The position numbers were made by a program, and so were the translations under genes. Below, piece by piece: positions 1 to 46,832 of a stretch of 46,832 bases of DNA. The notes under the pieces are model-generated. The model did no database searches and was not told the origin of the DNA. It saw only the letters and a list, made by a program, of their open reading frames with translations. Positions within the stretch are counted from its first letter, which is position 1. The number at the start of each line of letters is the position of its first letter. Source of the stretch: an uncultured Sulfurimonas sp. (GTDB lineage: Bacteria; Campylobacterota; Campylobacteria; Campylobacterales; Sulfurimonadaceae); NCBI GenBank assembly GCA_964358925.1, contig CAYHRD010000001.1, forward strand, positions 1-46,832. The letters run 5' to 3'.

Positions 1-44
1 GGACATTTGACGAGTCACAGCAGTATCTAAAAAATAGATATCAG

Positions 45-1364
45 ATGGTAAATATAGGTATTTTACTCTCTGCCGGCGGGCTGATTTACGGAATAGTAGG
101 AAACTATATAAGAGATATTTCCGGTTTCATACCGATAGAAGTCGCTCTCTTATGTATGAACTTTGTTATATTTTTTGCTTTGAGAAAATATCGTAATTTT
201 TTTGAATATTTTGCCATAATTATGACTCTTCAATACACTTTTTTATTTCTATTTCTTATTTATGTCGGCGAACCTAACGACTTAAAACATATCTGGATAT
301 TTACATATCCGATAATACTTCTCTATTTTCAAAAAACTATACATGCAATTTACTGGTTTATATTTATTATTTTTATGCTCATAATTGCGCCGTTGCAAAA
401 TTTTATATCTATCAAATACTCTATGTATCAGGTTACATATATCTCATTTGTTTTAATCATAATCAGCATAATTATCTATTTTTATCAGAGAAAAATAGAT
501 GAAGCTAGAAATATTATTTTAGAACAGCAAAATATGCTGAGAGATTTTAATTTAGAGCTTGAAAAGCAGGTAAAAGAAAAAACAATCGAGTTGATTAAAC
601 TAAACGAATCATTAGAGCTTAAAGTTGAGCAAAAACTAGAAGAGTTAAAAAGCAAAGACCAAATACTTCAGACTCAATCAAAACAAGCAGTGATGGGCGA
701 GATGATAAGCATGATAGCACATCAGTGGAGGCAACCGCTCTCTACGATTACGCTTCAAATAGCAAACTTGCAGTTTAAGCAGCTGCTTGGCAAAGATAGA
801 AACGACCAAGATATCGATAAAGCGTTAAGCAATATAAGCGATACAATTGTTTATCTCTCAGATACTATTGATGATTTTCAGACCTATTTTCGCCCGGATA
901 AGGAAATAGTCGATATTGAAATTCATGAGTTGCTTCAAAGAGCGGTCAATTTTGCCATATCGAGGGTAAATGACAAAAAAATAAGAATATCGATCAATAA
1001 ACATACCGATATACATGTAAAAATATATATAAACGAGCTTGTTCAAGTTATATTAAATATTTTAAATAATGCAATAGATGCACATAATGATCTCAATGTT
1101 AAAGAGCCGTTTATAGCGTTAAGTGCCAAAGTGGCGGGAAGTAAAGTTTTTATATATGTACAAGACAATGCAGGGGGCATAAAGAGTGAAAATTTATTAC
1201 ATCTTTTTGAACCATATTTCAGCACCAAAGGAAAAAACGGAACCGGACTTGGTTTGTATATGAGTCAGATGATTGTTCAAAAGCAGTTTGGGGGCGAGAT
1301 AAGTGTAGAGACTTCTCAAAAGGGCTCTACATTTATCGTAAAAATCCCCAAAAATATAGGTTAA
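45..1364 (+). CDS. Membrane-bound two-component sensor histidine kinase (probably 5'-truncated by the window; the frame is open back to base 3)
   Basis: Several N-terminal TM segments, coiled coil, H-box IAHQWRQPL, N-box NILNNAIDA, G1 DNAGG, F-box LFEPYFSTK, G2 GTGLGL. Confidence 0.92.
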   Translation: MVNIGILLSAGGLIYGIVGNYIRDISGFIPIEVALLCMNFVIFFALRKYRNFFEYFAIIMTLQYTFLFLFLIYVGEPNDLKHIWIFTYPIILLYFQKTIHAIYWFIFIIFMLIIAPLQNFISIKYSMYQVTYISFVLIIISIIIYFYQRKIDEARNIILEQQNMLRDFNLELEKQVKEKTIELIKLNESLELKVEQKLEELKSKDQILQTQSKQAVMGEMISMIAHQWRQPLSTITLQIANLQFKQLLGKDRNDQDIDKALSNISDTIVYLSDTIDDFQTYFRPDKEIVDIEIHELLQRAVNFAISRVNDKKIRISINKHTDIHVKIYINELVQVILNILNNAIDAHNDLNVKEPFIALSAKVAGSKVFIYVQDNAGGIKSENLLHLFEPYFSTKGKNGTGLGLYMSQMIVQKQFGGEISVETSQKGSTFIVKIPKNIG

Positions 1365-1418
1365 TGCTATAAATTGGTAATTTTTGGGATATAATTTATC
1401 AAAAACGAGGGTTTATAT

Positions 1419-2399
1419 ATGTATTTAAAAGATTTGAAGTTCTCTTTGTGGGCTGATTTTATTGAGAGGGATTATTTAGATAACGAGTTTAAAGAGTTAA
1501 TTAATAGTAAAATTATTAACGGTGCAACTTCTAATCCTGCAATCTTTAAAAATGCGATACTAAGTTCAAATGCATATAAAGAACAACTCTCAACTCTATC
1601 TTCTTTGACTCCAAAAGAGAAATATGAAGCCCTTGCAATACATGATATACGAAAAGCAGCAGATATATTAAAACCGCTTTACGAGGTAGGGGATGACGGA
1701 TATGTAAGCATAGAAGTAGATCCCTACCTTTGCGATGACACGGATGCAACCGTTGCAGAGGGAGAGAGACTCTTTTTGGAAATAAACCGCAAAAATATTA
1801 TGATAAAAGTTCCTGCAACAAATGCAGGTTATACGGCTATGCGTGAACTTACCGCTAAGGGAATACCGGTGAATGCTACGCTTATATTTAAAAAAGAGCA
1901 GGCCGTCTTATGCGCGGAAGCTTTTAAGGAGGGTGTGGCAAAATATGGAGAAAAAGTTGATACGGTAATAAGCGTTTTTGTGAGTCGAGTCGATAGAGCT
2001 TTGGATGAAGCGTTGATTAGAGGCGGCGTGGATGCGGCACTTAGCGGAATATATAACAGTGCCGATATCTATGCAGAGATTGAGGGAATGAAAGTTGATG
2101 GATGCAGAGTGCTTTTTGCAAGTACGGGTGTAAAAGATGATTCGCTGCCTCCGCACTACTATATAGAAAAACTTTTAGCATACAATAGTGTAAATACGGC
2201 ACCGGTAGATACCATAAAGGCTTTTCATTTAAACGGAGTCAAAGTGAATGCTCTGCCGATTTCGGCTCAGACTATAGAGGAGCATTTTGAAAAAGTCAGG
2301 GGTTTAGGTATAGATTTTGATACCGTCTTGGATAAGCAGATAGCGGATGGGTTGAAATCTTTTAAAGATGCATTTAAAGATATATTGGAGTCGTTATGA
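1419..2399 (+). CDS. tal: Transaldolase
   Basis: GATSNPAIF, VSIEVDP, Schiff-base IKVPAT, VNATLIF, SVFVSRVD and FASTGVK motifs. Confidence 0.95.
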   Translation: MYLKDLKFSLWADFIERDYLDNEFKELINSKIINGATSNPAIFKNAILSSNAYKEQLSTLSSLTPKEKYEALAIHDIRKAADILKPLYEVGDDGYVSIEVDPYLCDDTDATVAEGERLFLEINRKNIMIKVPATNAGYTAMRELTAKGIPVNATLIFKKEQAVLCAEAFKEGVAKYGEKVDTVISVFVSRVDRALDEALIRGGVDAALSGIYNSADIYAEIEGMKVDGCRVLFASTGVKDDSLPPHYYIEKLLAYNSVNTAPVDTIKAFHLNGVKVNALPISAQTIEEHFEKVRGLGIDFDTVLDKQIADGLKSFKDAFKDILESL

Positions 2400-3595
2400 G
2401 TGACGGTAAAAGTGAAGTAGATATAAGTAAATTAACATTCGAGCAGCTAAAAAAAATCAGAGAGTATCTTAAAAAGCTCATCGAAAACGGCGGGAGCGAC
2501 TTGCATGTTAAAGCCAACGGCATTATCCGTGCAAGGATAAACGGGAATATAGTCCCATTTTCCGGAAGTATATTTTCTCATGAAGATGCTATGACTTTAG
2601 CAAAAGAGATTTTAAGAGGCAGATACTCTGAATTTACCGAAAATAAAGATATCGACTTGGTTTATCAATTTGATGAGAACAACCGTTTCCGTGTAAATAT
2701 TTTCTTTCAAACGGACGGTCCCTCTTTCGTATTTCGTGTTATTCCTATGAAGATACCCACGATTGATCAGATGAACTACCCTGAAGTTGTAAGAACTTTG
2801 ACAAAAGAGGGACGCGGACTTGTTCTTGTTACGGGAGCAACGGGTAGCGGAAAATCAACCACTCTAGCGGCTATGGTAAATGAGATTAATATGACGGATA
2901 AAAAACATATTATAACCATTGAGGATCCTATCGAGTTTGTGCATAAAGACAAAGGATGTGTAATAAATCAGCGTTCGGTCGGGCAAGATACAATCTCTTT
3001 TGATAGAGCTTTAAGAGCGGCTCTGCGTGAAGATCCCGATATCATACTTGTAGGTGAGATGAGAGACCGTGAAACGGTTGAACTTGCGCTCCATGCAGCA
3101 GATACGGGACATTTGGTTTTTTCGACGCTGCATACGATAGATGCAAAAGAGACAATAAACCGTATAATAGCTATATTTCCAAATGATGAGCAAAATCGTG
3201 TTCGACTCTCATTGGCCGGTGTGTTAAAAGGGGTTATATCTCAAAGGTTGATTCCTACTGTAGACGACAAACGAGTTGCGGCAATGGAAATACTTGTAAA
3301 AACTCCTACGATTGAGAAATTGATATTGGAAAATAGAGATTACGAGATTCGCGAAGCGATAGAAAAAGGTCGGGAACACTATAAATCGCAAAGTTTTGAT
3401 CAACATATTTTAGATATATATAATCAAGGGATTATTACAAAAGAAAAAGCAAAAGATTATGCGACAAGTGCATCCGATTTGGAGCTTAGAATGAGTGGTT
3501 TAAACAGCGGAAAAGCTGCAGATTTTATTAATAAGTCCGAGAATAACGGCAAAAGTGAAACAATAACGCAAGATGATGTTTTTGATTTAAAATAG
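2396..3595 (+). CDS. pilT: PilT/PilU-family secretion/twitching ATPase
   Basis: SDLH, Walker A GATGSGKST, Asp box TIEDPIE, ALREDPDIILVGEMRD, His box TGHLVFSTLH. Confidence 0.9.
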   Translation: MSDGKSEVDISKLTFEQLKKIREYLKKLIENGGSDLHVKANGIIRARINGNIVPFSGSIFSHEDAMTLAKEILRGRYSEFTENKDIDLVYQFDENNRFRVNIFFQTDGPSFVFRVIPMKIPTIDQMNYPEVVRTLTKEGRGLVLVTGATGSGKSTTLAAMVNEINMTDKKHIITIEDPIEFVHKDKGCVINQRSVGQDTISFDRALRAALREDPDIILVGEMRDRETVELALHAADTGHLVFSTLHTIDAKETINRIIAIFPNDEQNRVRLSLAGVLKGVISQRLIPTVDDKRVAAMEILVKTPTIEKLILENRDYEIREAIEKGREHYKSQSFDQHILDIYNQGIITKEKAKDYATSASDLELRMSGLNSGKAADFINKSENNGKSETITQDDVFDLK

Positions 3596-3635
3596 CTTTT
3601 GGCATATGCTTTGTTTAACCGTGCTTAAAGCTTAA

Positions 3636-3646
3636 ATGGGTATAAT
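3636..3646 (+). promoter_or_regulatory. Probable sigma70(80)-type -10 element of the rplY operon
   Basis: TATAAT at 3641-3646, preceded by periodic TTAA tracts and followed by RBS AAGGA before ATG 3675. Confidence 0.55.
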
Positions 3647-3674
3647 TCCAAACATTTTTTATTAAGGATTTAAT

Positions 3675-4211
3675 ATGTTAGAAGGCATTATTAGAGAGAG
3701 TATTGGCAAAAAAGGCACGAAGGCGCTTCGCCGTGATGGTTATCTAATTGCAAACATTTACGGAAAAGGGCTTGAAAATATTCACGCTGCATTTAAAGAT
3801 AATGAGTATATCCGTACTGTTCGCAACAAAGATACTTTGGCGTTTCCTATTAAAGTAGGCGCAAAAGAGATGAATGTTGTTGTTCAATCATATGAAGCAC
3901 ATCCGTTAACAGGTAAGCTTTTACATGTAGATTTAATGGTAGCACAATCTGGTGTTTTAACTCATTATCATGTTCCTGTTGTTCCACAAGGTGATGCAAT
4001 CGGTCTTAAAAACAAAGGTCTTGTAAATCTTTCAAAATCTCGCTTAAGAGTTAAAGCTACTATTGAGAATGTTCCAAATAGCATCAATGTAGATATTGCA
4101 AAAATGGATGTAGGTGATTCTATGCTTGTTCGTGATATTGCAAGAATTGACAATGTTACATTCACAGATGCTGATCGTGTATCTGTACTAAGTATAATCA
4201 AAGCTAAGTAA
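3675..4211 (+). CDS. rplY: 50S ribosomal protein L25 / general stress protein Ctc
   Basis: [17 protein letters not shown] and LLHVDL motifs; upstream of pth. Confidence 0.95.
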
Positions 4212-4213
4212 TT

Positions 4214-4771
4214 ATGCTAATAGTCGGTCTGGGAAATCCTGGTCCGGATTATGAACATACTCGTCATAACATAGGTTTTATGGTTATTGACGAGCTTGTT
4301 AAACGACAAAATGCCCAAAAACTCTCTTCGTCTTCATTCAACGGCGAACTCTTCAAATTTTCAAATCATTTTTTATTAAAACCGCTTACATTTATGAATC
4401 TTTCCGGAATTGCCATAGGAGCCGTCAAAAAGTTCTATAAAATCGATGAGGTAGTTGTAATACATGATGATTTGGATTTGCCGTTCGGGACGCTTCGCTT
4501 TAAAAGAGGCGGCGGACACGGCGGGCATAACGGGCTTAAATCTACAGATGAAAATATTTCAAAAGAGTATATTAGAGTTAGGATGGGTATAGGCAAACCT
4601 GAGCATAAAGGTGAGGTCGCCTCTTATGTTTTGAGCGATTTTAATAAAAATGAGCAAGAGCATCTTAAAGAGTGGATTTCTTTTGCATGTGAAGCGGTTG
4701 AGTATTTGTTAACTAATTCATTAGAAGATGTTAGCACTAAATACACAATTAAAAATTTTCAGCTAAAATAG
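4214..4771 (+). CDS. pth: Peptidyl-tRNA hydrolase
   Basis: LIVGLGNPG, TRHNIGF, KPLTFMNLSG, HDDLDL, GGHNGLKS. Confidence 0.97.
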   Translation: MLIVGLGNPGPDYEHTRHNIGFMVIDELVKRQNAQKLSSSSFNGELFKFSNHFLLKPLTFMNLSGIAIGAVKKFYKIDEVVVIHDDLDLPFGTLRFKRGGGHGGHNGLKSTDENISKEYIRVRMGIGKPEHKGEVASYVLSDFNKNEQEHLKEWISFACEAVEYLLTNSLEDVSTKYTIKNFQLK

Positions 4772-4801
4772 CACCAAACTTCTTAGCGGGATATCTAATA
4801 T

Positions 4802-5896
4802 ATGTTGGCTTTTAAATATATCTCTTTTCATTATATTAAATATTTTACTATTATATTGTCGGCGCTTGTCCTATTTTTGGTCGGGTTTGATTATATGGGA
4901 AGTGCTGAAAAACTAGATATTTCCGCAAACCTATTTATTATATATTTGGTTTATAAAGCTTTTTATGCCGTTGATATGCTGCTTCCTATCTCACTTGTTT
5001 TTGCAATGATAAGCACAAAAATATTATTAATCCGCTCCAACGCACTTGTCTCATTTTACTCACTTGGTTACTCAAGAGCCGATATTCTTAAACCGTTTGT
5101 CGTAGTATCAACTATTGTTATTATGCTTTTTATATCGCTACACTCAATTTCCAATTTTGCAAGAGCCGACGAATTTGCTAAGAATATTCGTAAAAATGCA
5201 CAATATCTCAGTCCTACAAGAGATCTCTTTTTCACATATAAAGATAAATTTGTGTATTTTTCAAAGATGCTGCCTTTGCAAGAGAGTGCTGAAGATATAA
5301 GAGTGTTTAGTTTTAACAACAACTCTCTAAAGGAAGTTTTGATAGCTTCAAAAGCTTTATATAGAAATGATGCATGGCAAATAGATAGAGCCGATATTAT
5401 TACCAAACCCGATGAAATTAATTTTGATTCAATGGGGATAAAAGTAGACGAACAGAAAAATTTGAAAATTCTTGAGGGTTTTAGACCCAAAATGCTGGAT
5501 CAAGTCTATGAGGGTAAAGTTAACTTCACTATATATGATGCAATAGATGCATATTCGCTTTTAAAGGAACAAAAAATCAATACGGATGTCGTTAAGAGCG
5601 CTTTATATAAAATATTTGTTTATCCGTTTTTTGTACCTGTTTTAATCGTTATCATTTTCTTTTTTGTTCCGGTAAGCGTCAGATTTTTAAATATCTCGTT
5701 ATTCAGCTTTGGAGCTATTATATCATCGCTTGTAGTGTGGGCGCTTCTTTTTACATTGATTGAACTCTCTAGCCATAAAGCCATACCAAGCGAAGTCGGT
5801 ATTTTTATCCCGATTTTTATACTATTTTTGATTGCCTTGTGGCAGTGGAAAAAGTACTGCAAAGTTGTCACAAGAGGCTTTATAACAAAAATATAA
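4802..5896 (+). CDS. LptF/LptG-family LPS export permease
   Basis: 3 TM + periplasmic domain + 3 TM layout; RSNALVSFYSLGYS resembles the family motif; located between pth and lysA. Confidence 0.8.
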   Translation: MLAFKYISFHYIKYFTIILSALVLFLVGFDYMGSAEKLDISANLFIIYLVYKAFYAVDMLLPISLVFAMISTKILLIRSNALVSFYSLGYSRADILKPFVVVSTIVIMLFISLHSISNFARADEFAKNIRKNAQYLSPTRDLFFTYKDKFVYFSKMLPLQESAEDIRVFSFNNNSLKEVLIASKALYRNDAWQIDRADIITKPDEINFDSMGIKVDEQKNLKILEGFRPKMLDQVYEGKVNFTIYDAIDAYSLLKEQKINTDVVKSALYKIFVYPFFVPVLIVIIFFFVPVSVRFLNISLFSFGAIISSLVVWALLFTLIELSSHKAIPSEVGIFIPIFILFLIALWQWKKYCKVVTRGFITKI

Positions 5897-5939
5897 GTAC
5901 TTTTTTGATAGAATGGTTTAAAAAATATTTGGGACTTTT

Positions 5940-7151
5940 ATGATTAATTTTAAAGAGCTGGCATCTGCATATAAAACACCGCTTTATATATACGATTTAG
6001 ACTACATGACAAAGCAATATGAAGAGTTAAAAGAGGCTTTTAAGGGTAGAAAATCAATTATGGCATATGCCATAAAATCAAACTCAAATCTTAGTATTAT
6101 TAAGCATTTTGCAAGTCTGGGAAGCGGAGCTGATTGTGTCTCCATCGGAGAAGTTCGTCGTGCTTTTTTAGCGGGAATTCCAAGCTACAAAATTATCTTT
6201 TCCGGTGTAGGAAAGAGTGATGATGAGATTAGAGAAGCGATAGAGAGAGATATTTTATATATCAATGTCGAGAGCGAAGCAGAACTCGGTCGTGTAGAGC
6301 TTATCGCAAAAGAGCTAAAAGCTAAATGTAGAATAAGTGTTAGAGTAAATCCAAATATTGACCCTCTGACTCACCCGTATATCTCAACAGGTTTGCATGA
6401 TAATAAATTCGGAGTAGAGATAGATGCTGCAAAAAGAATGTATATCAAAGCAAATAATTCGGAGCATTTAGATCCTGTCGGAATCCATTTTCATATAGGC
6501 TCTCAGCTAACTGAACTTAAACCGATTTATGAGTCTGCAGAGATTGTCGCTGATTTGGTTCGTTCTCTTTCAAACATAAAAATAGAGTTGAAATTTTTTG
6601 ATATAGGCGGAGGGCTTGGCGTTAAGTATAAAAATGAGACGACTATAAAGCCGTATGATTATGCTCAAGCGATACTCTCTACGCTAAAAGGTTTAGATTT
6701 AACGGTTATTTGTGAACCGGGAAGGTTTTTGACTGCAAACGGCGGATATTTTTTAACTAAAGTTCTGTATGAAAAACAAAACGGCGAAAAAAGATTTGTT
6801 GTCGTAGACGGTGCTATGAACGACTTGTTGCGTCCGAGTTTATATAAAGCATATCACAGGATTGAAGCAATAACGCAAAGCAAAACAGATGAGAGCGAAG
6901 CAGATGTAGTCGGTCCCGTTTGTGAAAGCGGCGACTTTTTTGCAAAAAACTATTCATTGCCGATTTTAGAGCATAATGATTTGCTCGTAATTCACAGTGC
7001 GGGAGCATATGGATTTGGAATGGGGAGTAACTACAACACAAGAGGAAGAAGTGCCGAAGTAGCGATAAAAGACGGTGCAGCTAGACTTATTCGAAGAAGA
7101 GAAGAGTTTGAAGACTTGATTGCCTTAGAGAAAGAATTTTTGGTTAAATAA
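5940..7151 (+). CDS. lysA: Diaminopimelate decarboxylase
   Basis: TPLYIYD, YAIKSN (PLP Lys), HFHIGSQ, EPGRF, GPVCESGD, SNYNTR. Confidence 0.97.
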   Translation: MINFKELASAYKTPLYIYDLDYMTKQYEELKEAFKGRKSIMAYAIKSNSNLSIIKHFASLGSGADCVSIGEVRRAFLAGIPSYKIIFSGVGKSDDEIREAIERDILYINVESEAELGRVELIAKELKAKCRISVRVNPNIDPLTHPYISTGLHDNKFGVEIDAAKRMYIKANNSEHLDPVGIHFHIGSQLTELKPIYESAEIVADLVRSLSNIKIELKFFDIGGGLGVKYKNETTIKPYDYAQAILSTLKGLDLTVICEPGRFLTANGGYFLTKVLYEKQNGEKRFVVVDGAMNDLLRPSLYKAYHRIEAITQSKTDESEADVVGPVCESGDFFAKNYSLPILEHNDLLVIHSAGAYGFGMGSNYNTRGRSAEVAIKDGAARLIRRREEFEDLIALEKEFLVK

Positions 7152-7152
7152 A

Positions 7153-7929
7153 ATGTATTTTATAGATGTTCAGGGTACTTTGATTAGCGATACGGACAAA
7201 TCCCCGATTCGCGGGAGCATAGAGTTTATAAATATGCTAAATAAGAAAAAAATCCCATATGTTATTATTACAAACAGTACTAAAAAAACATCGATTGACT
7301 TTTACAATTTTTTAAAGTCTCTTGGGTTTAATTTTGATTTTAACGCATATTTAGATCCTTTAATGACTTTAGAGTCTCGTGTAGCAAAAGATAGCGTTGC
7401 TGCATACGGCTCAGATGAGTTTTTAGATATTTTGTTAAAAATGGGGTATGTTTTTAATTATGAAAATCCTAAAACGGTGTTAATTTCTATAAAAGAGAAT
7501 TTTACTTCTGATGAGTTTGCTCAAATCATAGATTTTTTACTTGGCGGTGCAGGGTTAGTCGGAATGCATGAAACTTCCATATATGCCAAAAACTCTAAAA
7601 GATATCCGGGTGTGGGAGCGATTTTAAAAATGCTTGAATTTGCCACATCATGTAGTTATGCCGTGGTCGGAAAACCAAGTATGGCATTTTATAATGAAGC
7701 TTTAGAAGTAATCAAAAAACAAAACAGCAGTGCCAAATTTAGCGATATAACCATTATTAGCGATGATGTAAAAGGTGATTTAGGCGGAGCGAAAGAGATG
7801 GGTATGAAGACAATTTTTGTAACAAGCGGAAAGTACAAGAGTGCCGACGAGATAGTTCCGTTTCTAAAACCGCAGTTAAGACCTGATTATGTTTATGCAG
7901 ATATGCAAGAAATCTTGGAGGCTTTATGA
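7153..7929 (+). CDS. HAD-IIA family hydrolase (NagD-like)
   Basis: FIDVQGTL motif I, ITNS, VVGKPS, SDDVKGDLGGA, VTSGKY. Confidence 0.85.
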   Translation: MYFIDVQGTLISDTDKSPIRGSIEFINMLNKKKIPYVIITNSTKKTSIDFYNFLKSLGFNFDFNAYLDPLMTLESRVAKDSVAAYGSDEFLDILLKMGYVFNYENPKTVLISIKENFTSDEFAQIIDFLLGGAGLVGMHETSIYAKNSKRYPGVGAILKMLEFATSCSYAVVGKPSMAFYNEALEVIKKQNSSAKFSDITIISDDVKGDLGGAKEMGMKTIFVTSGKYKSADEIVPFLKPQLRPDYVYADMQEILEAL

Positions 7930-9017
7930 AAACTTTAGATGATTGCAGGGTTGCTATTGATGCTATTGATAATGAGATATTGGAACTTCTCAATAAAAGA
8001 ATGATAATCGTCAAACGCGTAGGTGAGATAAAAAACAGCAGCGGCGGCGCGATTTATAGACCGGAGAGAGAAAAGGCGATTATTCAAAGATTGACTCAAC
8101 ACAGCATTGATCAAAAAGGGATGTTAAACACAAGTGCAATCGAAGCTATATTTTTAGAGATTTTTGCAGTTTCAAGAAATTTAGAACTTCCTGAACGCAT
8201 AGCATATTTGGGACCTGAAGGAAGTTTTACGCACCAAGCGGCAGAGAGTCGTTTTGGAGCTATGAGTGATTATCTATCTCTTGGTTCTATCCATTCCGTT
8301 TTTAAAACGCTTGAGGCGCAAAGAGCTAAATTCGGCGTCGTTCCGATTGAGAATTCAAGAGACGGAGTAGTAGGAGAAACGCTTGACCTGCTTGCAAAAA
8401 GCTCCGTAAAAATTGTAGCAGAGCTTTATATGCCGATTCATATGTCCTTTGCCACAAAAGCAAAAAAACTTAGTCAAATAACTAAAATTTACTCAAAAGA
8501 TAAAGGATTCGGGCAGTGCAGGGAGTTTCTTCAAGAGCATAATCTTGTTAATGTCGAGCAAATTCCCGTAGAGTCTACTGCAAAAGCAGCTATTTTGGCA
8601 GCCCAAAATCCAAATGCAGCTGCAATTTGCAGTCATATCGCAGCAAAATTGTATAGTATACCGACTATGTTTGACCATGTTGAAGACGATATAGGTTCTC
8701 AAACGAGATTTGTTATACTTAGCGACTTTAAAAATGAAAAAAGTCAAGATGATAAAACTTCTATTTTGGTAAGACTCAAAGATTCCGTAAAAGCCGGTTC
8801 GCTCGTTCATTTTCTGCAGGATTTTGACGAACAAAATATAAATCTTTCAAAAATAGAGTCTCGACCTTCAAAAAATAAAGGCGGGTTTGATTACTGGTTC
8901 TTTATAGATTTTTTTGGACATATCGATGATAAAAATTTTCAAAAAGTATTACAAAAACATAAGGGAGAAGTAACTTGGTTAGGAAGTTACGCGAAAGGTG
9001 AAAATAGTGAAATTTAA
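7926..9017 (+). CDS. pheA: Chorismate mutase / prephenate dehydratase
   Basis: N-terminal CM (RVAIDAID), [19 protein letters not shown] motif, ACT domain KIESRP. Confidence 0.96.
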
Positions 9018-10101
9018 CAAAAATTTAGAAAATATTAAAACATATGAAGCAGGAAAGCCGATAGAATTAGTCGTAAGAGAGTTTGGAATAGACCCAAAAG
9101 ATATCGTGAAACTTGCATCAAATGAGAACCCTTGCGGATGTTCGCCGAAAGTTGTAACGGCAGTCGGCAATATCTTATCGAAAATGGCCCTTTACCCTGA
9201 TGATTCTATGATACAGCTAAAAAATGCCCTAAGTACCAGATACGGTGTAGGGAATGAAAATATAATTATAGGCTCGGGAAGTGATCAAGTAATAGAGTTT
9301 TTAATCCATGCAAAAGCACATTCCGGCTCAAAAATCTTGATGAACAGTATAACTTTTGCAATGTATGAGATATATGCCAAACATGTAGGTGCAGAGGTTA
9401 TACGAACAGCTTCGCAAGAGCATAATATGGATGAGTTTTATGAGCTATATAAGAGCGAAAAGCCTGAAATTATATTTATATGCACGCCGAATAATCCTAC
9501 CGGAGATGCATTAGATGCGCAGAAAATATTTGATTTTATAAAAAAGATTGATAACGATACATTAGTTGTAATTGACGGCGCTTATATGGAATATGCAATT
9601 GCAAAAGATGCCAAAAAAGAGATATCCGTAAAAGAACTAATAAAAGATTTTAACAATGTAATCTATCTGGGAACTTTTTCTAAAGCATACGGCCTTGGCG
9701 GAATGAGAGTAGGTTACGGTGTAGCAGATGCAAAAATAATAAAAGAGCTATATAAGCTTAGACCTCCTTTTAATATCACTACTCTATCGCTAGAAGCGGC
9801 AACCGTAGCTTTAAGTGATGAAGAGTTTGTGAAAAAAAGTATTACTCTCAATTTAGAACAGATGAAAAGGTATGAAGAGTTTGCAAAAGAGCAAAAAATA
9901 GATATAATAAACAGTTATACAAATTTTGTTACATTGTGTTTAAACCAAAATCAAAATTCTTCCAAGATATCTAACTTATTGTTGCAAAAAGGGATGATAG
10001 TTAGAGATTTGAGCAGTTACAATATGAACGCCATCAGGGTTACTGTCGGTACAGAAGAACAAAATAGTCGTTTTTTCGGGTTAGTTACACAATTCTTATA
10101 A
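9007..10101 (+). CDS. hisC: Histidinol-phosphate aminotransferase
   Basis: [33 protein letters not shown]; GTG at 9007 follows AAGG (ORF track starts at 8998). Confidence 0.95.
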
Positions 10102-10119
10102 TTTTAAAATGGGAAATCA

Positions 10120-11820
10120 ATGGATTTTAAGGTACTTTTTTCACAATTAGTTGTTCTATATGATAAGCTAACTAAACAACAAAAGCTTATTATAGGTGCT
10201 GCTATTGTCGGTATCGTTGCATTTTTGATTTTTATGGTTGTTTATACGGCAAAAAAAGAAACAGCGAATAAGATGGAAGTGCTTTTTAATTCTTTAACTT
10301 CGGAAGATGCCGTAAAAGTTGTAGAGCAGTTAGAAAAAGATAATATACCATACGAAATATTAGATAATAATGTTATAAAAGTTCCTAAAAATGTAGTTTA
10401 TAAAGAACGAATAGCTATCGCCTCACTCGGAATTCCAAAAAAAAGCGGTGTCGGTTTTGAACTTTTTAATACTCAAGAGTTCGGTGCGACAAGCTTTGAT
10501 CAAAATGTGAAATATCTTAGAGCCATAGAGGGAGAACTCTCTCGTACAATTGACGCCCTTGCACCCATAGAGAGTGCCAGCGTAAGTTTGGCTTTGCCCA
10601 AAGATACGCTTTTTGTAGAAAAGCAGACGGCGCCTACTGCTTCTGTTATGCTTAAGCTGGTTGAGGGCGGAAAGCTCTCTTCAAAACAAATCAGAGGAAT
10701 AAAAAATCTCGTAGCCGCTGCGGTACCGAATCTAGTGCCGGCAAATGTTATGCTAATCGACAGCGACGGCGAAACATTGGGCGATGAGAATGAAATGGCT
10801 CAAATGAGCGAGTTGTCAGTCGTTCAACAAAATTTTAAAACAAAAGAAGAGAAGAAGAGACAGAAAAAAATTATAGATGTTATCTCTCCTTTTGTCGGCG
10901 GAGAGCAAAAAGTAGTTGCTCAGGTTACGGTAGAGTATGATTTTTCTATACAAAATTCGACTTCGGAAAAGTATGACCCTGAAAATGTCGTTAGGAGTGA
11001 GCAGGTTAGCGAAGAAAAAAGAGACGGAAAATCTCCGAGCGAAGTCGGCGGAGTTCCGGGAACGGTGAGCAATATAGGTCCGGTAGAGGGTCTCTCAAGT
11101 AATCAAACAAGCGAAAAATATGAAAAAAACAGCGGTACGACAAATTACGAGGTTGGAAAAACAGTATCAACAACAAAGAGTGAATTTGCCCGAATTAAAA
11201 GAATTACGGCTGCTGTCGTCGTAGACGGAAAGTATAAGAATAAACCTGATGCAGAGGGCAAACCGACGAGTGAGTTAGGGTATGAACCGCTTTCTGAGAG
11301 CGATTTGGAGGCACTGACGGCATTAGTTAGCCGTTCTATCGGTATTAGTGAAGAGAGAGGCGATCAGATAAGCGTTAAAAATTTACAATTTAAAACAGCT
11401 GATGTCAATATGGCAGAAGAAAGAGTTAATCAAGTCGTTACCTTTTCTAAAGCTTATTTGGAACCGTTTTCCGGACTCTTTAAATATATTTTTGTGCTTA
11501 TTCTTCTTCTTATTTTATACAAGAAAGTCATCTCTCCTTTTGCACAAAAAATGCTTGAAGTCTCTAAAGAAGAGGAAGAATTCAGCAAGCCGATTTTAGA
11601 TATAGGAAATGATGAAGATGAAGACTTGGTGGAAAAAGTTCAGTTAATGCGTAAAAAAGTTGAGGAGCAGCTAGGAGTCGGAGAGGGCTTTAATGAGGAT
11701 GAGCTTAAATATGATGTTCTTCTTGAAAAAGTACGAGCTATGATTGAAGATTCACCCGAAGCGGTAGCTCTTGTCTTGCAAGCTCTGGTAATAGAAGATA
11801 CTGATGCAACTTCTAAGTAA
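10120..11820 (+). CDS. fliF: Flagellar MS-ring protein
   Basis: GFELF..FGATSF, RAIEGELSRTI, GGVPGTVSN, TTNYEV, two TM helices. Confidence 0.96.
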   Translation: MDFKVLFSQLVVLYDKLTKQQKLIIGAAIVGIVAFLIFMVVYTAKKETANKMEVLFNSLTSEDAVKVVEQLEKDNIPYEILDNNVIKVPKNVVYKERIAIASLGIPKKSGVGFELFNTQEFGATSFDQNVKYLRAIEGELSRTIDALAPIESASVSLALPKDTLFVEKQTAPTASVMLKLVEGGKLSSKQIRGIKNLVAAAVPNLVPANVMLIDSDGETLGDENEMAQMSELSVVQQNFKTKEEKKRQKKIIDVISPFVGGEQKVVAQVTVEYDFSIQNSTSEKYDPENVVRSEQVSEEKRDGKSPSEVGGVPGTVSNIGPVEGLSSNQTSEKYEKNSGTTNYEVGKTVSTTKSEFARIKRITAAVVVDGKYKNKPDAEGKPTSELGYEPLSESDLEALTALVSRSIGISEERGDQISVKNLQFKTADVNMAEERVNQVVTFSKAYLEPFSGLFKYIFVLILLLILYKKVISPFAQKMLEVSKEEEEFSKPILDIGNDEDEDLVEKVQLMRKKVEEQLGVGEGFNEDELKYDVLLEKVRAMIEDSPEAVALVLQALVIEDTDATSK

Positions 11821-11833
11821 AAAAGGAATGTAA

Positions 11834-12862
11834 GTGAATTTAAGCGCAGCACAACAAGCAAGATTTGATGAAATGAGCATGGGAGAAAAGGTTGCAATTT
11901 TATTATTGCAGATGGGCGAAGATGCAACAGCTTCTATATTTTCAAATATGAGTGTTGATGCGATAACCGATGTTTCAAAATATATTGCTATGAATAAAAG
12001 TGTTGAAAAGGTAGTTGCGACAGCTGTACTTGAAGAGTTTTATGCGATTTTGCAATCCGGTCAGTTTATAACATCCGGCGGTATGGAGTATGCAAGAGAG
12101 CTTCTTTATAGAACACTTGGTCCCGAAGAGGCAAAAAAGATTTTGGAAAAACTCTCAAGAAGTATGCAAGAGAGTCAGAATTTCGCCTATCTTTCAAAAA
12201 TCAAGCCTCAACAACTTTCAGATTTTATTATTAATGAGCATCCTCAAACAATTGCACTTATTTTAGCGCATATGGATGCGTCGGAAGCTGCCGATACACT
12301 TCAATATTTTCCTGATGATTTAAGAAGCGAGGTCTCTATGAGAATGGCAAAATTGGGAGACATTTCTCCTTCTGTAATCAAGAGAGTCTCTGCAGTTCTT
12401 GAATCTAAGCTTGAATCTCTTGCTTCATACAAAGTTGAAGTGGGCGGTCCTCGCGCAGTTGCAGATATCTTTAATCGTCTTGGAGCAAAAGCTTCTAAAG
12501 AGACTCTTGCAAAAATTGAAGAGAGAGATGAAGAGATGTCAAATCTAATCAAAGAGATGATGTTTACATTTGAAGATATTGCAAAACTAGACAAAAATGC
12601 AATTGCTGAGATTCTTAAAGCCGTAGAAAAACCGGATTTGATGCTTGGACTAAAAAGTGCGCCTGAAGATCTTAAACAGAAATTCTTTAGCGCTATGAGT
12701 GAGAGAGCAAGAGAGTCGTTTGAAGAGGAAATGCAGTTTTTAGGTGCCGTTAAAATGAAAGAGGTAGAGGGCGCTCAAAGAAAAATTGTTGAGGTAGTAA
12801 ACGGTCTTGCTGAGACTGGAACTATTCAGTTGGGATCTTCATCGGAAGAGATGGTAGAGTAG
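11834..12862 (+). CDS. fliG: Flagellar motor switch protein
   Basis: KVAILLL, GGMEYA, EHPQTIALIL, MFTFED, EVEGAQRKI. Confidence 0.97.
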   Translation: MNLSAAQQARFDEMSMGEKVAILLLQMGEDATASIFSNMSVDAITDVSKYIAMNKSVEKVVATAVLEEFYAILQSGQFITSGGMEYARELLYRTLGPEEAKKILEKLSRSMQESQNFAYLSKIKPQQLSDFIINEHPQTIALILAHMDASEAADTLQYFPDDLRSEVSMRMAKLGDISPSVIKRVSAVLESKLESLASYKVEVGGPRAVADIFNRLGAKASKETLAKIEERDEEMSNLIKEMMFTFEDIAKLDKNAIAEILKAVEKPDLMLGLKSAPEDLKQKFFSAMSERARESFEEEMQFLGAVKMKEVEGAQRKIVEVVNGLAETGTIQLGSSSEEMVE

Positions 12863-12863
12863 T

Positions 12864-13655
12864 TTGTCAAGTATAATTAGCAGCGAAAAAATTAAAAAGC
12901 ATAATGTTGATAAGTATAGTTTTAAGGTTTTAGCTCTCGGCACGGAGTCTCAAGACGAGGTGCAGAGCGCATATACAGCAAAAAAATCTATTTTTGAAGT
13001 ACAGGAGCCTAAAATAGAGCGCGAAATTGATACAAGTGCAATAAGCCAAAATTCTAAAGACTCTTTGATTGAATCTCTGCTTAAAAAAACAGATGAGATG
13101 TCATCTAACTTTATAAAGCTTCAAATGAAACTAGAGAGTATGAGCGATGAGCATAAGATAGAACTGCAAAAAACAAAGGATGACTCTTATGCCATCGGAT
13201 TAGAAGCAGGCAAGGCACTCGCTCTTAAAGAAGAGGAAAAAAACAGTGCAAATGCTCTATTCCAATACTCTGCATCTGTTGCAAAGCTAGAAAAAAGTGC
13301 AAAAGATTATGAGAGCGCATTAGACGAGATAAAAAAAGAGTTAATCAGTGCTGCACTGGATATCTCCAAAGAAGTAATTAAAGTTGAACTTAGTGAAAAT
13401 TCAAATAAAGTAGCAGTGAGTTTAGCCACAGAGTTAATTAAAGAGCTGCAAAGCGCTTCAAAAGTGGTTTTAAAAGTAAATCCAAAAGATCACGGAGCAA
13501 TTTCGCAAGCTGTCGGTTCATTAGCTCATGTAGAAGTTATGTCGGATAGTGCCGTAAGTTTGGGCGGTGTTATTGCCACTAGTGATGCAGGTAATATTGA
13601 TGCACAGATATCAAAAAGATTTGAGAGAGTAAAGAGAGCGGCATTAAGTGAGTAA
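12864..13655 (+). CDS. fliH: Flagellar assembly protein
   Basis: GLEAGK GxxxG, LKVNPKD, SLGGVI..GNIDA; follows fliG. Confidence 0.9.
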   Translation: MSSIISSEKIKKHNVDKYSFKVLALGTESQDEVQSAYTAKKSIFEVQEPKIEREIDTSAISQNSKDSLIESLLKKTDEMSSNFIKLQMKLESMSDEHKIELQKTKDDSYAIGLEAGKALALKEEEKNSANALFQYSASVAKLEKSAKDYESALDEIKKELISAALDISKEVIKVELSENSNKVAVSLATELIKELQSASKVVLKVNPKDHGAISQAVGSLAHVEVMSDSAVSLGGVIATSDAGNIDAQISKRFERVKRAALSE

Positions 13656-13664
13656 AATAAATTT

Positions 13665-15485
13665 ATGAATATAACAAAAAGTACAATTAAAGAGTTGGAA
13701 AAGCTTTGCAAAGACATAAGAGAAGAGATACTAAGAGTAGTTAGCAAAAATGGCGGACACTTAAGTTCTACGCTTGGTGCAACAGAGATTATAGTAGCGA
13801 TGCACAAAGTATTTGACAGCAAAAAAGATCCTTTTATCTTTGATGTATCTCACCAGTCGTATGCGCATAAACTCATTACCGAAAGATGGAGCAAATTTGA
13901 CACGCTAAGACAATTCGGCGGTATATCCGGATATACAAAACCAAGCGAGAGCGAGCATGACTATTTTGTTGCAGGACATAGCTCAACTTCTATCTCTCTA
14001 GGTGTAGGTGCCGCAAAAGCAATAGCACTCAAAGGCGAACAGGATTCAAGGGTTCCCGTAATAATGATTGGTGATGGCTCTATGACGGCCGGTATGGTAT
14101 ATGAAGCTTTAAATGAGCTAGGTGAGAGAAAATATCCGATGGTGATTATACTTAATGATAATGAGATGAGTATATCAAAGCCAATCGGAGCAATCAGCAG
14201 AATGCTTAGTTCGGCTATGGCATCTCCATTTTATCAGACATTTAAAAGACACACCGAAAATTTTGTGGATAATTTTGGGGAAGGTGCCCACTATATTGCA
14301 AAAAGAATGGAAGAGTCTCTAAAGCTTATAACTCCAGGAATTATGTTTGAAGAGATGGGGATTGATTATATCGGACCTGTTGACGGACATAACTTGGCTT
14401 CATTGATTGAAATATTGCAAAAAGCAAAAGAGCTGAAAAAGCCTGTAATCGTGCATGTACAAACGCTTAAAGGCAAAGGTTACATAATTGCAGAGGGTAA
14501 AGAGGAGAAGTGGCACGGGGTAGGACCTTTTGACATAGGCAGCGGAAACGCATCTAAAAAAAGCTCTTCTAAAAGTGCTACTCAAATCTACTCGGAAGCC
14601 CTGCTTCATCTTGCTAAACAAAATGAAAAAATAGTAGGTGCAACGGCAGCTATGCCGAGCGGCACGGGGTTGAGCGAACTTATGGAACTTTATCCGACAA
14701 GATTTTGGGATGTGGCGATTGCCGAACAACATGCGGTAACCTCCATGGCGGCACTAGCAAAAGAGGGTTTTAAACCGTTTTGTACAATTTACTCTACATT
14801 CATGCAACGCGGATACGATCAGATAATACATGATACTTGTTTGATGGATTTGCCGGTTGTTTTTGCACTGGACCGTGCCGGAATAGTAGGAGAGGATGGA
14901 GAGACCCATCAAGGAGCTTTTGATATCAGTTTTTTAAGAGCAATTCCGAATATGACCCTTTTTGCTCCAAGAGACGAGAAATCTTTTCATCAGGCGATGG
15001 CATTTGCGGCCGAATATAAGCACCCGTGTTCTCTTAGATATCCGAGAGGGTCATTTATAGAGACAGATTTACCTGAGTCTATTCCTTTTGAGATTGCCAA
15101 ATCACAACTGCTTCGTTCAAACGACAGTGATATTTTATTTATCGGATATGGAAACGGGGTAGGGCGTGCATACCAGAGTGCAGAGTTTTTGGATGTTGAG
15201 GTAAATATTTTAGATTTGAGATTTGTAAAACCGCTTGATGAGGGTATGCTCCGTGAACTCTCTAAAAAACATAAAAAATGGTTTATATTTTCAGACAGTG
15301 CTAAAATGGGTGGGGTCGGTAGTGCTATTTTAGAGTTTTTAGCTAAAGAAAAAATCTTACATATTAGGCTAGAGAGTTTTGAATATGAGGATAGTTTTAT
15401 AGCGCACGGAAATACAAAACAGGTAGAAGAGTCGCTTGGACTTTTACCGGAGCAGTTGGCAAAAAGAGTAGAAACACTCATATAA
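13665..15485 (+). CDS. dxs: 1-deoxy-D-xylulose-5-phosphate synthase
   Basis: GGHLSSTLG, FDVSHQSY, GHSSTSIS, GDGSM..LNDNEMSI, IAEQHAVT, DRAGIVGEDGETHQG. Confidence 0.97.
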   Translation: MNITKSTIKELEKLCKDIREEILRVVSKNGGHLSSTLGATEIIVAMHKVFDSKKDPFIFDVSHQSYAHKLITERWSKFDTLRQFGGISGYTKPSESEHDYFVAGHSSTSISLGVGAAKAIALKGEQDSRVPVIMIGDGSMTAGMVYEALNELGERKYPMVIILNDNEMSISKPIGAISRMLSSAMASPFYQTFKRHTENFVDNFGEGAHYIAKRMEESLKLITPGIMFEEMGIDYIGPVDGHNLASLIEILQKAKELKKPVIVHVQTLKGKGYIIAEGKEEKWHGVGPFDIGSGNASKKSSSKSATQIYSEALLHLAKQNEKIVGATAAMPSGTGLSELMELYPTRFWDVAIAEQHAVTSMAALAKEGFKPFCTIYSTFMQRGYDQIIHDTCLMDLPVVFALDRAGIVGEDGETHQGAFDISFLRAIPNMTLFAPRDEKSFHQAMAFAAEYKHPCSLRYPRGSFIETDLPESIPFEIAKSQLLRSNDSDILFIGYGNGVGRAYQSAEFLDVEVNILDLRFVKPLDEGMLRELSKKHKKWFIFSDSAKMGGVGSAILEFLAKEKILHIRLESFEYEDSFIAHGNTKQVEESLGLLPEQLAKRVETLI

Positions 15486-15515
15486 GCACCATAATCAAAA
15501 AAAGAGAGTTTTTGT

Positions 15516-16616
15516 ATGTCTAATTTTCAAAATAAAATCTCTCAAGCAAAAGCCAAGCTTTTAATGAACTACCCGCTTTTTGGAACTATTGCTTCAAGAC
15601 TGGAACTTGTTAAAAATGATGATATACAAAGTTTTAAAAGTAACGGTATTAAGCTTGAGTACAACAGGGATTTTTTAGAAAAGTTAGAGCCAAGTCAGAT
15701 GGAGTTTGTTTTTGCAAACGGTGCGATGCATGCTTCGCTTGCTCATGAGGCTAGAAAAAATGGCAGAAGCGGATGGCTTTGGCAGCTTTCAACCGATTAT
15801 GCTATTAATGATATGTTGGTTGAAAACGGATTGGATAGACCGGATGAAGCCCACTACTCAGAAAGATTTAGCGGACTTTACGCTGAAGAGATTTACGAAG
15901 AGTTAAAAGAGGATATCTTGCGAGACGAACTCCGGTATGAAGAGGATAAAGAAGATGATACGGATTCTTCAAAAAATCCTGAAAAAACCGAGGATCTAAA
16001 TGAGCAGCTCTTTGGGGAATTTGCAAAAGCTACACTTGACGCAGAGATTAAAAACGGCGAAATCCCGATTTCAATAGGTAGGTTTTTTGCTCTTAAGTAT
16101 AACGGTAAAATTAATTGGAGAGATGAGCTAAAGGCTGCACTTGACAGATTCCATAAAGATGACTATACTCTTCTTCCGCCAAACAAAAAATTTCTACATA
16201 TGGGCATTTATCTGCCATCTTGCATAAGTCAAAGATTTAAACTTGTCGTGGCAGTTGACAGTTCCGGTTCAGTCGATGAGAAGCTTTTATTTAAGTTTTT
16301 GAGTGAGCTGAATTTTTTAACTAATACTATTTCAAACTATCAGATAGAGTTGCTTATTTGTGACGATAAGATTCAAACGCATAAAACTTTTTATAACGGT
16401 GATATCTTAGAAGCTGAAGTAAAAGGCGGGGGAGCTACTGACTTTAGAGCCGTTTTTGAATTTATAGAAAATGAGCTTGAAGATGTAAAATTACTTCTCT
16501 ATTTTACGGATTTAGACGGAATTTTTCCAAAAGATGAACCGAATTATGAAGTGAAATGGATATCTTCAAAAGAGAACAGAATTCCCTTTGGAGATATTAT
16601 AGTTTTAGAAGATTAG
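15516..16616 (+). CDS. VWA-like domain protein (DUF2201-type; metallopeptidase-like N-domain plus vWA)
   Basis: WQLSTDYAIN, AEEIY, INWRDEL, MIDAS DSSGS, GGGATDF, YFTD. Confidence 0.8.
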   Translation: MSNFQNKISQAKAKLLMNYPLFGTIASRLELVKNDDIQSFKSNGIKLEYNRDFLEKLEPSQMEFVFANGAMHASLAHEARKNGRSGWLWQLSTDYAINDMLVENGLDRPDEAHYSERFSGLYAEEIYEELKEDILRDELRYEEDKEDDTDSSKNPEKTEDLNEQLFGEFAKATLDAEIKNGEIPISIGRFFALKYNGKINWRDELKAALDRFHKDDYTLLPPNKKFLHMGIYLPSCISQRFKLVVAVDSSGSVDEKLLFKFLSELNFLTNTISNYQIELLICDDKIQTHKTFYNGDILEAEVKGGGATDFRAVFEFIENELEDVKLLLYFTDLDGIFPKDEPNYEVKWISSKENRIPFGDIIVLED

Positions 16617-17857
16617 TTGTGAAAAACTTGATTTCTGCCGTTTTGTTTAGCGTTATATAGCATCATATCAGCTTGATTTACACTCTCTTCAAGAGTATCT
16701 TCATGATTTATAGCAACACCGATAGAGATTGTAAATTTTATCTCTTCGCCTTTGTCTGAAACGGTAACTGAATTTTGCATTTTTTCTCGCAAGTTCTCAA
16801 GTACCTTTAACGCATTAACCGATAAACTATTTTTTATAACTACACAAAATTCATCTCCGCTGAATCTTGATACTATATCATTTTGGTTTGTGTTCGCCCT
16901 TAAAATATCTGCTAAAGTATTTATAGCTTTATCTCCCGCATCATGTCCATATGTATCATTTATTTTTTTAAAATGGTCAATATTTATCATAGCAATTGCA
17001 AAATGTTCATTTTCATTTATCGCTTTTTCAAAATAAGTTCGCATATTGTCAAAAAAGTATCTTCTGTTGTACAGTCCCGTTAAAAAGTCGCGGCTAGCAT
17101 GATTTGTTATGGCATATATGTTTTCTAAGGCTTCTATGGAGTTGTTTATACGACAAGAAAATTCCTCTTTTGAAAATGGTTTTTTGATATAATCGTTTGC
17201 ACCGTTTTTCAAAAATAGAGCCGTAGTCTCCTCATCATTGTCGCTTGAGACAACTATAATCGTCAAATCATTTTTAGTATAAGTTTTTCTAATTTCATGT
17301 GTCAGTTCAAGCCCGTTTAAAACAGGCATATGATAGTCGGTCAAAACCAAACTGATATCCGGAGTCGTATTAAGAATTCCCAATGCTTCCTCGCCATGCG
17401 CAACTGTTATAACTTTAAAAAACATATTTTCAAGCATACTTTGCATCTGTTTTCTAAAAATCACGGAGTCGTCCACTACTAAAATTTTATGATTTTGATT
17501 TTTTTGAACTCTTTTTATTGTTTGAATAATATAGTTTATATCGTTAACACCGCCTTTATTTACATAATCGATAATATTTTTTTTCAATATTTGAGCTCTA
17601 AAATCTTTATCTATATTTCCGCTAAGCACTATTGCATGATTTTTTTTCTCTAAAACATAATCCACGACTTCACCGTTTGGCGCATCGGGAAGATTGATGT
17701 CTAAAAGAGTTAGAAAGTAGCTATATCTGCTTAAAAACAGTTTGACCTCAGATAGACTATACGCCACATCCACCTCAAAATCAAGCTCAGTACTTATCTT
17801 TTTTGCTATTAATTTTGCTAAAGTTTTGTTATCTTCTACGACTAATATTCTCTGCAT
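16613..17857 (-). CDS. Response regulator with two REC domains and a degenerate GGDEF domain (CbrR-like)
   Basis: LVVEDN..LLDINLPD; LVVDDS..TDYHMP..KKPF; DFLTGLYNRR, NIDHFK, INDTYGHDAGD, RFSGDEF. Confidence 0.9.
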   Translation of the reverse strand: MQRILVVEDNKTLAKLIAKKISTELDFEVDVAYSLSEVKLFLSRYSYFLTLLDINLPDAPNGEVVDYVLEKKNHAIVLSGNIDKDFRAQILKKNIIDYVNKGGVNDINYIIQTIKRVQKNQNHKILVVDDSVIFRKQMQSMLENMFFKVITVAHGEEALGILNTTPDISLVLTDYHMPVLNGLELTHEIRKTYTKNDLTIIVVSSDNDEETTALFLKNGANDYIKKPFSKEEFSCRINNSIEALENIYAITNHASRDFLTGLYNRRYFFDNMRTYFEKAINENEHFAIAMINIDHFKKINDTYGHDAGDKAINTLADILRANTNQNDIVSRFSGDEFCVVIKNSLSVNALKVLENLREKMQNSVTVSDKGEEIKFTISIGVAINHEDTLEESVNQADMMLYNAKQNGRNQVFHN

Positions 17858-17905
17858 AATTTTATAAACATCCTTATTTTTTTTATGATTATAGTATAAT
17901 TTTTT

Positions 17906-19168
17906 ATGGATTATTTGAAAGATATTATTGAAAAATTAAAAGATAAAAAAAATGTTTTTTTAACCGGCGGTGCAGGTGTCGGAAAAACTACGATTACAAG
18001 AAATGTTATAAAACATTATGAAGATGAGGCAAAAAAAGTCGCAAAACTCGCCTCTACCGGAATGGCAGCTACGCTTATAGGCGGGCAGACTCTGCATAGC
18101 TTTTTAGACCTTGGAATTGCAGGTAATTTAAAAGAGTTGGAGCAAAAAGGTAAATTTGAGATTAGCAAAAAAGTTAAAAAGCTCATCTCCGGTATGGACT
18201 TAATAGTCATAGACGAGATTTCCATGGTAAGCGATACTCTATTTGATATGATAAGCCTTAGATTGCGACAAGCTGACTTTAAGGGCTCGCTTTTGGTAGT
18301 AGGTGATTTTTTACAGCTTCCTCCGGTTGTTAGAGGTTACTCGGAAGTTAGATTTGCATTTGAATCTCTCTCATGGGAAAAATTTCTCTTTGAGATTGTG
18401 GAGCTAACACATATTTACAGAACCGATGATAAAGATTTTATAGAACTTTTGGCACATATCAGAGACGGTTTTGTGGATGAAGAGGTGCATAACGACCTCA
18501 ATGAGTTTATAAAACCTCTGCCGCAGAATTTAAGCGAGTTTACTTTTTTGTTCGGTAAAAACAACTCGGCATCACTGCACAATAAAAATCAATTGGAGTT
18601 TGTGGATAAAGAGCTGCATGTAAAAGAAGCCCAAGTTATTAAACATCTAAAAAGTACCAAAGAGCTAGAGATAGAGCGGTTTATGGATGATGCGAGAATA
18701 GAAAAAGAGCTGGAGCTAAAAGTAGGCGTTAGAGTGCTTTTTACGAGAAACTCTTGGAACTATTTCAACGGTGAACGCGGAGTTGTCGTAAATGTAGAAA
18801 GTAGTTTTGTCTATGTGCAAAAGAGTGACGGTGTAATTGTAAAACTTGAGGCGGTAGCTCAGAGTAAAAGCGTGTGGAGCGAAAAAAGTGTTAAGGGTAA
18901 AAAAGAGATGGTAGAAGAGAGTCTCTTTAGCGTTTATCAGTACCCCATAAGATTGGCTTATGCTATAACTATCCATAAATCGCAGGGTATGTCCATTGAT
19001 GATTTGATTATAGAGACGAACGAAATCTTTGCACCTTCGCAGTTTTATGTGGCAATTTCAAGAAGTTCAAACCCTAAACGCCTAAATCTTATCGCTCCAA
19101 GAAAACAGTGGAGAGATATAGTTTTTGTAAATCAAAAAGCTTTATCGTTTGTAAAAAAAGAGGTGTAA
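17906..19168 (+). CDS. Pif1/RecD-like SF1B DNA helicase
   Basis: TGGAGVGKT, GGQTLHSF, IDEISM, GDFLQLPPV, NGERG, AYAITIHKSQG, YVAISR. Confidence 0.92.
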   Translation: MDYLKDIIEKLKDKKNVFLTGGAGVGKTTITRNVIKHYEDEAKKVAKLASTGMAATLIGGQTLHSFLDLGIAGNLKELEQKGKFEISKKVKKLISGMDLIVIDEISMVSDTLFDMISLRLRQADFKGSLLVVGDFLQLPPVVRGYSEVRFAFESLSWEKFLFEIVELTHIYRTDDKDFIELLAHIRDGFVDEEVHNDLNEFIKPLPQNLSEFTFLFGKNNSASLHNKNQLEFVDKELHVKEAQVIKHLKSTKELEIERFMDDARIEKELELKVGVRVLFTRNSWNYFNGERGVVVNVESSFVYVQKSDGVIVKLEAVAQSKSVWSEKSVKGKKEMVEESLFSVYQYPIRLAYAITIHKSQGMSIDDLIIETNEIFAPSQFYVAISRSSNPKRLNLIAPRKQWRDIVFVNQKALSFVKKEV

Positions 19169-19203
19169 CCCCCACCAAGATGTGAGAGTTAAATAGAAAA
19201 TTA

Positions 19204-19800
19204 TTATAGACTAGTTTCGTGTTTTGCTAAATATTCGGCAACACCGTCAGTGCTAGCTTTCATACCTTCATCGCCTTTTGCCCAGCCCGCAGGACAAACT
19301 TCGCCGTGCTCATCGGTAAAGTGCATAGCATCTACCATTCTTATCATCTCATCAATATTTCTTCCAAGCGGTAAGTCATTGATTACGGCGTGGCGAACTA
19401 TACCTTTAGCGTCAATCAAAAAAGAGCCGCGAAGTGCAACCGATTCGCCAAAAAGTACATCATAATCTTTAGATATTTTTTTGTTTAAGTCTGCAACTAA
19501 AGGAAAGTTAACTCTGCCGATACCGCCTTTGTTTACGGGAGTCTCTCTCCATGCAAAGTGTGAAAATTGGCTATCGACGGAAACACCGATAACATTTACG
19601 CCGCGGCTTTTAAACTCTTCTATTCTATGTGAAAAAGCAATAATTTCAGATGGACATACGAAAGTAAAGTCAAGTGGATAAAAAAACAGAACTGTACCTT
19701 TTTTGCCGAAATTTTCCGATAATTTGAAATTCTCTACTATCGAACCATCCGCTAAAACTGTTGTTGCCGTAAAATCTGGAGCAGGGTTTGTTACTAACAT
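19204..19800 (-). CDS. ahpC: 2-Cys peroxiredoxin (alkyl hydroperoxide reductase C)
   Basis: FFYPLDFTFVCPSE, SVDSQFSH, GRNIDE, GEVCPAGW. Confidence 0.97.
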   Translation of the reverse strand: MLVTNPAPDFTATTVLADGSIVENFKLSENFGKKGTVLFFYPLDFTFVCPSEIIAFSHRIEEFKSRGVNVIGVSVDSQFSHFAWRETPVNKGGIGRVNFPLVADLNKKISKDYDVLFGESVALRGSFLIDAKGIVRHAVINDLPLGRNIDEMIRMVDAMHFTDEHGEVCPAGWAKGDEGMKASTDGVAEYLAKHETSL

Positions 19801-19977
19801 ATAAAATCCTTAATTTTTTTATTAATTTGACATAATTCTAACAGAAATATATTAATTAAAATCTAACTATTTTTATCTACTGCATGAGTTAAGACAAAAT
19901 AAAACTTCGTAATTGATTTTTTGCTATACTTTTGACGATTTATAGAGCTAGACTCTGTATTTCAATAAGGAAAATCG

Positions 19978-21153
19978 ATGACAAAAGAAGCAAATGCTCC
20001 AAAAGAGTATATTTTTACTTCAGAGTCTGTAACAGAAGGGCATCCTGATAAGATGGCAGATCAAATCAGTGATGCAATTCTGGATTATATTATTGAACGA
20101 GATACTTTCGCACATGTTGCGTGCGAAACACTAGTATCAAATGGATTTTGTATAATAGCAGGCGAACTCAAAACTACTACATATGCACCGATGCAGGAGA
20201 TTGTCCGCAAGGTTGTTCAAGAGATTGGCTATACGGATGCAACTTACGGTTTTGACTACCGTTCCGCAGCAGTTTTAAATGCCGTCGGGGAGCAATCGCC
20301 CGATATCAATCAAGGAGTAAGCCTTGCAGGTGGAGAGATAGGAGCCGGTGATCAGGGTTTAATGTTCGGTTATGCATGTCGTGAAACGGATGTGCTTATG
20401 CCTCTTCCTATATATTTGGCTCACCGACTAACTCAAAGATTGGCAGAAGTTCGCAAAGAGGGAATTCTTCCGTATCTTCGTCCTGATGGCAAAGCACAAA
20501 TCAGTATTAAGTATGTAGGCGATAAACCTGTTTTTGTCGATACAGTAGTTGTGTCGACTCAACATGCTCCTGATGTTTCTCAAGATAAGATTCATAAAGA
20601 TGTTATTAGAGAGGTGATTAGACATGTTATCCCTGCATATATGATGGATGAGAGTACTAAATTTCACATAAATCCAACCGGAAAATTTGTAATAGGCGGT
20701 CCTCAAGGTGATGCGGGACTAACCGGTAGAAAGATTATAGTAGATACATATGGCGGAAGTTGTCCTCACGGCGGTGGCGCATTTAGCGGTAAAGACCCGA
20801 CTAAAGTAGATAGAAGTGCTGCTTATGCGGCAAGACATGTAGCTAAAAATCTAGTTGCATCAGGCGCGTGCGACAGAGTGACAATACAAGTTTCATATGC
20901 AATCGGTATTGTTCATCCTATCTCTATTATGGTAGATACGCATAAAACAGGTAAAGTAGATGAGAAGAAGATTGAAGAGTGTGTAAAAGAGTTATTTGAT
21001 TTATCTCCAAAAGGAATTATAAAATCTCTAGACCTTCTTCGTCCTATATATAGAAAAACAGCGGCATATGGTCATTTTGGAAGAGAAGATGATGATTTTA
21101 CTTGGGAAAAAACAGATAGAGTCCAAGAAATTAGAGATTACTTGAAAATTTAA
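19978..21153 (+). CDS. metK: S-adenosylmethionine synthetase
   Basis: [42 protein letters not shown]. Confidence 0.98.
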
Positions 21154-21168
21154 TAGTAATCATTATCA
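21154..21168. promoter_or_regulatory. Fur/PerR-like box upstream of the ferredoxin gene
   Basis: TAGTAATCATTATCA, 2 mismatches to TGATAATnATTATCA. Confidence 0.5.
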
Positions 21169-21306
21169 AATCCCTCAATTACGGAGGATTTGTTATGTGA
21201 AAAGCGTAACAAATTTATATTATTATGCTTGAATAAAAGATATTTTAGCTGTATTTAAAAATCTTTTGTTAAACTTACTTCGAAATTAAAAACTAGGAGA
21301 ATCCTA

Positions 21307-21591
21307 ATGGCAGTAATTATTGGTGATACATGTATTAACTGTGGCGCTTGTATAGATGAGTGTCCGGTAGAAGCGATTGTAGACGAGGATGATAACCCGA
21401 CAGGTAATGATACTTACTATGTATATGGTAATAAATGTGTAGAGTGTGTAGGTCATCATGATGAGCCTGCTTGTGCTACGGCATGTCCTACTGAAGGATG
21501 TATTACATGGGATGTTGTCGGTGAAAGTCCGGCGCATCGTGAAGACATTTCAGATGATATGCGTGGAATCGGCAAAGCCGTAGTAGCATAA
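21307..21591 (+). CDS. fdxA: 2[4Fe-4S] ferredoxin (YfhL/Alvin-type)
   Basis: CINCGACIDECP and CVECVGHHDEPACATACP; upstream of ndk. Confidence 0.92.
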   Translation: MAVIIGDTCINCGACIDECPVEAIVDEDDNPTGNDTYYVYGNKCVECVGHHDEPACATACPTEGCITWDVVGESPAHREDISDDMRGIGKAVVA

Positions 21592-21602
21592 TCTTTTTAT
21601 AA

Positions 21603-21631
21603 AACCACAAAGAGTAAAACACTTTGTGGTT
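21603..21631 (+). terminator. Stem-loop after the ferredoxin gene
   Basis: AACCACAAAG / CTTTGTGGTT perfect 10-bp inverted repeat just after the stop. Confidence 0.6.
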
Positions 21632-21734
21632 CCCTCTTACTCTCTTTAATCAATAATTTTTCTCATTTCAACTTAAAACAGACTCTTTTTGGATACAATT
21701 CCATCTTAATTTTATATACTTAATAGGAGATTTG

Positions 21735-22148
21735 ATGGAACGCACACTATCAATAATAAAACCAGACGCCGTTGCTAAAGGTGTTATCGGTAAAATTTTA
21801 GATCGTTTTGAGAGCAATGGTCTTAAAATAGCAGCAACAAGAAAAATTCAACTTTCTCGTGCAGATGCAGAGGCTTTCTATGCAGTTCACTCTGAAAGAT
21901 CTTTTTTCGGTGATTTAGTTGATTTTATGATTAGCGGTCCAGTGGTTGTTTCAGTATTAGAAGGTGAAAACGCAGTAATGAAAAACCGTAACCTAATGGG
22001 TGCAACAAATCCTAAAGAGGCTGAAGCAGGAACAATTCGTGCAGATTTCGCTGAAAATATAGATGCAAATGCAGTTCACGGAAGTGATTCTGCTGAAAAT
22101 GCAGCTGTTGAAATCGCATTTTTCTTCTCTACAAGAGAAATCTCTTAA
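21735..22148 (+). CDS. ndk: Nucleoside-diphosphate kinase
   Basis: [31 protein letters not shown]; ATG 21735 follows AGGAG. Confidence 0.98.
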
Positions 22149-22195
22149 TTTATGAAGAAAAAATCAGTAAAACTGCCTTATAAAAGGTTGGCTTT

Positions 22196-22576
22196 ATGAA
22201 AGTAGTATTGCGAAAAGTAAATACTACGCCTTTAGACTTTGAAATCAAATCAAATGAAATAACTTTTAAAGGTTATTTACAGTATGATTCCGGCAAATTA
22301 ATTTTGTTAAAAGCAAAATTAAGTGGAAAAATTGATGTAGATTGTGATATTTGCGCTGATGAGTTTAAGCTTGATGTTGATGAAGATGTAGAATTTTTCA
22401 TCTCTGACGGTATTTATGAAAAAAGTGAAGACTCTCTATTGGATGTTGTAGAAGTGTTGAATTCTACGGCAGATTTAGAAGAAATCATGAATTCAGAGAT
22501 AGAACTTATAAAAAGCGATTATAATGTCTGCGAAAATTGTAAGAAAAGTAGTGCTAATTTAGAGGAAGCATTTTAA
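22196..22576 (+). CDS. YceD/DUF177-family protein
   Basis: CDIC and CENC pairs; position upstream of rpmF-plsX-fabH. Confidence 0.8.
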   Translation: MKVVLRKVNTTPLDFEIKSNEITFKGYLQYDSGKLILLKAKLSGKIDVDCDICADEFKLDVDEDVEFFISDGIYEKSEDSLLDVVEVLNSTADLEEIMNSEIELIKSDYNVCENCKKSSANLEEAF

Positions 22577-22588
22577 ATAGTGTTTCTC

Positions 22589-22675
22589 TCCTGAAAAAGG
22601 ACAAGCTTTAGTGCCAAGCGGTTTATCCTCCTTGGTCGAGGGCAAGCGTAGCAAGATGGGCTTTGCTCATATTGC
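22589..22675 (+). repeat. Structured dispersed repeat, family B, copy 1
   Basis: Shares CAAGCTTTAGTGCCA (15/15) and AGCGTAGCAAnATGGGCTTTGCTnATnTTG (27/30) with 27453-27520. Confidence 0.8.
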
Positions 22676-22705
22676 GTTTTTAAACAAAAAAGAAAGGAAT
22701 ATATT

Positions 22706-22855
22706 ATGGCAGTACCAAAACGAAGAGTCTCTCATTCTCGCGCAGCGAAAAGAAGAACTCACTATAAAATCTCTTTAGCTCGTCCAGTTAAAGACAAAGA
22801 TGGAACATACAAGCTTCCACACCATATTAACCCAACTACCGGTGAGTATAAATAG
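22706..22855 (+). CDS. rpmF: 50S ribosomal protein L32 (49 aa, Cys-free; absent from the ORF track)
   Basis: Manual translation [49 protein letters not shown]; RBS AAGGA; directly before plsX. Confidence 0.96.
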
Positions 22856-22858
22856 TCA

Positions 22859-23857
22859 ATGGTAAAGATTGCTATTGACGCAATGGGCGGGGACTTCGGT
22901 CCTAAGCCAATTGTAGAAGGTTGTATTCAAGCTCTCAAGCAAAAAAATTTCATTCCTATTCTTGTAGGTAAAAAATCAGAAATTTTACCTCTGTTACCTA
23001 AGCGTTATAGAGATAAGATTTTTATAGTTGAAGCCGATGATGTTATATCTATGGATGATGCAGCTACCGATGCACTTAAAAGAAGTGAAAGTTCAATTTA
23101 TAAAGCTATTGAATTAGTAAAAAACGGTGAAGCTCACGGTGTAGTTTCTGCCGGACATAGCGGAGCGACTATGACTTTGGCTACTCTTAGATTGGGACGA
23201 CTAAAAGGTGTTTTAAGACCTGCTCTTGTAGCGTTGATGCCGACAAAAACCACTCGTAAGTCAGTAGTTCTGGATGTTGGAGCTAATGTTGACTCTAAAG
23301 CTGAGCATTTAGCTCAATTTGCCGTAATGGGTGGATGTTATGCTGAAGATATGTTTAAAATTGCAAATCCGTCTATCGGGCTTTTAGCAAACGGTGAAGA
23401 GAAAAGCAAGGGTAACGAAGTTACAAAAGCGGCATTCAAACTGCTTGAAGGATATAAAGGCTTTAAAGGCAATGTTGAGGGCAGTGATATCTTTAATGCT
23501 AGCTGTGATGTTATAGTGTGTGACGGCTTTGTCGGTAACTTGGTGTTAAAGGCATCTGAGGGAGTAGCTTCTACTATCAGCGGATTGATAAAAGAGTATA
23601 TAAGAAAATCTCCAATAGCTATTACAGGCGCACTTTTAATGAGAAAAGTATTTGTTCTGCTCAAAAAACAGATGGACTATGCTGAGATAGGCGGTGCTCC
23701 GCTTATCGGGATTCGAGGCTGCGCAATAGTAAGTCATGGCAAAAGCAATCCCAAAGCTATAAAAAATGCGATTTTTCAGGCAATAAGTTATGTCGATACC
23801 GGTGTCAACGAACATATTATCGAGAGACTTGAAGCGTTAAAAAACAAGGAAAAATAA
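22859..23857 (+). CDS. plsX: Phosphate acyltransferase
   Basis: [38 protein letters not shown]. Confidence 0.97.
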
Positions 23858-24858
23858 TGGCGTATGCGGCGTTTCGTTCCATAGGTGCTTATGCTCCTGA
23901 TAAAATACTTTCTAATGATGAGCTCTCTTTAATGGTCGACACATCGGATGAGTGGATAACCAAAAGAACCGGTATAAAAGAGCGCCGCATTGCAGCAGAT
24001 GATGAATTTACAAGCGATATGGGTACTAAAGCTGCCCAAAAAGCAATAGAGCGAAGCGGTATAGATAAAAGTGAAATCGATATGGTTATATGTGCTACAA
24101 TTTCACCGGATTACTTTTGTATGCCCTCTACGGCGACTATCATCTCTACAAAACTCGGTCTTGAAAATGTTACGGCATTTGATATCTCTGCAGCTTGTAC
24201 AGGTTTTGTCTATGTTTTATCGATAGCAAAAGCATTTATAGAATCAGGAATGAAAAAAAACATTCTTATAATCGGTGCTGAAAAACTCTCGGCTATAACT
24301 GATTACACCGACAGAGGCACATGCATTCTTTTTGGTGACGGTGCGGGTGCTGCTATAATTAGTGCAACTGACAATAAAGATGAAGCAATCATTGATGTTC
24401 ACACAGGAGCTGACGGACAATTTGCAGATTTGCTTATGTCGCCAAACGGCGGAAGCGGATCTGTTCATGATACTTTAGAGCAAGAAGCAACTAGTTGCTT
24501 TATGCAGATGAAAGGGAATGAAACTTTTAAAGTTGCCGTTAAAACTTTGACAAAAGATGTTGTCGATATTTTAAATGATAATAATATTACTAGTTCTGAC
24601 ATCAAACATTTTGTGCCGCATCAAGCAAACTTAAGAATTATAAAAGCTGTCGGAGATGCATTAAAGCTAGCAGATGAGCAAGTAGTAATTACAGTTGAAA
24701 AATATGGAAATACTTCAGGCGCTTCTATCCCGATGGCGATAAATGATATCTATGAAAATGGAATGCTAAAAGCAGGTGAGCTTATGCTGTTGGATGCTTT
24801 TGGCGGGGGTCTAACTTGGGGTTCGGCTCTAGTTCCATTTTCACCACGCAAACAGTAA
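23857..24858 (+). CDS. fabH: Beta-ketoacyl-ACP synthase III
   Basis: [39 protein letters not shown]. Confidence 0.97.
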
Positions 24859-24873
24859 TGTATTTTAATGAAG

Positions 24874-24903
24874 CATAGATTGCTTCACTTCGTTCGCAAT
24901 GAC
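24874..24903. repeat. REP-like palindromic repeat, family A, single unit
   Basis: CATAGATTGCTTCACTTCGTTCGCAATGAC, exact reverse complement of 37479-37508. Confidence 0.85.
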
Positions 24904-25274
24904 AGGAAAGTTTTGCTTAGAGCTTCTTTGATTCTTCTGTAAAACTCCTCTTCATTAGGAAGATGAAGATTTGCTTCTCTTAGCTTTTCTCCCCACATCG
25001 GGTTTGGAAAATAGCTGTCATCTTTAAATCTTGCCATTACATGTATGTGAACGCGTGGGAGCATATTTGCAAACGACGCCATATTAATCTTAGTCGGATT
25101 GTAGTAGTTCTTCATCTCAAGCTCTATGATGTCATAAACTTCCCAAAGTCTTGAGCGTAAATCTTTTGGAACATCACCCAACTCTTTATAAGGCTCTTTT
25201 GTAAAAATTTTCAGCCATGGAATTTCACTCGGCTCTTTTTCTATAAACAAGTCATTATCTTCATAAATAATCAT
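24885..25274 (-). CDS. HIT-family protein
   Basis: PTKINMASFANMLPRVHIHVMARFKDD..PNPMWG. Confidence 0.85.
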   Translation of the reverse strand: MIIYEDNDLFIEKEPSEIPWLKIFTKEPYKELGDVPKDLRSRLWEVYDIIELEMKNYYNPTKINMASFANMLPRVHIHVMARFKDDSYFPNPMWGEKLREANLHLPNEEEFYRRIKEALSKTFLSLRTK

Positions 25275-25350
25275 ATCGGCTCTTTTTTTGATTAAATTAT
25301 ATCGTTTTTTGAGGGTTTTAAATGGGGTTAAAAGTAGTTTGTATCACAGT

Positions 25351-25374
25351 AAACCCGAAATAAATTTCGGGTTT
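25351..25374 (-). terminator. Stem-loop downstream of the DEAD-box helicase
   Basis: AAACCCGAAAT-AA-ATTTCGGGTTT inverted repeat just past the stop at 25392. Confidence 0.65.
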
Positions 25375-25391
25375 GTAGTTTATAGCAGTCT

Positions 25392-27041
25392 TTAGTCTCT
25401 AGTTCTATTACGGTTTCTATCACTGCTGCCTGAGCGACTTCTTTCTCCGCCGCCAGCGCCGCCGCTAGGGTTTGTGCCACGGTAACCGCCGCCGCTTGGA
25501 CGACTACTTCTCTCACCGCCACCTTCGCTTGAACGAGGTCTGTCACCGCTTCCAGAGCGATTTCTATCGCCACTTCCAGAACGGTTTCTATCGCCGCTGC
25601 CACTGCCTGAACGACTTCTTGTTCCTTTGTAACCGCCACGACCGCCACTTCTGTTATCGCCTCTTTTGCTAGCACGATCTAAGATAGCCGCTAATTTATC
25701 AGCCGGAATACCTATTGTATTTGGACCTTGAATTGTTTGTTTGTCTAAAATCATAGAAACCAGTTTAAACATAATTGTCTCTTCGTCTATATCTTCTTTT
25801 AGCATATCAAGAATTTGATGTGCTTCATCATATATATGTTGCTCTTCTATGTTTGTGACAATAGATTTTAGATTGATTGCTCTTAAATCATTTTTGCTTG
25901 GAACGAATGCATGAGTCATTGTCGTTCCGACTTTTGTTTTGATTCTCTGTAACTCTTTAAACTCTAGCGGAGTTAACAGTGTAATTGCTTTACCTTTTGT
26001 TCCTGCTCTTCCCGTTCTACCTATACGGTGAACATAAGACTCCGGATCAAATGGAATATGGTAGTTGAAAACATGAGATATATTGTCAACATGTATACCG
26101 CGAGCAGCAACATCAGTAGCAACTAAAACTTTAACGCTGTTGTTTTTAAAGCCCTTGATTACAGTTTCTCTTTGTCTCTGCTCCATATCTCCATGAAGTC
26201 CATTTGCTAGGTATCCGGCACTTGAGAGAACATTTGAAAGTCTATCTACTTCACTTTTTGTTCTACAAAATACTATTGATTTTTTACTTTTTTCAGAATC
26301 CATCAGACGGATGATTGCGTCATCTCTCTCAGACTCTTCGATTACATAATACTCTTGGTTAATGTCCGAATTTGTAGTTTCACCTTTTGTGATACTGATA
26401 AATTCCGGATTATCTAAAATTCTCTCTGCAAGAAGTTTAATAGGCTTTGGCATAGTTGCTGAGAAAAGAAGTGTTTGACGGTTTGACGGAAGGTATGAGA
26501 AGATTTCATTGATATCATCTAAAAATCCCATGTCAAGCATCTCATCTGCTTCATCAAGTACGACAATACCAGGAGCAAAATCTTTTATAAGGTTCTTTTT
26601 AAGTATGTCTAAAAGTCTACCCGGAGTTGCAACAACAACACTTGCACCTCTTTGGATAAGATCAATCTGTCTATTGTATGAACTTCCGCCATACACTGTT
26701 ACAGTTTTAGCACCGATATTTCTTCCATACTTGAATAATTCGTCGCTTACTTGAGTTGCAAGCTCGCGAGTAGGAGTTATAACTAAAATTCCGACACCGT
26801 CTCTTGTGTCAATGTTGTTAAGTGCAGGAAGACCGAAAGCCGCTGTTTTACCTGTACCGGTATGAGCTTGACCGACGATATCGCGACCTGCTAAGATAAA
26901 CGGTATTGCCGCTGCTTGAATCGGGCTTGGAATTGTAAATCCGGCATCTTTGACACTTTGAAGTATCTCTTTTTTCAATCCTAAATCATCAAATGTGATT
27001 ACTTTTTCGTTCTCGTTTGTTTGTGCATTTTCTTGCATCAT
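25392..27041 (-). CDS. DEAD-box RNA helicase (DeaD/CshA-like) with R/G/S-rich tail
   Basis: Q motif, AHTGTGKT, PTRELA, TPGRL, DEAD, SAT, ARGI, HRIGRTGRAG. Confidence 0.96.
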   Translation of the reverse strand: MMQENAQTNENEKVITFDDLGLKKEILQSVKDAGFTIPSPIQAAAIPFILAGRDIVGQAHTGTGKTAAFGLPALNNIDTRDGVGILVITPTRELATQVSDELFKYGRNIGAKTVTVYGGSSYNRQIDLIQRGASVVVATPGRLLDILKKNLIKDFAPGIVVLDEADEMLDMGFLDDINEIFSYLPSNRQTLLFSATMPKPIKLLAERILDNPEFISITKGETTNSDINQEYYVIEESERDDAIIRLMDSEKSKKSIVFCRTKSEVDRLSNVLSSAGYLANGLHGDMEQRQRETVIKGFKNNSVKVLVATDVAARGIHVDNISHVFNYHIPFDPESYVHRIGRTGRAGTKGKAITLLTPLEFKELQRIKTKVGTTMTHAFVPSKNDLRAINLKSIVTNIEEQHIYDEAHQILDMLKEDIDEETIMFKLVSMILDKQTIQGPNTIGIPADKLAAILDRASKRGDNRSGGRGGYKGTRSRSGSGSGDRNRSGSGDRNRSGSGDRPRSSEGGGERSSRPSGGGYRGTNPSGGAGGGERSRSGSSDRNRNRTRD

Positions 27042-27265
27042 TTTCCTTTAAGTAGGAGATGATACAAGCATGTCACTAATGACATGGCACCTTCCCCTAA
27101 AATATTTGGCGAATTATACCCAAATATATTGGATTTTTTATTTAAATAAATAATATTTAGAATTATTTAAGTTTATATTGTGTAGAAAAGGGATTTTAAA
27201 AGTCTTTGGTAAGTGATGATTTTGGGCTATTGACAGAAACCGTAAATTGAAATTTCTGAACAAAC

Positions 27266-27371
27266 ATAGATTGCTTCGTAGTAAACTCCTTGGCACATGA
27301 CGGTCATTGAGATTGCCGCGCTTGTCATTGCGAGCAAAGCGCGGCAATCTCAATGACAAGCGCGGCAATCT
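27266..27371. repeat. REP-like palindromic repeat cluster, family A
   Basis: AGATTGCTTCG.., GTCATTGCGAGCAAAGCGCGGCAATCT and two overlapping perfect 21-bp inverted repeats. Confidence 0.85.
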
Positions 27372-27452
27372 AATCTTGATTTAATCAGAGACTTCAATTA
27401 TTTAATTTTTTAGATATTATTAGACTTCTTTTGTAAACTTCAAGAAGCATTC

Positions 27453-27520
27453 TGCCTTGCAAGAGGCAAGCTTTAGTGCCATAGCGGCTAGCGTAGCAAA
27501 ATGGGCTTTGCTTATTTTGT
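27453..27520 (+). repeat. Structured dispersed repeat, family B, copy 2
   Basis: Same blocks as 22589-22675; hairpins TGCCT/AGGCA and GCAAAATGGGC/GCTTATTTTGT. Confidence 0.8.
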
Positions 27521-27553
27521 GTGTAAATATATTATATAAAGGAATAACCCATT

Positions 27554-27772
27554 ATGCAAATACAAACACAATATACTTACGAAAAAACTTGGAGAACAAC
27601 GAAAGAGGAAGATCTTTTACGAATTATAGCCGAAGAGGTAGGCGATGCGGATCCAAAAGGTACGCTGGCGTATATTAAAGAGGCAATAAAAAGCGGCAAA
27701 GTGATAACGGTCGGCAGTTGTAGGTTTAGAGAAGAGAAAAAAGAGATAGCTGAGGGAAAAAATGACAAATGA
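27554..27772 (+). CDS. Small hypothetical protein (72 aa)
   Basis: RBS AAAGGA, normal composition, overlaps the DoxX start. Confidence 0.65.
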   Translation: MQIQTQYTYEKTWRTTKEEDLLRIIAEEVGDADPKGTLAYIKEAIKSGKVITVGSCRFREEKKEIAEGKNDK

Positions 27773-28145
27773 TATAGCAAAGCTTATTTTAAGGCTTAGT
27801 GTCGGAATAATGATGCTTTTTCACGGATTTCATAAGATGATACATGGGATAGGCGGAGTAAAAGAGCTGACGGTAAGTGCAGGACTCCCTGAGTTTTTAG
27901 CCTATGGAGTTTATGTCGGAGAGGTAGTTGTGCCTATATTTATTCTTCTTGGAACATACGCAAGGGTTGCGTCTTTAGTTTTGGCAGTAAATATGGCTGT
28001 CGCAATTTTTCTAGCGTACGGCAATTCACTCTTTTTGCTCGGCAAACAAGGTGCTCCGCTTTTTGAACTTCCGTTTTTATATCTTGTAATGTCAATTTTG
28101 ATATTTATGCTCGGGAGCGGAAAGTATGCATTCAATAGCAAATAA
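27762..28145 (+). CDS. DoxX-family membrane protein
   Basis: LILRLSVG..FHGFHK, GEVV..LLGTYAR, ELPFLY, GSGKYA. Confidence 0.9.
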   Translation: MTNDIAKLILRLSVGIMMLFHGFHKMIHGIGGVKELTVSAGLPEFLAYGVYVGEVVVPIFILLGTYARVASLVLAVNMAVAIFLAYGNSLFLLGKQGAPLFELPFLYLVMSILIFMLGSGKYAFNSK

Positions 28146-28150
28146 TTCTA

Positions 28151-28708
28151 CTATGGATGCGGTACTTTAATTTTAGAATTTAGGCTCCAACCGATAACTA
28201 CCATAAATACGAGTACTATTGATGAAGGCAAGAGTCCATAAGTTTGCGCTAGATAGACTAACCAGAGTAAAATTGCGCCAAGGGGAGTGGGAACGCCCGT
28301 AAAATATTTACTTACTTCTCCGACATCTGAATTAATATTAAATTGAATGAGTCTTCTAAGTCCTGAGATAACATAGTATATGCTGACGACTGCAGCCAAT
28401 AAAATCGATATACCTGAGAAGTTAAGTGTGTAAACGGCTTGAAAAATTAGAAATACGGGAACAAGAACAAAACTTAAAAAATCTGCAAAGCTATCGAGTT
28501 GAATACCAAATTCATTCGATAAATGGTATTTTCTGGCAATTTTGCCGTCAAATATATCAAAAGCTCCGCCAATCCAAGCTAATATAATAGCTACAAAGAA
28601 GTTATTTTGAGTTATAAAGTAGGTTGCTAAAAGTCCCGCCGTAATATTTACGAATGTAAACAGGTTTGCTAGATTAAAATGTGATGATGAGTTATAGAGA
28701 AATTTCAT
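28151..28708 (-). CDS. CDP-alcohol phosphatidyltransferase (PssA-like)
   Basis: ANLFT, FDIFDGKIAR..FGIQLDSFADFLSF signature, FTGVPTP. Confidence 0.88.
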   Translation of the reverse strand: MKFLYNSSSHFNLANLFTFVNITAGLLATYFITQNNFFVAIILAWIGGAFDIFDGKIARKYHLSNEFGIQLDSFADFLSFVLVPVFLIFQAVYTLNFSGISILLAAVVSIYYVISGLRRLIQFNINSDVGEVSKYFTGVPTPLGAILLWLVYLAQTYGLLPSSIVLVFMVVIGWSLNSKIKVPHP

Positions 28709-28781
28709 ATATTATCCGGTGCAATTGAATTTGATAGAAATTATAACAAAATTAACGGAAACACAATATTTATAATCTACT

Positions 28782-28830
28782 TGATATTAGTTATCAATTT
28801 AAGAAGATTATAAGATGATACTGATTATCA
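28782..28830. promoter_or_regulatory. Two Fur-like boxes upstream of the porin
   Basis: TGATATTAGTTATCA (28782-28796, 2 mismatches) and TGATACTGATTATCA (28816-28830, 1 mismatch). Confidence 0.7.
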
Positions 28831-28881
28831 TTTCCGAAGTTAAATAACTGATGTTAAAATAAAATTACAAAAAGGGTTAGT

Positions 28882-30105
28882 ATGAATAAATCGCTAAAAA
28901 GCATAGTCTTAATTTCTACTTTGGCATATAGCACAACAACTATGGCAGATGAAGTTGTAAAAGCAGAACAAAATGAGATTTCAACTATTGGGCAGGTTTT
29001 TGAGGAAGGTAAAGTTTCAGGAAACATAAGATCTATGTATGCCGGATACAATATAAAGAAAGAGAATGAGAATAACATCTATGCTACCGCTCTTGGCGGT
29101 TATTTAAAGTATGAGACGGCAGAGTTAAACGGTTTTAGCGCGGCTGCGGCTTTTGCAACATCTCATGATATAGGTTTTGTCACAGGAGATAAAGGCGTAA
29201 AACAGAATGATGAGTTATCGTCGTCTAATGGTAAATATACGGTTTTAAGCGAAGCATATCTCAACTATAAATATGATGATTTTAATTTCCGTGCAGGTCG
29301 TCAAGTTATTGATACGCCGCTGGCAAACAGTGATGATATTAGAATGATTCAAAATACATTTGAAGCATATATAGCAACTTATGAAATTTCTAACTTTAAT
29401 TTTATGGCAGGTAAACTGCAAAAGTGGCAAGGTTATGATGCTGGATTGAATGATGGCTGGGTTAAAGCGGGAGAAGAGGGAACATATTTCGGCGGGGCAG
29501 TGTACTCCGATGATATGATGAAAGTAAACGGTTGGTACTACAACATTACCAAACTTACGAATGCCGCTTATTTTGATGCGACTCTTATGTATGAGATAAG
29601 CAGTGATGTGTCAGGCACCGGAGCCGTTCAATATTTAAATGAGAGTGAAATAAGCCTCAGCGGCACAAAAGCAGATATTTACGGAGCTAAGGCAGAATTG
29701 TCGGCTTACGGATTTACTCTAAGCGCGGCATATAACAAATCTCAAAAGAAGACCGGTAAAGCAAGTTTTAGCGGTTTTGGAGGCGGAGCGCTTTTTACGA
29801 GTATGGATACAATGATTTTGGATGAAATAGCTTCTGACCGCGATGCACGAGCAGCGGTGGGAGGCATAAGTTATGAAATTGACGATTTGACTCTCTCTTA
29901 TGCTTTTGGTGATTTTAAGGGTGAAGCAGACAGTCTTGGGCAAAAAGCTCATATCGTAGAGCAAGATATCTGCATAGCATATAATATTATTGAAGATAAG
30001 TTTAGCGTAAGTGCCGTTTATGCAATACAAGCGGATAGAGAGAACTCGGCAAAAACAGATAATGATTGGAATCGTCTTCAAATCAAAGCATCATATAATT
30101 TTTAA
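28882..30105 (+). CDS. Outer-membrane beta-barrel porin (OprD/Campylobacterota OMP-like)
   Basis: Sec signal peptide, LSEAYLNY, GRQVIDTPLA.SDDIRM, amphipathic strands, C-terminal YNF. Confidence 0.85.
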   Translation: MNKSLKSIVLISTLAYSTTTMADEVVKAEQNEISTIGQVFEEGKVSGNIRSMYAGYNIKKENENNIYATALGGYLKYETAELNGFSAAAAFATSHDIGFVTGDKGVKQNDELSSSNGKYTVLSEAYLNYKYDDFNFRAGRQVIDTPLANSDDIRMIQNTFEAYIATYEISNFNFMAGKLQKWQGYDAGLNDGWVKAGEEGTYFGGAVYSDDMMKVNGWYYNITKLTNAAYFDATLMYEISSDVSGTGAVQYLNESEISLSGTKADIYGAKAELSAYGFTLSAAYNKSQKKTGKASFSGFGGGALFTSMDTMILDEIASDRDARAAVGGISYEIDDLTLSYAFGDFKGEADSLGQKAHIVEQDICIAYNIIEDKFSVSAVYAIQADRENSAKTDNDWNRLQIKASYNF

Positions 30106-30114
30106 TACATATCA

Positions 30115-30160
30115 AGCACCCGATATAAATCCGTATATCTGGTGCTAGACTCTTTTTTTA
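30115..30160 (+). terminator. Probable intrinsic terminator after the porin
   Basis: AGCACCcGATATA / TATATCtGGTGCT stem followed by a T-rich run. Confidence 0.55.
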
Positions 30161-30236
30161 TTCTTCTTTAGTTTTTCACCAATATAATCTTTGCTCAAAA
30201 TCACACTTCTCAAAAATAAATAAAACAAAATATATA

Positions 30237-30303
30237 TGATAATAAATATCAAAATCATAAAAGATTAAGTTTTGCTTTGCTATTATATTGATAATAATTA
30301 TCA
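30237..30303 (+). promoter_or_regulatory. Promoter bracketed by two Fur-like boxes
   Basis: TGATAATAAATATCA (30237-30251), extended -10 TGCTATTAT, perfect TGATAATAATTATCA (30289-30303) next to RBS AAGGAG. Confidence 0.8.
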
Positions 30304-30317
30304 TAAAGGAGTATTCA

Positions 30318-30482
30318 ATGTCTGATGTTGCTATGAAAAGCGAAATAGATAAGCTAATAAAAGAGTCCGGATTGCTAAAACATCCAAAAATGCTTTGTTC
30401 TATTGTTAAAGTATTTAAAATGAGGTATCCGGATATTGATGATGCTAGAGTTTGCAAATTTGCAAATGAAGTTTTAAAATAA
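30318..30482 (+). CDS. Small hypothetical protein (54 aa), weakly similar to the YqeY/GatB C-terminal helices
   Basis: ATG 30318 after AAGGAG; the upstream TTG start in the track lies within the Fur box. Confidence 0.65.
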   Translation: MSDVAMKSEIDKLIKESGLLKHPKMLCSIVKVFKMRYPDIDDARVCKFANEVLK

Positions 30483-30491
30483 GGGGTTTTT

Positions 30492-30821
30492 ATGAGTGTT
30501 CTAGTAATAGGCGGAGATAAAATTGATGCTATAAAATCAATATTGAGTTATTTTGGGGTATCTAGCGTAGTTCATTGGAATGCAAGAAAAAAAGCAAGCA
30601 CATGCAAAAAAATCATACCTATTGATATAGAATGTGTAGTTATGCTGACATCTTTTTTAAATCATAATGCTATGAAACATTTTAAAAGTGAAGCTAAAAA
30701 GCGTGATTTGCCGGTTATATGTTCTAAACACAACAGTAGTTGTTTTTACTATGAATATAAAAAAATTATGGGAAGTGAGTGTCTAAACTGCGATGTTTAT
30801 TCGAGCTGCAATATAAAATAG
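30492..30821 (+). CDS. DUF2325-family protein with Cys-rich tail
   Basis: VLVIGGD..HWNAR..VVMLTSFLNHN..AKKRDLPV pattern; tail CLNCDVYSSC. Confidence 0.8.
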   Translation: MSVLVIGGDKIDAIKSILSYFGVSSVVHWNARKKASTCKKIIPIDIECVVMLTSFLNHNAMKHFKSEAKKRDLPVICSKHNSSCFYYEYKKIMGSECLNCDVYSSCNIK

Positions 30822-30835
30822 ACAAAGGAATAAAA

Positions 30836-31030
30836 ATGGCGCAACAAATTATTAATGAAATAAACGAGTTTGTTACTTTTAGGTTTGATTCTAAAAAAAA
30901 CAGAGTAGTAAATCTAAAAATAAACAGAGATGTAGAGGTGGATGAGTTTTTGTATATTCAGTACATTCTTGACTGCAACAAAGTCAGATACAGTTTTGAG
31001 AAAAACTTTGAAATTCAGATACTTAATTGA
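30836..31030 (+). CDS. Small hypothetical protein (64 aa)
   Basis: ATG 30836 after AAAGGA; fills the gap between the DUF2325 and EAL genes. Confidence 0.65.
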   Translation: MAQQIINEINEFVTFRFDSKKNRVVNLKINRDVEVDEFLYIQYILDCNKVRYSFEKNFEIQILN

Positions 31031-31036
31031 GCAAAA

Positions 31037-31762
31037 ATGTGCAAATTAAATATACCAAATAAATTTTCTATAGATTTACAAAGCGTAAAAGATATTTTAG
31101 TACAAAAAAACTTTCGTACAGAGTATCAACCGATAGTCTCTTTAGCGGATGATAGCATACTGGCGTATGAAGCACTTGCTAGATTTTATCTTGATGGCAA
31201 ATCAATACCGCCTGATGTTGTGTTTGATATTTGTCATAAAGATTTATCTATGTTTTATGAACTTGAAATGAGTGTAAAAGAGCATCAATTTAAAAACAGA
31301 CCAAAAGAGAAAAAACTTTTTATAAATTTTGATCCTCATATTTTGCACTACAAACAAAGAACAAAAGAGATATTTACTCTTATGTCAAAGCAGAGTGATT
31401 TTGTTATAGAACTTGTAGAAAACTCTCACGAGAGCATAAACATAGAAAGATTGATAGAAGTATTTAATAAGTTAAAATATCAATTTGCAGTGGATGATTT
31501 TTTTAAAGAAAACAGCATTATTTCACTTTATCTGCTTAAAGAGTGTCACTATTTAAAACTTGATAAAGATATCTTAAAGCAAATCAAAATAGATAGTGCA
31601 TTTGCAGAGGTGGTAAAAGGGATTTGCAATTACGCTCACAAAATAGGAAAAGAGGTTATCCTTGAGGGCATAGAGACGGAAGATGATTTATACTTAGCTA
31701 AGGAGTGTAGAGTTGATTTTGCACAAGGGTTTCTTTATAGAGATAGATTTATAAATAGGTAG
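31037..31762 (+). CDS. Stand-alone EAL-domain protein (putative c-di-GMP phosphodiesterase)
   Basis: YQPIV, YEALAR, FINF, IELVE, VDDFF, KLDK, EGIET, QGFL. Confidence 0.9.
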   Translation: MCKLNIPNKFSIDLQSVKDILVQKNFRTEYQPIVSLADDSILAYEALARFYLDGKSIPPDVVFDICHKDLSMFYELEMSVKEHQFKNRPKEKKLFINFDPHILHYKQRTKEIFTLMSKQSDFVIELVENSHESINIERLIEVFNKLKYQFAVDDFFKENSIISLYLLKECHYLKLDKDILKQIKIDSAFAEVVKGICNYAHKIGKEVILEGIETEDDLYLAKECRVDFAQGFLYRDRFINR

Positions 31763-34700
31763 TTAAAAAACTTTAACTACTCTATTTAACTCGACAACAG
31801 GTGGGTTCGGCAGCTGCGGGTATGCTTTTTTTACCGCGTCCGTTACCCATTGCGGGTAGATTCTAAAGTTTAGTTTTACGGTAGCCGTTAGCGGATATTT
31901 TAGTGTTTTGCCATTAGGTATTTTGTAAGATTCGACTCGTCTCTCTCCTGCAGCAATTCTAGTATCGCTCAATAATTTTTCATATTTCCAAAAAAGAAGT
32001 CCCGCCGGTTTGCCCTCTTTGTCTGCAAATACTTTCATAAAAGGTCGTGCATCTTCGCCGAGATTTCCGTCATTTTTTAATTTTCCGCTCTCAAATACAA
32101 CTCTATCATCTGCGTCTTTTAAAGTAATATCAAGCCATAACTCTCTAAAATCGGCAACACCTGTCGGCAGATGATGTCCTGCCCCGACATTTGTTACTCC
32201 GACATCAATTTGAGACTCTTTGATATCTACATCAAGCTTTGCAGACATTTTTAAAAGTTGCAGTGTCTGATCTTCATTTTTTTTATTTTTCAGTCCTGAT
32301 AAAAAATGATTTGAGCCGGAAAAATAGTGAACTTTTATATCATCTTTTATTTTACCGCCATCGGTTGAGAGACCTTTTAAGGGAGAGAATTTACCGTTTT
32401 GCAGATTTGTCATATGGCAATCTATACAGCTTTTATGTTTACTTGGATTGTCCGGATTGTTAAATGATGACTTCTCCCACTCTTTAAAAGTAGAGACTAT
32501 CTCGCTTGCGTTACCCGGACTAAACTCGTCGTGACAAGAGGCACAATAAGCTGCATCTTTATATACAGGTTTCATGTAGCTCTCTTTATGAGCTTTTGGT
32601 TTTGAGTTTATAAATTTTTCACTAAGCCACTGTCCTGCTTCTGATTTACTATCTTCAAACGCATATTTTTCTCGCTCGGTTATATTTAAAGTATAAGATG
32701 CGTTTCCGCCCGCGTTTTCAACTTTTGTAATTCTATGGCAGGCAACGCAAGAGACGCCCTCTTCAAGTTTTGAGTTGCCGTGAATTTTCAACTCCTCTAT
32801 TAGGGTTTTTGCTCCTTTTTCAAAAAACTTTTCCATCGTATCCGTAGTTTTTTCTAAACCTGTCGTAACGGCGCTTGGATTGTGGCATCCCATACACCAT
32901 TTTCTAAACTCTTCACCCTCTGTTTTGGCTGCTAGATTTTCTAAAACCATATAGTAAGGGTTTGCTCCTGCTAAGTTTTTATGATTTGAATCAGCCCACT
33001 GGTCAAATATATCAGAGTGGCACGATTTGCACTTTGCGGAGTTTGTCCAATCTTCTGTATGATATTTTTCTACATTATCTTCAAGTTTTATCCAAGTAGA
33101 GAGATAACGCAAATTCTCTTTTGCGGTAACATAACGATGCAGATTTTGCATTTTATCTTTTAGCTCTGCATTCATATTGTCCGGATTTGCTAAAGCTATT
33201 TGTGCTTTTTTATCGGCTCCCATTCCGCCTTGCGTATCTCTGGCAATTCTTACATAATCAGCCAAAGGAGTTTTTGATACAAATCCGTTTAGATTGGAAT
33301 GTCCGATAGTTGCTTTTTTAGACTTATCAATTTGCGTATCTTTAAATAAAAAACGATTTGTAAAATTAAACCCCTCAAAATGACACGAATTGCAACTCAT
33401 CCAAAAATCTCCGCTCATAGGAGTTTGGCTGTTAAAATCCGAATTTGCATTGTTAAACAATCTCTTTCCCTCTCTCATCGCCAAGGGTAAAGGATCTTTT
33501 GTGACCAACTGGGAAAAAGACTCTTTTTGTAGTGTAATCTCTGCAAAAGGGTGACTTCCCCCGCTGTCTAAAAGCGTCATATCAAGAGTAGAAGCGTTTT
33601 GAACATATATGTTATTGTTATCGGGATGCACCAAAATAGCTTGAGGATTTGTGCCGTTTGGGTAATCTCTAAAAATTTGGGTTGCTTTTGCTCCTGTTCC
33701 GCTTACGGTCGCTTTTGTTCTATGTCTTTTTATTTTAGCGTTATCATTGCTTCTCCCTAAATTAAAAACTATGATATCTTCGCTTCCTGACAAGGTTACA
33801 AAAGCTTTTTCTCCATCGTTTGAAAAAGTCAAATCCCAAGGGTTTGATACAATCATGGTCTCATTTTTGTTGTTTAGTATATTTATGGATTTAAAAAGGT
33901 GTTTTCTTTTTTGCTCCTCTTCCCTTTCAGAACCTTTCTCTAGCGAGATAATTGAAACACTCGGGAAAACAGTTGACTGAAATTGAAAAGAGTGGTCAAA
34001 ATTCCATAAAACATGAACAAGCCAAGCTTCGCTGCCGTCAGGTTTAATCTCTATGTCGTCTAAAAGTCTCGGCGCACCTTGCGATACAAACTCGTCGCCA
34101 TCTTGAGTTGAATGCAGAGTTATAGTTTTTAGTTTTTTGAAACTTTTACTATCGTAAATTGTGACAATGCCGAGCATCGTATGCGTTACTAAAAGTCTTC
34201 CGTCATCCGTTAGCGCCATTCCTCGCGGAGTATCAAGAGTTTTAATAGTTTTTATAACACTGAAATTTTTATCGTCAATAACTAAAATTTCTTTATCTTC
34301 ATAAATTGTTACAAAGAAATATCTGTTTTTTTCATCATAAATTATCGCATGGGGTTTGTTATTCGTTTTTATCTCTTTAACAATTTTATTCTCTTTGTTT
34401 AAAAAATAGACTCTGTTTTTCATATAGTCGGTTACGCCGTAAATGGACTCATCGCTGTTAAAAGCTATCCTTCTTATATCGCTTCCCAAAACTTTTTCAA
34501 ATATTTTTTCGCCGCTTTTTGCGTTGATTTTAGAGACACTGCCGCCGTCTAGGTTTGCGCTGTAAATATATTGTTTGTCTTTTGTCAAATAGAGAGCCGA
34601 ACTGCTTGTGCTTGAATATGAGAGTGTCGGAATAAGCAGCGCGAAGAGAACTGCTGAAGCTAAAACCGCTTGTCTTTTAGCTCTATGCTTTCTCTTTTTT

Positions 34701-35110
34701 TGCTCTCTTTTGAGATTAATGTATGGAAAGTTGGTGTGATGCCATAAAAAGAAGAGTAGTAGAAATGAGCCGTATAAATGAAGATTGTATGAGTATATGC
34801 CGATTTCATCACCGCCTCTGTTGCCTATAAAAAACAGATACAACCCGCTAAGAGTTATAAGTAAAAGCACTATTCCTAAAAACATACCGTTCCTGTTATT
34901 TCTTTTTTTACCGATTATATTATTTCTATATTTAAAAACATGAATATTTACAAAAGGTATGATTAAAAAGGCAGAAACGGCGATTGAACCGATAATATGC
35001 AGGGCTTGCAGGACGGAGTAATATCCCCAGTCGATATTAAAAATATCCCATTGAACTATGCCCGTTACAAACATAAGCACGATTGAGAGTTGAATATAAA
35101 TAGATTTCAT
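31763..35110 (-). CDS. Membrane-anchored hexaheme cytochrome c fusion: His-bearing TM domain + YVTN/YncE-like beta-propeller + monoheme domain + c554/c552-like pentaheme domain
   Basis: Five hydrophobic N-terminal segments; propeller repeats (PHAI, PRGMAL, PWDLTF, PQAILV); CNSCH, CKSCH, CMGCH, CVACH, CASCH, CIDCH; C-terminal NVGAGHHLPTG. Confidence 0.88.
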   Translation of the reverse strand: MKSIYIQLSIVLMFVTGIVQWDIFNIDWGYYSVLQALHIIGSIAVSAFLIIPFVNIHVFKYRNNIIGKKRNNRNGMFLGIVLLLITLSGLYLFFIGNRGGDEIGIYSYNLHLYGSFLLLFFLWHHTNFPYINLKREQKKRKHRAKRQAVLASAVLFALLIPTLSYSSTSSSALYLTKDKQYIYSANLDGGSVSKINAKSGEKIFEKVLGSDIRRIAFNSDESIYGVTDYMKNRVYFLNKENKIVKEIKTNNKPHAIIYDEKNRYFFVTIYEDKEILVIDDKNFSVIKTIKTLDTPRGMALTDDGRLLVTHTMLGIVTIYDSKSFKKLKTITLHSTQDGDEFVSQGAPRLLDDIEIKPDGSEAWLVHVLWNFDHSFQFQSTVFPSVSIISLEKGSEREEEQKRKHLFKSINILNNKNETMIVSNPWDLTFSNDGEKAFVTLSGSEDIIVFNLGRSNDNAKIKRHRTKATVSGTGAKATQIFRDYPNGTNPQAILVHPDNNNIYVQNASTLDMTLLDSGGSHPFAEITLQKESFSQLVTKDPLPLAMREGKRLFNNANSDFNSQTPMSGDFWMSCNSCHFEGFNFTNRFLFKDTQIDKSKKATIGHSNLNGFVSKTPLADYVRIARDTQGGMGADKKAQIALANPDNMNAELKDKMQNLHRYVTAKENLRYLSTWIKLEDNVEKYHTEDWTNSAKCKSCHSDIFDQWADSNHKNLAGANPYYMVLENLAAKTEGEEFRKWCMGCHNPSAVTTGLEKTTDTMEKFFEKGAKTLIEELKIHGNSKLEEGVSCVACHRITKVENAGGNASYTLNITEREKYAFEDSKSEAGQWLSEKFINSKPKAHKESYMKPVYKDAAYCASCHDEFSPGNASEIVSTFKEWEKSSFNNPDNPSKHKSCIDCHMTNLQNGKFSPLKGLSTDGGKIKDDIKVHYFSGSNHFLSGLKNKKNEDQTLQLLKMSAKLDVDIKESQIDVGVTNVGAGHHLPTGVADFRELWLDITLKDADDRVVFESGKLKNDGNLGEDARPFMKVFADKEGKPAGLLFWKYEKLLSDTRIAAGERRVESYKIPNGKTLKYPLTATVKLNFRIYPQWVTDAVKKAYPQLPNPPVVELNRVVKVF

Positions 35111-35180
35111 TTTTTAAACCTTGACAAAATAATAATATAAATAAATTATATAAAAAAAATCGTAAGAAATTGCTTAATAA

Positions 35181-35195
35181 TGAAAACCAATATCA
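35181..35195. promoter_or_regulatory. Weak Fur-like box upstream of the 1115-aa cytochrome gene
   Basis: TGAAAACCAATATCA, 3 mismatches; about 30 nt upstream of a minus-strand TATAAT. Confidence 0.45.
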
Positions 35196-35199
35196 AATA

Positions 35200-35227
35200 C
35201 ACTAAAGAGAATAAGTTCTCTTTAGTG
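35200..35227 (-). terminator. Stem-loop terminator after the 674-aa gene
   Basis: Perfect 12-bp inverted repeat CACTAAAGAGAA-TAAG-TTCTCTTTAGTG, 7 nt past the stop. Confidence 0.7.
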
Positions 35228-35234
35228 CGTAATA

Positions 35235-37259
35235 TCAATTGGATAATTTAACTTTTCCCGCCATAGTCGGAGCAGTTCCGAATTTTCCGCCTGCTTTGTT
35301 AATAGGAGGAACATTGTCTTCGTCGTTATTGCTTGTTGTCATTGAAGCTGTTTCATATTCGCCCGAATCCAGTAGCCACTCTGCGAGTTGAGCGCCGTCA
35401 TTTACGGAATTTCCGTTTATAACCAATTGAAACCATCTTGTAAATCTCTCGGTTAAGTTTTTAAGTTCAAGAACCGGCTTTTTCTCAAAACCTGTATTCT
35501 TTAAATTGCTAATAGCACTTCTTAGTCCGCCGCTAACTGCTCCGATTGTATAAGGCGTGTACTCTTTTGACGCATCCACATATGTGCCGATTTTTTTATC
35601 ATACATATTTTTTTCTATAGAAATCATCAACTCTCTTGCTTCTTGTCTGTATTTGTTGTTTTTGGTCGCAAGATATGCCGCCGTGAGTCCTCTAATAACC
35701 GCAAACTGTGTTCCTAAATCCGCTCCCTCTTTTGAACCGTTTGTTACATTGTAAACGGTTGCATATAAGCCGTTTTTCTCTTTTGCTTTGCCGATTAGAA
35801 AATCAGCCTGAGTTTTAATCAGCTCAAGTGCTTTTTTACCTTGCTCAGTCTCTAAAGATTGTGTACTCTTGCTTGAACCGTAACCGACGGGAAGTGCATC
35901 TACTGCTCTTTGAAAAATTCTTAGTGCTTCTATGGAGTATGCCGCATCGTAAATTGTAACTGTATCGCTTTGTTTGCCGTCATATCTATCGATAAAAGTT
36001 CCTGCCTTTTTATCAAAGTGAAGTTTTGAAATATTTTCAAACATTAAATTAGCGATATTTGCAGAAACAGAAAATGCGTCATCGGATTTAATATCATTTT
36101 TTCTGTTGCCGTCGATATTTACTTTCGGAGCGCTTTTAAAAGGTTTTCCGTCAAACACCGCTAAAAATGAAGGGTTTTGACTTTTATTGGAGGTTCTTTG
36201 ATCCGAATATGCATAAAACTCGCTGATTGGCCAAAGCACCTGCCAAGTATCTCTAAGAGAGGAGTGACCCTCTTTAACTTTTAAAGAAGCAATAGATTTG
36301 GTACTGTTTGCAGTTCCTTCTTCCACTGCTACACTGTTTGCAAACCATATAGGCTTGCTTGCATCATAAGAAGGGTCAAACTTCGCACCTAAATTTTTAC
36401 CGTCAAAGCCTAGTTTCTCTTGCATATACAATATACTTTCCCACGCTAATTCCGTTAAAATTACCCCGTTTACGCCGTCCGCACTTGAAACTCCAAGAGC
36501 ATGTTTTCCGTCAGAATCCATAGACGCACTTGTAGCTTCTACCTCTTCATCATTCTCTATTTTATGCATACCGCCAAGAAAATCTTGCGCCCACATTATG
36601 TCTTTTAAAAGTGCTGCGCCGAGTGAAGCAGGATTTAGCGTTTTATCCATTTCGGACTCAACCCAAGAGAGAGTTTTATAATCTCTCAAATAAGCAGGTA
36701 TCGAAGTTTTTACTTTGCTCTCTTTACCGTGTTTAAATACCACAACCTCATCGTTATTTACAATTGTCATATCAATTTTTTGTGCAAATTCAGGGATTCC
36801 TGAGGTGTATGGCAGTGCTGTCGGATGCATATTTAACGGTATGATTTCCGGGTCATTGCCGGTTGCTTTTGCAAACTCTATAAATCTTTTTGCCAAAGAA
36901 GCCATATCCCCGCCTCTTGAAGCGTTTAAAAGACCGTTTACCAGATGCGGTCCCATTTTTGACTGATAATTTAAAGCATACATCGCTTCTTCAGAGTATT
37001 CATAGCTCTCAATTCCGGCTGTATAATCAAACTCCGTCGGTTTATTAATCGTATTTGGATTTAGCGTGTCTAAATCCAGCCCAAGTGACTCTGCGAGAGG
37101 TTCTCCGGATAATTCAAACTCGGTATAAGCAAACATTGCGCCTGCCGTATAAAACCTTTTATCCAGAACCTCCGCTTTTGTATTAGAAAATGGCTTTGAA
37201 GCATATAATGATGTTATAGCCAAAGAAGCAATCAGTGACAATTTTACTATCTTATTCAT
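35235..37259 (-). CDS. Secreted hypothetical protein (674 aa) with Glu/Tyr-rich N-terminal motifs and alpha/alpha-toroid-like C-terminal repeats
   Basis: Signal peptide MNKIVKLSLIASLAITSLYA; RBS AAGGA; YTEFELSGE, IESYEYSEE; RGLTAAYLATKNNKYRQEA; no Cys. Confidence 0.85.
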   Translation of the reverse strand: MNKIVKLSLIASLAITSLYASKPFSNTKAEVLDKRFYTAGAMFAYTEFELSGEPLAESLGLDLDTLNPNTINKPTEFDYTAGIESYEYSEEAMYALNYQSKMGPHLVNGLLNASRGGDMASLAKRFIEFAKATGNDPEIIPLNMHPTALPYTSGIPEFAQKIDMTIVNNDEVVVFKHGKESKVKTSIPAYLRDYKTLSWVESEMDKTLNPASLGAALLKDIMWAQDFLGGMHKIENDEEVEATSASMDSDGKHALGVSSADGVNGVILTELAWESILYMQEKLGFDGKNLGAKFDPSYDASKPIWFANSVAVEEGTANSTKSIASLKVKEGHSSLRDTWQVLWPISEFYAYSDQRTSNKSQNPSFLAVFDGKPFKSAPKVNIDGNRKNDIKSDDAFSVSANIANLMFENISKLHFDKKAGTFIDRYDGKQSDTVTIYDAAYSIEALRIFQRAVDALPVGYGSSKSTQSLETEQGKKALELIKTQADFLIGKAKEKNGLYATVYNVTNGSKEGADLGTQFAVIRGLTAAYLATKNNKYRQEARELMISIEKNMYDKKIGTYVDASKEYTPYTIGAVSGGLRSAISNLKNTGFEKKPVLELKNLTERFTRWFQLVINGNSVNDGAQLAEWLLDSGEYETASMTTSNNDEDNVPPINKAGGKFGTAPTMAGKVKLSN

Positions 37260-37279
37260 CTAAATTCCTTATTTTGATT

Positions 37280-37345
37280 TGAAAACGATTATCAAAATTA
37301 TAAATAAAGAAACTTAATGTATGTTTAAAATGATAATTATTATCA
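37280..37345 (-). promoter_or_regulatory. Promoter bracketed by two Fur-like boxes
   Basis: Perfect TGATAATTATTATCA (37331-37345), minus-strand TATAAT, TGAAAACGATTATCA (37280-37294) near the RBS. Confidence 0.8.
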
Positions 37346-37360
37346 GAATAATTTAGTTTT

Positions 37361-37508
37361 GAGATTGCCGCGCTGCGCTCGCAATGACGCAAGAGAGAGA
37401 TTGCCGCGTCGTTTTACTCCTCGCAGTGACGGTTACTTATCATCGAACACATTCTTTCGTCATTGTGAACATTCTTCCGTCATTGCGAACGAAGTGAAGC
37501 AATCTATG
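37361..37508. repeat. REP-like palindromic repeat cluster, family A
   Basis: GAGATTGCCGCGCTGCGCTCGCAATGAC, GAGATTGCCGCGTC..CTCGCAGTGAC, partial CGTCATTGTGAAC, inverted CGTCATTGCGAACGAAGTGAAGCAATCT. Confidence 0.88.
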
Positions 37509-37533
37509 TTTAATCAGAGTATTCTATTGAAAT

Positions 37534-38754
37534 TTAGTTTTTCAGCAAATACAGTGTTTTTTCGCCTACAAAACGCCCTTTATAAATCTCATAAGCTGCT
37601 TCTTTTGGTTTTTGAGCCGTGATGATGTAAACCGTGTTTTTTTCATTAAGATACTTTGCGCTGTCACGGTAATAGTTGTCTACGACTCTGTAATTATAAA
37701 CTGTTCTTAGTATTTCGATACTTCTGTTTGCTATGATTATTCTATCCGTTAGGACTATGTTTTGAGCTATCTGTTCAATGGGAGAAATTTTTTCATCATA
37801 TTTTAAAATATGAAATATATTAAAAGAGAGTATCAAAAATAGTAAGATATTTGCTTTTTTTAAATATGTTGCAAGAAAAATATTGGCTATAAAAACTAAA
37901 GGTATTATATGTCTTAGGCTATCCGGATTTTGGGCAAAGAGTATCCAGCAAAAGTAGAAAACAAAAATAAGATACAGAAGCGGGAACTTTTTTTCTTGTT
38001 TAAAAGGTAGAAACAGCAAAAATATATAGGGTGTATTTATAAATGAAAAGATATTGTCAAACCAAGAAAGTTCGCTGTTTTGCCCTCGTCCCCATAGTGA
38101 AAAATGCCCCTCTATAAACCTCACACCCTCATAAAAATAGAGCATACCGTTGTTTATAAATATAAATAGCAAAAATAAAGTGGAGGTTAAAAAAAACCAA
38201 ACTAAGATGGGTTTTAGGGAATCTTTTTTAAACAGGTAAAGGTATATAAATCCCGCAATAAAAAAAATAAAATAGGATGGTCTTGAAAAAAATGATACGG
38301 CAAAAATGATACCGCTTAGTCTCTGTTTTTTTAATTCAAGAAAATATAGTCCTAAAAAGAAAAAGAGCAGACCGACACTTTCGCTTAACATGCACAATGA
38401 GAGGTTCATTAGATAAGGTGTAGTAATAGAAAGTGCGAAGACTATAAAAGCCGTCTTTTCATCTTGAAGTTTTTTTGTATATAAAAAAAGAACAAAGGGT
38501 ATCAGTATCGCACTAAGAGCAGTGAGAATGAAGAGAGACTGTTTGGCATCATCTATAAAAAAATTGATGATTTTGCCAAAAATAACAACAGAAGGGTACC
38601 CTGGAAAATGTGGAGAAAAATCTATAACGCTAAAGTTTTTTATGCCCTCTGCCAAAAAAAGCGAATCGTCATTAAAATATGAAGCGGGATAGGTAAAAAT
38701 AAAAAGGGCATAAACAAAAGTACTTATACCGACAACCGCTTTGTAGCCGCTCAT
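37534..38754 (-). CDS. Polytopic membrane protein, GT-C-fold glycosyltransferase-like
   Basis: About 10-11 TM segments; first loop NDDS followed by PHFPGYP (HPPGY-like); LSES; SRP; RHIIPL. Confidence 0.7.
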   Translation of the reverse strand: MSGYKAVVGISTFVYALFIFTYPASYFNDDSLFLAEGIKNFSVIDFSPHFPGYPSVVIFGKIINFFIDDAKQSLFILTALSAILIPFVLFLYTKKLQDEKTAFIVFALSITTPYLMNLSLCMLSESVGLLFFFLGLYFLELKKQRLSGIIFAVSFFSRPSYFIFFIAGFIYLYLFKKDSLKPILVWFFLTSTLFLLFIFINNGMLYFYEGVRFIEGHFSLWGRGQNSELSWFDNIFSFINTPYIFLLFLPFKQEKKFPLLYLIFVFYFCWILFAQNPDSLRHIIPLVFIANIFLATYLKKANILLFLILSFNIFHILKYDEKISPIEQIAQNIVLTDRIIIANRSIEILRTVYNYRVVDNYYRDSAKYLNEKNTVYIITAQKPKEAAYEIYKGRFVGEKTLYLLKN

Positions 38755-39309
38755 TTAGATTGATTTTAAAATATTGACTATAACTTGTTGATTTTTTTTG
38801 TACTCTTGCTCATCGGCAGGTTTCGCTCCCACTCCAAAAAGACCGGGATTTCCGATAGAATCCGCACATTTTTTTATGGCTGCCTTAAGCGTTTCGTTTT
38901 TCTCTTTATCCAAACTAACCGATAAAATTTTGTAAAACTTATCAACCTTTGCTAACATCACTTTTGCCACATTAAACTCTTTTATATTTTCTAAACCGCC
39001 TTGTATTCTTCTTTGGATTTCACAAGCGATGGAAATATCAAGCCATCTGACAATCTGCTTTTTGTCATGTTTTAAAATTGATGTTTTTAAACCCTCAAAG
39101 AGCAGAGTGTTAAACTCGTCATTTAAGTATCGATAGGTCTGCTCATACTCTTTAAATACCGTTTCCGCCATTTTAAAATCATCACCGTTTACGGCTCTTG
39201 TAATTGCCTCTTTTGCATCTATTGTCGGCTCTTTGCCTGCTGCTGCATAAGAGTAGGCATTTAGAGTAGAAGCTATAAAAGCAGCAATAAGTAGTAGTAA
39301 AAATTTCAT
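38755..39309 (-). CDS. Secreted alpha-helical hypothetical protein (184 aa)
   Basis: Signal peptide ending LNA; mature N-terminus YSYAAAGKEP; NPGLFGVG; its TAA abuts the next ATG. Confidence 0.8.
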   Translation of the reverse strand: MKFLLLLIAAFIASTLNAYSYAAAGKEPTIDAKEAITRAVNGDDFKMAETVFKEYEQTYRYLNDEFNTLLFEGLKTSILKHDKKQIVRWLDISIACEIQRRIQGGLENIKEFNVAKVMLAKVDKFYKILSVSLDKEKNETLKAAIKKCADSIGNPGLFGVGAKPADEQEYKKNQQVIVNILKSI

Positions 39310-39379
39310 GTTTTTTCCTTTTTTTATTTTATTCGTAATTATATTTTTCTTATTAAGAATTTAAGTGGAGTAATAATTA

Positions 39380-40066
39380 TTAAAACCAGAATCTCACTCC
39401 AGTTACTGCATATGCTTCATCTAATGATGAAATATCATTTGTATTTCCAAAATTTTTACTCCATTGGATTCCTATATAAGGTGCAAATTCTCTTGTAAAT
39501 TCATATCTCAATCTGGCATCTAAGGTGATATTTGAAAAGCCACTTCCAATAGCCATTTCTTCATTGTTTTTTGTATAAGCAGATATTTGAGCACTTGGAC
39601 TTAATATAAGTTTTTGTGTCAACAATGCATCATATTCTGCTTCAATTCTTAACCCAATATTTCCATCCTCTCCTATTAAAAGTACGGTTCTTGTTTCAAA
39701 GAAATATTTAGCTAAGCCTTGCAATCCTATAATACCCCATGTTTGATGAGCTTTTTCATTTTTATCATAATCAATACCAACTTGTACATCCCAAAAAGGA
39801 AAAACTGCTCTTGAATAAACTAATTGATTTTCGCTTTGAGCAGATTTATTTTTAACTTTTTCCCCTTCCGAATAAATATAAATCTTATTTATATCGTATC
39901 CGGCATATCCATATACATTCCATGCAGTTGCTTTTTCATCGCTAAATTGATATTCAAGTTTATCAACAACTAAAGAACTTCTAAAAACATCGCCTCCATC
40001 CTCCATTGAAAAACTATTTGTTACAAAAAAGCCTACTAATGATAATGCTAATACTATTTTTTTCAT
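39380..40066 (-). CDS. copB: Copper resistance protein B (outer membrane)
   Basis: VDKLEYQ, PFWDVQVG, GLQGLA.YFFE, YDALLTQKLILSP, RLRYEFTREFAPYIG, GVRFWF. Confidence 0.92.
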   Translation of the reverse strand: MKKIVLALSLVGFFVTNSFSMEDGGDVFRSSLVVDKLEYQFSDEKATAWNVYGYAGYDINKIYIYSEGEKVKNKSAQSENQLVYSRAVFPFWDVQVGIDYDKNEKAHQTWGIIGLQGLAKYFFETRTVLLIGEDGNIGLRIEAEYDALLTQKLILSPSAQISAYTKNNEEMAIGSGFSNITLDARLRYEFTREFAPYIGIQWSKNFGNTNDISSLDEAYAVTGVRFWF

Positions 40067-40078
40067 AATAAAACTCCT

Positions 40079-41842
40079 TTAAGATACTATTACTTTTCTA
40101 AACATATCTGTCATATGATAAAGCAAGTGACAATGATAAGCCCAAGAACCTTTTGCATCCACATTTACCCTAAAACTTATTTTTGAACCCGGTTGCACAA
40201 TGATTGTGTGTTTTCTTGGTAAATAATTGTCATCACCTGTTTCTAAATCACTCCACATACCGTGTAAATGCATAGGGTGATTCATCATAGTGTCATTAAT
40301 ATATGTTATTCTTAATCTCTCTCCATATTTGAATTCTAAAGGTTTGGCATCCTTGTAAGCTATACCATTTATAGACCACATATATCTTTGCATATTTCCT
40401 GTAAGTCTTAAAATTATCTCTCTATCAGGATATTTATCATGTGTGGTAGGAGTTAATGATTTCAAATCTGCATATGTTAAAACTTTTCTACCATTATTTC
40501 TAAGTCCTACACCGGGGTCATTAAGTCTATATTGTGGATCCATAGCTACTGTATCTATTTGAACACCTGCTGCTTCTTCAAGTCTATTAATTGGTATTTC
40601 TTTTTTTTGATTATTAATTCCTGACATATCATGTCCCATTTTTGAATGTTCTATAGGCGCATTTATTGATTCTGATTTGCTCATCGCAGACATATCATGT
40701 TCTGAACTACTCATATCACTTGTTCCACCCATACCCATATCAGCATGTGTTAAAATCGGAAAAGGATCCATTTGTGGAGTTTGTGCAATTACTTTTTCAT
40801 CAAAAGTTAATGCTCCAAGCGCATAGCCACTTCTATCAATACTTTGAGCAAAAATAGCATAAGCTTTATTTGCTTCCGGCTCTACTATTACATCATAAGT
40901 TTCAGCGACACCCATCCTAAACTCATCAACACTTACGGGTTGAATATTATTTCCATCAGCTGCAATTACTGTTATCTTAAGACCAGGAATTCTTACATCA
41001 AAAAATGTCATAGCAGCACTATTTATGAATCTTAATCTAATTTTTTCTCCATTTTTAAATAGTGCTTTAAAGCCTGTAGCCGGATTTTCTCCATTCATTA
41101 AGTATGTATATGTATATCCTGATACATCTGAAATATCCCTATCTGTCATTTTCATTTCATTCCACATTTTTCTTTCATTAAATGCTTCAAAAAAACCTTT
41201 TTCTTTTACTTCATCAAAGAAATCTCCAACAGTTCGTTGTTTAAAATTATAATAAGAAGAAGAGAGTTTTATTTTTCTGTAAACTGAAGATGGTTTTTCA
41301 TCTGACCAATCTGATAATGAAATTACATATTCTCTATCGTATTCATATGGGTCTTTTACTTTTGGCTCGATTATAATTGCGCCAAAAATACCGGTCTGTT
41401 CTTGAAAACCAGAGTGTGAATGATACCAATAAGTTCCACTTTGAACTATTGGAAAGCTATATGTAAATGTTTCTCCAGGTTTAATACCACTAAAACTAAT
41501 TCCAGGAACGCCATCCATAGCAGCAGGTAAAATAATTCCATGCCAATGAATAGATGTATCTTCATTAAGATTATTAGTTACATTTATCGTAACAGTATCT
41601 CCTTCTTTCCATCTAAGGATTGGACCACTTAGCATTCCATTTATTGTTGTAGCGATACTTGGATTACCTGTAATATTTACATAAGTATTTTCAATACTTA
41701 AATTAAATATATTTCCACTTAACTCATTAGTTTTAATACGAGTTGATATGTTAGAATTCGAACTTAGGCTTGACGGCGTAGAAGCAATTATACTTGTTGC
41801 CAAAATACCTTTTACAAATGTTCTTCTATCTATATTATTCAT
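40079..41842 (-). CDS. copA: Tat-exported copper-resistance multicopper oxidase (CopA/PcoA family)
   Basis: Tat signal DRRTFVKG; HWHG, WYHSH, HPMHLHG, HCHLLYH; Met/His-rich linker. Confidence 0.95.
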   Translation of the reverse strand: MNNIDRRTFVKGILATSIIASTPSSLSSNSNISTRIKTNELSGNIFNLSIENTYVNITGNPSIATTINGMLSGPILRWKEGDTVTINVTNNLNEDTSIHWHGIILPAAMDGVPGISFSGIKPGETFTYSFPIVQSGTYWYHSHSGFQEQTGIFGAIIIEPKVKDPYEYDREYVISLSDWSDEKPSSVYRKIKLSSSYYNFKQRTVGDFFDEVKEKGFFEAFNERKMWNEMKMTDRDISDVSGYTYTYLMNGENPATGFKALFKNGEKIRLRFINSAAMTFFDVRIPGLKITVIAADGNNIQPVSVDEFRMGVAETYDVIVEPEANKAYAIFAQSIDRSGYALGALTFDEKVIAQTPQMDPFPILTHADMGMGGTSDMSSSEHDMSAMSKSESINAPIEHSKMGHDMSGINNQKKEIPINRLEEAAGVQIDTVAMDPQYRLNDPGVGLRNNGRKVLTYADLKSLTPTTHDKYPDREIILRLTGNMQRYMWSINGIAYKDAKPLEFKYGERLRITYINDTMMNHPMHLHGMWSDLETGDDNYLPRKHTIIVQPGSKISFRVNVDAKGSWAYHCHLLYHMTDMFRKVIVS

Positions 41843-41910
41843 AAGAAAACTCCTTTTTTATTCATATTCAATATAATACTATTTATATGAGGAATGAATG
41901 TATAGTTTTT

Positions 41911-43305
41911 TCAAGCGATGCTTTTTGTCTCTATAACTGTTTTTTCATTTCTATGATTGTAAATTTTCTCTTTTGAAATAGACGAATCTCCGAGAATCTT
42001 TTGAGCCGCCATCAGCCCCGTCTCCATAGCGGTATCAAGAAATATGTATCTAAATGTTCCTTGTCTTCCCGCCATCACAAGATTGTTAAATCTATTTAGG
42101 TATTTGATAGTGTCATCCCTTTTTATATCGTAATTTATATCCATTAAGGTATAAGCATGCTGGGCACTAAAAGAGAAGCTTTCGATTATCTTATCTTCAA
42201 TATCAAAACCTAGTTTTTTTAAATCACATATTACGATTTTTAAAAGCTCCTCTTTATCCATATTCCAAATTTTGTCATTTTTGTTGCAGGGAATCTCAAG
42301 CATTATGGAACTTTTGCCTTTTGGAGACATAAACCCCGACCTTCTTTTTGGTTCTTGTATCCTTGTGGGTAAAAGTTCATAATCACTTACATACTGCCAA
42401 GTGTGAGGTGAAAAATCTTCAATGTCTAAACCGATACATAAAAATCTAAGGCTTCTGAATTTCAAACCGCTCTCATATCCCATTTTTAAAGACATTTCGT
42501 TAAGCGGCATGGTTGAAATGATGTTGTCGGCTTTAAAACTGTTATTTTGCGTATGAACGGCTGTAATGGAGTTGTTCGTATATTCAAAATTCGTTACTTC
42601 TGAATCAAGAAATATTTTCCCGCCCAAAGCCTCAAACCTTTGTGCCATCTTCTTTGGAAGTTCTCCAAATCCGTATTTGGGATATCTATAGCTTTTGGCA
42701 TAAGTTCTCACCGTTTTTTTATTTTTAAACAGCAGCTTTTTTGCAACATCTTTTAAATCAAGCAGTGAAATCCTCTGTCCTGCCCAGTCGGCGCTCAAGT
42801 CTTTTGGTTCTATTCCCCATAGTTTTTTTGTATATGGAGCAAAAAAATTCTTATACAGAGTTGCTCCAAACCTTGATGTTATCCATGCCTCAAAACTTTT
42901 ATCGTCAGGCTTTACTAATTTTATTAAAATTTTCAAGGTATCGAAAAGTGCGCCAAAAAGAAGTTTTAAAGGAGCTGTTTTTAGAAGATTTTTCAAATTT
43001 AGCGGATACTCGTAAACTCTGTTTTGGTGAAGTATGACGGAGCTTCTCTGGGCAATTAAAAGATTATCGCCTAAAATCTCTTCCACAAAAGAAAGAAGAG
43101 CCTCATTGTTTGTAATAAATCTGTGTCCGCCGTAGTCAAATCTATATTTGTCATCTCCTATCTTTAAAACCTCGGTTCTGCATTGCCCGCCGACACTTGA
43201 CTCTTTTTCTAAAAGTATTACACTCTTTTTCTCTTCTAAAAGTTTTATACCAGCCATCAGCCCGGCAACTCCGCCTCCGATAATCAAAACATCGCTATTT
43301 TGCAT
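41911..43305 (-). CDS. FAD-dependent oxidoreductase, UDP-galactopyranose mutase/HemY-like family (464 aa)
   Basis: GGGVAG Rossmann motif, GGQCRT, FDYGGHRF, YTKKLWG, YPKYGFG, GRQGTFRY; ATG 43305 overlaps the FTR1 stop. Confidence 0.85.
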   Translation of the reverse strand: MQNSDVLIIGGGVAGLMAGIKLLEEKKSVILLEKESSVGGQCRTEVLKIGDDKYRFDYGGHRFITNNEALLSFVEEILGDNLLIAQRSSVILHQNRVYEYPLNLKNLLKTAPLKLLFGALFDTLKILIKLVKPDDKSFEAWITSRFGATLYKNFFAPYTKKLWGIEPKDLSADWAGQRISLLDLKDVAKKLLFKNKKTVRTYAKSYRYPKYGFGELPKKMAQRFEALGGKIFLDSEVTNFEYTNNSITAVHTQNNSFKADNIISTMPLNEMSLKMGYESGLKFRSLRFLCIGLDIEDFSPHTWQYVSDYELLPTRIQEPKRRSGFMSPKGKSSIMLEIPCNKNDKIWNMDKEELLKIVICDLKKLGFDIEDKIIESFSFSAQHAYTLMDINYDIKRDDTIKYLNRFNNLVMAGRQGTFRYIFLDTAMETGLMAAQKILGDSSISKEKIYNHRNEKTVIETKSIA

Positions 43306-44110
43306 TTGAGTATGCTCTCTTCCATAATATAAGCGCGCTTGACATATAGAGAATCCAAGAGAGCAGATGTAGCAGCGAAGGAGAGGAGTTGTACCCAAAG
43401 AGCGCTCTTAAAAAAGTTCCGATTAAACCTCTGTCATCCAAGATATGCGATATATCGTAAACGCTTGACATAAGGACAGGAGCCAATCCGCTTGCCTGCA
43501 TCATAGAGACGGCACTTCCGAAAAGCCCACCCGCTATTATCAAAATCAGAAGCGAGGTGTATTTGAAAAATGCTTTTATAGGGATGTTTTTTACGCCCCT
43601 CATAAGAGCATAAACCAAAATTACAGATACGATAATCCCCAAAGAAGCACCGATAAGTCCCTCTTCTGCGCTTATATTTTCTCCTATGCTAAGTGAGGAG
43701 AAAAAGAGTACGCTCTCAAATCCTTCTCTTAAAACCGCCAAAAATGCTAAAAACACCATACCGGCTATATTGCCCGCCGTTACTAAACGCTCCAGATTTT
43801 CTTCTATCTCACCTTTTATCTGTTTTGATTGGTTCGACATCCAAAAAACCATATAAGATAAAACAACCGTTGCAAAAAGCAGAATAAAAATCATTAAATA
43901 GTGCTGATAAAGTTCATTTTCTATTCCGTAAATCACGACTTGAAAGATATATGCAATGATGAGCGAAACTGCAATCCCGATAATTACGCCCAAATAGATA
44001 TATTTGTCATATTGTTTTACTTGAAGCCGACTTAAATAAGAGAGAATAATCCCTACTATTAAAAAAGCCTCTAACCCTTCTCTCAGCGTTATTAAAAAAC
44101 TTGCTAACAT
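43295..44110 (-). CDS. FTR1/EfeU-family high-affinity iron permease
   Basis: Seven TM segments with twin REGLE and REGFE motifs; ALFGY. Confidence 0.95.
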   Translation of the reverse strand: MLASFLITLREGLEAFLIVGIILSYLSRLQVKQYDKYIYLGVIIGIAVSLIIAYIFQVVIYGIENELYQHYLMIFILLFATVVLSYMVFWMSNQSKQIKGEIEENLERLVTAGNIAGMVFLAFLAVLREGFESVLFFSSLSIGENISAEEGLIGASLGIIVSVILVYALMRGVKNIPIKAFFKYTSLLILIIAGGLFGSAVSMMQASGLAPVLMSSVYDISHILDDRGLIGTFLRALFGYNSSPSLLHLLSWILYMSSALILWKRAYSNAK

Positions 44111-44123
44111 TCTATTCCTTGCA

Positions 44124-44150
44124 GATAATTATAATAATCGTTATCATTAT
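44124..44150. promoter_or_regulatory. Fur-like box in the divergent FTR1/feoA intergenic region
   Basis: TAATAATCGTTATCA (44132-44146, 2 mismatches) within GATAAT-like hexamers, overlapping a minus-strand TATAAT. Confidence 0.7.
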
Positions 44151-44279
44151 AGTTTATTAAAAATAAAAAGTTTCTTAAATTTGCATACGAATTGAAAAAT
44201 TATTAAATAAATCTATGCCAAATTAAACAATAATCTAAATTTCTCTATAATTAGGTACTTGAAAATAAGCAGAGAAAAT

Positions 44280-44534
44280 ATGTCTGATAAAATAGATAAT
44301 AATAAAATAAAAAAATTAAGCGATTGTAAAAAAGCGTGTATAGTGAAAATTACTAAATTAAATGCCGATTCAGAGCTTAAGCGAAGACTTATATCTTTTG
44401 GAATTATGAAAGATGCGGTTGTTGAAGTGCTTGAACTTGCTCCCGCAAAAAGTACGATAGAGATAAAAGTCGGCAAAATGAGAATAGCTCTTCGAGCCCA
44501 AGAGGCTGATTTGATAGAGGTTTCAAAAATATGA
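44280..44534 (+). CDS. feoA: Ferrous iron transport protein A
   Basis: LKRRLISFGI, AP, IALRAQEA.LIEV; overlaps the feoB start. Confidence 0.92.
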   Translation: MSDKIDNNKIKKLSDCKKACIVKITKLNADSELKRRLISFGIMKDAVVEVLELAPAKSTIEIKVGKMRIALRAQEADLIEVSKI

Positions 44535-46669
44535 ATAAAAATGTAAAAGTTTGTCCGATAACTGCAAAACATATAAAAGTGGCATTGGTCGGTCAGCCAA
44601 ATGTCGGTAAAAGTATGCTCATAAACTCTATCTCAAATGCAAATTTGCATGTAGGAAATTTTACGGGTGTAACGGTTGAGAAGAGCGAAGTATTATTTGA
44701 TTATAAAGATTATCATTTTACCGTAGTCGACTTGCCGGGAACTTATGCTTTGAGCGATTATTCCATCGAAGAGAGGGTAACAAGCGAATATCTTTCAACT
44801 CAAGATTATGATTTGATTATAAATGTAGTCGATTCTACAAATCTGGAAAAAAATCTTCAACTGACTTCTGAATTGATGAGTGTAGGTAAAAAGATGTTAG
44901 TTGCACTCAATATGAGCGATGAAGCTAAGAAAGAGGGTATGGAGGTAGATGATAAGCAAATGTCTTTGCTTCTTGGTTTTTCATGCGTAAAAGTTTCTGC
45001 CGCAACAAAAGAGGGCATAGGCGAACTAATAGAAGCAATAATAAAAGAGTATGAAAATGAAACTATGGAGCATAAGCTTATCTTTAGTGAAGCGGTTGAA
45101 GAGGAGATATCTATAATAGTCGATTATTTAACCAAACACAAATATGAAGATGAAAATTCATATAGAAACATAGCGATAAATCTTCTAAAAAACAGTAAAA
45201 AAACATATGCAAAACTTCACGATGACCCTATTTGGACGGAGTTGCAGCCGATTCTTATCGAGGCATCCAAACATATTGAGTTGCATCATGATTGTGATGA
45301 TATAAAAGAAGCTTTTGCTTCAGAATATGCTTCATTTAACAGAGGAGTAGTTGCTGAGGTTGTAAAACAAAGTAGAGAGCCGGAGAAAAAAACACTTACC
45401 GATAAAATTGATTCTGTTTTGATACATCAACTATTGGGTATACCGATATTTCTATTTTTTATGTGGGCACTTTTTCAACTTACATTTAAGATAGGTTCTA
45501 TTCCGATGGAGTGGATTGATGCTTTTTTTTCTTGGTTTGGCGAGACGGTAGGTGCTACTATATCTAACGATGATGTTCGCTCGCTTGTAGTCGACGGAGT
45601 AATATCGGGTGTCGGTGCGGTTGTTCTTTTTGTTCCAAATATTGCCATACTGTTTATCGGTATCGCTCTTTTGGAGAGTACGGGCTATATGTCAAGAGTT
45701 GCATTTTTGCTTGACGGTTTTTTTCATAAATTCGGTCTTCACGGGCAGTCGTTCATACCGCTTGTAACTGGGTTTGGCTGTTCTATTCCTGCTTATATGA
45801 GCGCGAGGATTTTAAAAAATGACCGTGACAGACTTTTAACTCTCTTTATAATCGGGTTTATGAGTTGCGGAGCAAGACTTCCCGTGTATGTTCTCTTTGC
45901 GGGCGCATTTTTCTCAGAGAGTATGGCGGGAAATATCCTTTTTGCTATCTATATAACAGGTGCTATGCTTGGGCTTTTTGCCGCAAAAATATTAAAACTA
46001 ACTGCTTTTAAAGGTATAGATGAGCCGTTTGTTATGGAGATGCCGAAATATAGACTTCCGTCAGTTAAGTTGATTTGGCATACAGTCGTTACAAAAACTT
46101 TGATGTATTTGAAAAAAGCAGGTACTTTTATTGCGGCGGCTTCAATGATTATATGGTTTTTAAGCAACTATCCTCATAATTTAAAACTCAAAGAAGAGTA
46201 TGGCAAAAAAATTGAAAATGCTATAAATGAAGATGAGAAAAAAGAGCTTGCAAACAGATTTTCTGAAGCTAATTTAGAACAGAGTTATTTAGGTCAAATC
46301 GGTAAGTTCTCAGAGCCGATTTTTGCACCGCTTGGATTTGACTGGAAAATGAGTGTAGCCCTTCAAACGGGACTTGCCGCAAAAGAAGTCGTTGTTTCAA
46401 CACTTGGCGTTTTATACTCGCTCGGTAATGAGGTAAATGAGGAAGATAGTTCGCTAAAAGAGATAATATCTAAAAACATTCCGTTTCCATCAGCAGTTGC
46501 GTTTATAGTCGTAGTAATGATATACCTGCCGTGTTTGGCAGCATCGGTCGTATTTACGCGTGAAGCCGGCGGTATAAAATACTTCTTTTATCTTTTGGCA
46601 CTAACATCCGTAGTAGCATATACGCTTGCATTTATAGCGTTTAATGTTACATCCGCCTTTTATAATTGA
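44531..46669 (+). CDS. feoB: Ferrous iron transport protein B
   Basis: GQPNVGKS, GNFTGVTVE, DLPGTY, LESTGYMSR, GFGCS, FMSCGARLP, FVMEMP.Y, AKEVVV, YLPC. Confidence 0.97.
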   Translation: MNKNVKVCPITAKHIKVALVGQPNVGKSMLINSISNANLHVGNFTGVTVEKSEVLFDYKDYHFTVVDLPGTYALSDYSIEERVTSEYLSTQDYDLIINVVDSTNLEKNLQLTSELMSVGKKMLVALNMSDEAKKEGMEVDDKQMSLLLGFSCVKVSAATKEGIGELIEAIIKEYENETMEHKLIFSEAVEEEISIIVDYLTKHKYEDENSYRNIAINLLKNSKKTYAKLHDDPIWTELQPILIEASKHIELHHDCDDIKEAFASEYASFNRGVVAEVVKQSREPEKKTLTDKIDSVLIHQLLGIPIFLFFMWALFQLTFKIGSIPMEWIDAFFSWFGETVGATISNDDVRSLVVDGVISGVGAVVLFVPNIAILFIGIALLESTGYMSRVAFLLDGFFHKFGLHGQSFIPLVTGFGCSIPAYMSARILKNDRDRLLTLFIIGFMSCGARLPVYVLFAGAFFSESMAGNILFAIYITGAMLGLFAAKILKLTAFKGIDEPFVMEMPKYRLPSVKLIWHTVVTKTLMYLKKAGTFIAAASMIIWFLSNYPHNLKLKEEYGKKIENAINEDEKKELANRFSEANLEQSYLGQIGKFSEPIFAPLGFDWKMSVALQTGLAAKEVVVSTLGVLYSLGNEVNEEDSSLKEIISKNIPFPSAVAFIVVVMIYLPCLAASVVFTREAGGIKYFFYLLALTSVVAYTLAFIAFNVTSAFYN

Positions 46670-46687
46670 AGCCATTAAATCAAGATT

Positions 46688-46832
46688 AGACTGCCGCGTC
46701 ACTTTGTTCCTCGCAGTGACAAATACTCTCGTCATTGCGAGCGAAGCGCGGCAATCTGGGTAACAAGCGCGGCAATCTCTCTCTTTCTCTCAGACTGCCG
46801 CGTCACTTCGTTCCTCGCAGTGACAAATACTC
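46688..46832. repeat. REP-like repeat cluster, family A, running off the window end
   Basis: 41-nt unit at 46688-46728 and 46792-46832 (40/41 identical, 104-nt period) with inverted GTCATTGCGAGCGAAGCGCGGCAATCT between them. Confidence 0.88.

Follow-up and report, generated by a model that had tools for sequence, protein, structure and literature searches.

Periplasmic proteins such as P19/FtrA, EfeO/EfeM (M75), and FetP are the partners of FTR1-type iron permeases, and FtrB/FtrD and EfeB are their electron partners. How FTR1-type and other non-siderophore iron uptake works in marine and sediment bacteria is poorly understood. Here a 674-residue protein, designated T674, was analyzed from a 46,832-nt stretch of DNA (the window) of an uncultured Sulfurimonas sp. 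T674 resembles the described partners in being exported, encoded with an FTR1 permease, likely under Fur-type control, and beside a redox partner. An own promoter, or a place ahead of the membrane parts, is also common to T674 and these proteins. In contrast, T674 has another fold without sequence relation to them, and its redox partner is a cytochrome b/β-propeller/hexahaem protein, unlike FtrB/FtrD and EfeB. An FTR1 gene is lacking at 34 of 80 T674 loci, unlike the situation with P19/EfeO-type partners, and thus the system is not built around the FTR1 permease. No family member of P19 (PF10634) or EfeO/M75 (PF09375) was found in this genome, and T674, an α barrel with no match to PF10634 or PF09375 and neither a β sandwich nor an M75 bundle, was rejected as a member of P19/FtrA, EfeO-M75, or FetP.

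The (α/α)6 barrel of T674 is common to AGE epimerases/isomerases (cellobiose 2-epimerase, D-mannose isomerase, and YihS) and the glycoside hydrolase families GH105, GH88, and GH76. T674 is nearly twice as long as these enzymes and is set apart by β-hairpin insertions at residues 166–188 and 309–330, by an acidic, base-free N-terminal segment, and by likely regulation by iron.

A member of the same family has appeared in print as a "hypothetical protein" only: AHA_2481 (ORF01830; UniProt A0KL44) of the fish pathogen Aeromonas hydrophila (PMC6387970). According to the available parts of two reports, it is 666 aa long with a signal peptide (PMC6387970, PMC4957856). Under 2,2'-dipyridyl its iTRAQ ratios were 10.2 and 9.8, while it was undetectable by western blot without the chelator, and 93 peptides were recovered from the supernatant (PMC6387970). 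The dimethyl-label ratio under dipyridyl in an osmotic-shock envelope fraction was 12.3 (PMC4957856). Deletion of ORF01830 changed the zebrafish LD50 from 0.81 to 2.9 × 10^4 only, a modest effect on virulence (PMC6387970), which counts against the reading favored below. The protein was treated as a vaccine candidate, and the available parts of these papers describe no fold, partner, or function (PMC6387970, PMC4957856); FTR1 and cytochrome terms were not found in the available part of the supplement of PMC4957856. The published sense primer for ORF01830 matches the start of the Aeromonas T674-family gene at 19 of 19 positions, and the antisense primer falls within the 3' end of this gene, whose identity to T674 is about 50% in an Aeromonas genome. 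That gene stands alone, ~70 kb from the cytochrome cluster, whereas T674 adjoins the cytochrome gene. Induction by iron starvation has been demonstrated, by chelator proteomics, for the Aeromonas ortholog only; a look for RNA runs covering 31763..39400 of the window returned none. Two other leads were rejected: ORF02943, another top iron-induced A. hydrophila hypothetical, maps far from T674 and the cytochrome, and the iron-induced "uncharacterized protein" and two cytochromes of an A. salmonicida proteome correspond to a 34-kDa lipoprotein, NrfA, and a solute-binding protein, all outside the T674 family (PMC9503180).

The reading favored here, tentatively and with nearly an even chance of being right, is that T674 is an exported, Cys-free (α/α)6 barrel, likely repressed by Fur and predicted to dock with the neighboring protein S184, and that it is the periplasmic part holding iron or an iron–ligand complex for the adjacent cytochrome b/β-propeller/hexahaem cytochrome.

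The T674 Gene and Its Family

The gene and its translation signals are as follows.
35235..37259, minus strand: coding sequence of T674, stop included (ORF with an ATG start, 674 aa)
37200..37259, minus strand: putative Sec signal peptide, residues 1–20, with cleavage between LYA and SK, recognized by eye
37266..37270, minus strand: ribosome-binding site AAGGA, read from the sequence; A(A/G)GGA is kept in an alignment of 12 Campylobacterota loci

The N-terminus MNKIVKLSLIASLAITSLYA, followed by SK, is a typical Sec signal as read by eye, and the N-termini of 30 out of 30 aligned relatives are hydrophobic in the same way. T674 contains 7 His and no Cys among its 674 residues, and Cys is missing past residue 25 in 71 of the 78 family members examined. 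A first-pass annotation had already described a Cys-free protein with a Sec signal, and both descriptions hold. It had also called the protein abundant, which gains only indirect support, from the supernatant peptides of the Aeromonas ortholog (PMC6387970). With 0 Cys, 7 His, and no Cu-oxidase match, T674 was rejected as a Fet3-like multicopper ferroxidase. A multicopper oxidase is encoded within the window by a gene distinct from T674.

In total, 454 relatives were found. The distribution of the family in Campylobacterota, Gammaproteobacteria, and Alphaproteobacteria is patchy, yet conservation is high, with a mean column identity of 67% across three classes (30 aligned relatives). The tree in this analysis was obtained with FastTree. 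Among 26 relatives scanned, four have a fused cytochrome c domain, and type IX secretion tails are present on distant relatives, also in four. T674 matched 0 families in Pfam and NCBIfam, and a single-sequence search of PDB sequences gave 0 matches at E ≤ 10. A protein atlas search returned its own unnamed clusters only, the next matches, at 0.78, being leads only. The label DUF4856, given by one source to the relative P0090, was rejected, as its Pfam model was matched by neither P0090 nor 29 other members. Literature searches revealed no paper describing the gene cluster or the family, nor any for DUF4856 and six accession numbers; a Tenderiales hexahaem preprint, followed as a lead, proved unrelated. 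The T674 family is an undescribed family.

Neighboring Genes

Five neighboring genes are as follows.
31763..35110, minus strand: cytochrome of 1115 aa with a His-rich N-terminal domain of 4–5 TM segments, a β-propeller, and six CXXCH haem motifs (Pfam, NCBIfam)
37534..38754, minus strand: polytopic membrane protein of 406 aa with a marginal PMT_2 (GT-C-like) match
38755..39309, minus strand: S184, an exported helical protein of 184 aa, present at 55 of 80 loci
41911..43398, minus strand: FAD-dependent oxidoreductase (amine-oxidase/UDP-galactopyranose-mutase-like), present at 60 of 80 loci, with a GLF match (E 2.2e-8)
43295..44110, minus strand: FTR1-family iron permease (PF03239, E 4.9e-48), present at 46 of 80 loci

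The cytochrome is the most constant neighbor (69 of 80 loci). It, or its split-off membrane domain, lies directly 3' of T674 in all three gene orders; in Gammaproteobacteria the split-off domain is a separate membrane protein of 160 aa with the His conserved. Of five genomes searched, all five have the cytochrome and only two have FTR1. Both REGxE motifs are present and conserved in the FTR1 permease, and genes for FTR1, FeoB, and ferritin are near T674 in many loci. The true start of the FAD-dependent oxidoreductase is probably the ATG at 43305. The 406-aa membrane protein is found at 61 of 80 loci, and its match to PMT_2 (PF13231, E 4.7e-6) scores 27.3 bits against a cut-off of 26.1; three relatives gave no match.

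Predicted Fold and Candidate Pocket

The AlphaFold model of T674 (pLDDT 93.5, pTM 0.93) predicts that the whole mature protein (residues ~27–674) is one (α/α)6-type barrel. The first-pass annotation had noticed helical repeats of this kind in the later part; this was correct but understated. Its suggestion of a glycosidase fold is supported by the model and by structural similarity to AGE, GH105, and GH76 with Z ~21. Foldseek returned 67 matches at E ≤ 0.001, and the structural matches to AGE epimerases/isomerases, GH105, GH88, and GH76 reached Z 18–21 over 300–339 residues, including 5x32 (Z 21.4, 336 aligned residues, rmsd 2.6), 4xuv (Z 21.0, 300 aligned residues, rmsd 3.0), and YteR (Z 20.4). 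By profile-to-PDB comparison, T674 matched cellobiose 2-epimerase (E 1.5e-8) and GH76 (~2e-6), a weak similarity that lies in the repeated hairpins. At E ≤ 10, the family models of glycoside hydrolases, lyases, and epimerases were reached by none of 30 family members. T674 therefore belongs to the six-hairpin (α/α)6 barrel superfamily (AGE, GH76, GH88, and GH105) by fold, not by sequence match to a curated family. An AGE family member was sought in this genome for profile comparison, and none was found.

The catalytic residues of these enzymes are a His pair in AGE, Asp-Asp in GH76, and a catalytic Asp in GH88/105. H232, H414, and several Asp/Glu residues are conserved in T674. The structural alignments fall into two registers (27–590 and 71–674), and thus no catalytic residue of T674 is equated with those of known AGE or GH enzymes.

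The clustered carboxylate/Tyr/His motifs pointed out in the first-pass annotation (YTEFELSGE, IESYEYSEE, MGPHL, and EWLLDSGE) are all present in invariant or nearly invariant columns among 30 relatives of three classes, and several of the acidic motifs are specific to the clade. Residues conserved throughout the superfamily are E47, E84, Y86, Y88, D193, K219, W223, H232, D370, N409, H414, Q518, R580, E627, E634, D646, and D648. This polar set is kept down to relatives of 23–29% identity, a pattern typical of a ligand site. Some of the conserved acids (N644-x-D646-x-D648, E627, and E634) may, however, form no more than a structural calcium loop, a point against iron holding. The changes specific to the clade of T674 are A45 to Y, F/Y/Q49 to E, G/S/T78 to D, W87 to E, R/K90 to E, and Y91 to E, and in 72 close relatives the median content of the segment 44–100 is 13 acidic and 0 basic residues. 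In this clade the ancestral pocket would thus have acquired Glu, Asp, and Tyr while losing an Arg/Lys, which would suit it to a cation, probably Fe, and not to an acidic sugar. Searches of T674 against Pfam and NCBIfam and family-model searches of the 30 members revealed no known iron-binding family or motif, which counts against iron holding.

The main alternative, somewhat unlikely in our estimation, is that T674 is a periplasmic carbohydrate-active enzyme (of hydrolase, lyase, or epimerase type) or a glycan-binding protein acting on a glycan or glycoconjugate. Its substrate could be a product made with the neighboring UDP-galactopyranose-mutase-like flavoprotein and the GT-C-like membrane protein, or an iron-laden acidic polysaccharide from which T674 frees the iron. 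Structural and profile similarity to AGE, GH105, GH88, and GH76 agrees with this, and so does the conserved set of Trp/Tyr and Asp/Glu/His, which is like that of sugar pockets. Both the fold and this residue set are of the carbohydrate-enzyme type and were counted against iron holding, as was the resemblance of the type IX-tailed distant relatives to secreted glycan enzymes. The GLF and PMT_2 matches among the neighbors also fit a glycan substrate. However, the PMT_2 match is at the cut-off and does not extend to three relatives, the enzyme family models are reached by none of the members, and the two registers leave the catalytic residues unequated. Moreover, Arg/Lys90, which could bind a carboxylate in the distant relatives, is replaced by Glu in T674, and iron rather than a sugar is the likely regulator.

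S184 and the Predicted Complex

S184 was modeled with a pLDDT of 92.9. The predicted complex of T674 and S184 scored 0.74, against 0.01 for the best of three controls; 116 of 157 solved complexes attain this mark, as do 2 of 215 mismatched pairs. Prediction runs shared at least 69% of contacts, with a partner pLDDT of at least 88. The invariant GNPGLFGVG loop of S184 forms part of the predicted interface. S184 is thus predicted by modeling to be a direct docking partner of T674. In four genomes without S184, 13, 11, 7, and 13 of 19 interface residues of T674 match the consensus, compared with overall identities of 0.64, 0.66, 0.60, and 0.69, giving no clear signal of interface relaxation.

No fold was assigned to S184: the best Foldseek match was EfeO at E 0.42, and the best match in VIA, with Z 8.6, was a generic four-helix bundle. 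Pairs of a periplasmic binding protein and a four-helix-bundle partner are known in TorT-TorS, QseG-QseE, and XylFII-LytS. The bundle of S184 resembles the sensor domains of TorS, QseE, and LytS at best Z 8.6, which is in the chance range for helical bundles and indicates resemblance only. S184 itself lacks any membrane or kinase part, in contrast to these partners.

The predicted complex would also suit a scaffold or assembly factor without its own substrate, T674 acting with S184 to stabilize or mature the periplasmic portion of the cytochrome or the membrane protein. The very high conservation over the whole surface and the constant adjacency of the cytochrome are in line with such a role. 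This is nonetheless quite unlikely. The polar residues retained in the most distant relatives are ligand-site-like, those relatives of 23–29% identity occur in other contexts (fusions and secreted forms), and the Aeromonas protein is encoded alone and strongly made. Having its own terminator further suggests that T674 is produced in larger amounts than its partners. The complex prediction, run for S184 and three controls, points to S184 and not to the cytochrome as the partner of T674, which counts against the iron-holding reading favored above.

Promoter, Fur Boxes, and Terminator

The candidate regulatory elements flanking T674 are as follows.
37331..37345, no strand: Fur box 1, TGATAAT-n-ATTATCA, a perfect 7-1-7 palindrome ~72–86 nt before the ATG
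37297..37302, minus strand: likely −10 hexamer TATAAT, inferred from the sequence
37280..37294, no strand: Fur box 2, TGATAATCGTTTTCA, matching at 12 of 14 positions (2 mismatches), directly downstream of the −10 hexamer
35199..35228, minus strand: terminator-like hairpin of 13 pairs with a loop of 4 and a T-rich tail (−16.9 kcal/mol)
35176..35194, no strand: Fur-like box, 15 of 19, between the hairpin and the cytochrome gene

Fur box 1, TGATAATtATTATCA, has 0 mismatches to the 7-1-7 consensus TGATAATNATTATCA. Against the 19-bp consensus it matches at 16 of 19, a level found at only 3 of the 46814 positions scored. The sequence of Fur box 2 is identical or varies by 1–3 bases in 9 of 11 other Campylobacterota loci in the alignment, and the −10 column reads TAyAAT in most of the 12. 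The hexamer is absent from the promoter scan output because the scan requires a −35 match. The arrangement and position of two Fur boxes bracketing TATAAT are kept in the 12 loci. Window-wide, 10 matches to the 7-1-7 consensus with at most 2 mismatches were observed where 0.91 are expected, a count that 0 of 100 shuffles attained. Fur-like boxes of at least 14/19 are located upstream of T674 family genes in 51 of 77 loci, compared with 37 of 259 control upstream regions, and they persist in genomes of 40–60% G+C. At the 36% G+C of this genome, AT-rich palindromes occur often. The genome has one Fur gene. From these boxes, the T674 gene is likely repressed by Fur.

The hairpin begins 6 nt past the T674 stop, and its tail is TTGGTTTT. 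A hairpin had been noted earlier as 12 bp long and right after the stop; it is indeed there, with 13 pairs and an offset of 6 nt, just outside 35235..37345. In the 3-kb region around it, the terminator scan counted 2 sites against 1.9 expected, which is not above chance, and thus the terminator claim is carried by comparative data: a terminator-like hairpin is found 3' of the T674 family gene in 49 of 76 loci, compared with 28 of 150 other genes. The hairpin measure at −10 kcal/mol was set aside because the control made it uninformative (74 of 76 T674 loci vs. 73 of 120 other genes).

The doubly Fur-boxed promoter of the first-pass annotation was recovered, the second box being imperfect. Its proposal of a separate, iron-repressed unit is sustained by the retained promoter, by the frequencies of boxes and hairpins, and by the Aeromonas ortholog, which is a solo gene and induced 10–12-fold. 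The notion that the boxes are chance matches in AT-rich DNA and the neighborhood a general redox island is very improbable and close to refuted, since base composition and the loose hairpin measure, which favor it, are outweighed by the excess of matches over shuffles, the persistence of boxes at higher G+C, induction of the ortholog by chelation in two independent proteomes, and the FTR1, FeoB, and ferritin genes near many loci.

Proposed Role of T674

The first-pass annotation had suggested iron binding or ferroxidase activity for this protein, or action on a sugar-containing chelator. If T674 holds iron or an iron–ligand complex for the cytochrome, the following sequence of events may be proposed. 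Under iron shortage, Fur would leave the two boxes bracketing the −10 hexamer. T674 would then be strongly transcribed, and most transcripts would end at the hairpin, so that more T674 than cytochrome would be made. Electrons would pass via the cytochrome between T674-bound iron and the membrane, and entry of the product would proceed via FTR1, at loci that encode it, or via Feo.

A more specific version of this reading, which we regard as unlikely, is that T674 and S184 are a two-protein periplasmic iron-capture device: a barrel of glycosidase fold in which carboxylates and tyrosines have turned the former sugar-acid pocket into one that holds iron, and which trades electrons with the hexahaem cytochrome. 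Its cofactor-free ferroxidase or ferrireductase site would replace Fet3, P19, or EfeO and feed FTR1 or Feo.

This analysis assigns a fold to a widespread protein described in print only as an iron-starvation-induced "hypothetical" of a fish pathogen, places it among conserved partners, and predicts direct docking with one of them. If T674 is a glycan enzyme, iron starvation would be linked to envelope or polysaccharide chemistry. Should T674 bind iron, this would be the first case of a six-hairpin barrel serving metal acquisition and would add a third answer to the question of who hands iron to the permease.

Regulatory elements of the T674 gene

The gene for the 674-aa protein T674 lies on the minus strand, which corrects the first-pass annotation. 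The gene and the elements around it are:

35235..37259, minus strand: T674 ORF, 674 aa, ATG start
5' of the T674 start: ribosome site AAGGA
37331-37345: Fur box 1, TGATAATtATTATCA, a perfect match to the 7-1-7 Fur consensus
37297-37302: TATAAT, between the two Fur boxes
37280-37294: Fur box 2, TGATAATCGTTTTCA, matching at 12 of the 14 specified positions
35228..35199: hairpin of 13 pairs with a T-rich tail, 6 bases past the stop
Past the hairpin, ahead of the next gene: Fur-like box (15/19)

T674 contains no Cys, and none is found after residue 25 in 71 of the 78 relatives examined. Its N-terminus, MNKIVKLSLIASLAITSLYA/SK, appears by eye to be a Sec-type signal and is resembled by that of all 30 aligned relatives. 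The 7-1-7 consensus is matched with two mismatches or fewer at 10 positions of the whole window, against 0.91 expected. Because the ORF, Fur boxes, TATAAT and hairpin were all found, the initial description of a Cys-free secreted protein with a doubly Fur-boxed promoter and a hairpin is confirmed. Its perfect upstream box stands, but the stem called 12 bp has 13 pairs; a hairpin does follow the stop, but just outside the interval first assigned.

The promoters of 12 Campylobacterota loci (the window and 11 others) can be aligned position by position, each with box 1, TTAAG element, TAyAAT, adjoining box 2 and ribosome site in that order. Fur sites of at least 14/19 were found in the 360 bases around the T674 start in 51 of 77 loci, which are drawn from three classes and span 25-62% genome G+C, versus 37 of 259 other upstream regions of the same loci. 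Hairpins that reach -8 kcal/mol, have 5 or more T in 8 after them and lie at most 100 nt past the stop are also concentrated at T674 (49/76, versus 28/150 for other genes). Fur-like boxes and a terminator-like hairpin both recur at the gene in related loci. Counting any hairpin at -10 kcal/mol, a less strict criterion, was uninformative (74/76 for T674 versus 73/120 for other genes).

Table. Neighbours of T674 among the best 80 related loci, and hairpins with T-runs past the stop
Gene; loci (of 80); hairpin
CYT, 1115-aa cytochrome; 69; 10/30
PMT-like membrane protein; 61; 1/30
FAD oxidoreductase; 60; 2/30
S184, 184-aa exported helical protein; 55; 16/30
FTR1 iron permease; 46; 0/30
c6, 160-aa membrane protein; -; 3/30
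FeoB, near the cluster; 5; -

The stretch separating the T674 promoter from the stop of the membrane-protein gene contains a MITE-like insert (37350-37540), whose terminal inverted repeats are 33 nt long (37362-37394 and 37473-37505, 82% complementary) and which is flanked by a 10-bp direct repeat, AATTTAGTTT, at 37350-59 and 37531-40. A palindrome like its TCGCAATGACG...CGTCATTGCGA is present in one other copy in the genome, and similar hairpins are located 3' of T674 in two Sulfurimonas loci.

Induction of the Aeromonas ortholog by iron starvation

Two reports describe a T674 ortholog in Aeromonas hydrophila. In strain LP-2, ORF01830, a "hypothetical protein" homologous to AHA_2481, yielded 93 peptides from culture supernatant, was raised 10.2- and 9.8-fold by 2,2'-dipyridyl, and gave no western-blot signal unless the chelator was present; deleting the gene raised the LD50 in zebrafish from 0.81 to 2.9 x 10^4 (PMC6387970). 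In the osmotic-shock envelope fraction, AHA_2481 (A0KL44; 666 aa, 70.6 kDa) showed ratios with versus without dipyridyl of 9.0, 11.4 and 9.5, with a normalised median of 12.3 (PMC4957856).

ORF01830 was mapped to T674 through both published cloning primers, sequence identity and the gene span of 2001 bp. The gene-specific part of the sense primer matches 19/19 at the start of the A. finlandensis ortholog (MRKTVL), and the antisense primer matches, with one mismatch, the 3' end of a gene in 2 of 41 Aeromonas genomes. Over residues 168-673, T674 shares 50% identity with the product of the latter gene (E 3e-174). These data show that iron shortage induces the T674 family, and we infer that T674 depends on Fur. 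The Aeromonas gene stands alone, about 70 kb from the cytochrome, which fits an independent transcription unit. With its 10- to 12-fold induction by dipyridyl, it agrees with the separate, iron-responsive unit suggested from the sequence.

Fold and distribution of the T674 family

T674 matched nothing in Pfam, NCBIfam or PDB sequences, and none of 30 family members matched any family model. The family includes 454 proteins at E <= 0.001 among 7996 candidates scored, and 147 matches were obtained among 1.84 billion cluster representatives. The best 120 relatives are all at least 51% identical and about equal in length, and all are named "hypothetical" save two stray labels. No account of the fold, partners or function of the family was found in the literature searched. 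Mean column identity is 67% among 30 sequences from Campylobacterota, Gammaproteobacteria and Alphaproteobacteria, in which the motifs listed in the first-pass annotation are invariant or nearly so. Among 26 relatives analyzed with Pfam, type IX secretion tails were recognized in four and a C-terminal cytochrome c domain in four, and three are parts of giant surface proteins.

Near the window's organism the family is rare: of 151 genomes of the order, two encode a member, the window's own included, and none was found in six other genomes of the genus. In a FastTree phylogeny of 78 sequences, those from Campylobacterota cluster together (support 100), with the window beside a Sulfurimonas MAG. 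T674 from a Halopseudomonas aestusnigri MAG is placed among Alphaproteobacteria beside a Rhodospirillales MAG (support 100), a placement that points to either recent transfer or a binning error.

In the AlphaFold model built from 87 sequences (pLDDT 93.5, pTM 0.93), a single barrel of (alpha/alpha)6 type, with inserted beta-hairpins, takes up the entire mature chain. The most similar structures are D-mannose isomerase 5x32 (Z 21.4, 336 aligned, rmsd 2.6), the GH105 enzyme 4xuv (Z 21.0, 300, 3.0), YteR 1nc5 (Z 20.4, 308, 2.8) and several GH76 enzymes (Z 18-19). Foldseek, proposed earlier as a check together with AlphaFold, agrees with this fold (67 matches at E <= 0.001), and the barrel-like repeats first noticed in the later part of the protein extend in the model to the whole mature chain. 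In the family profile, the repeated hairpins match cellobiose 2-epimerase (E 1.5e-8) and GH76 (about 2e-6). Two registers, 27-590 and 71-674, occur among the structural alignments, and therefore no catalytic residue of T674 was equated with those of known enzymes.

Conserved acidic site

Residues E47, E84, Y86, Y88, D193, K219, W223, H232, D370, N409, H414, Q518, R580, E627, E634, D646 and D648 are kept in relatives at 23-29% identity. Other positions differ between distant relatives and the window's clade: 45 (A versus Y), 49 (F/Y/Q versus E), 78 (G/S/T versus D), 87 (W, or E, versus E), 90 (R/K versus E) and 91 (Y versus E). In 72 close relatives, the segment 44-100 has a median acidic count of 13 and a median basic count of 0, versus 3-12 acidic and 1-6 basic in 15 distant ones. 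Because of the clade-specific substitutions and this acidic, base-free segment, the candidate pocket may have shifted from a neutral or anionic ligand to cation binding. N644-x-D646-x-D648-N-V resembles a DxDxDG calcium loop.

Gene neighbourhood and iron context

Of 322 candidate stretches from species-representative genomes, 251 were found to code for a T674 relative, and the best 80 were used (Table). The gene order is FTR1-FAD-S184-PMT, T674, CYT in Campylobacterota; T674, CYT-FTR1-FAD-S184-PMT in Alphaproteobacteria; and T674, c6-FTR1-FAD-S184-PMT-CYT in Gammaproteobacteria. CYT has a beta-propeller and six CXXCH motifs, and its N-terminal domain in the window corresponds to c6, a four-helix protein with conserved His residues whose Pfam matches (DUF4405 and cytochrome b561) are both below threshold. 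Both REGxE motifs are kept in FTR1. T674 and the cytochrome alone are the set in some genomes; whole-genome searches of five genomes detected the cytochrome in all five, FTR1 in two and S184 in one. Flanking genes vary between genera. A Terasakiella chromosome carries the whole cluster twice, ~500 kb apart, with identical T674 and shared flanking genes including a ferritin gene.

Genes for CopB and a CopA-like multicopper oxidase (39380-41842) lie inside the window's cluster between FAD and S184. A multicopper oxidase gene beside an FTR1 permease is reminiscent of the yeast Fet3-Ftr1 pair; neither the oxidase nor the CopB gene has a counterpart in any of the best 80 loci, and the oxidase gene seems to have been inserted locally.

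A single Fur gene is present in the genome, and searches of it at 90% completeness detected neither P19 nor EfeO family members. Other iron-related features of the window are:

28782-28830: Fur-like boxes (one and two mismatches) ahead of an Opr-family porin gene (28882-30105)
30289-30303 and 30237-30251: second perfect 7-1-7 box and a one-mismatch box, ahead of a DUF2325 gene; a small ORF and an EAL-domain gene come after that gene
44121-44151: overlapping Fur-like boxes (up to 15/19) between FTR1 and FeoB
44531-46669: FeoB, divergent from FTR1

Two Sulfurimonas loci (L007 and L014) have relatives of the porin next to T674, and the substrate might cross the outer membrane through this porin. 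The DUF2325 and EAL genes may place c-di-GMP turnover under iron control.

S184 as a predicted partner

The complex prediction for mature T674 and mature S184 scored 0.74, with 0.01 for the best of three controls. A score this high was obtained for 116 of 157 solved complexes but for 2 of 215 mismatched pairs, counts that are only roughly valid here as our own alignments were used. Contact agreement between runs was at least 69% and partner pLDDT at least 88. The prediction supports S184 as a putative binding partner of T674. The predicted interface includes the invariant loop 155-161 and residues 111-117 of S184, and residues 107, 119-127, 137-144, 165-171 and 189-193 of T674, away from the acidic 44-100. 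These T674 positions show no clear relaxation in four genomes lacking S184.

S184 is modelled as a helical bundle (pLDDT 92.9) with no specific match to known structures. It has an invariant GNPGLFGVG loop, and its mature N-terminus AYSYAAAGKEP (residues 18-28) varies little or not at all across 33 sequences. Residues 19-23 are modelled as disordered (pLDDT below 50), and the N-terminus is outside the interface except K26; this segment may be modified or may touch the adjacent membrane protein.

Possible function of T674

Our tentative reading, held at somewhat less than even chances, is that T674 is a Fur-controlled, over-produced periplasmic iron holder of a redox acquisition module with S184, the cytochrome and FTR1 or Feo. 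T674 would be over-produced in the periplasm under Fur control, its acidified barrel pocket would hold iron or an iron complex, and S184 would be bound on its side. The cytochrome would shuttle electrons between the T674 iron site and the membrane, and the product would be taken up through FTR1 or Feo.

The main rival, that T674 is a genuine carbohydrate enzyme or a glycan-binding protein, draws on the barrel fold, the aromatic and acidic conserved site, and the UDP-galactopyranose-mutase-like and GT-C-like neighbours, and is rather unlikely. A scaffold role is improbable, and a function unrelated to iron is very hard to credit.

Iron uptake systems that are regulated by Fur, use no siderophore and include a periplasmic helper are already known. 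If T674 is such an iron holder, its fold, its partner S184 and the cytochrome would be new for the helper role.

Follow-up and report, generated by a model that had tools for sequence, protein, structure and literature searches.

A conserved gene pair encoding a GT-C-fold protein and a UGM-like flavoprotein, set among iron-uptake genes and predicted to act in periplasmic glycosylation

Ftr1-type iron uptake is known from EfeUOB, FtrABCD, the p19-Ftr1 system of Campylobacter and Fet3-Ftr1 of yeast. On the side of sugar transfer, three-component extracytoplasmic glycosylation combines GtrA, GtrB and a GT-C enzyme or, in Citrobacter youngae, a PRP synthase, a MATE flippase and GT136 (PMC11127046), and the UDP-arabinopyranose mutase pathway of Campylobacter jejuni takes a dehydrogenase/epimerase route (PMC10615251). 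The locus described here lies in a window (the whole stretch of DNA analysed) of 46,832 nucleotides from an uncultured Sulfurimonas sp. (Table 1). Like the three-component systems, it encodes a GT-C protein with a periplasmic acidic first loop and an auxiliary sugar-converting enzyme; unlike them, it has neither donor synthase nor flippase in the locus (0/80), is predicted to be Fur-controlled, and has as partners a barrel protein, a cytochrome and FTR1 rather than a polysaccharide locus. With the C. jejuni route it has in common that dehydrogenase/epimerase genes co-occur with the module. It resembles Ftr1 systems in its permease, which carries two REGxE motifs, in the Fur boxes (Fur-like here), and in having a small exported protein and a redox partner. 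However, cupredoxin, DyP peroxidase, p19 and polyferredoxin are not conserved, the partners being instead a six-haem cytochrome, the barrel and sugar enzymes, and the remaining genes can persist when FTR1 is lost. We found no paper describing this module in the literature searched; if our reading is true, it is a direct link between iron acquisition and the glycosylation of proteins or of the envelope.

Table 1. Features of the locus, with positions in the window. Fur-box scores are matches to an E. coli consensus.
Feature	Position	Strand	Details
Multihaem cytochrome	31763-35110	-	1115 aa; membrane domain of four helices bearing a conserved His; beta-propeller of the YVTN type; haem sites CxxCH, six in all
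Fur-like box ahead of the cytochrome gene	35176-35194	-	15/19
Exported (alpha/alpha)6-barrel protein, GH105 / AGE-epimerase / GH76-like fold	35235-37259	-	674 aa; model, fold searches
Fur-box-like sites before the 674-aa gene	37326-37350	-	16/19, 15/19
Multicopy inverted-repeat element, not module	37350-37530	.	~180 bp; 11-nt flanking direct repeat
GT-C-fold membrane protein	37534-38754	-	406 aa; Pfam PMT_2 27.3 bits, model, fold searches, alignment
Exported helical protein, no known family	38755-39309	-	184 aa; present in 77/80 loci
copA + copB block, not module	39322-41904	-	copA 40079-41842, copB 39380-40066
UGM-like FAD protein	41911-43305	-	464 aa, ATG at 43305; NCBIfam PRK07208.1-3 (NF005547); signal peptide absent
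FTR1-family iron permease	43295-44110	-	271 aa; Pfam FTR1 164 bits; frequent but optional module member
Overlapping Fur-box-like sites before FTR1	44127-44151	-	15/19 and 15/19

A sequence-only reading had singled out the 406-aa and 464-aa genes as a glycosylation-like pair, each translationally coupled to a gene of an iron-uptake cluster. Both ORFs, their motifs and both couplings were found again where that reading had placed them: the TAA of the 184-aa gene directly abuts the ATG of the GT-C gene (TAAATG, 38757-38752), and the first 11 nt of the flavoprotein gene overlap the end of FTR1 (stop at 43295). Its list of parts was right for these two genes and incomplete for the others, missing the 674-aa protein as a third sugar-enzyme-type fold and the membership of the cytochrome; the module spans 31763-44110, more than the 37534-43305 first delimited. 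Promoter and terminator scans gave signal at chance level; a terminator-like hairpin (35199-35228) precedes the Fur-like box of the cytochrome gene.

The extent of the module was established from 80 GTDB loci containing the GT-C gene. The flavoprotein is present in 73, the 184-aa protein in 77, the six-haem cytochrome in 69, FTR1 in 62 and the 674-aa barrel in 50, with flavoprotein, 184-aa protein and GT-C contiguous in 71/73; in metagenome loci the GT-C gene adjoins 31/36 flavoproteins of the same clade (the Phe clade, see below). Parts that are unlinked at a locus turn up elsewhere in the same genome. Carriers of the module include Pseudovibrio sp. JE062 (L046) and Photobacterium profundum (L065), and the flavoprotein is also found in Aliivibrio sifiae (L058). 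The pair persists where FTR1, the barrel or the six-haem cytochrome is absent, and deeper versions in anammox Brocadia and in Polyangiaceae keep flavoprotein and GT-C with no FTR1. Anammox bacteria, heavily dependent on haem iron, can be counted among the carriers of a related module. In every layout exported proteins adjoin the GT-C gene, and Brocadia swaps in other ones. The conserved module, which spans several phyla, has the flavoprotein/GT-C pair at its core. Two cases speak against a glycosylation role: a module with no GT-C nearby (L214) and a genome with GT-C but no flavoprotein (G711). Within a class sample of 401 genomes the clade flavoprotein occurs only in the centre genome. Beside two clade flavoproteins (L192, L203) lies a membrane-plus-TPR protein, possibly like TMTC transferases, for which no alignment to the 406-aa protein was found.

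Conserved linkage to FTR1, on which the earlier proposal depended, does exist, as the 62 loci indicate, and the permease has both REGxE motifs (REGLE at 10, REGFE at 128), with 204 bits for the EfeU profile against a cut-off of 255. We nevertheless rejected FTR1 as an obligate member, and it is not the anchor of the module, because it is missing from 10 of the 70 loci with enough flank and from the Brocadia and Polyangiaceae versions; in 3/4 tested module genomes lacking it at the locus, no FTR1-family gene was found genome-wide. The iron context itself is borne out: besides FTR1, a Fur-like box precedes the first module gene in 43/65 loci, compared with 10/167 control genes and 37/1300 shuffles, and the neighbours include FeoB, ferritins, Fur, a TonB receptor and catechol-siderophore genes. 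The partners of EfeUOB, FtrABCD and p19-Ftr1 (cupredoxin, imelysin, DyP, p19) are absent among the recurrent families, imelysin genes occurring in one locus only (L020).

The 406-aa protein carries NDDS at 28 (D29, D30) and PHFPGYP at 48. Aligned with 67 homologues, it shows invariant D30, P48, F50-Y53, R158-P159, F213, G216-H217, W221, Q275-N276, R281-H282 and R394, while D29 is kept in at least 90%; since this invariance is found at a mean column identity of 27%, the motifs are not due to chance. Distant versions still keep the acidic first loop, PxxPGY, GH..W and QN...RH. The structure model (pLDDT 90, with a first-loop helix at 29-40 at whose start the acidic residue lies) gave only GT-C folds among its top 20 structural matches, the best being Pmt4 (Z 25.3, rmsd 3.2, 319 aligned) and the next unrelated fold reaching Z 6.7. 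Pmt1/Pmt4, ALG12, ArnT and GPI mannosyltransferase I match over the whole chain (Z 18-25), but with 9-16% identity, the present protein having invariant motifs of its own. As modelled, the protein has a GT-C glycosyltransferase fold, as first proposed, and not that of a transporter; its transferase activity is predicted. D30 would correspond to the catalytic Asp of ALG6/PMT.

The 464-aa flavoprotein has DYGGHRF at 57, YTKKLWG at 158 and GRQGTFRY at 413, and scores 472 bits with NF005547, an unannotated family with a cut-off of 380. Its best PDB matches are fungal UDP-galactopyranose mutases (UGMs). Residues H61, R87, Y100, Y158, W163, R178, W303, Y305, R315, Y385, R414 and Y420 are kept in 77/77 rows, and all 12 except R315 align to UGM residues. 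The FAD fold, the histidine loop and the uridine- and phosphate-binding residues are those of UGM (A. fumigatus 3UTE, K. pneumoniae 2BI7), i.e. His63, Tyr104, Tyr162, Trp167, Arg182, Trp315, Tyr317, Tyr419, Arg447 and Tyr453 in A. fumigatus numbering as counted from the alignments. The name UGM-like holds for the fold and the UDP side, not for a classical UGM: the score with TIGR00031 is 68.2 bits against a cut-off of 303.75, and on the sugar side Asn457/Asp351 (the UGM residues) are replaced by Phe (F422 in 53/53 clade rows) and Asn207 by Ala (A203 in 51/53), with Arg200, Arg321 and Arg322 gained.

By the trees and the residue comparison, the flavoprotein is the founding member of a clade marked by Phe422, whose members score 380-717 bits with NF005547 and which is linked to GT-C, whereas UGM is linked to Leloir transferases. 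With the PRK07208 YxNxDH flavoproteins (NF005548, others) it shares the superfamily and the amphipathic helix 102-133, which was rejected as a clade-defining trait because these relatives have it too. Those proteins sit with GT2, GtrA, GalE and decarboxylase-like genes, and the relatives keeping the Asn lie in glycan loci (GT2 in 11/15, 7 of them seeds); in the NF005547 clade, with F422 and R322, the GT2 linkage is lost. That the active-site change coincides with this loss raises a testable question on how the lipid-linked donor is made.

No GT2 or GtrA donor gene had been seen nearby in the window, and this holds generally: the GT2 profile was found in 0/80 GTDB and 1/80 metagenome loci, GtrA in 0/80 of each, and the recurrent families include no other fitting synthase and, besides FTR1 and GT-C, no steady multi-pass family, as a flippase of the EamA or MATE type would form. 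Elsewhere in the genomes, a GtrB-like synthase is found in 28/50 carrying the module and not in 22/50, and GtrA in 5/11, both of which count against glycosylation. A UDP-glucuronate-epimerase-like gene lies in or beside the module in 6/80 loci of two phyla and occurs in 47/50 module genomes; in one family it is present in 12/12 module genomes versus 75/139 others, counts in which kin genomes are not independent, of a gene common anyway. It is not universal, being absent in G740, represented only by a 33% relative in G716 and split in G727.

Among the exported partners, the 184-aa protein has a mature N-terminus Y-[S/T]-Y and a C-terminal GxPGxFGxG in 77/77 homologues; family and structure searches gave no match, and a fused longer form was sought and not found, which is weak evidence. 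The 674-aa protein (model pLDDT 88) matches (alpha/alpha)6 barrels (Z 20.9, rmsd 2.9, 300 aligned); it has no PDB sequence-profile match, its top fold matches tie across several families, and its predicted export is read from an N-terminal helix. Its acidic residues are deeply conserved and kept in 7/7 distant homologues. These are first leads on three unannotated families, NF005547 included. Against the glycosylation reading speak the Z 17.7 match of the barrel to terpene cyclases, the lack of a conserved N-glycosylation sequon in both proteins, the Gly that a distant homologue (L224) of the 184-aa protein has in place of the conserved Ser/Thr, and the absence of this protein from deeper layouts.

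Taking these data together, we give a probability of about 0.5 to the reading that the module is a dedicated periplasmic glycosylation line, predicted to be under Fur control, that would put a sugar on its own exported proteins under iron limitation. Judging from the kept UDP- and flavin-side residues, the flavoprotein would work like UGM, its reduced FAD attacking a UDP-sugar at C1. The change from Asn to Phe and the gain of arginines suggest that the sugar is not galactose and is possibly one derived from UDP-galacturonate, the best donor candidate, which host UDP-glucose dehydrogenase and UDP-glucuronate 4-epimerase would make. The sugar would then pass to polyprenyl phosphate and across the membrane by means of host enzymes or of the flavoprotein itself, neither GT2 nor GtrA being co-encoded. 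The GT-C protein, with Asp30, would move it to the barrel or the 184-aa protein, and the modified partners may form with the cytochrome a periplasmic metal-binding, redox unit that usually feeds FTR1 in this lineage. In a bolder form, which we hold doubtful, the Phe422 clade would be a flavin-dependent transglycosylase using UGM chemistry (an N5-sugar adduct) to load a sugar, possibly galacturonate furanose, onto undecaprenyl phosphate in place of GT2; flavoprotein and GT-C would then make up a two-enzyme glycosylation system that, in Proteobacteria, Campylobacterota, myxobacteria and anammox bacteria, matures a multihaem complex of the periplasm serving iron acquisition.

In iron limitation the acceptor of the same enzymes might instead be a lipid or a glycan of the envelope (lipid A, LPS core, glycolipid), in the manner of ArnT and of rhizobial Rgt galacturonosyl transferases, with the barrel trimming or epimerising the product. 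The only PDB sequence-profile match of the GT-C protein is the glycolipid GT-C GPI mannosyltransferase I (E 0.02), ArnT, ALG12 and ALG9 are close folds, the galacturonate hint suits lipid A chemistry, and a second GT-C-like gene (PTPS_related/YfhO), for which no PDB sequence match was found, occurs in 15/18 Aeromonas loci. We find this rather unlikely, however: it leaves unexplained the strict co-inheritance with one cytochrome and one barrel family, as well as the fact that Brocadia has swapped in different exported proteins, and known lipid-modifying GT-Cs come with a GT2 and a flippase, absent here.

It is unlikely that the folds were repurposed, the GT-C protein as a scaffold like the non-catalytic PIG-U, which is among its fold matches (Z 13-14) and counts against glycosylation, the flavoprotein as flavin reductase or as a source of electrons for the cytochrome and for ferric reduction, and the 184-aa and barrel proteins as iron binders. 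The absence of donor genes from the loci and the lost sugar-side Asn would fit; the His-bearing four-helix membrane domain of the cytochrome could carry electrons, and candidate metal ligands exist in Tyr-x-Tyr and the acidic clusters. On the other hand, the first-loop Asp and the full UDP-binding set are invariant over several phyla, sugar-nucleotide enzymes were recruited repeatedly, and the pair outlasts its supposed redox and iron partners.

Less likely still, a small glycosylated metallophore or cofactor would be made in the periplasm, with the GT-C protein adding the sugar, the barrel forming or cleaving it and the cytochrome oxidising or reducing it. The conserved, enzyme-like polar pocket of the barrel, the adjacency of its gene to catechol siderophore genes in Aeromonas, and the NirN and hydrazine synthase matches of the cytochrome, propeller-plus-haem proteins including cofactor-maturing enzymes, are in line with this; but the 80 loci have no synthetase, exporter or outer-membrane receptor that recurs steadily, and structurally known GT-Cs act on proteins, lipids or polymers. 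Finally, a protoporphyrinogen oxidase supplying haem to the cytochrome, with GT-C as a passenger, would suit the iron and haem setting and the name that some sources give to relatives, but is hardly credible and was rejected, given 48.3 bits with TIGR00562 (cut-off 97.85), E 3e-10 for the PPO structure against 2e-28 for UGM, the kept UGM-type residues and the GT-C linkage in 31/36 loci.

Two elements in the locus do not belong to the module. The copAB block between the members of the pair (copA, TIGR01480, 818 bits; copB, Pfam CopB) is a later insertion unrelated to the module: its GC3 is 0.15-0.17 versus 0.30-0.39, one contig in run X3 passes directly from 39321 to 41905 with the block missing, and relatives lack copAB between these genes. 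Because of this late arrival, copAB was rejected as the ferroxidase partner of FTR1. The inverted-repeat element shows an empty site in run X4, a depth spike, and 73 HSPs on 54 contigs.

The module, whose genes are placed in the table below, is conserved. A scan of GTDB gave 130 confirmed GT-C relatives and retained 80 loci, in Sulfurimonas, Arcobacteraceae, Aeromonas, Vibrionaceae, Oceanospirillales, Pseudovibrio, Terasakiella and others; the window's host is Sulfurimonas-like, as its GT-C shares 85% identity with the one in a Sulfurimonas MAG. By profiles derived from these same loci, short contigs included, the 184-aa gene occurs in 77 loci and the flavoprotein in 73; 69 have the cytochrome, 62 have FTR1 and 50 the 674-aa gene. 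The linkage to FTR1, whose absence would have told against the sequence-only reading, does exist. Of the 73 loci holding flavoprotein, 184-aa gene and GT-C, 71 have the three in one uninterrupted run. The parts missing from module loci are mostly located elsewhere in the genome: of four genomes in which the GT-C stands alone, three have the remaining genes as a separate operon (the exception being G711), and the 674-aa gene was located in 5/5 genomes without it at the module locus. The module is also rare: among 301 Campylobacterota genomes the same three hold close orthologues of GT-C and flavoprotein, and the flavoprotein occurs in 12 of 151 genomes of the family of genome G301. In the nearest Sulfurimonas relative (locus L008) the GT-C and cytochrome genes are each in two pieces, by sequencing error or decay.

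Positions of the module genes and of the inserted copAB pair in the window
Feature	Position	Strand
FTR1	43295-44110	minus
Flavoprotein	41911-43305	minus
copA, copB	between flavoprotein and 184-aa gene	minus
184-aa gene	38755-39309	minus
406-aa membrane protein (GT-C)	37534-38754	minus
674-aa gene	35235-37259	minus
1115-aa gene	31763-35110	minus

We propose, with a probability of about one half, that the module performs periplasmic glycosylation of co-encoded exported proteins. Starting from the folds, residues, linkage and Fur-like sites established here, the flavoprotein would perform UDP-sugar chemistry, possibly on a uronate, the GT-C would transfer the sugar, the acceptor may be a protein, and the module would take part in iron capture. 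The 184-aa protein carries a signal-like stretch followed by Y-[S/T]-Y in 77/77 loci; family and structure searches found no known relative of it. The 674-aa protein (model pLDDT 87.8) is predicted to be an (alpha/alpha)6 barrel. Its structural matches include GH105 at Z 20.9, mannose isomerase at 20.8 and cellobiose epimerase at 20.5; terpene cyclases reach 17.7. It keeps E47, E53, E84, E87, H232, D353, D370, H414, E627, D646 and D648 in 7/7 distant homologues. In the 1115-aa protein, four membrane helices bearing conserved His make up a domain that forms its own gene in many Gammaproteobacteria; the protein also has a propeller of the YVTN type and six CxxCH sites, its C-terminal part resembling cytochrome c552 5ZE8 (E 2.7e-13). 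That the acceptor is instead a lipid or another envelope component seems rather unlikely.

A 601-aa paralogue of the module cytochrome on another contig of the window's genome (L155:5267-7072, contig C22) has the four-helix domain and five CxxCH without the propeller; the gene beside it encodes a dihaem peroxidase of the MauG/CCP family. In Aeromonas the barrel gene has moved beside catechol-siderophore synthesis genes (L137, L139, L138), and genome G303 holds a second barrel copy on a 251-kb contig amid insertion sequences.

The protein motifs and both gene junctions reported earlier were all found in the window, and the GT-C-like reading of the 406-aa protein is borne out by its model (mean pLDDT 90.4), which predicts a GT-C fold: every one of the 23 Foldseek hits with E <= 0.001 is a GT-C enzyme, and the best 20 entries of a broad search through 48,161 chains are all GT-C-fold. 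Pmt4 (Z 25.3, rmsd 3.2, 319 aligned), ALG12 (Z 23.2), ArnT (Z 21.4) and the non-catalytic PIG-U (Z 13-14) belong to this block, below which the first entry has Z 6.7. A PDB profile search gave GPI mannosyltransferase I as sole match (E 0.02). D30, invariant across 67 homologues, begins the first-loop helix in the model, presumably the place at which GT-Cs have their catalytic residue. Of 18 Aeromonas loci, 15 carry another GT-C-like gene (PTPS_related / YfhO matches) directly 3' of the module's own (L027:11309-12979 and 14 others).

The sequence-only reading was also right that donor-synthesis genes are missing: the GT2 profile matched in 0/80 GTDB loci, 0/8 unlinked regions and 1/80 metagenome loci, and the GtrA profile in no module locus. 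Loci of Asn-type relatives, whose flavoprotein keeps Asn at residue 422, gave GT2 matches in 11/15, seven of which supplied seeds (non-seed 4/8). Genome-wide, a GtrB-like synthase was detected in 28/50 module genomes (one query; genomes of 50 of the 80 loci) and GtrA in 5/11. According to PMC11127046, known three-component systems require synthase, flippase and GT-C. Apart from the module, contig C15 of the window's genome (L156:788-5575) carries GT2, WbqC, a DegT aminotransferase, EamA and a 521-aa membrane protein, which together resemble a full three-component system for an amino sugar. A UDP-glucuronate-4-epimerase-like gene, a family name that we assume from PDB matches, lies in or adjoins the module in 6/80 loci of two phyla, twice alongside a UDP-glucose dehydrogenase gene. 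It is present in 47/50 module genomes and, in one family, in 12/12 module genomes vs 75/139 others (Fisher p 0.0013, which kinship overstates); G740 with none, G716 with only a 33% relative and G727 with a split copy count against this association. That the GT-C and UGM-like folds are repurposed is, in our view, unlikely.

A Fur-like site (at least 14/19 bases of an E. coli Fur consensus) precedes the first module gene, whichever leads, in 43/65 loci, vs 10/167 for other genes and 37/1300 for shuffles; in the window such sites precede FTR1, the barrel gene and the cytochrome gene. Neighbours include FeoB and bacterioferritin (4 loci each), other ferritins, Fur, a TonB receptor and catechol-siderophore genes. 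The iron context of the proposed uptake cluster holds up; FTR1 is an optional member, absent in 10/70 loci with enough flank; no FTR1-family gene was found in genomes G304, G308 and G715, and G719 has a distant one elsewhere. One Terasakiella chromosome carries two FTR1-less copies (L028, L029), bacterioferritin following each. In the window, DoxX, Opr-type porin, DUF2325 and EAL genes (27762-31762), with strong Fur-like sites at 28817, 30284 and 30290, extend the iron-regulated region; feoB is divergent at 44531. A small glycosylated molecule as the module's product is improbable.

The flavoprotein is UGM-like, as first read, and altered. It passes NCBIfam PRK07208.1-3 (472 bits, cut-off 380), and fungal UGMs are its top PDB matches. 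By alignment counting, H61, R87, Y100, F154, Y158, W163, R178, W303, Y305, Y385, R414 and Y420 are equivalent to A. fumigatus His63, Arg91, Tyr104, Phe158, Tyr162, Trp167, Arg182, Trp315, Tyr317, Tyr419, Arg447 and Tyr453; R315 is presumably at Arg327, by spacing. Phe422 occupies the UGM sugar position Asn457 (A. fumigatus) / Asp351 (K. pneumoniae), the second alignment being weak by itself. An alignment of 77 rows, from which three long or broken ones and most near-identical metagenome rows were left out, has Phe at this residue in 53 and Asn in 24. Phe rows also carry R322 (53/53; Trp in 23/24 Asn rows), R321 (48/53), R200 (52/53) and Y202 (50/53), and form a single clade (FastTree support 96; SH-aLRT 98 for the window's branch in a quick tree). 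A true protoporphyrinogen oxidase is scarcely credible, the flavoprotein scoring 48 bits against a cut-off of 98.

UGM forms a flavin N5-sugar adduct, breaking the UDP bond (PMC7662398), and the C. jejuni UDP-arabinofuranose route employs dehydrogenase, decarboxylase, epimerase and FAD mutase (PMC10615251). Family f2 genomes (L150-L152) encode an Asn-type PRK07208 flavoprotein together with GalE, membrane proteins and a decarboxylase-like epimerase, in what may be a pathway to arabinofuranose.

A scan of metagenomes with the flavoprotein as anchor retained 80 loci, 71 with the Phe motif; those 36 whose downstream flank reaches 2.5 kb or more contain GT-C in 31, a module-family cytochrome in 19, the 184-aa gene in 17, FTR1 in 15 and a barrel in 13. 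Five FTR1-less loci (L188, L189, L193, L213, L227) show flavoprotein, distant barrel, GT-C and propeller-cytochrome, and a flavoprotein of this branch groups with a Polyangiaceae protein. Candidatus Brocadia has a gene that we regard as porin-like (Pfam gave no match), flavoprotein, GT-C, exported beta-sandwich proteins, a dihaem cytochrome and a heavy-metal ATPase. Because of these deeper layouts, flavoprotein and GT-C are the core and FTR1 is confined to one branch. At L192:11431-13269 and L203:7258-9261 a multi-pass TPR-repeat membrane protein follows the Phe-clade flavoprotein in place of the usual GT-C.

The module's parts are known folds; by membership tests the system lies outside three-component glycosylation, described Ftr1 systems and classical UGM (68 bits vs 304). 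A full-text literature search, covering a minority of subscription papers and no supplements, found no description of the module; supplementary iron-response tables could already list its genes.

The copper-resistance pair copAB (39322-41904) is a clean insertion, with GC3 of 0.15-0.17 vs 0.30-0.39 for module genes. A contig of sequencing run X3, from a close relative, links 39321 directly to 41905, and run X1 contigs span both junctions of the window's form; terminal repeats or a transposase are not evident at the insertion. At the same point, directly behind the flavoprotein, L020:3568-9335 has as its insertion an imelysin / di-haem oxidoreductase / imelysin / sterol-desaturase-like / CCP cluster. 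Finally, a 180-bp element at 37350-37530, with 33-nt inverted arms and an 11-nt direct repeat on its flanks, has 73 partial matches over 54 contigs of the window's genome, and run X4 shows its site empty; the element resembles a MITE or a REP-type one.
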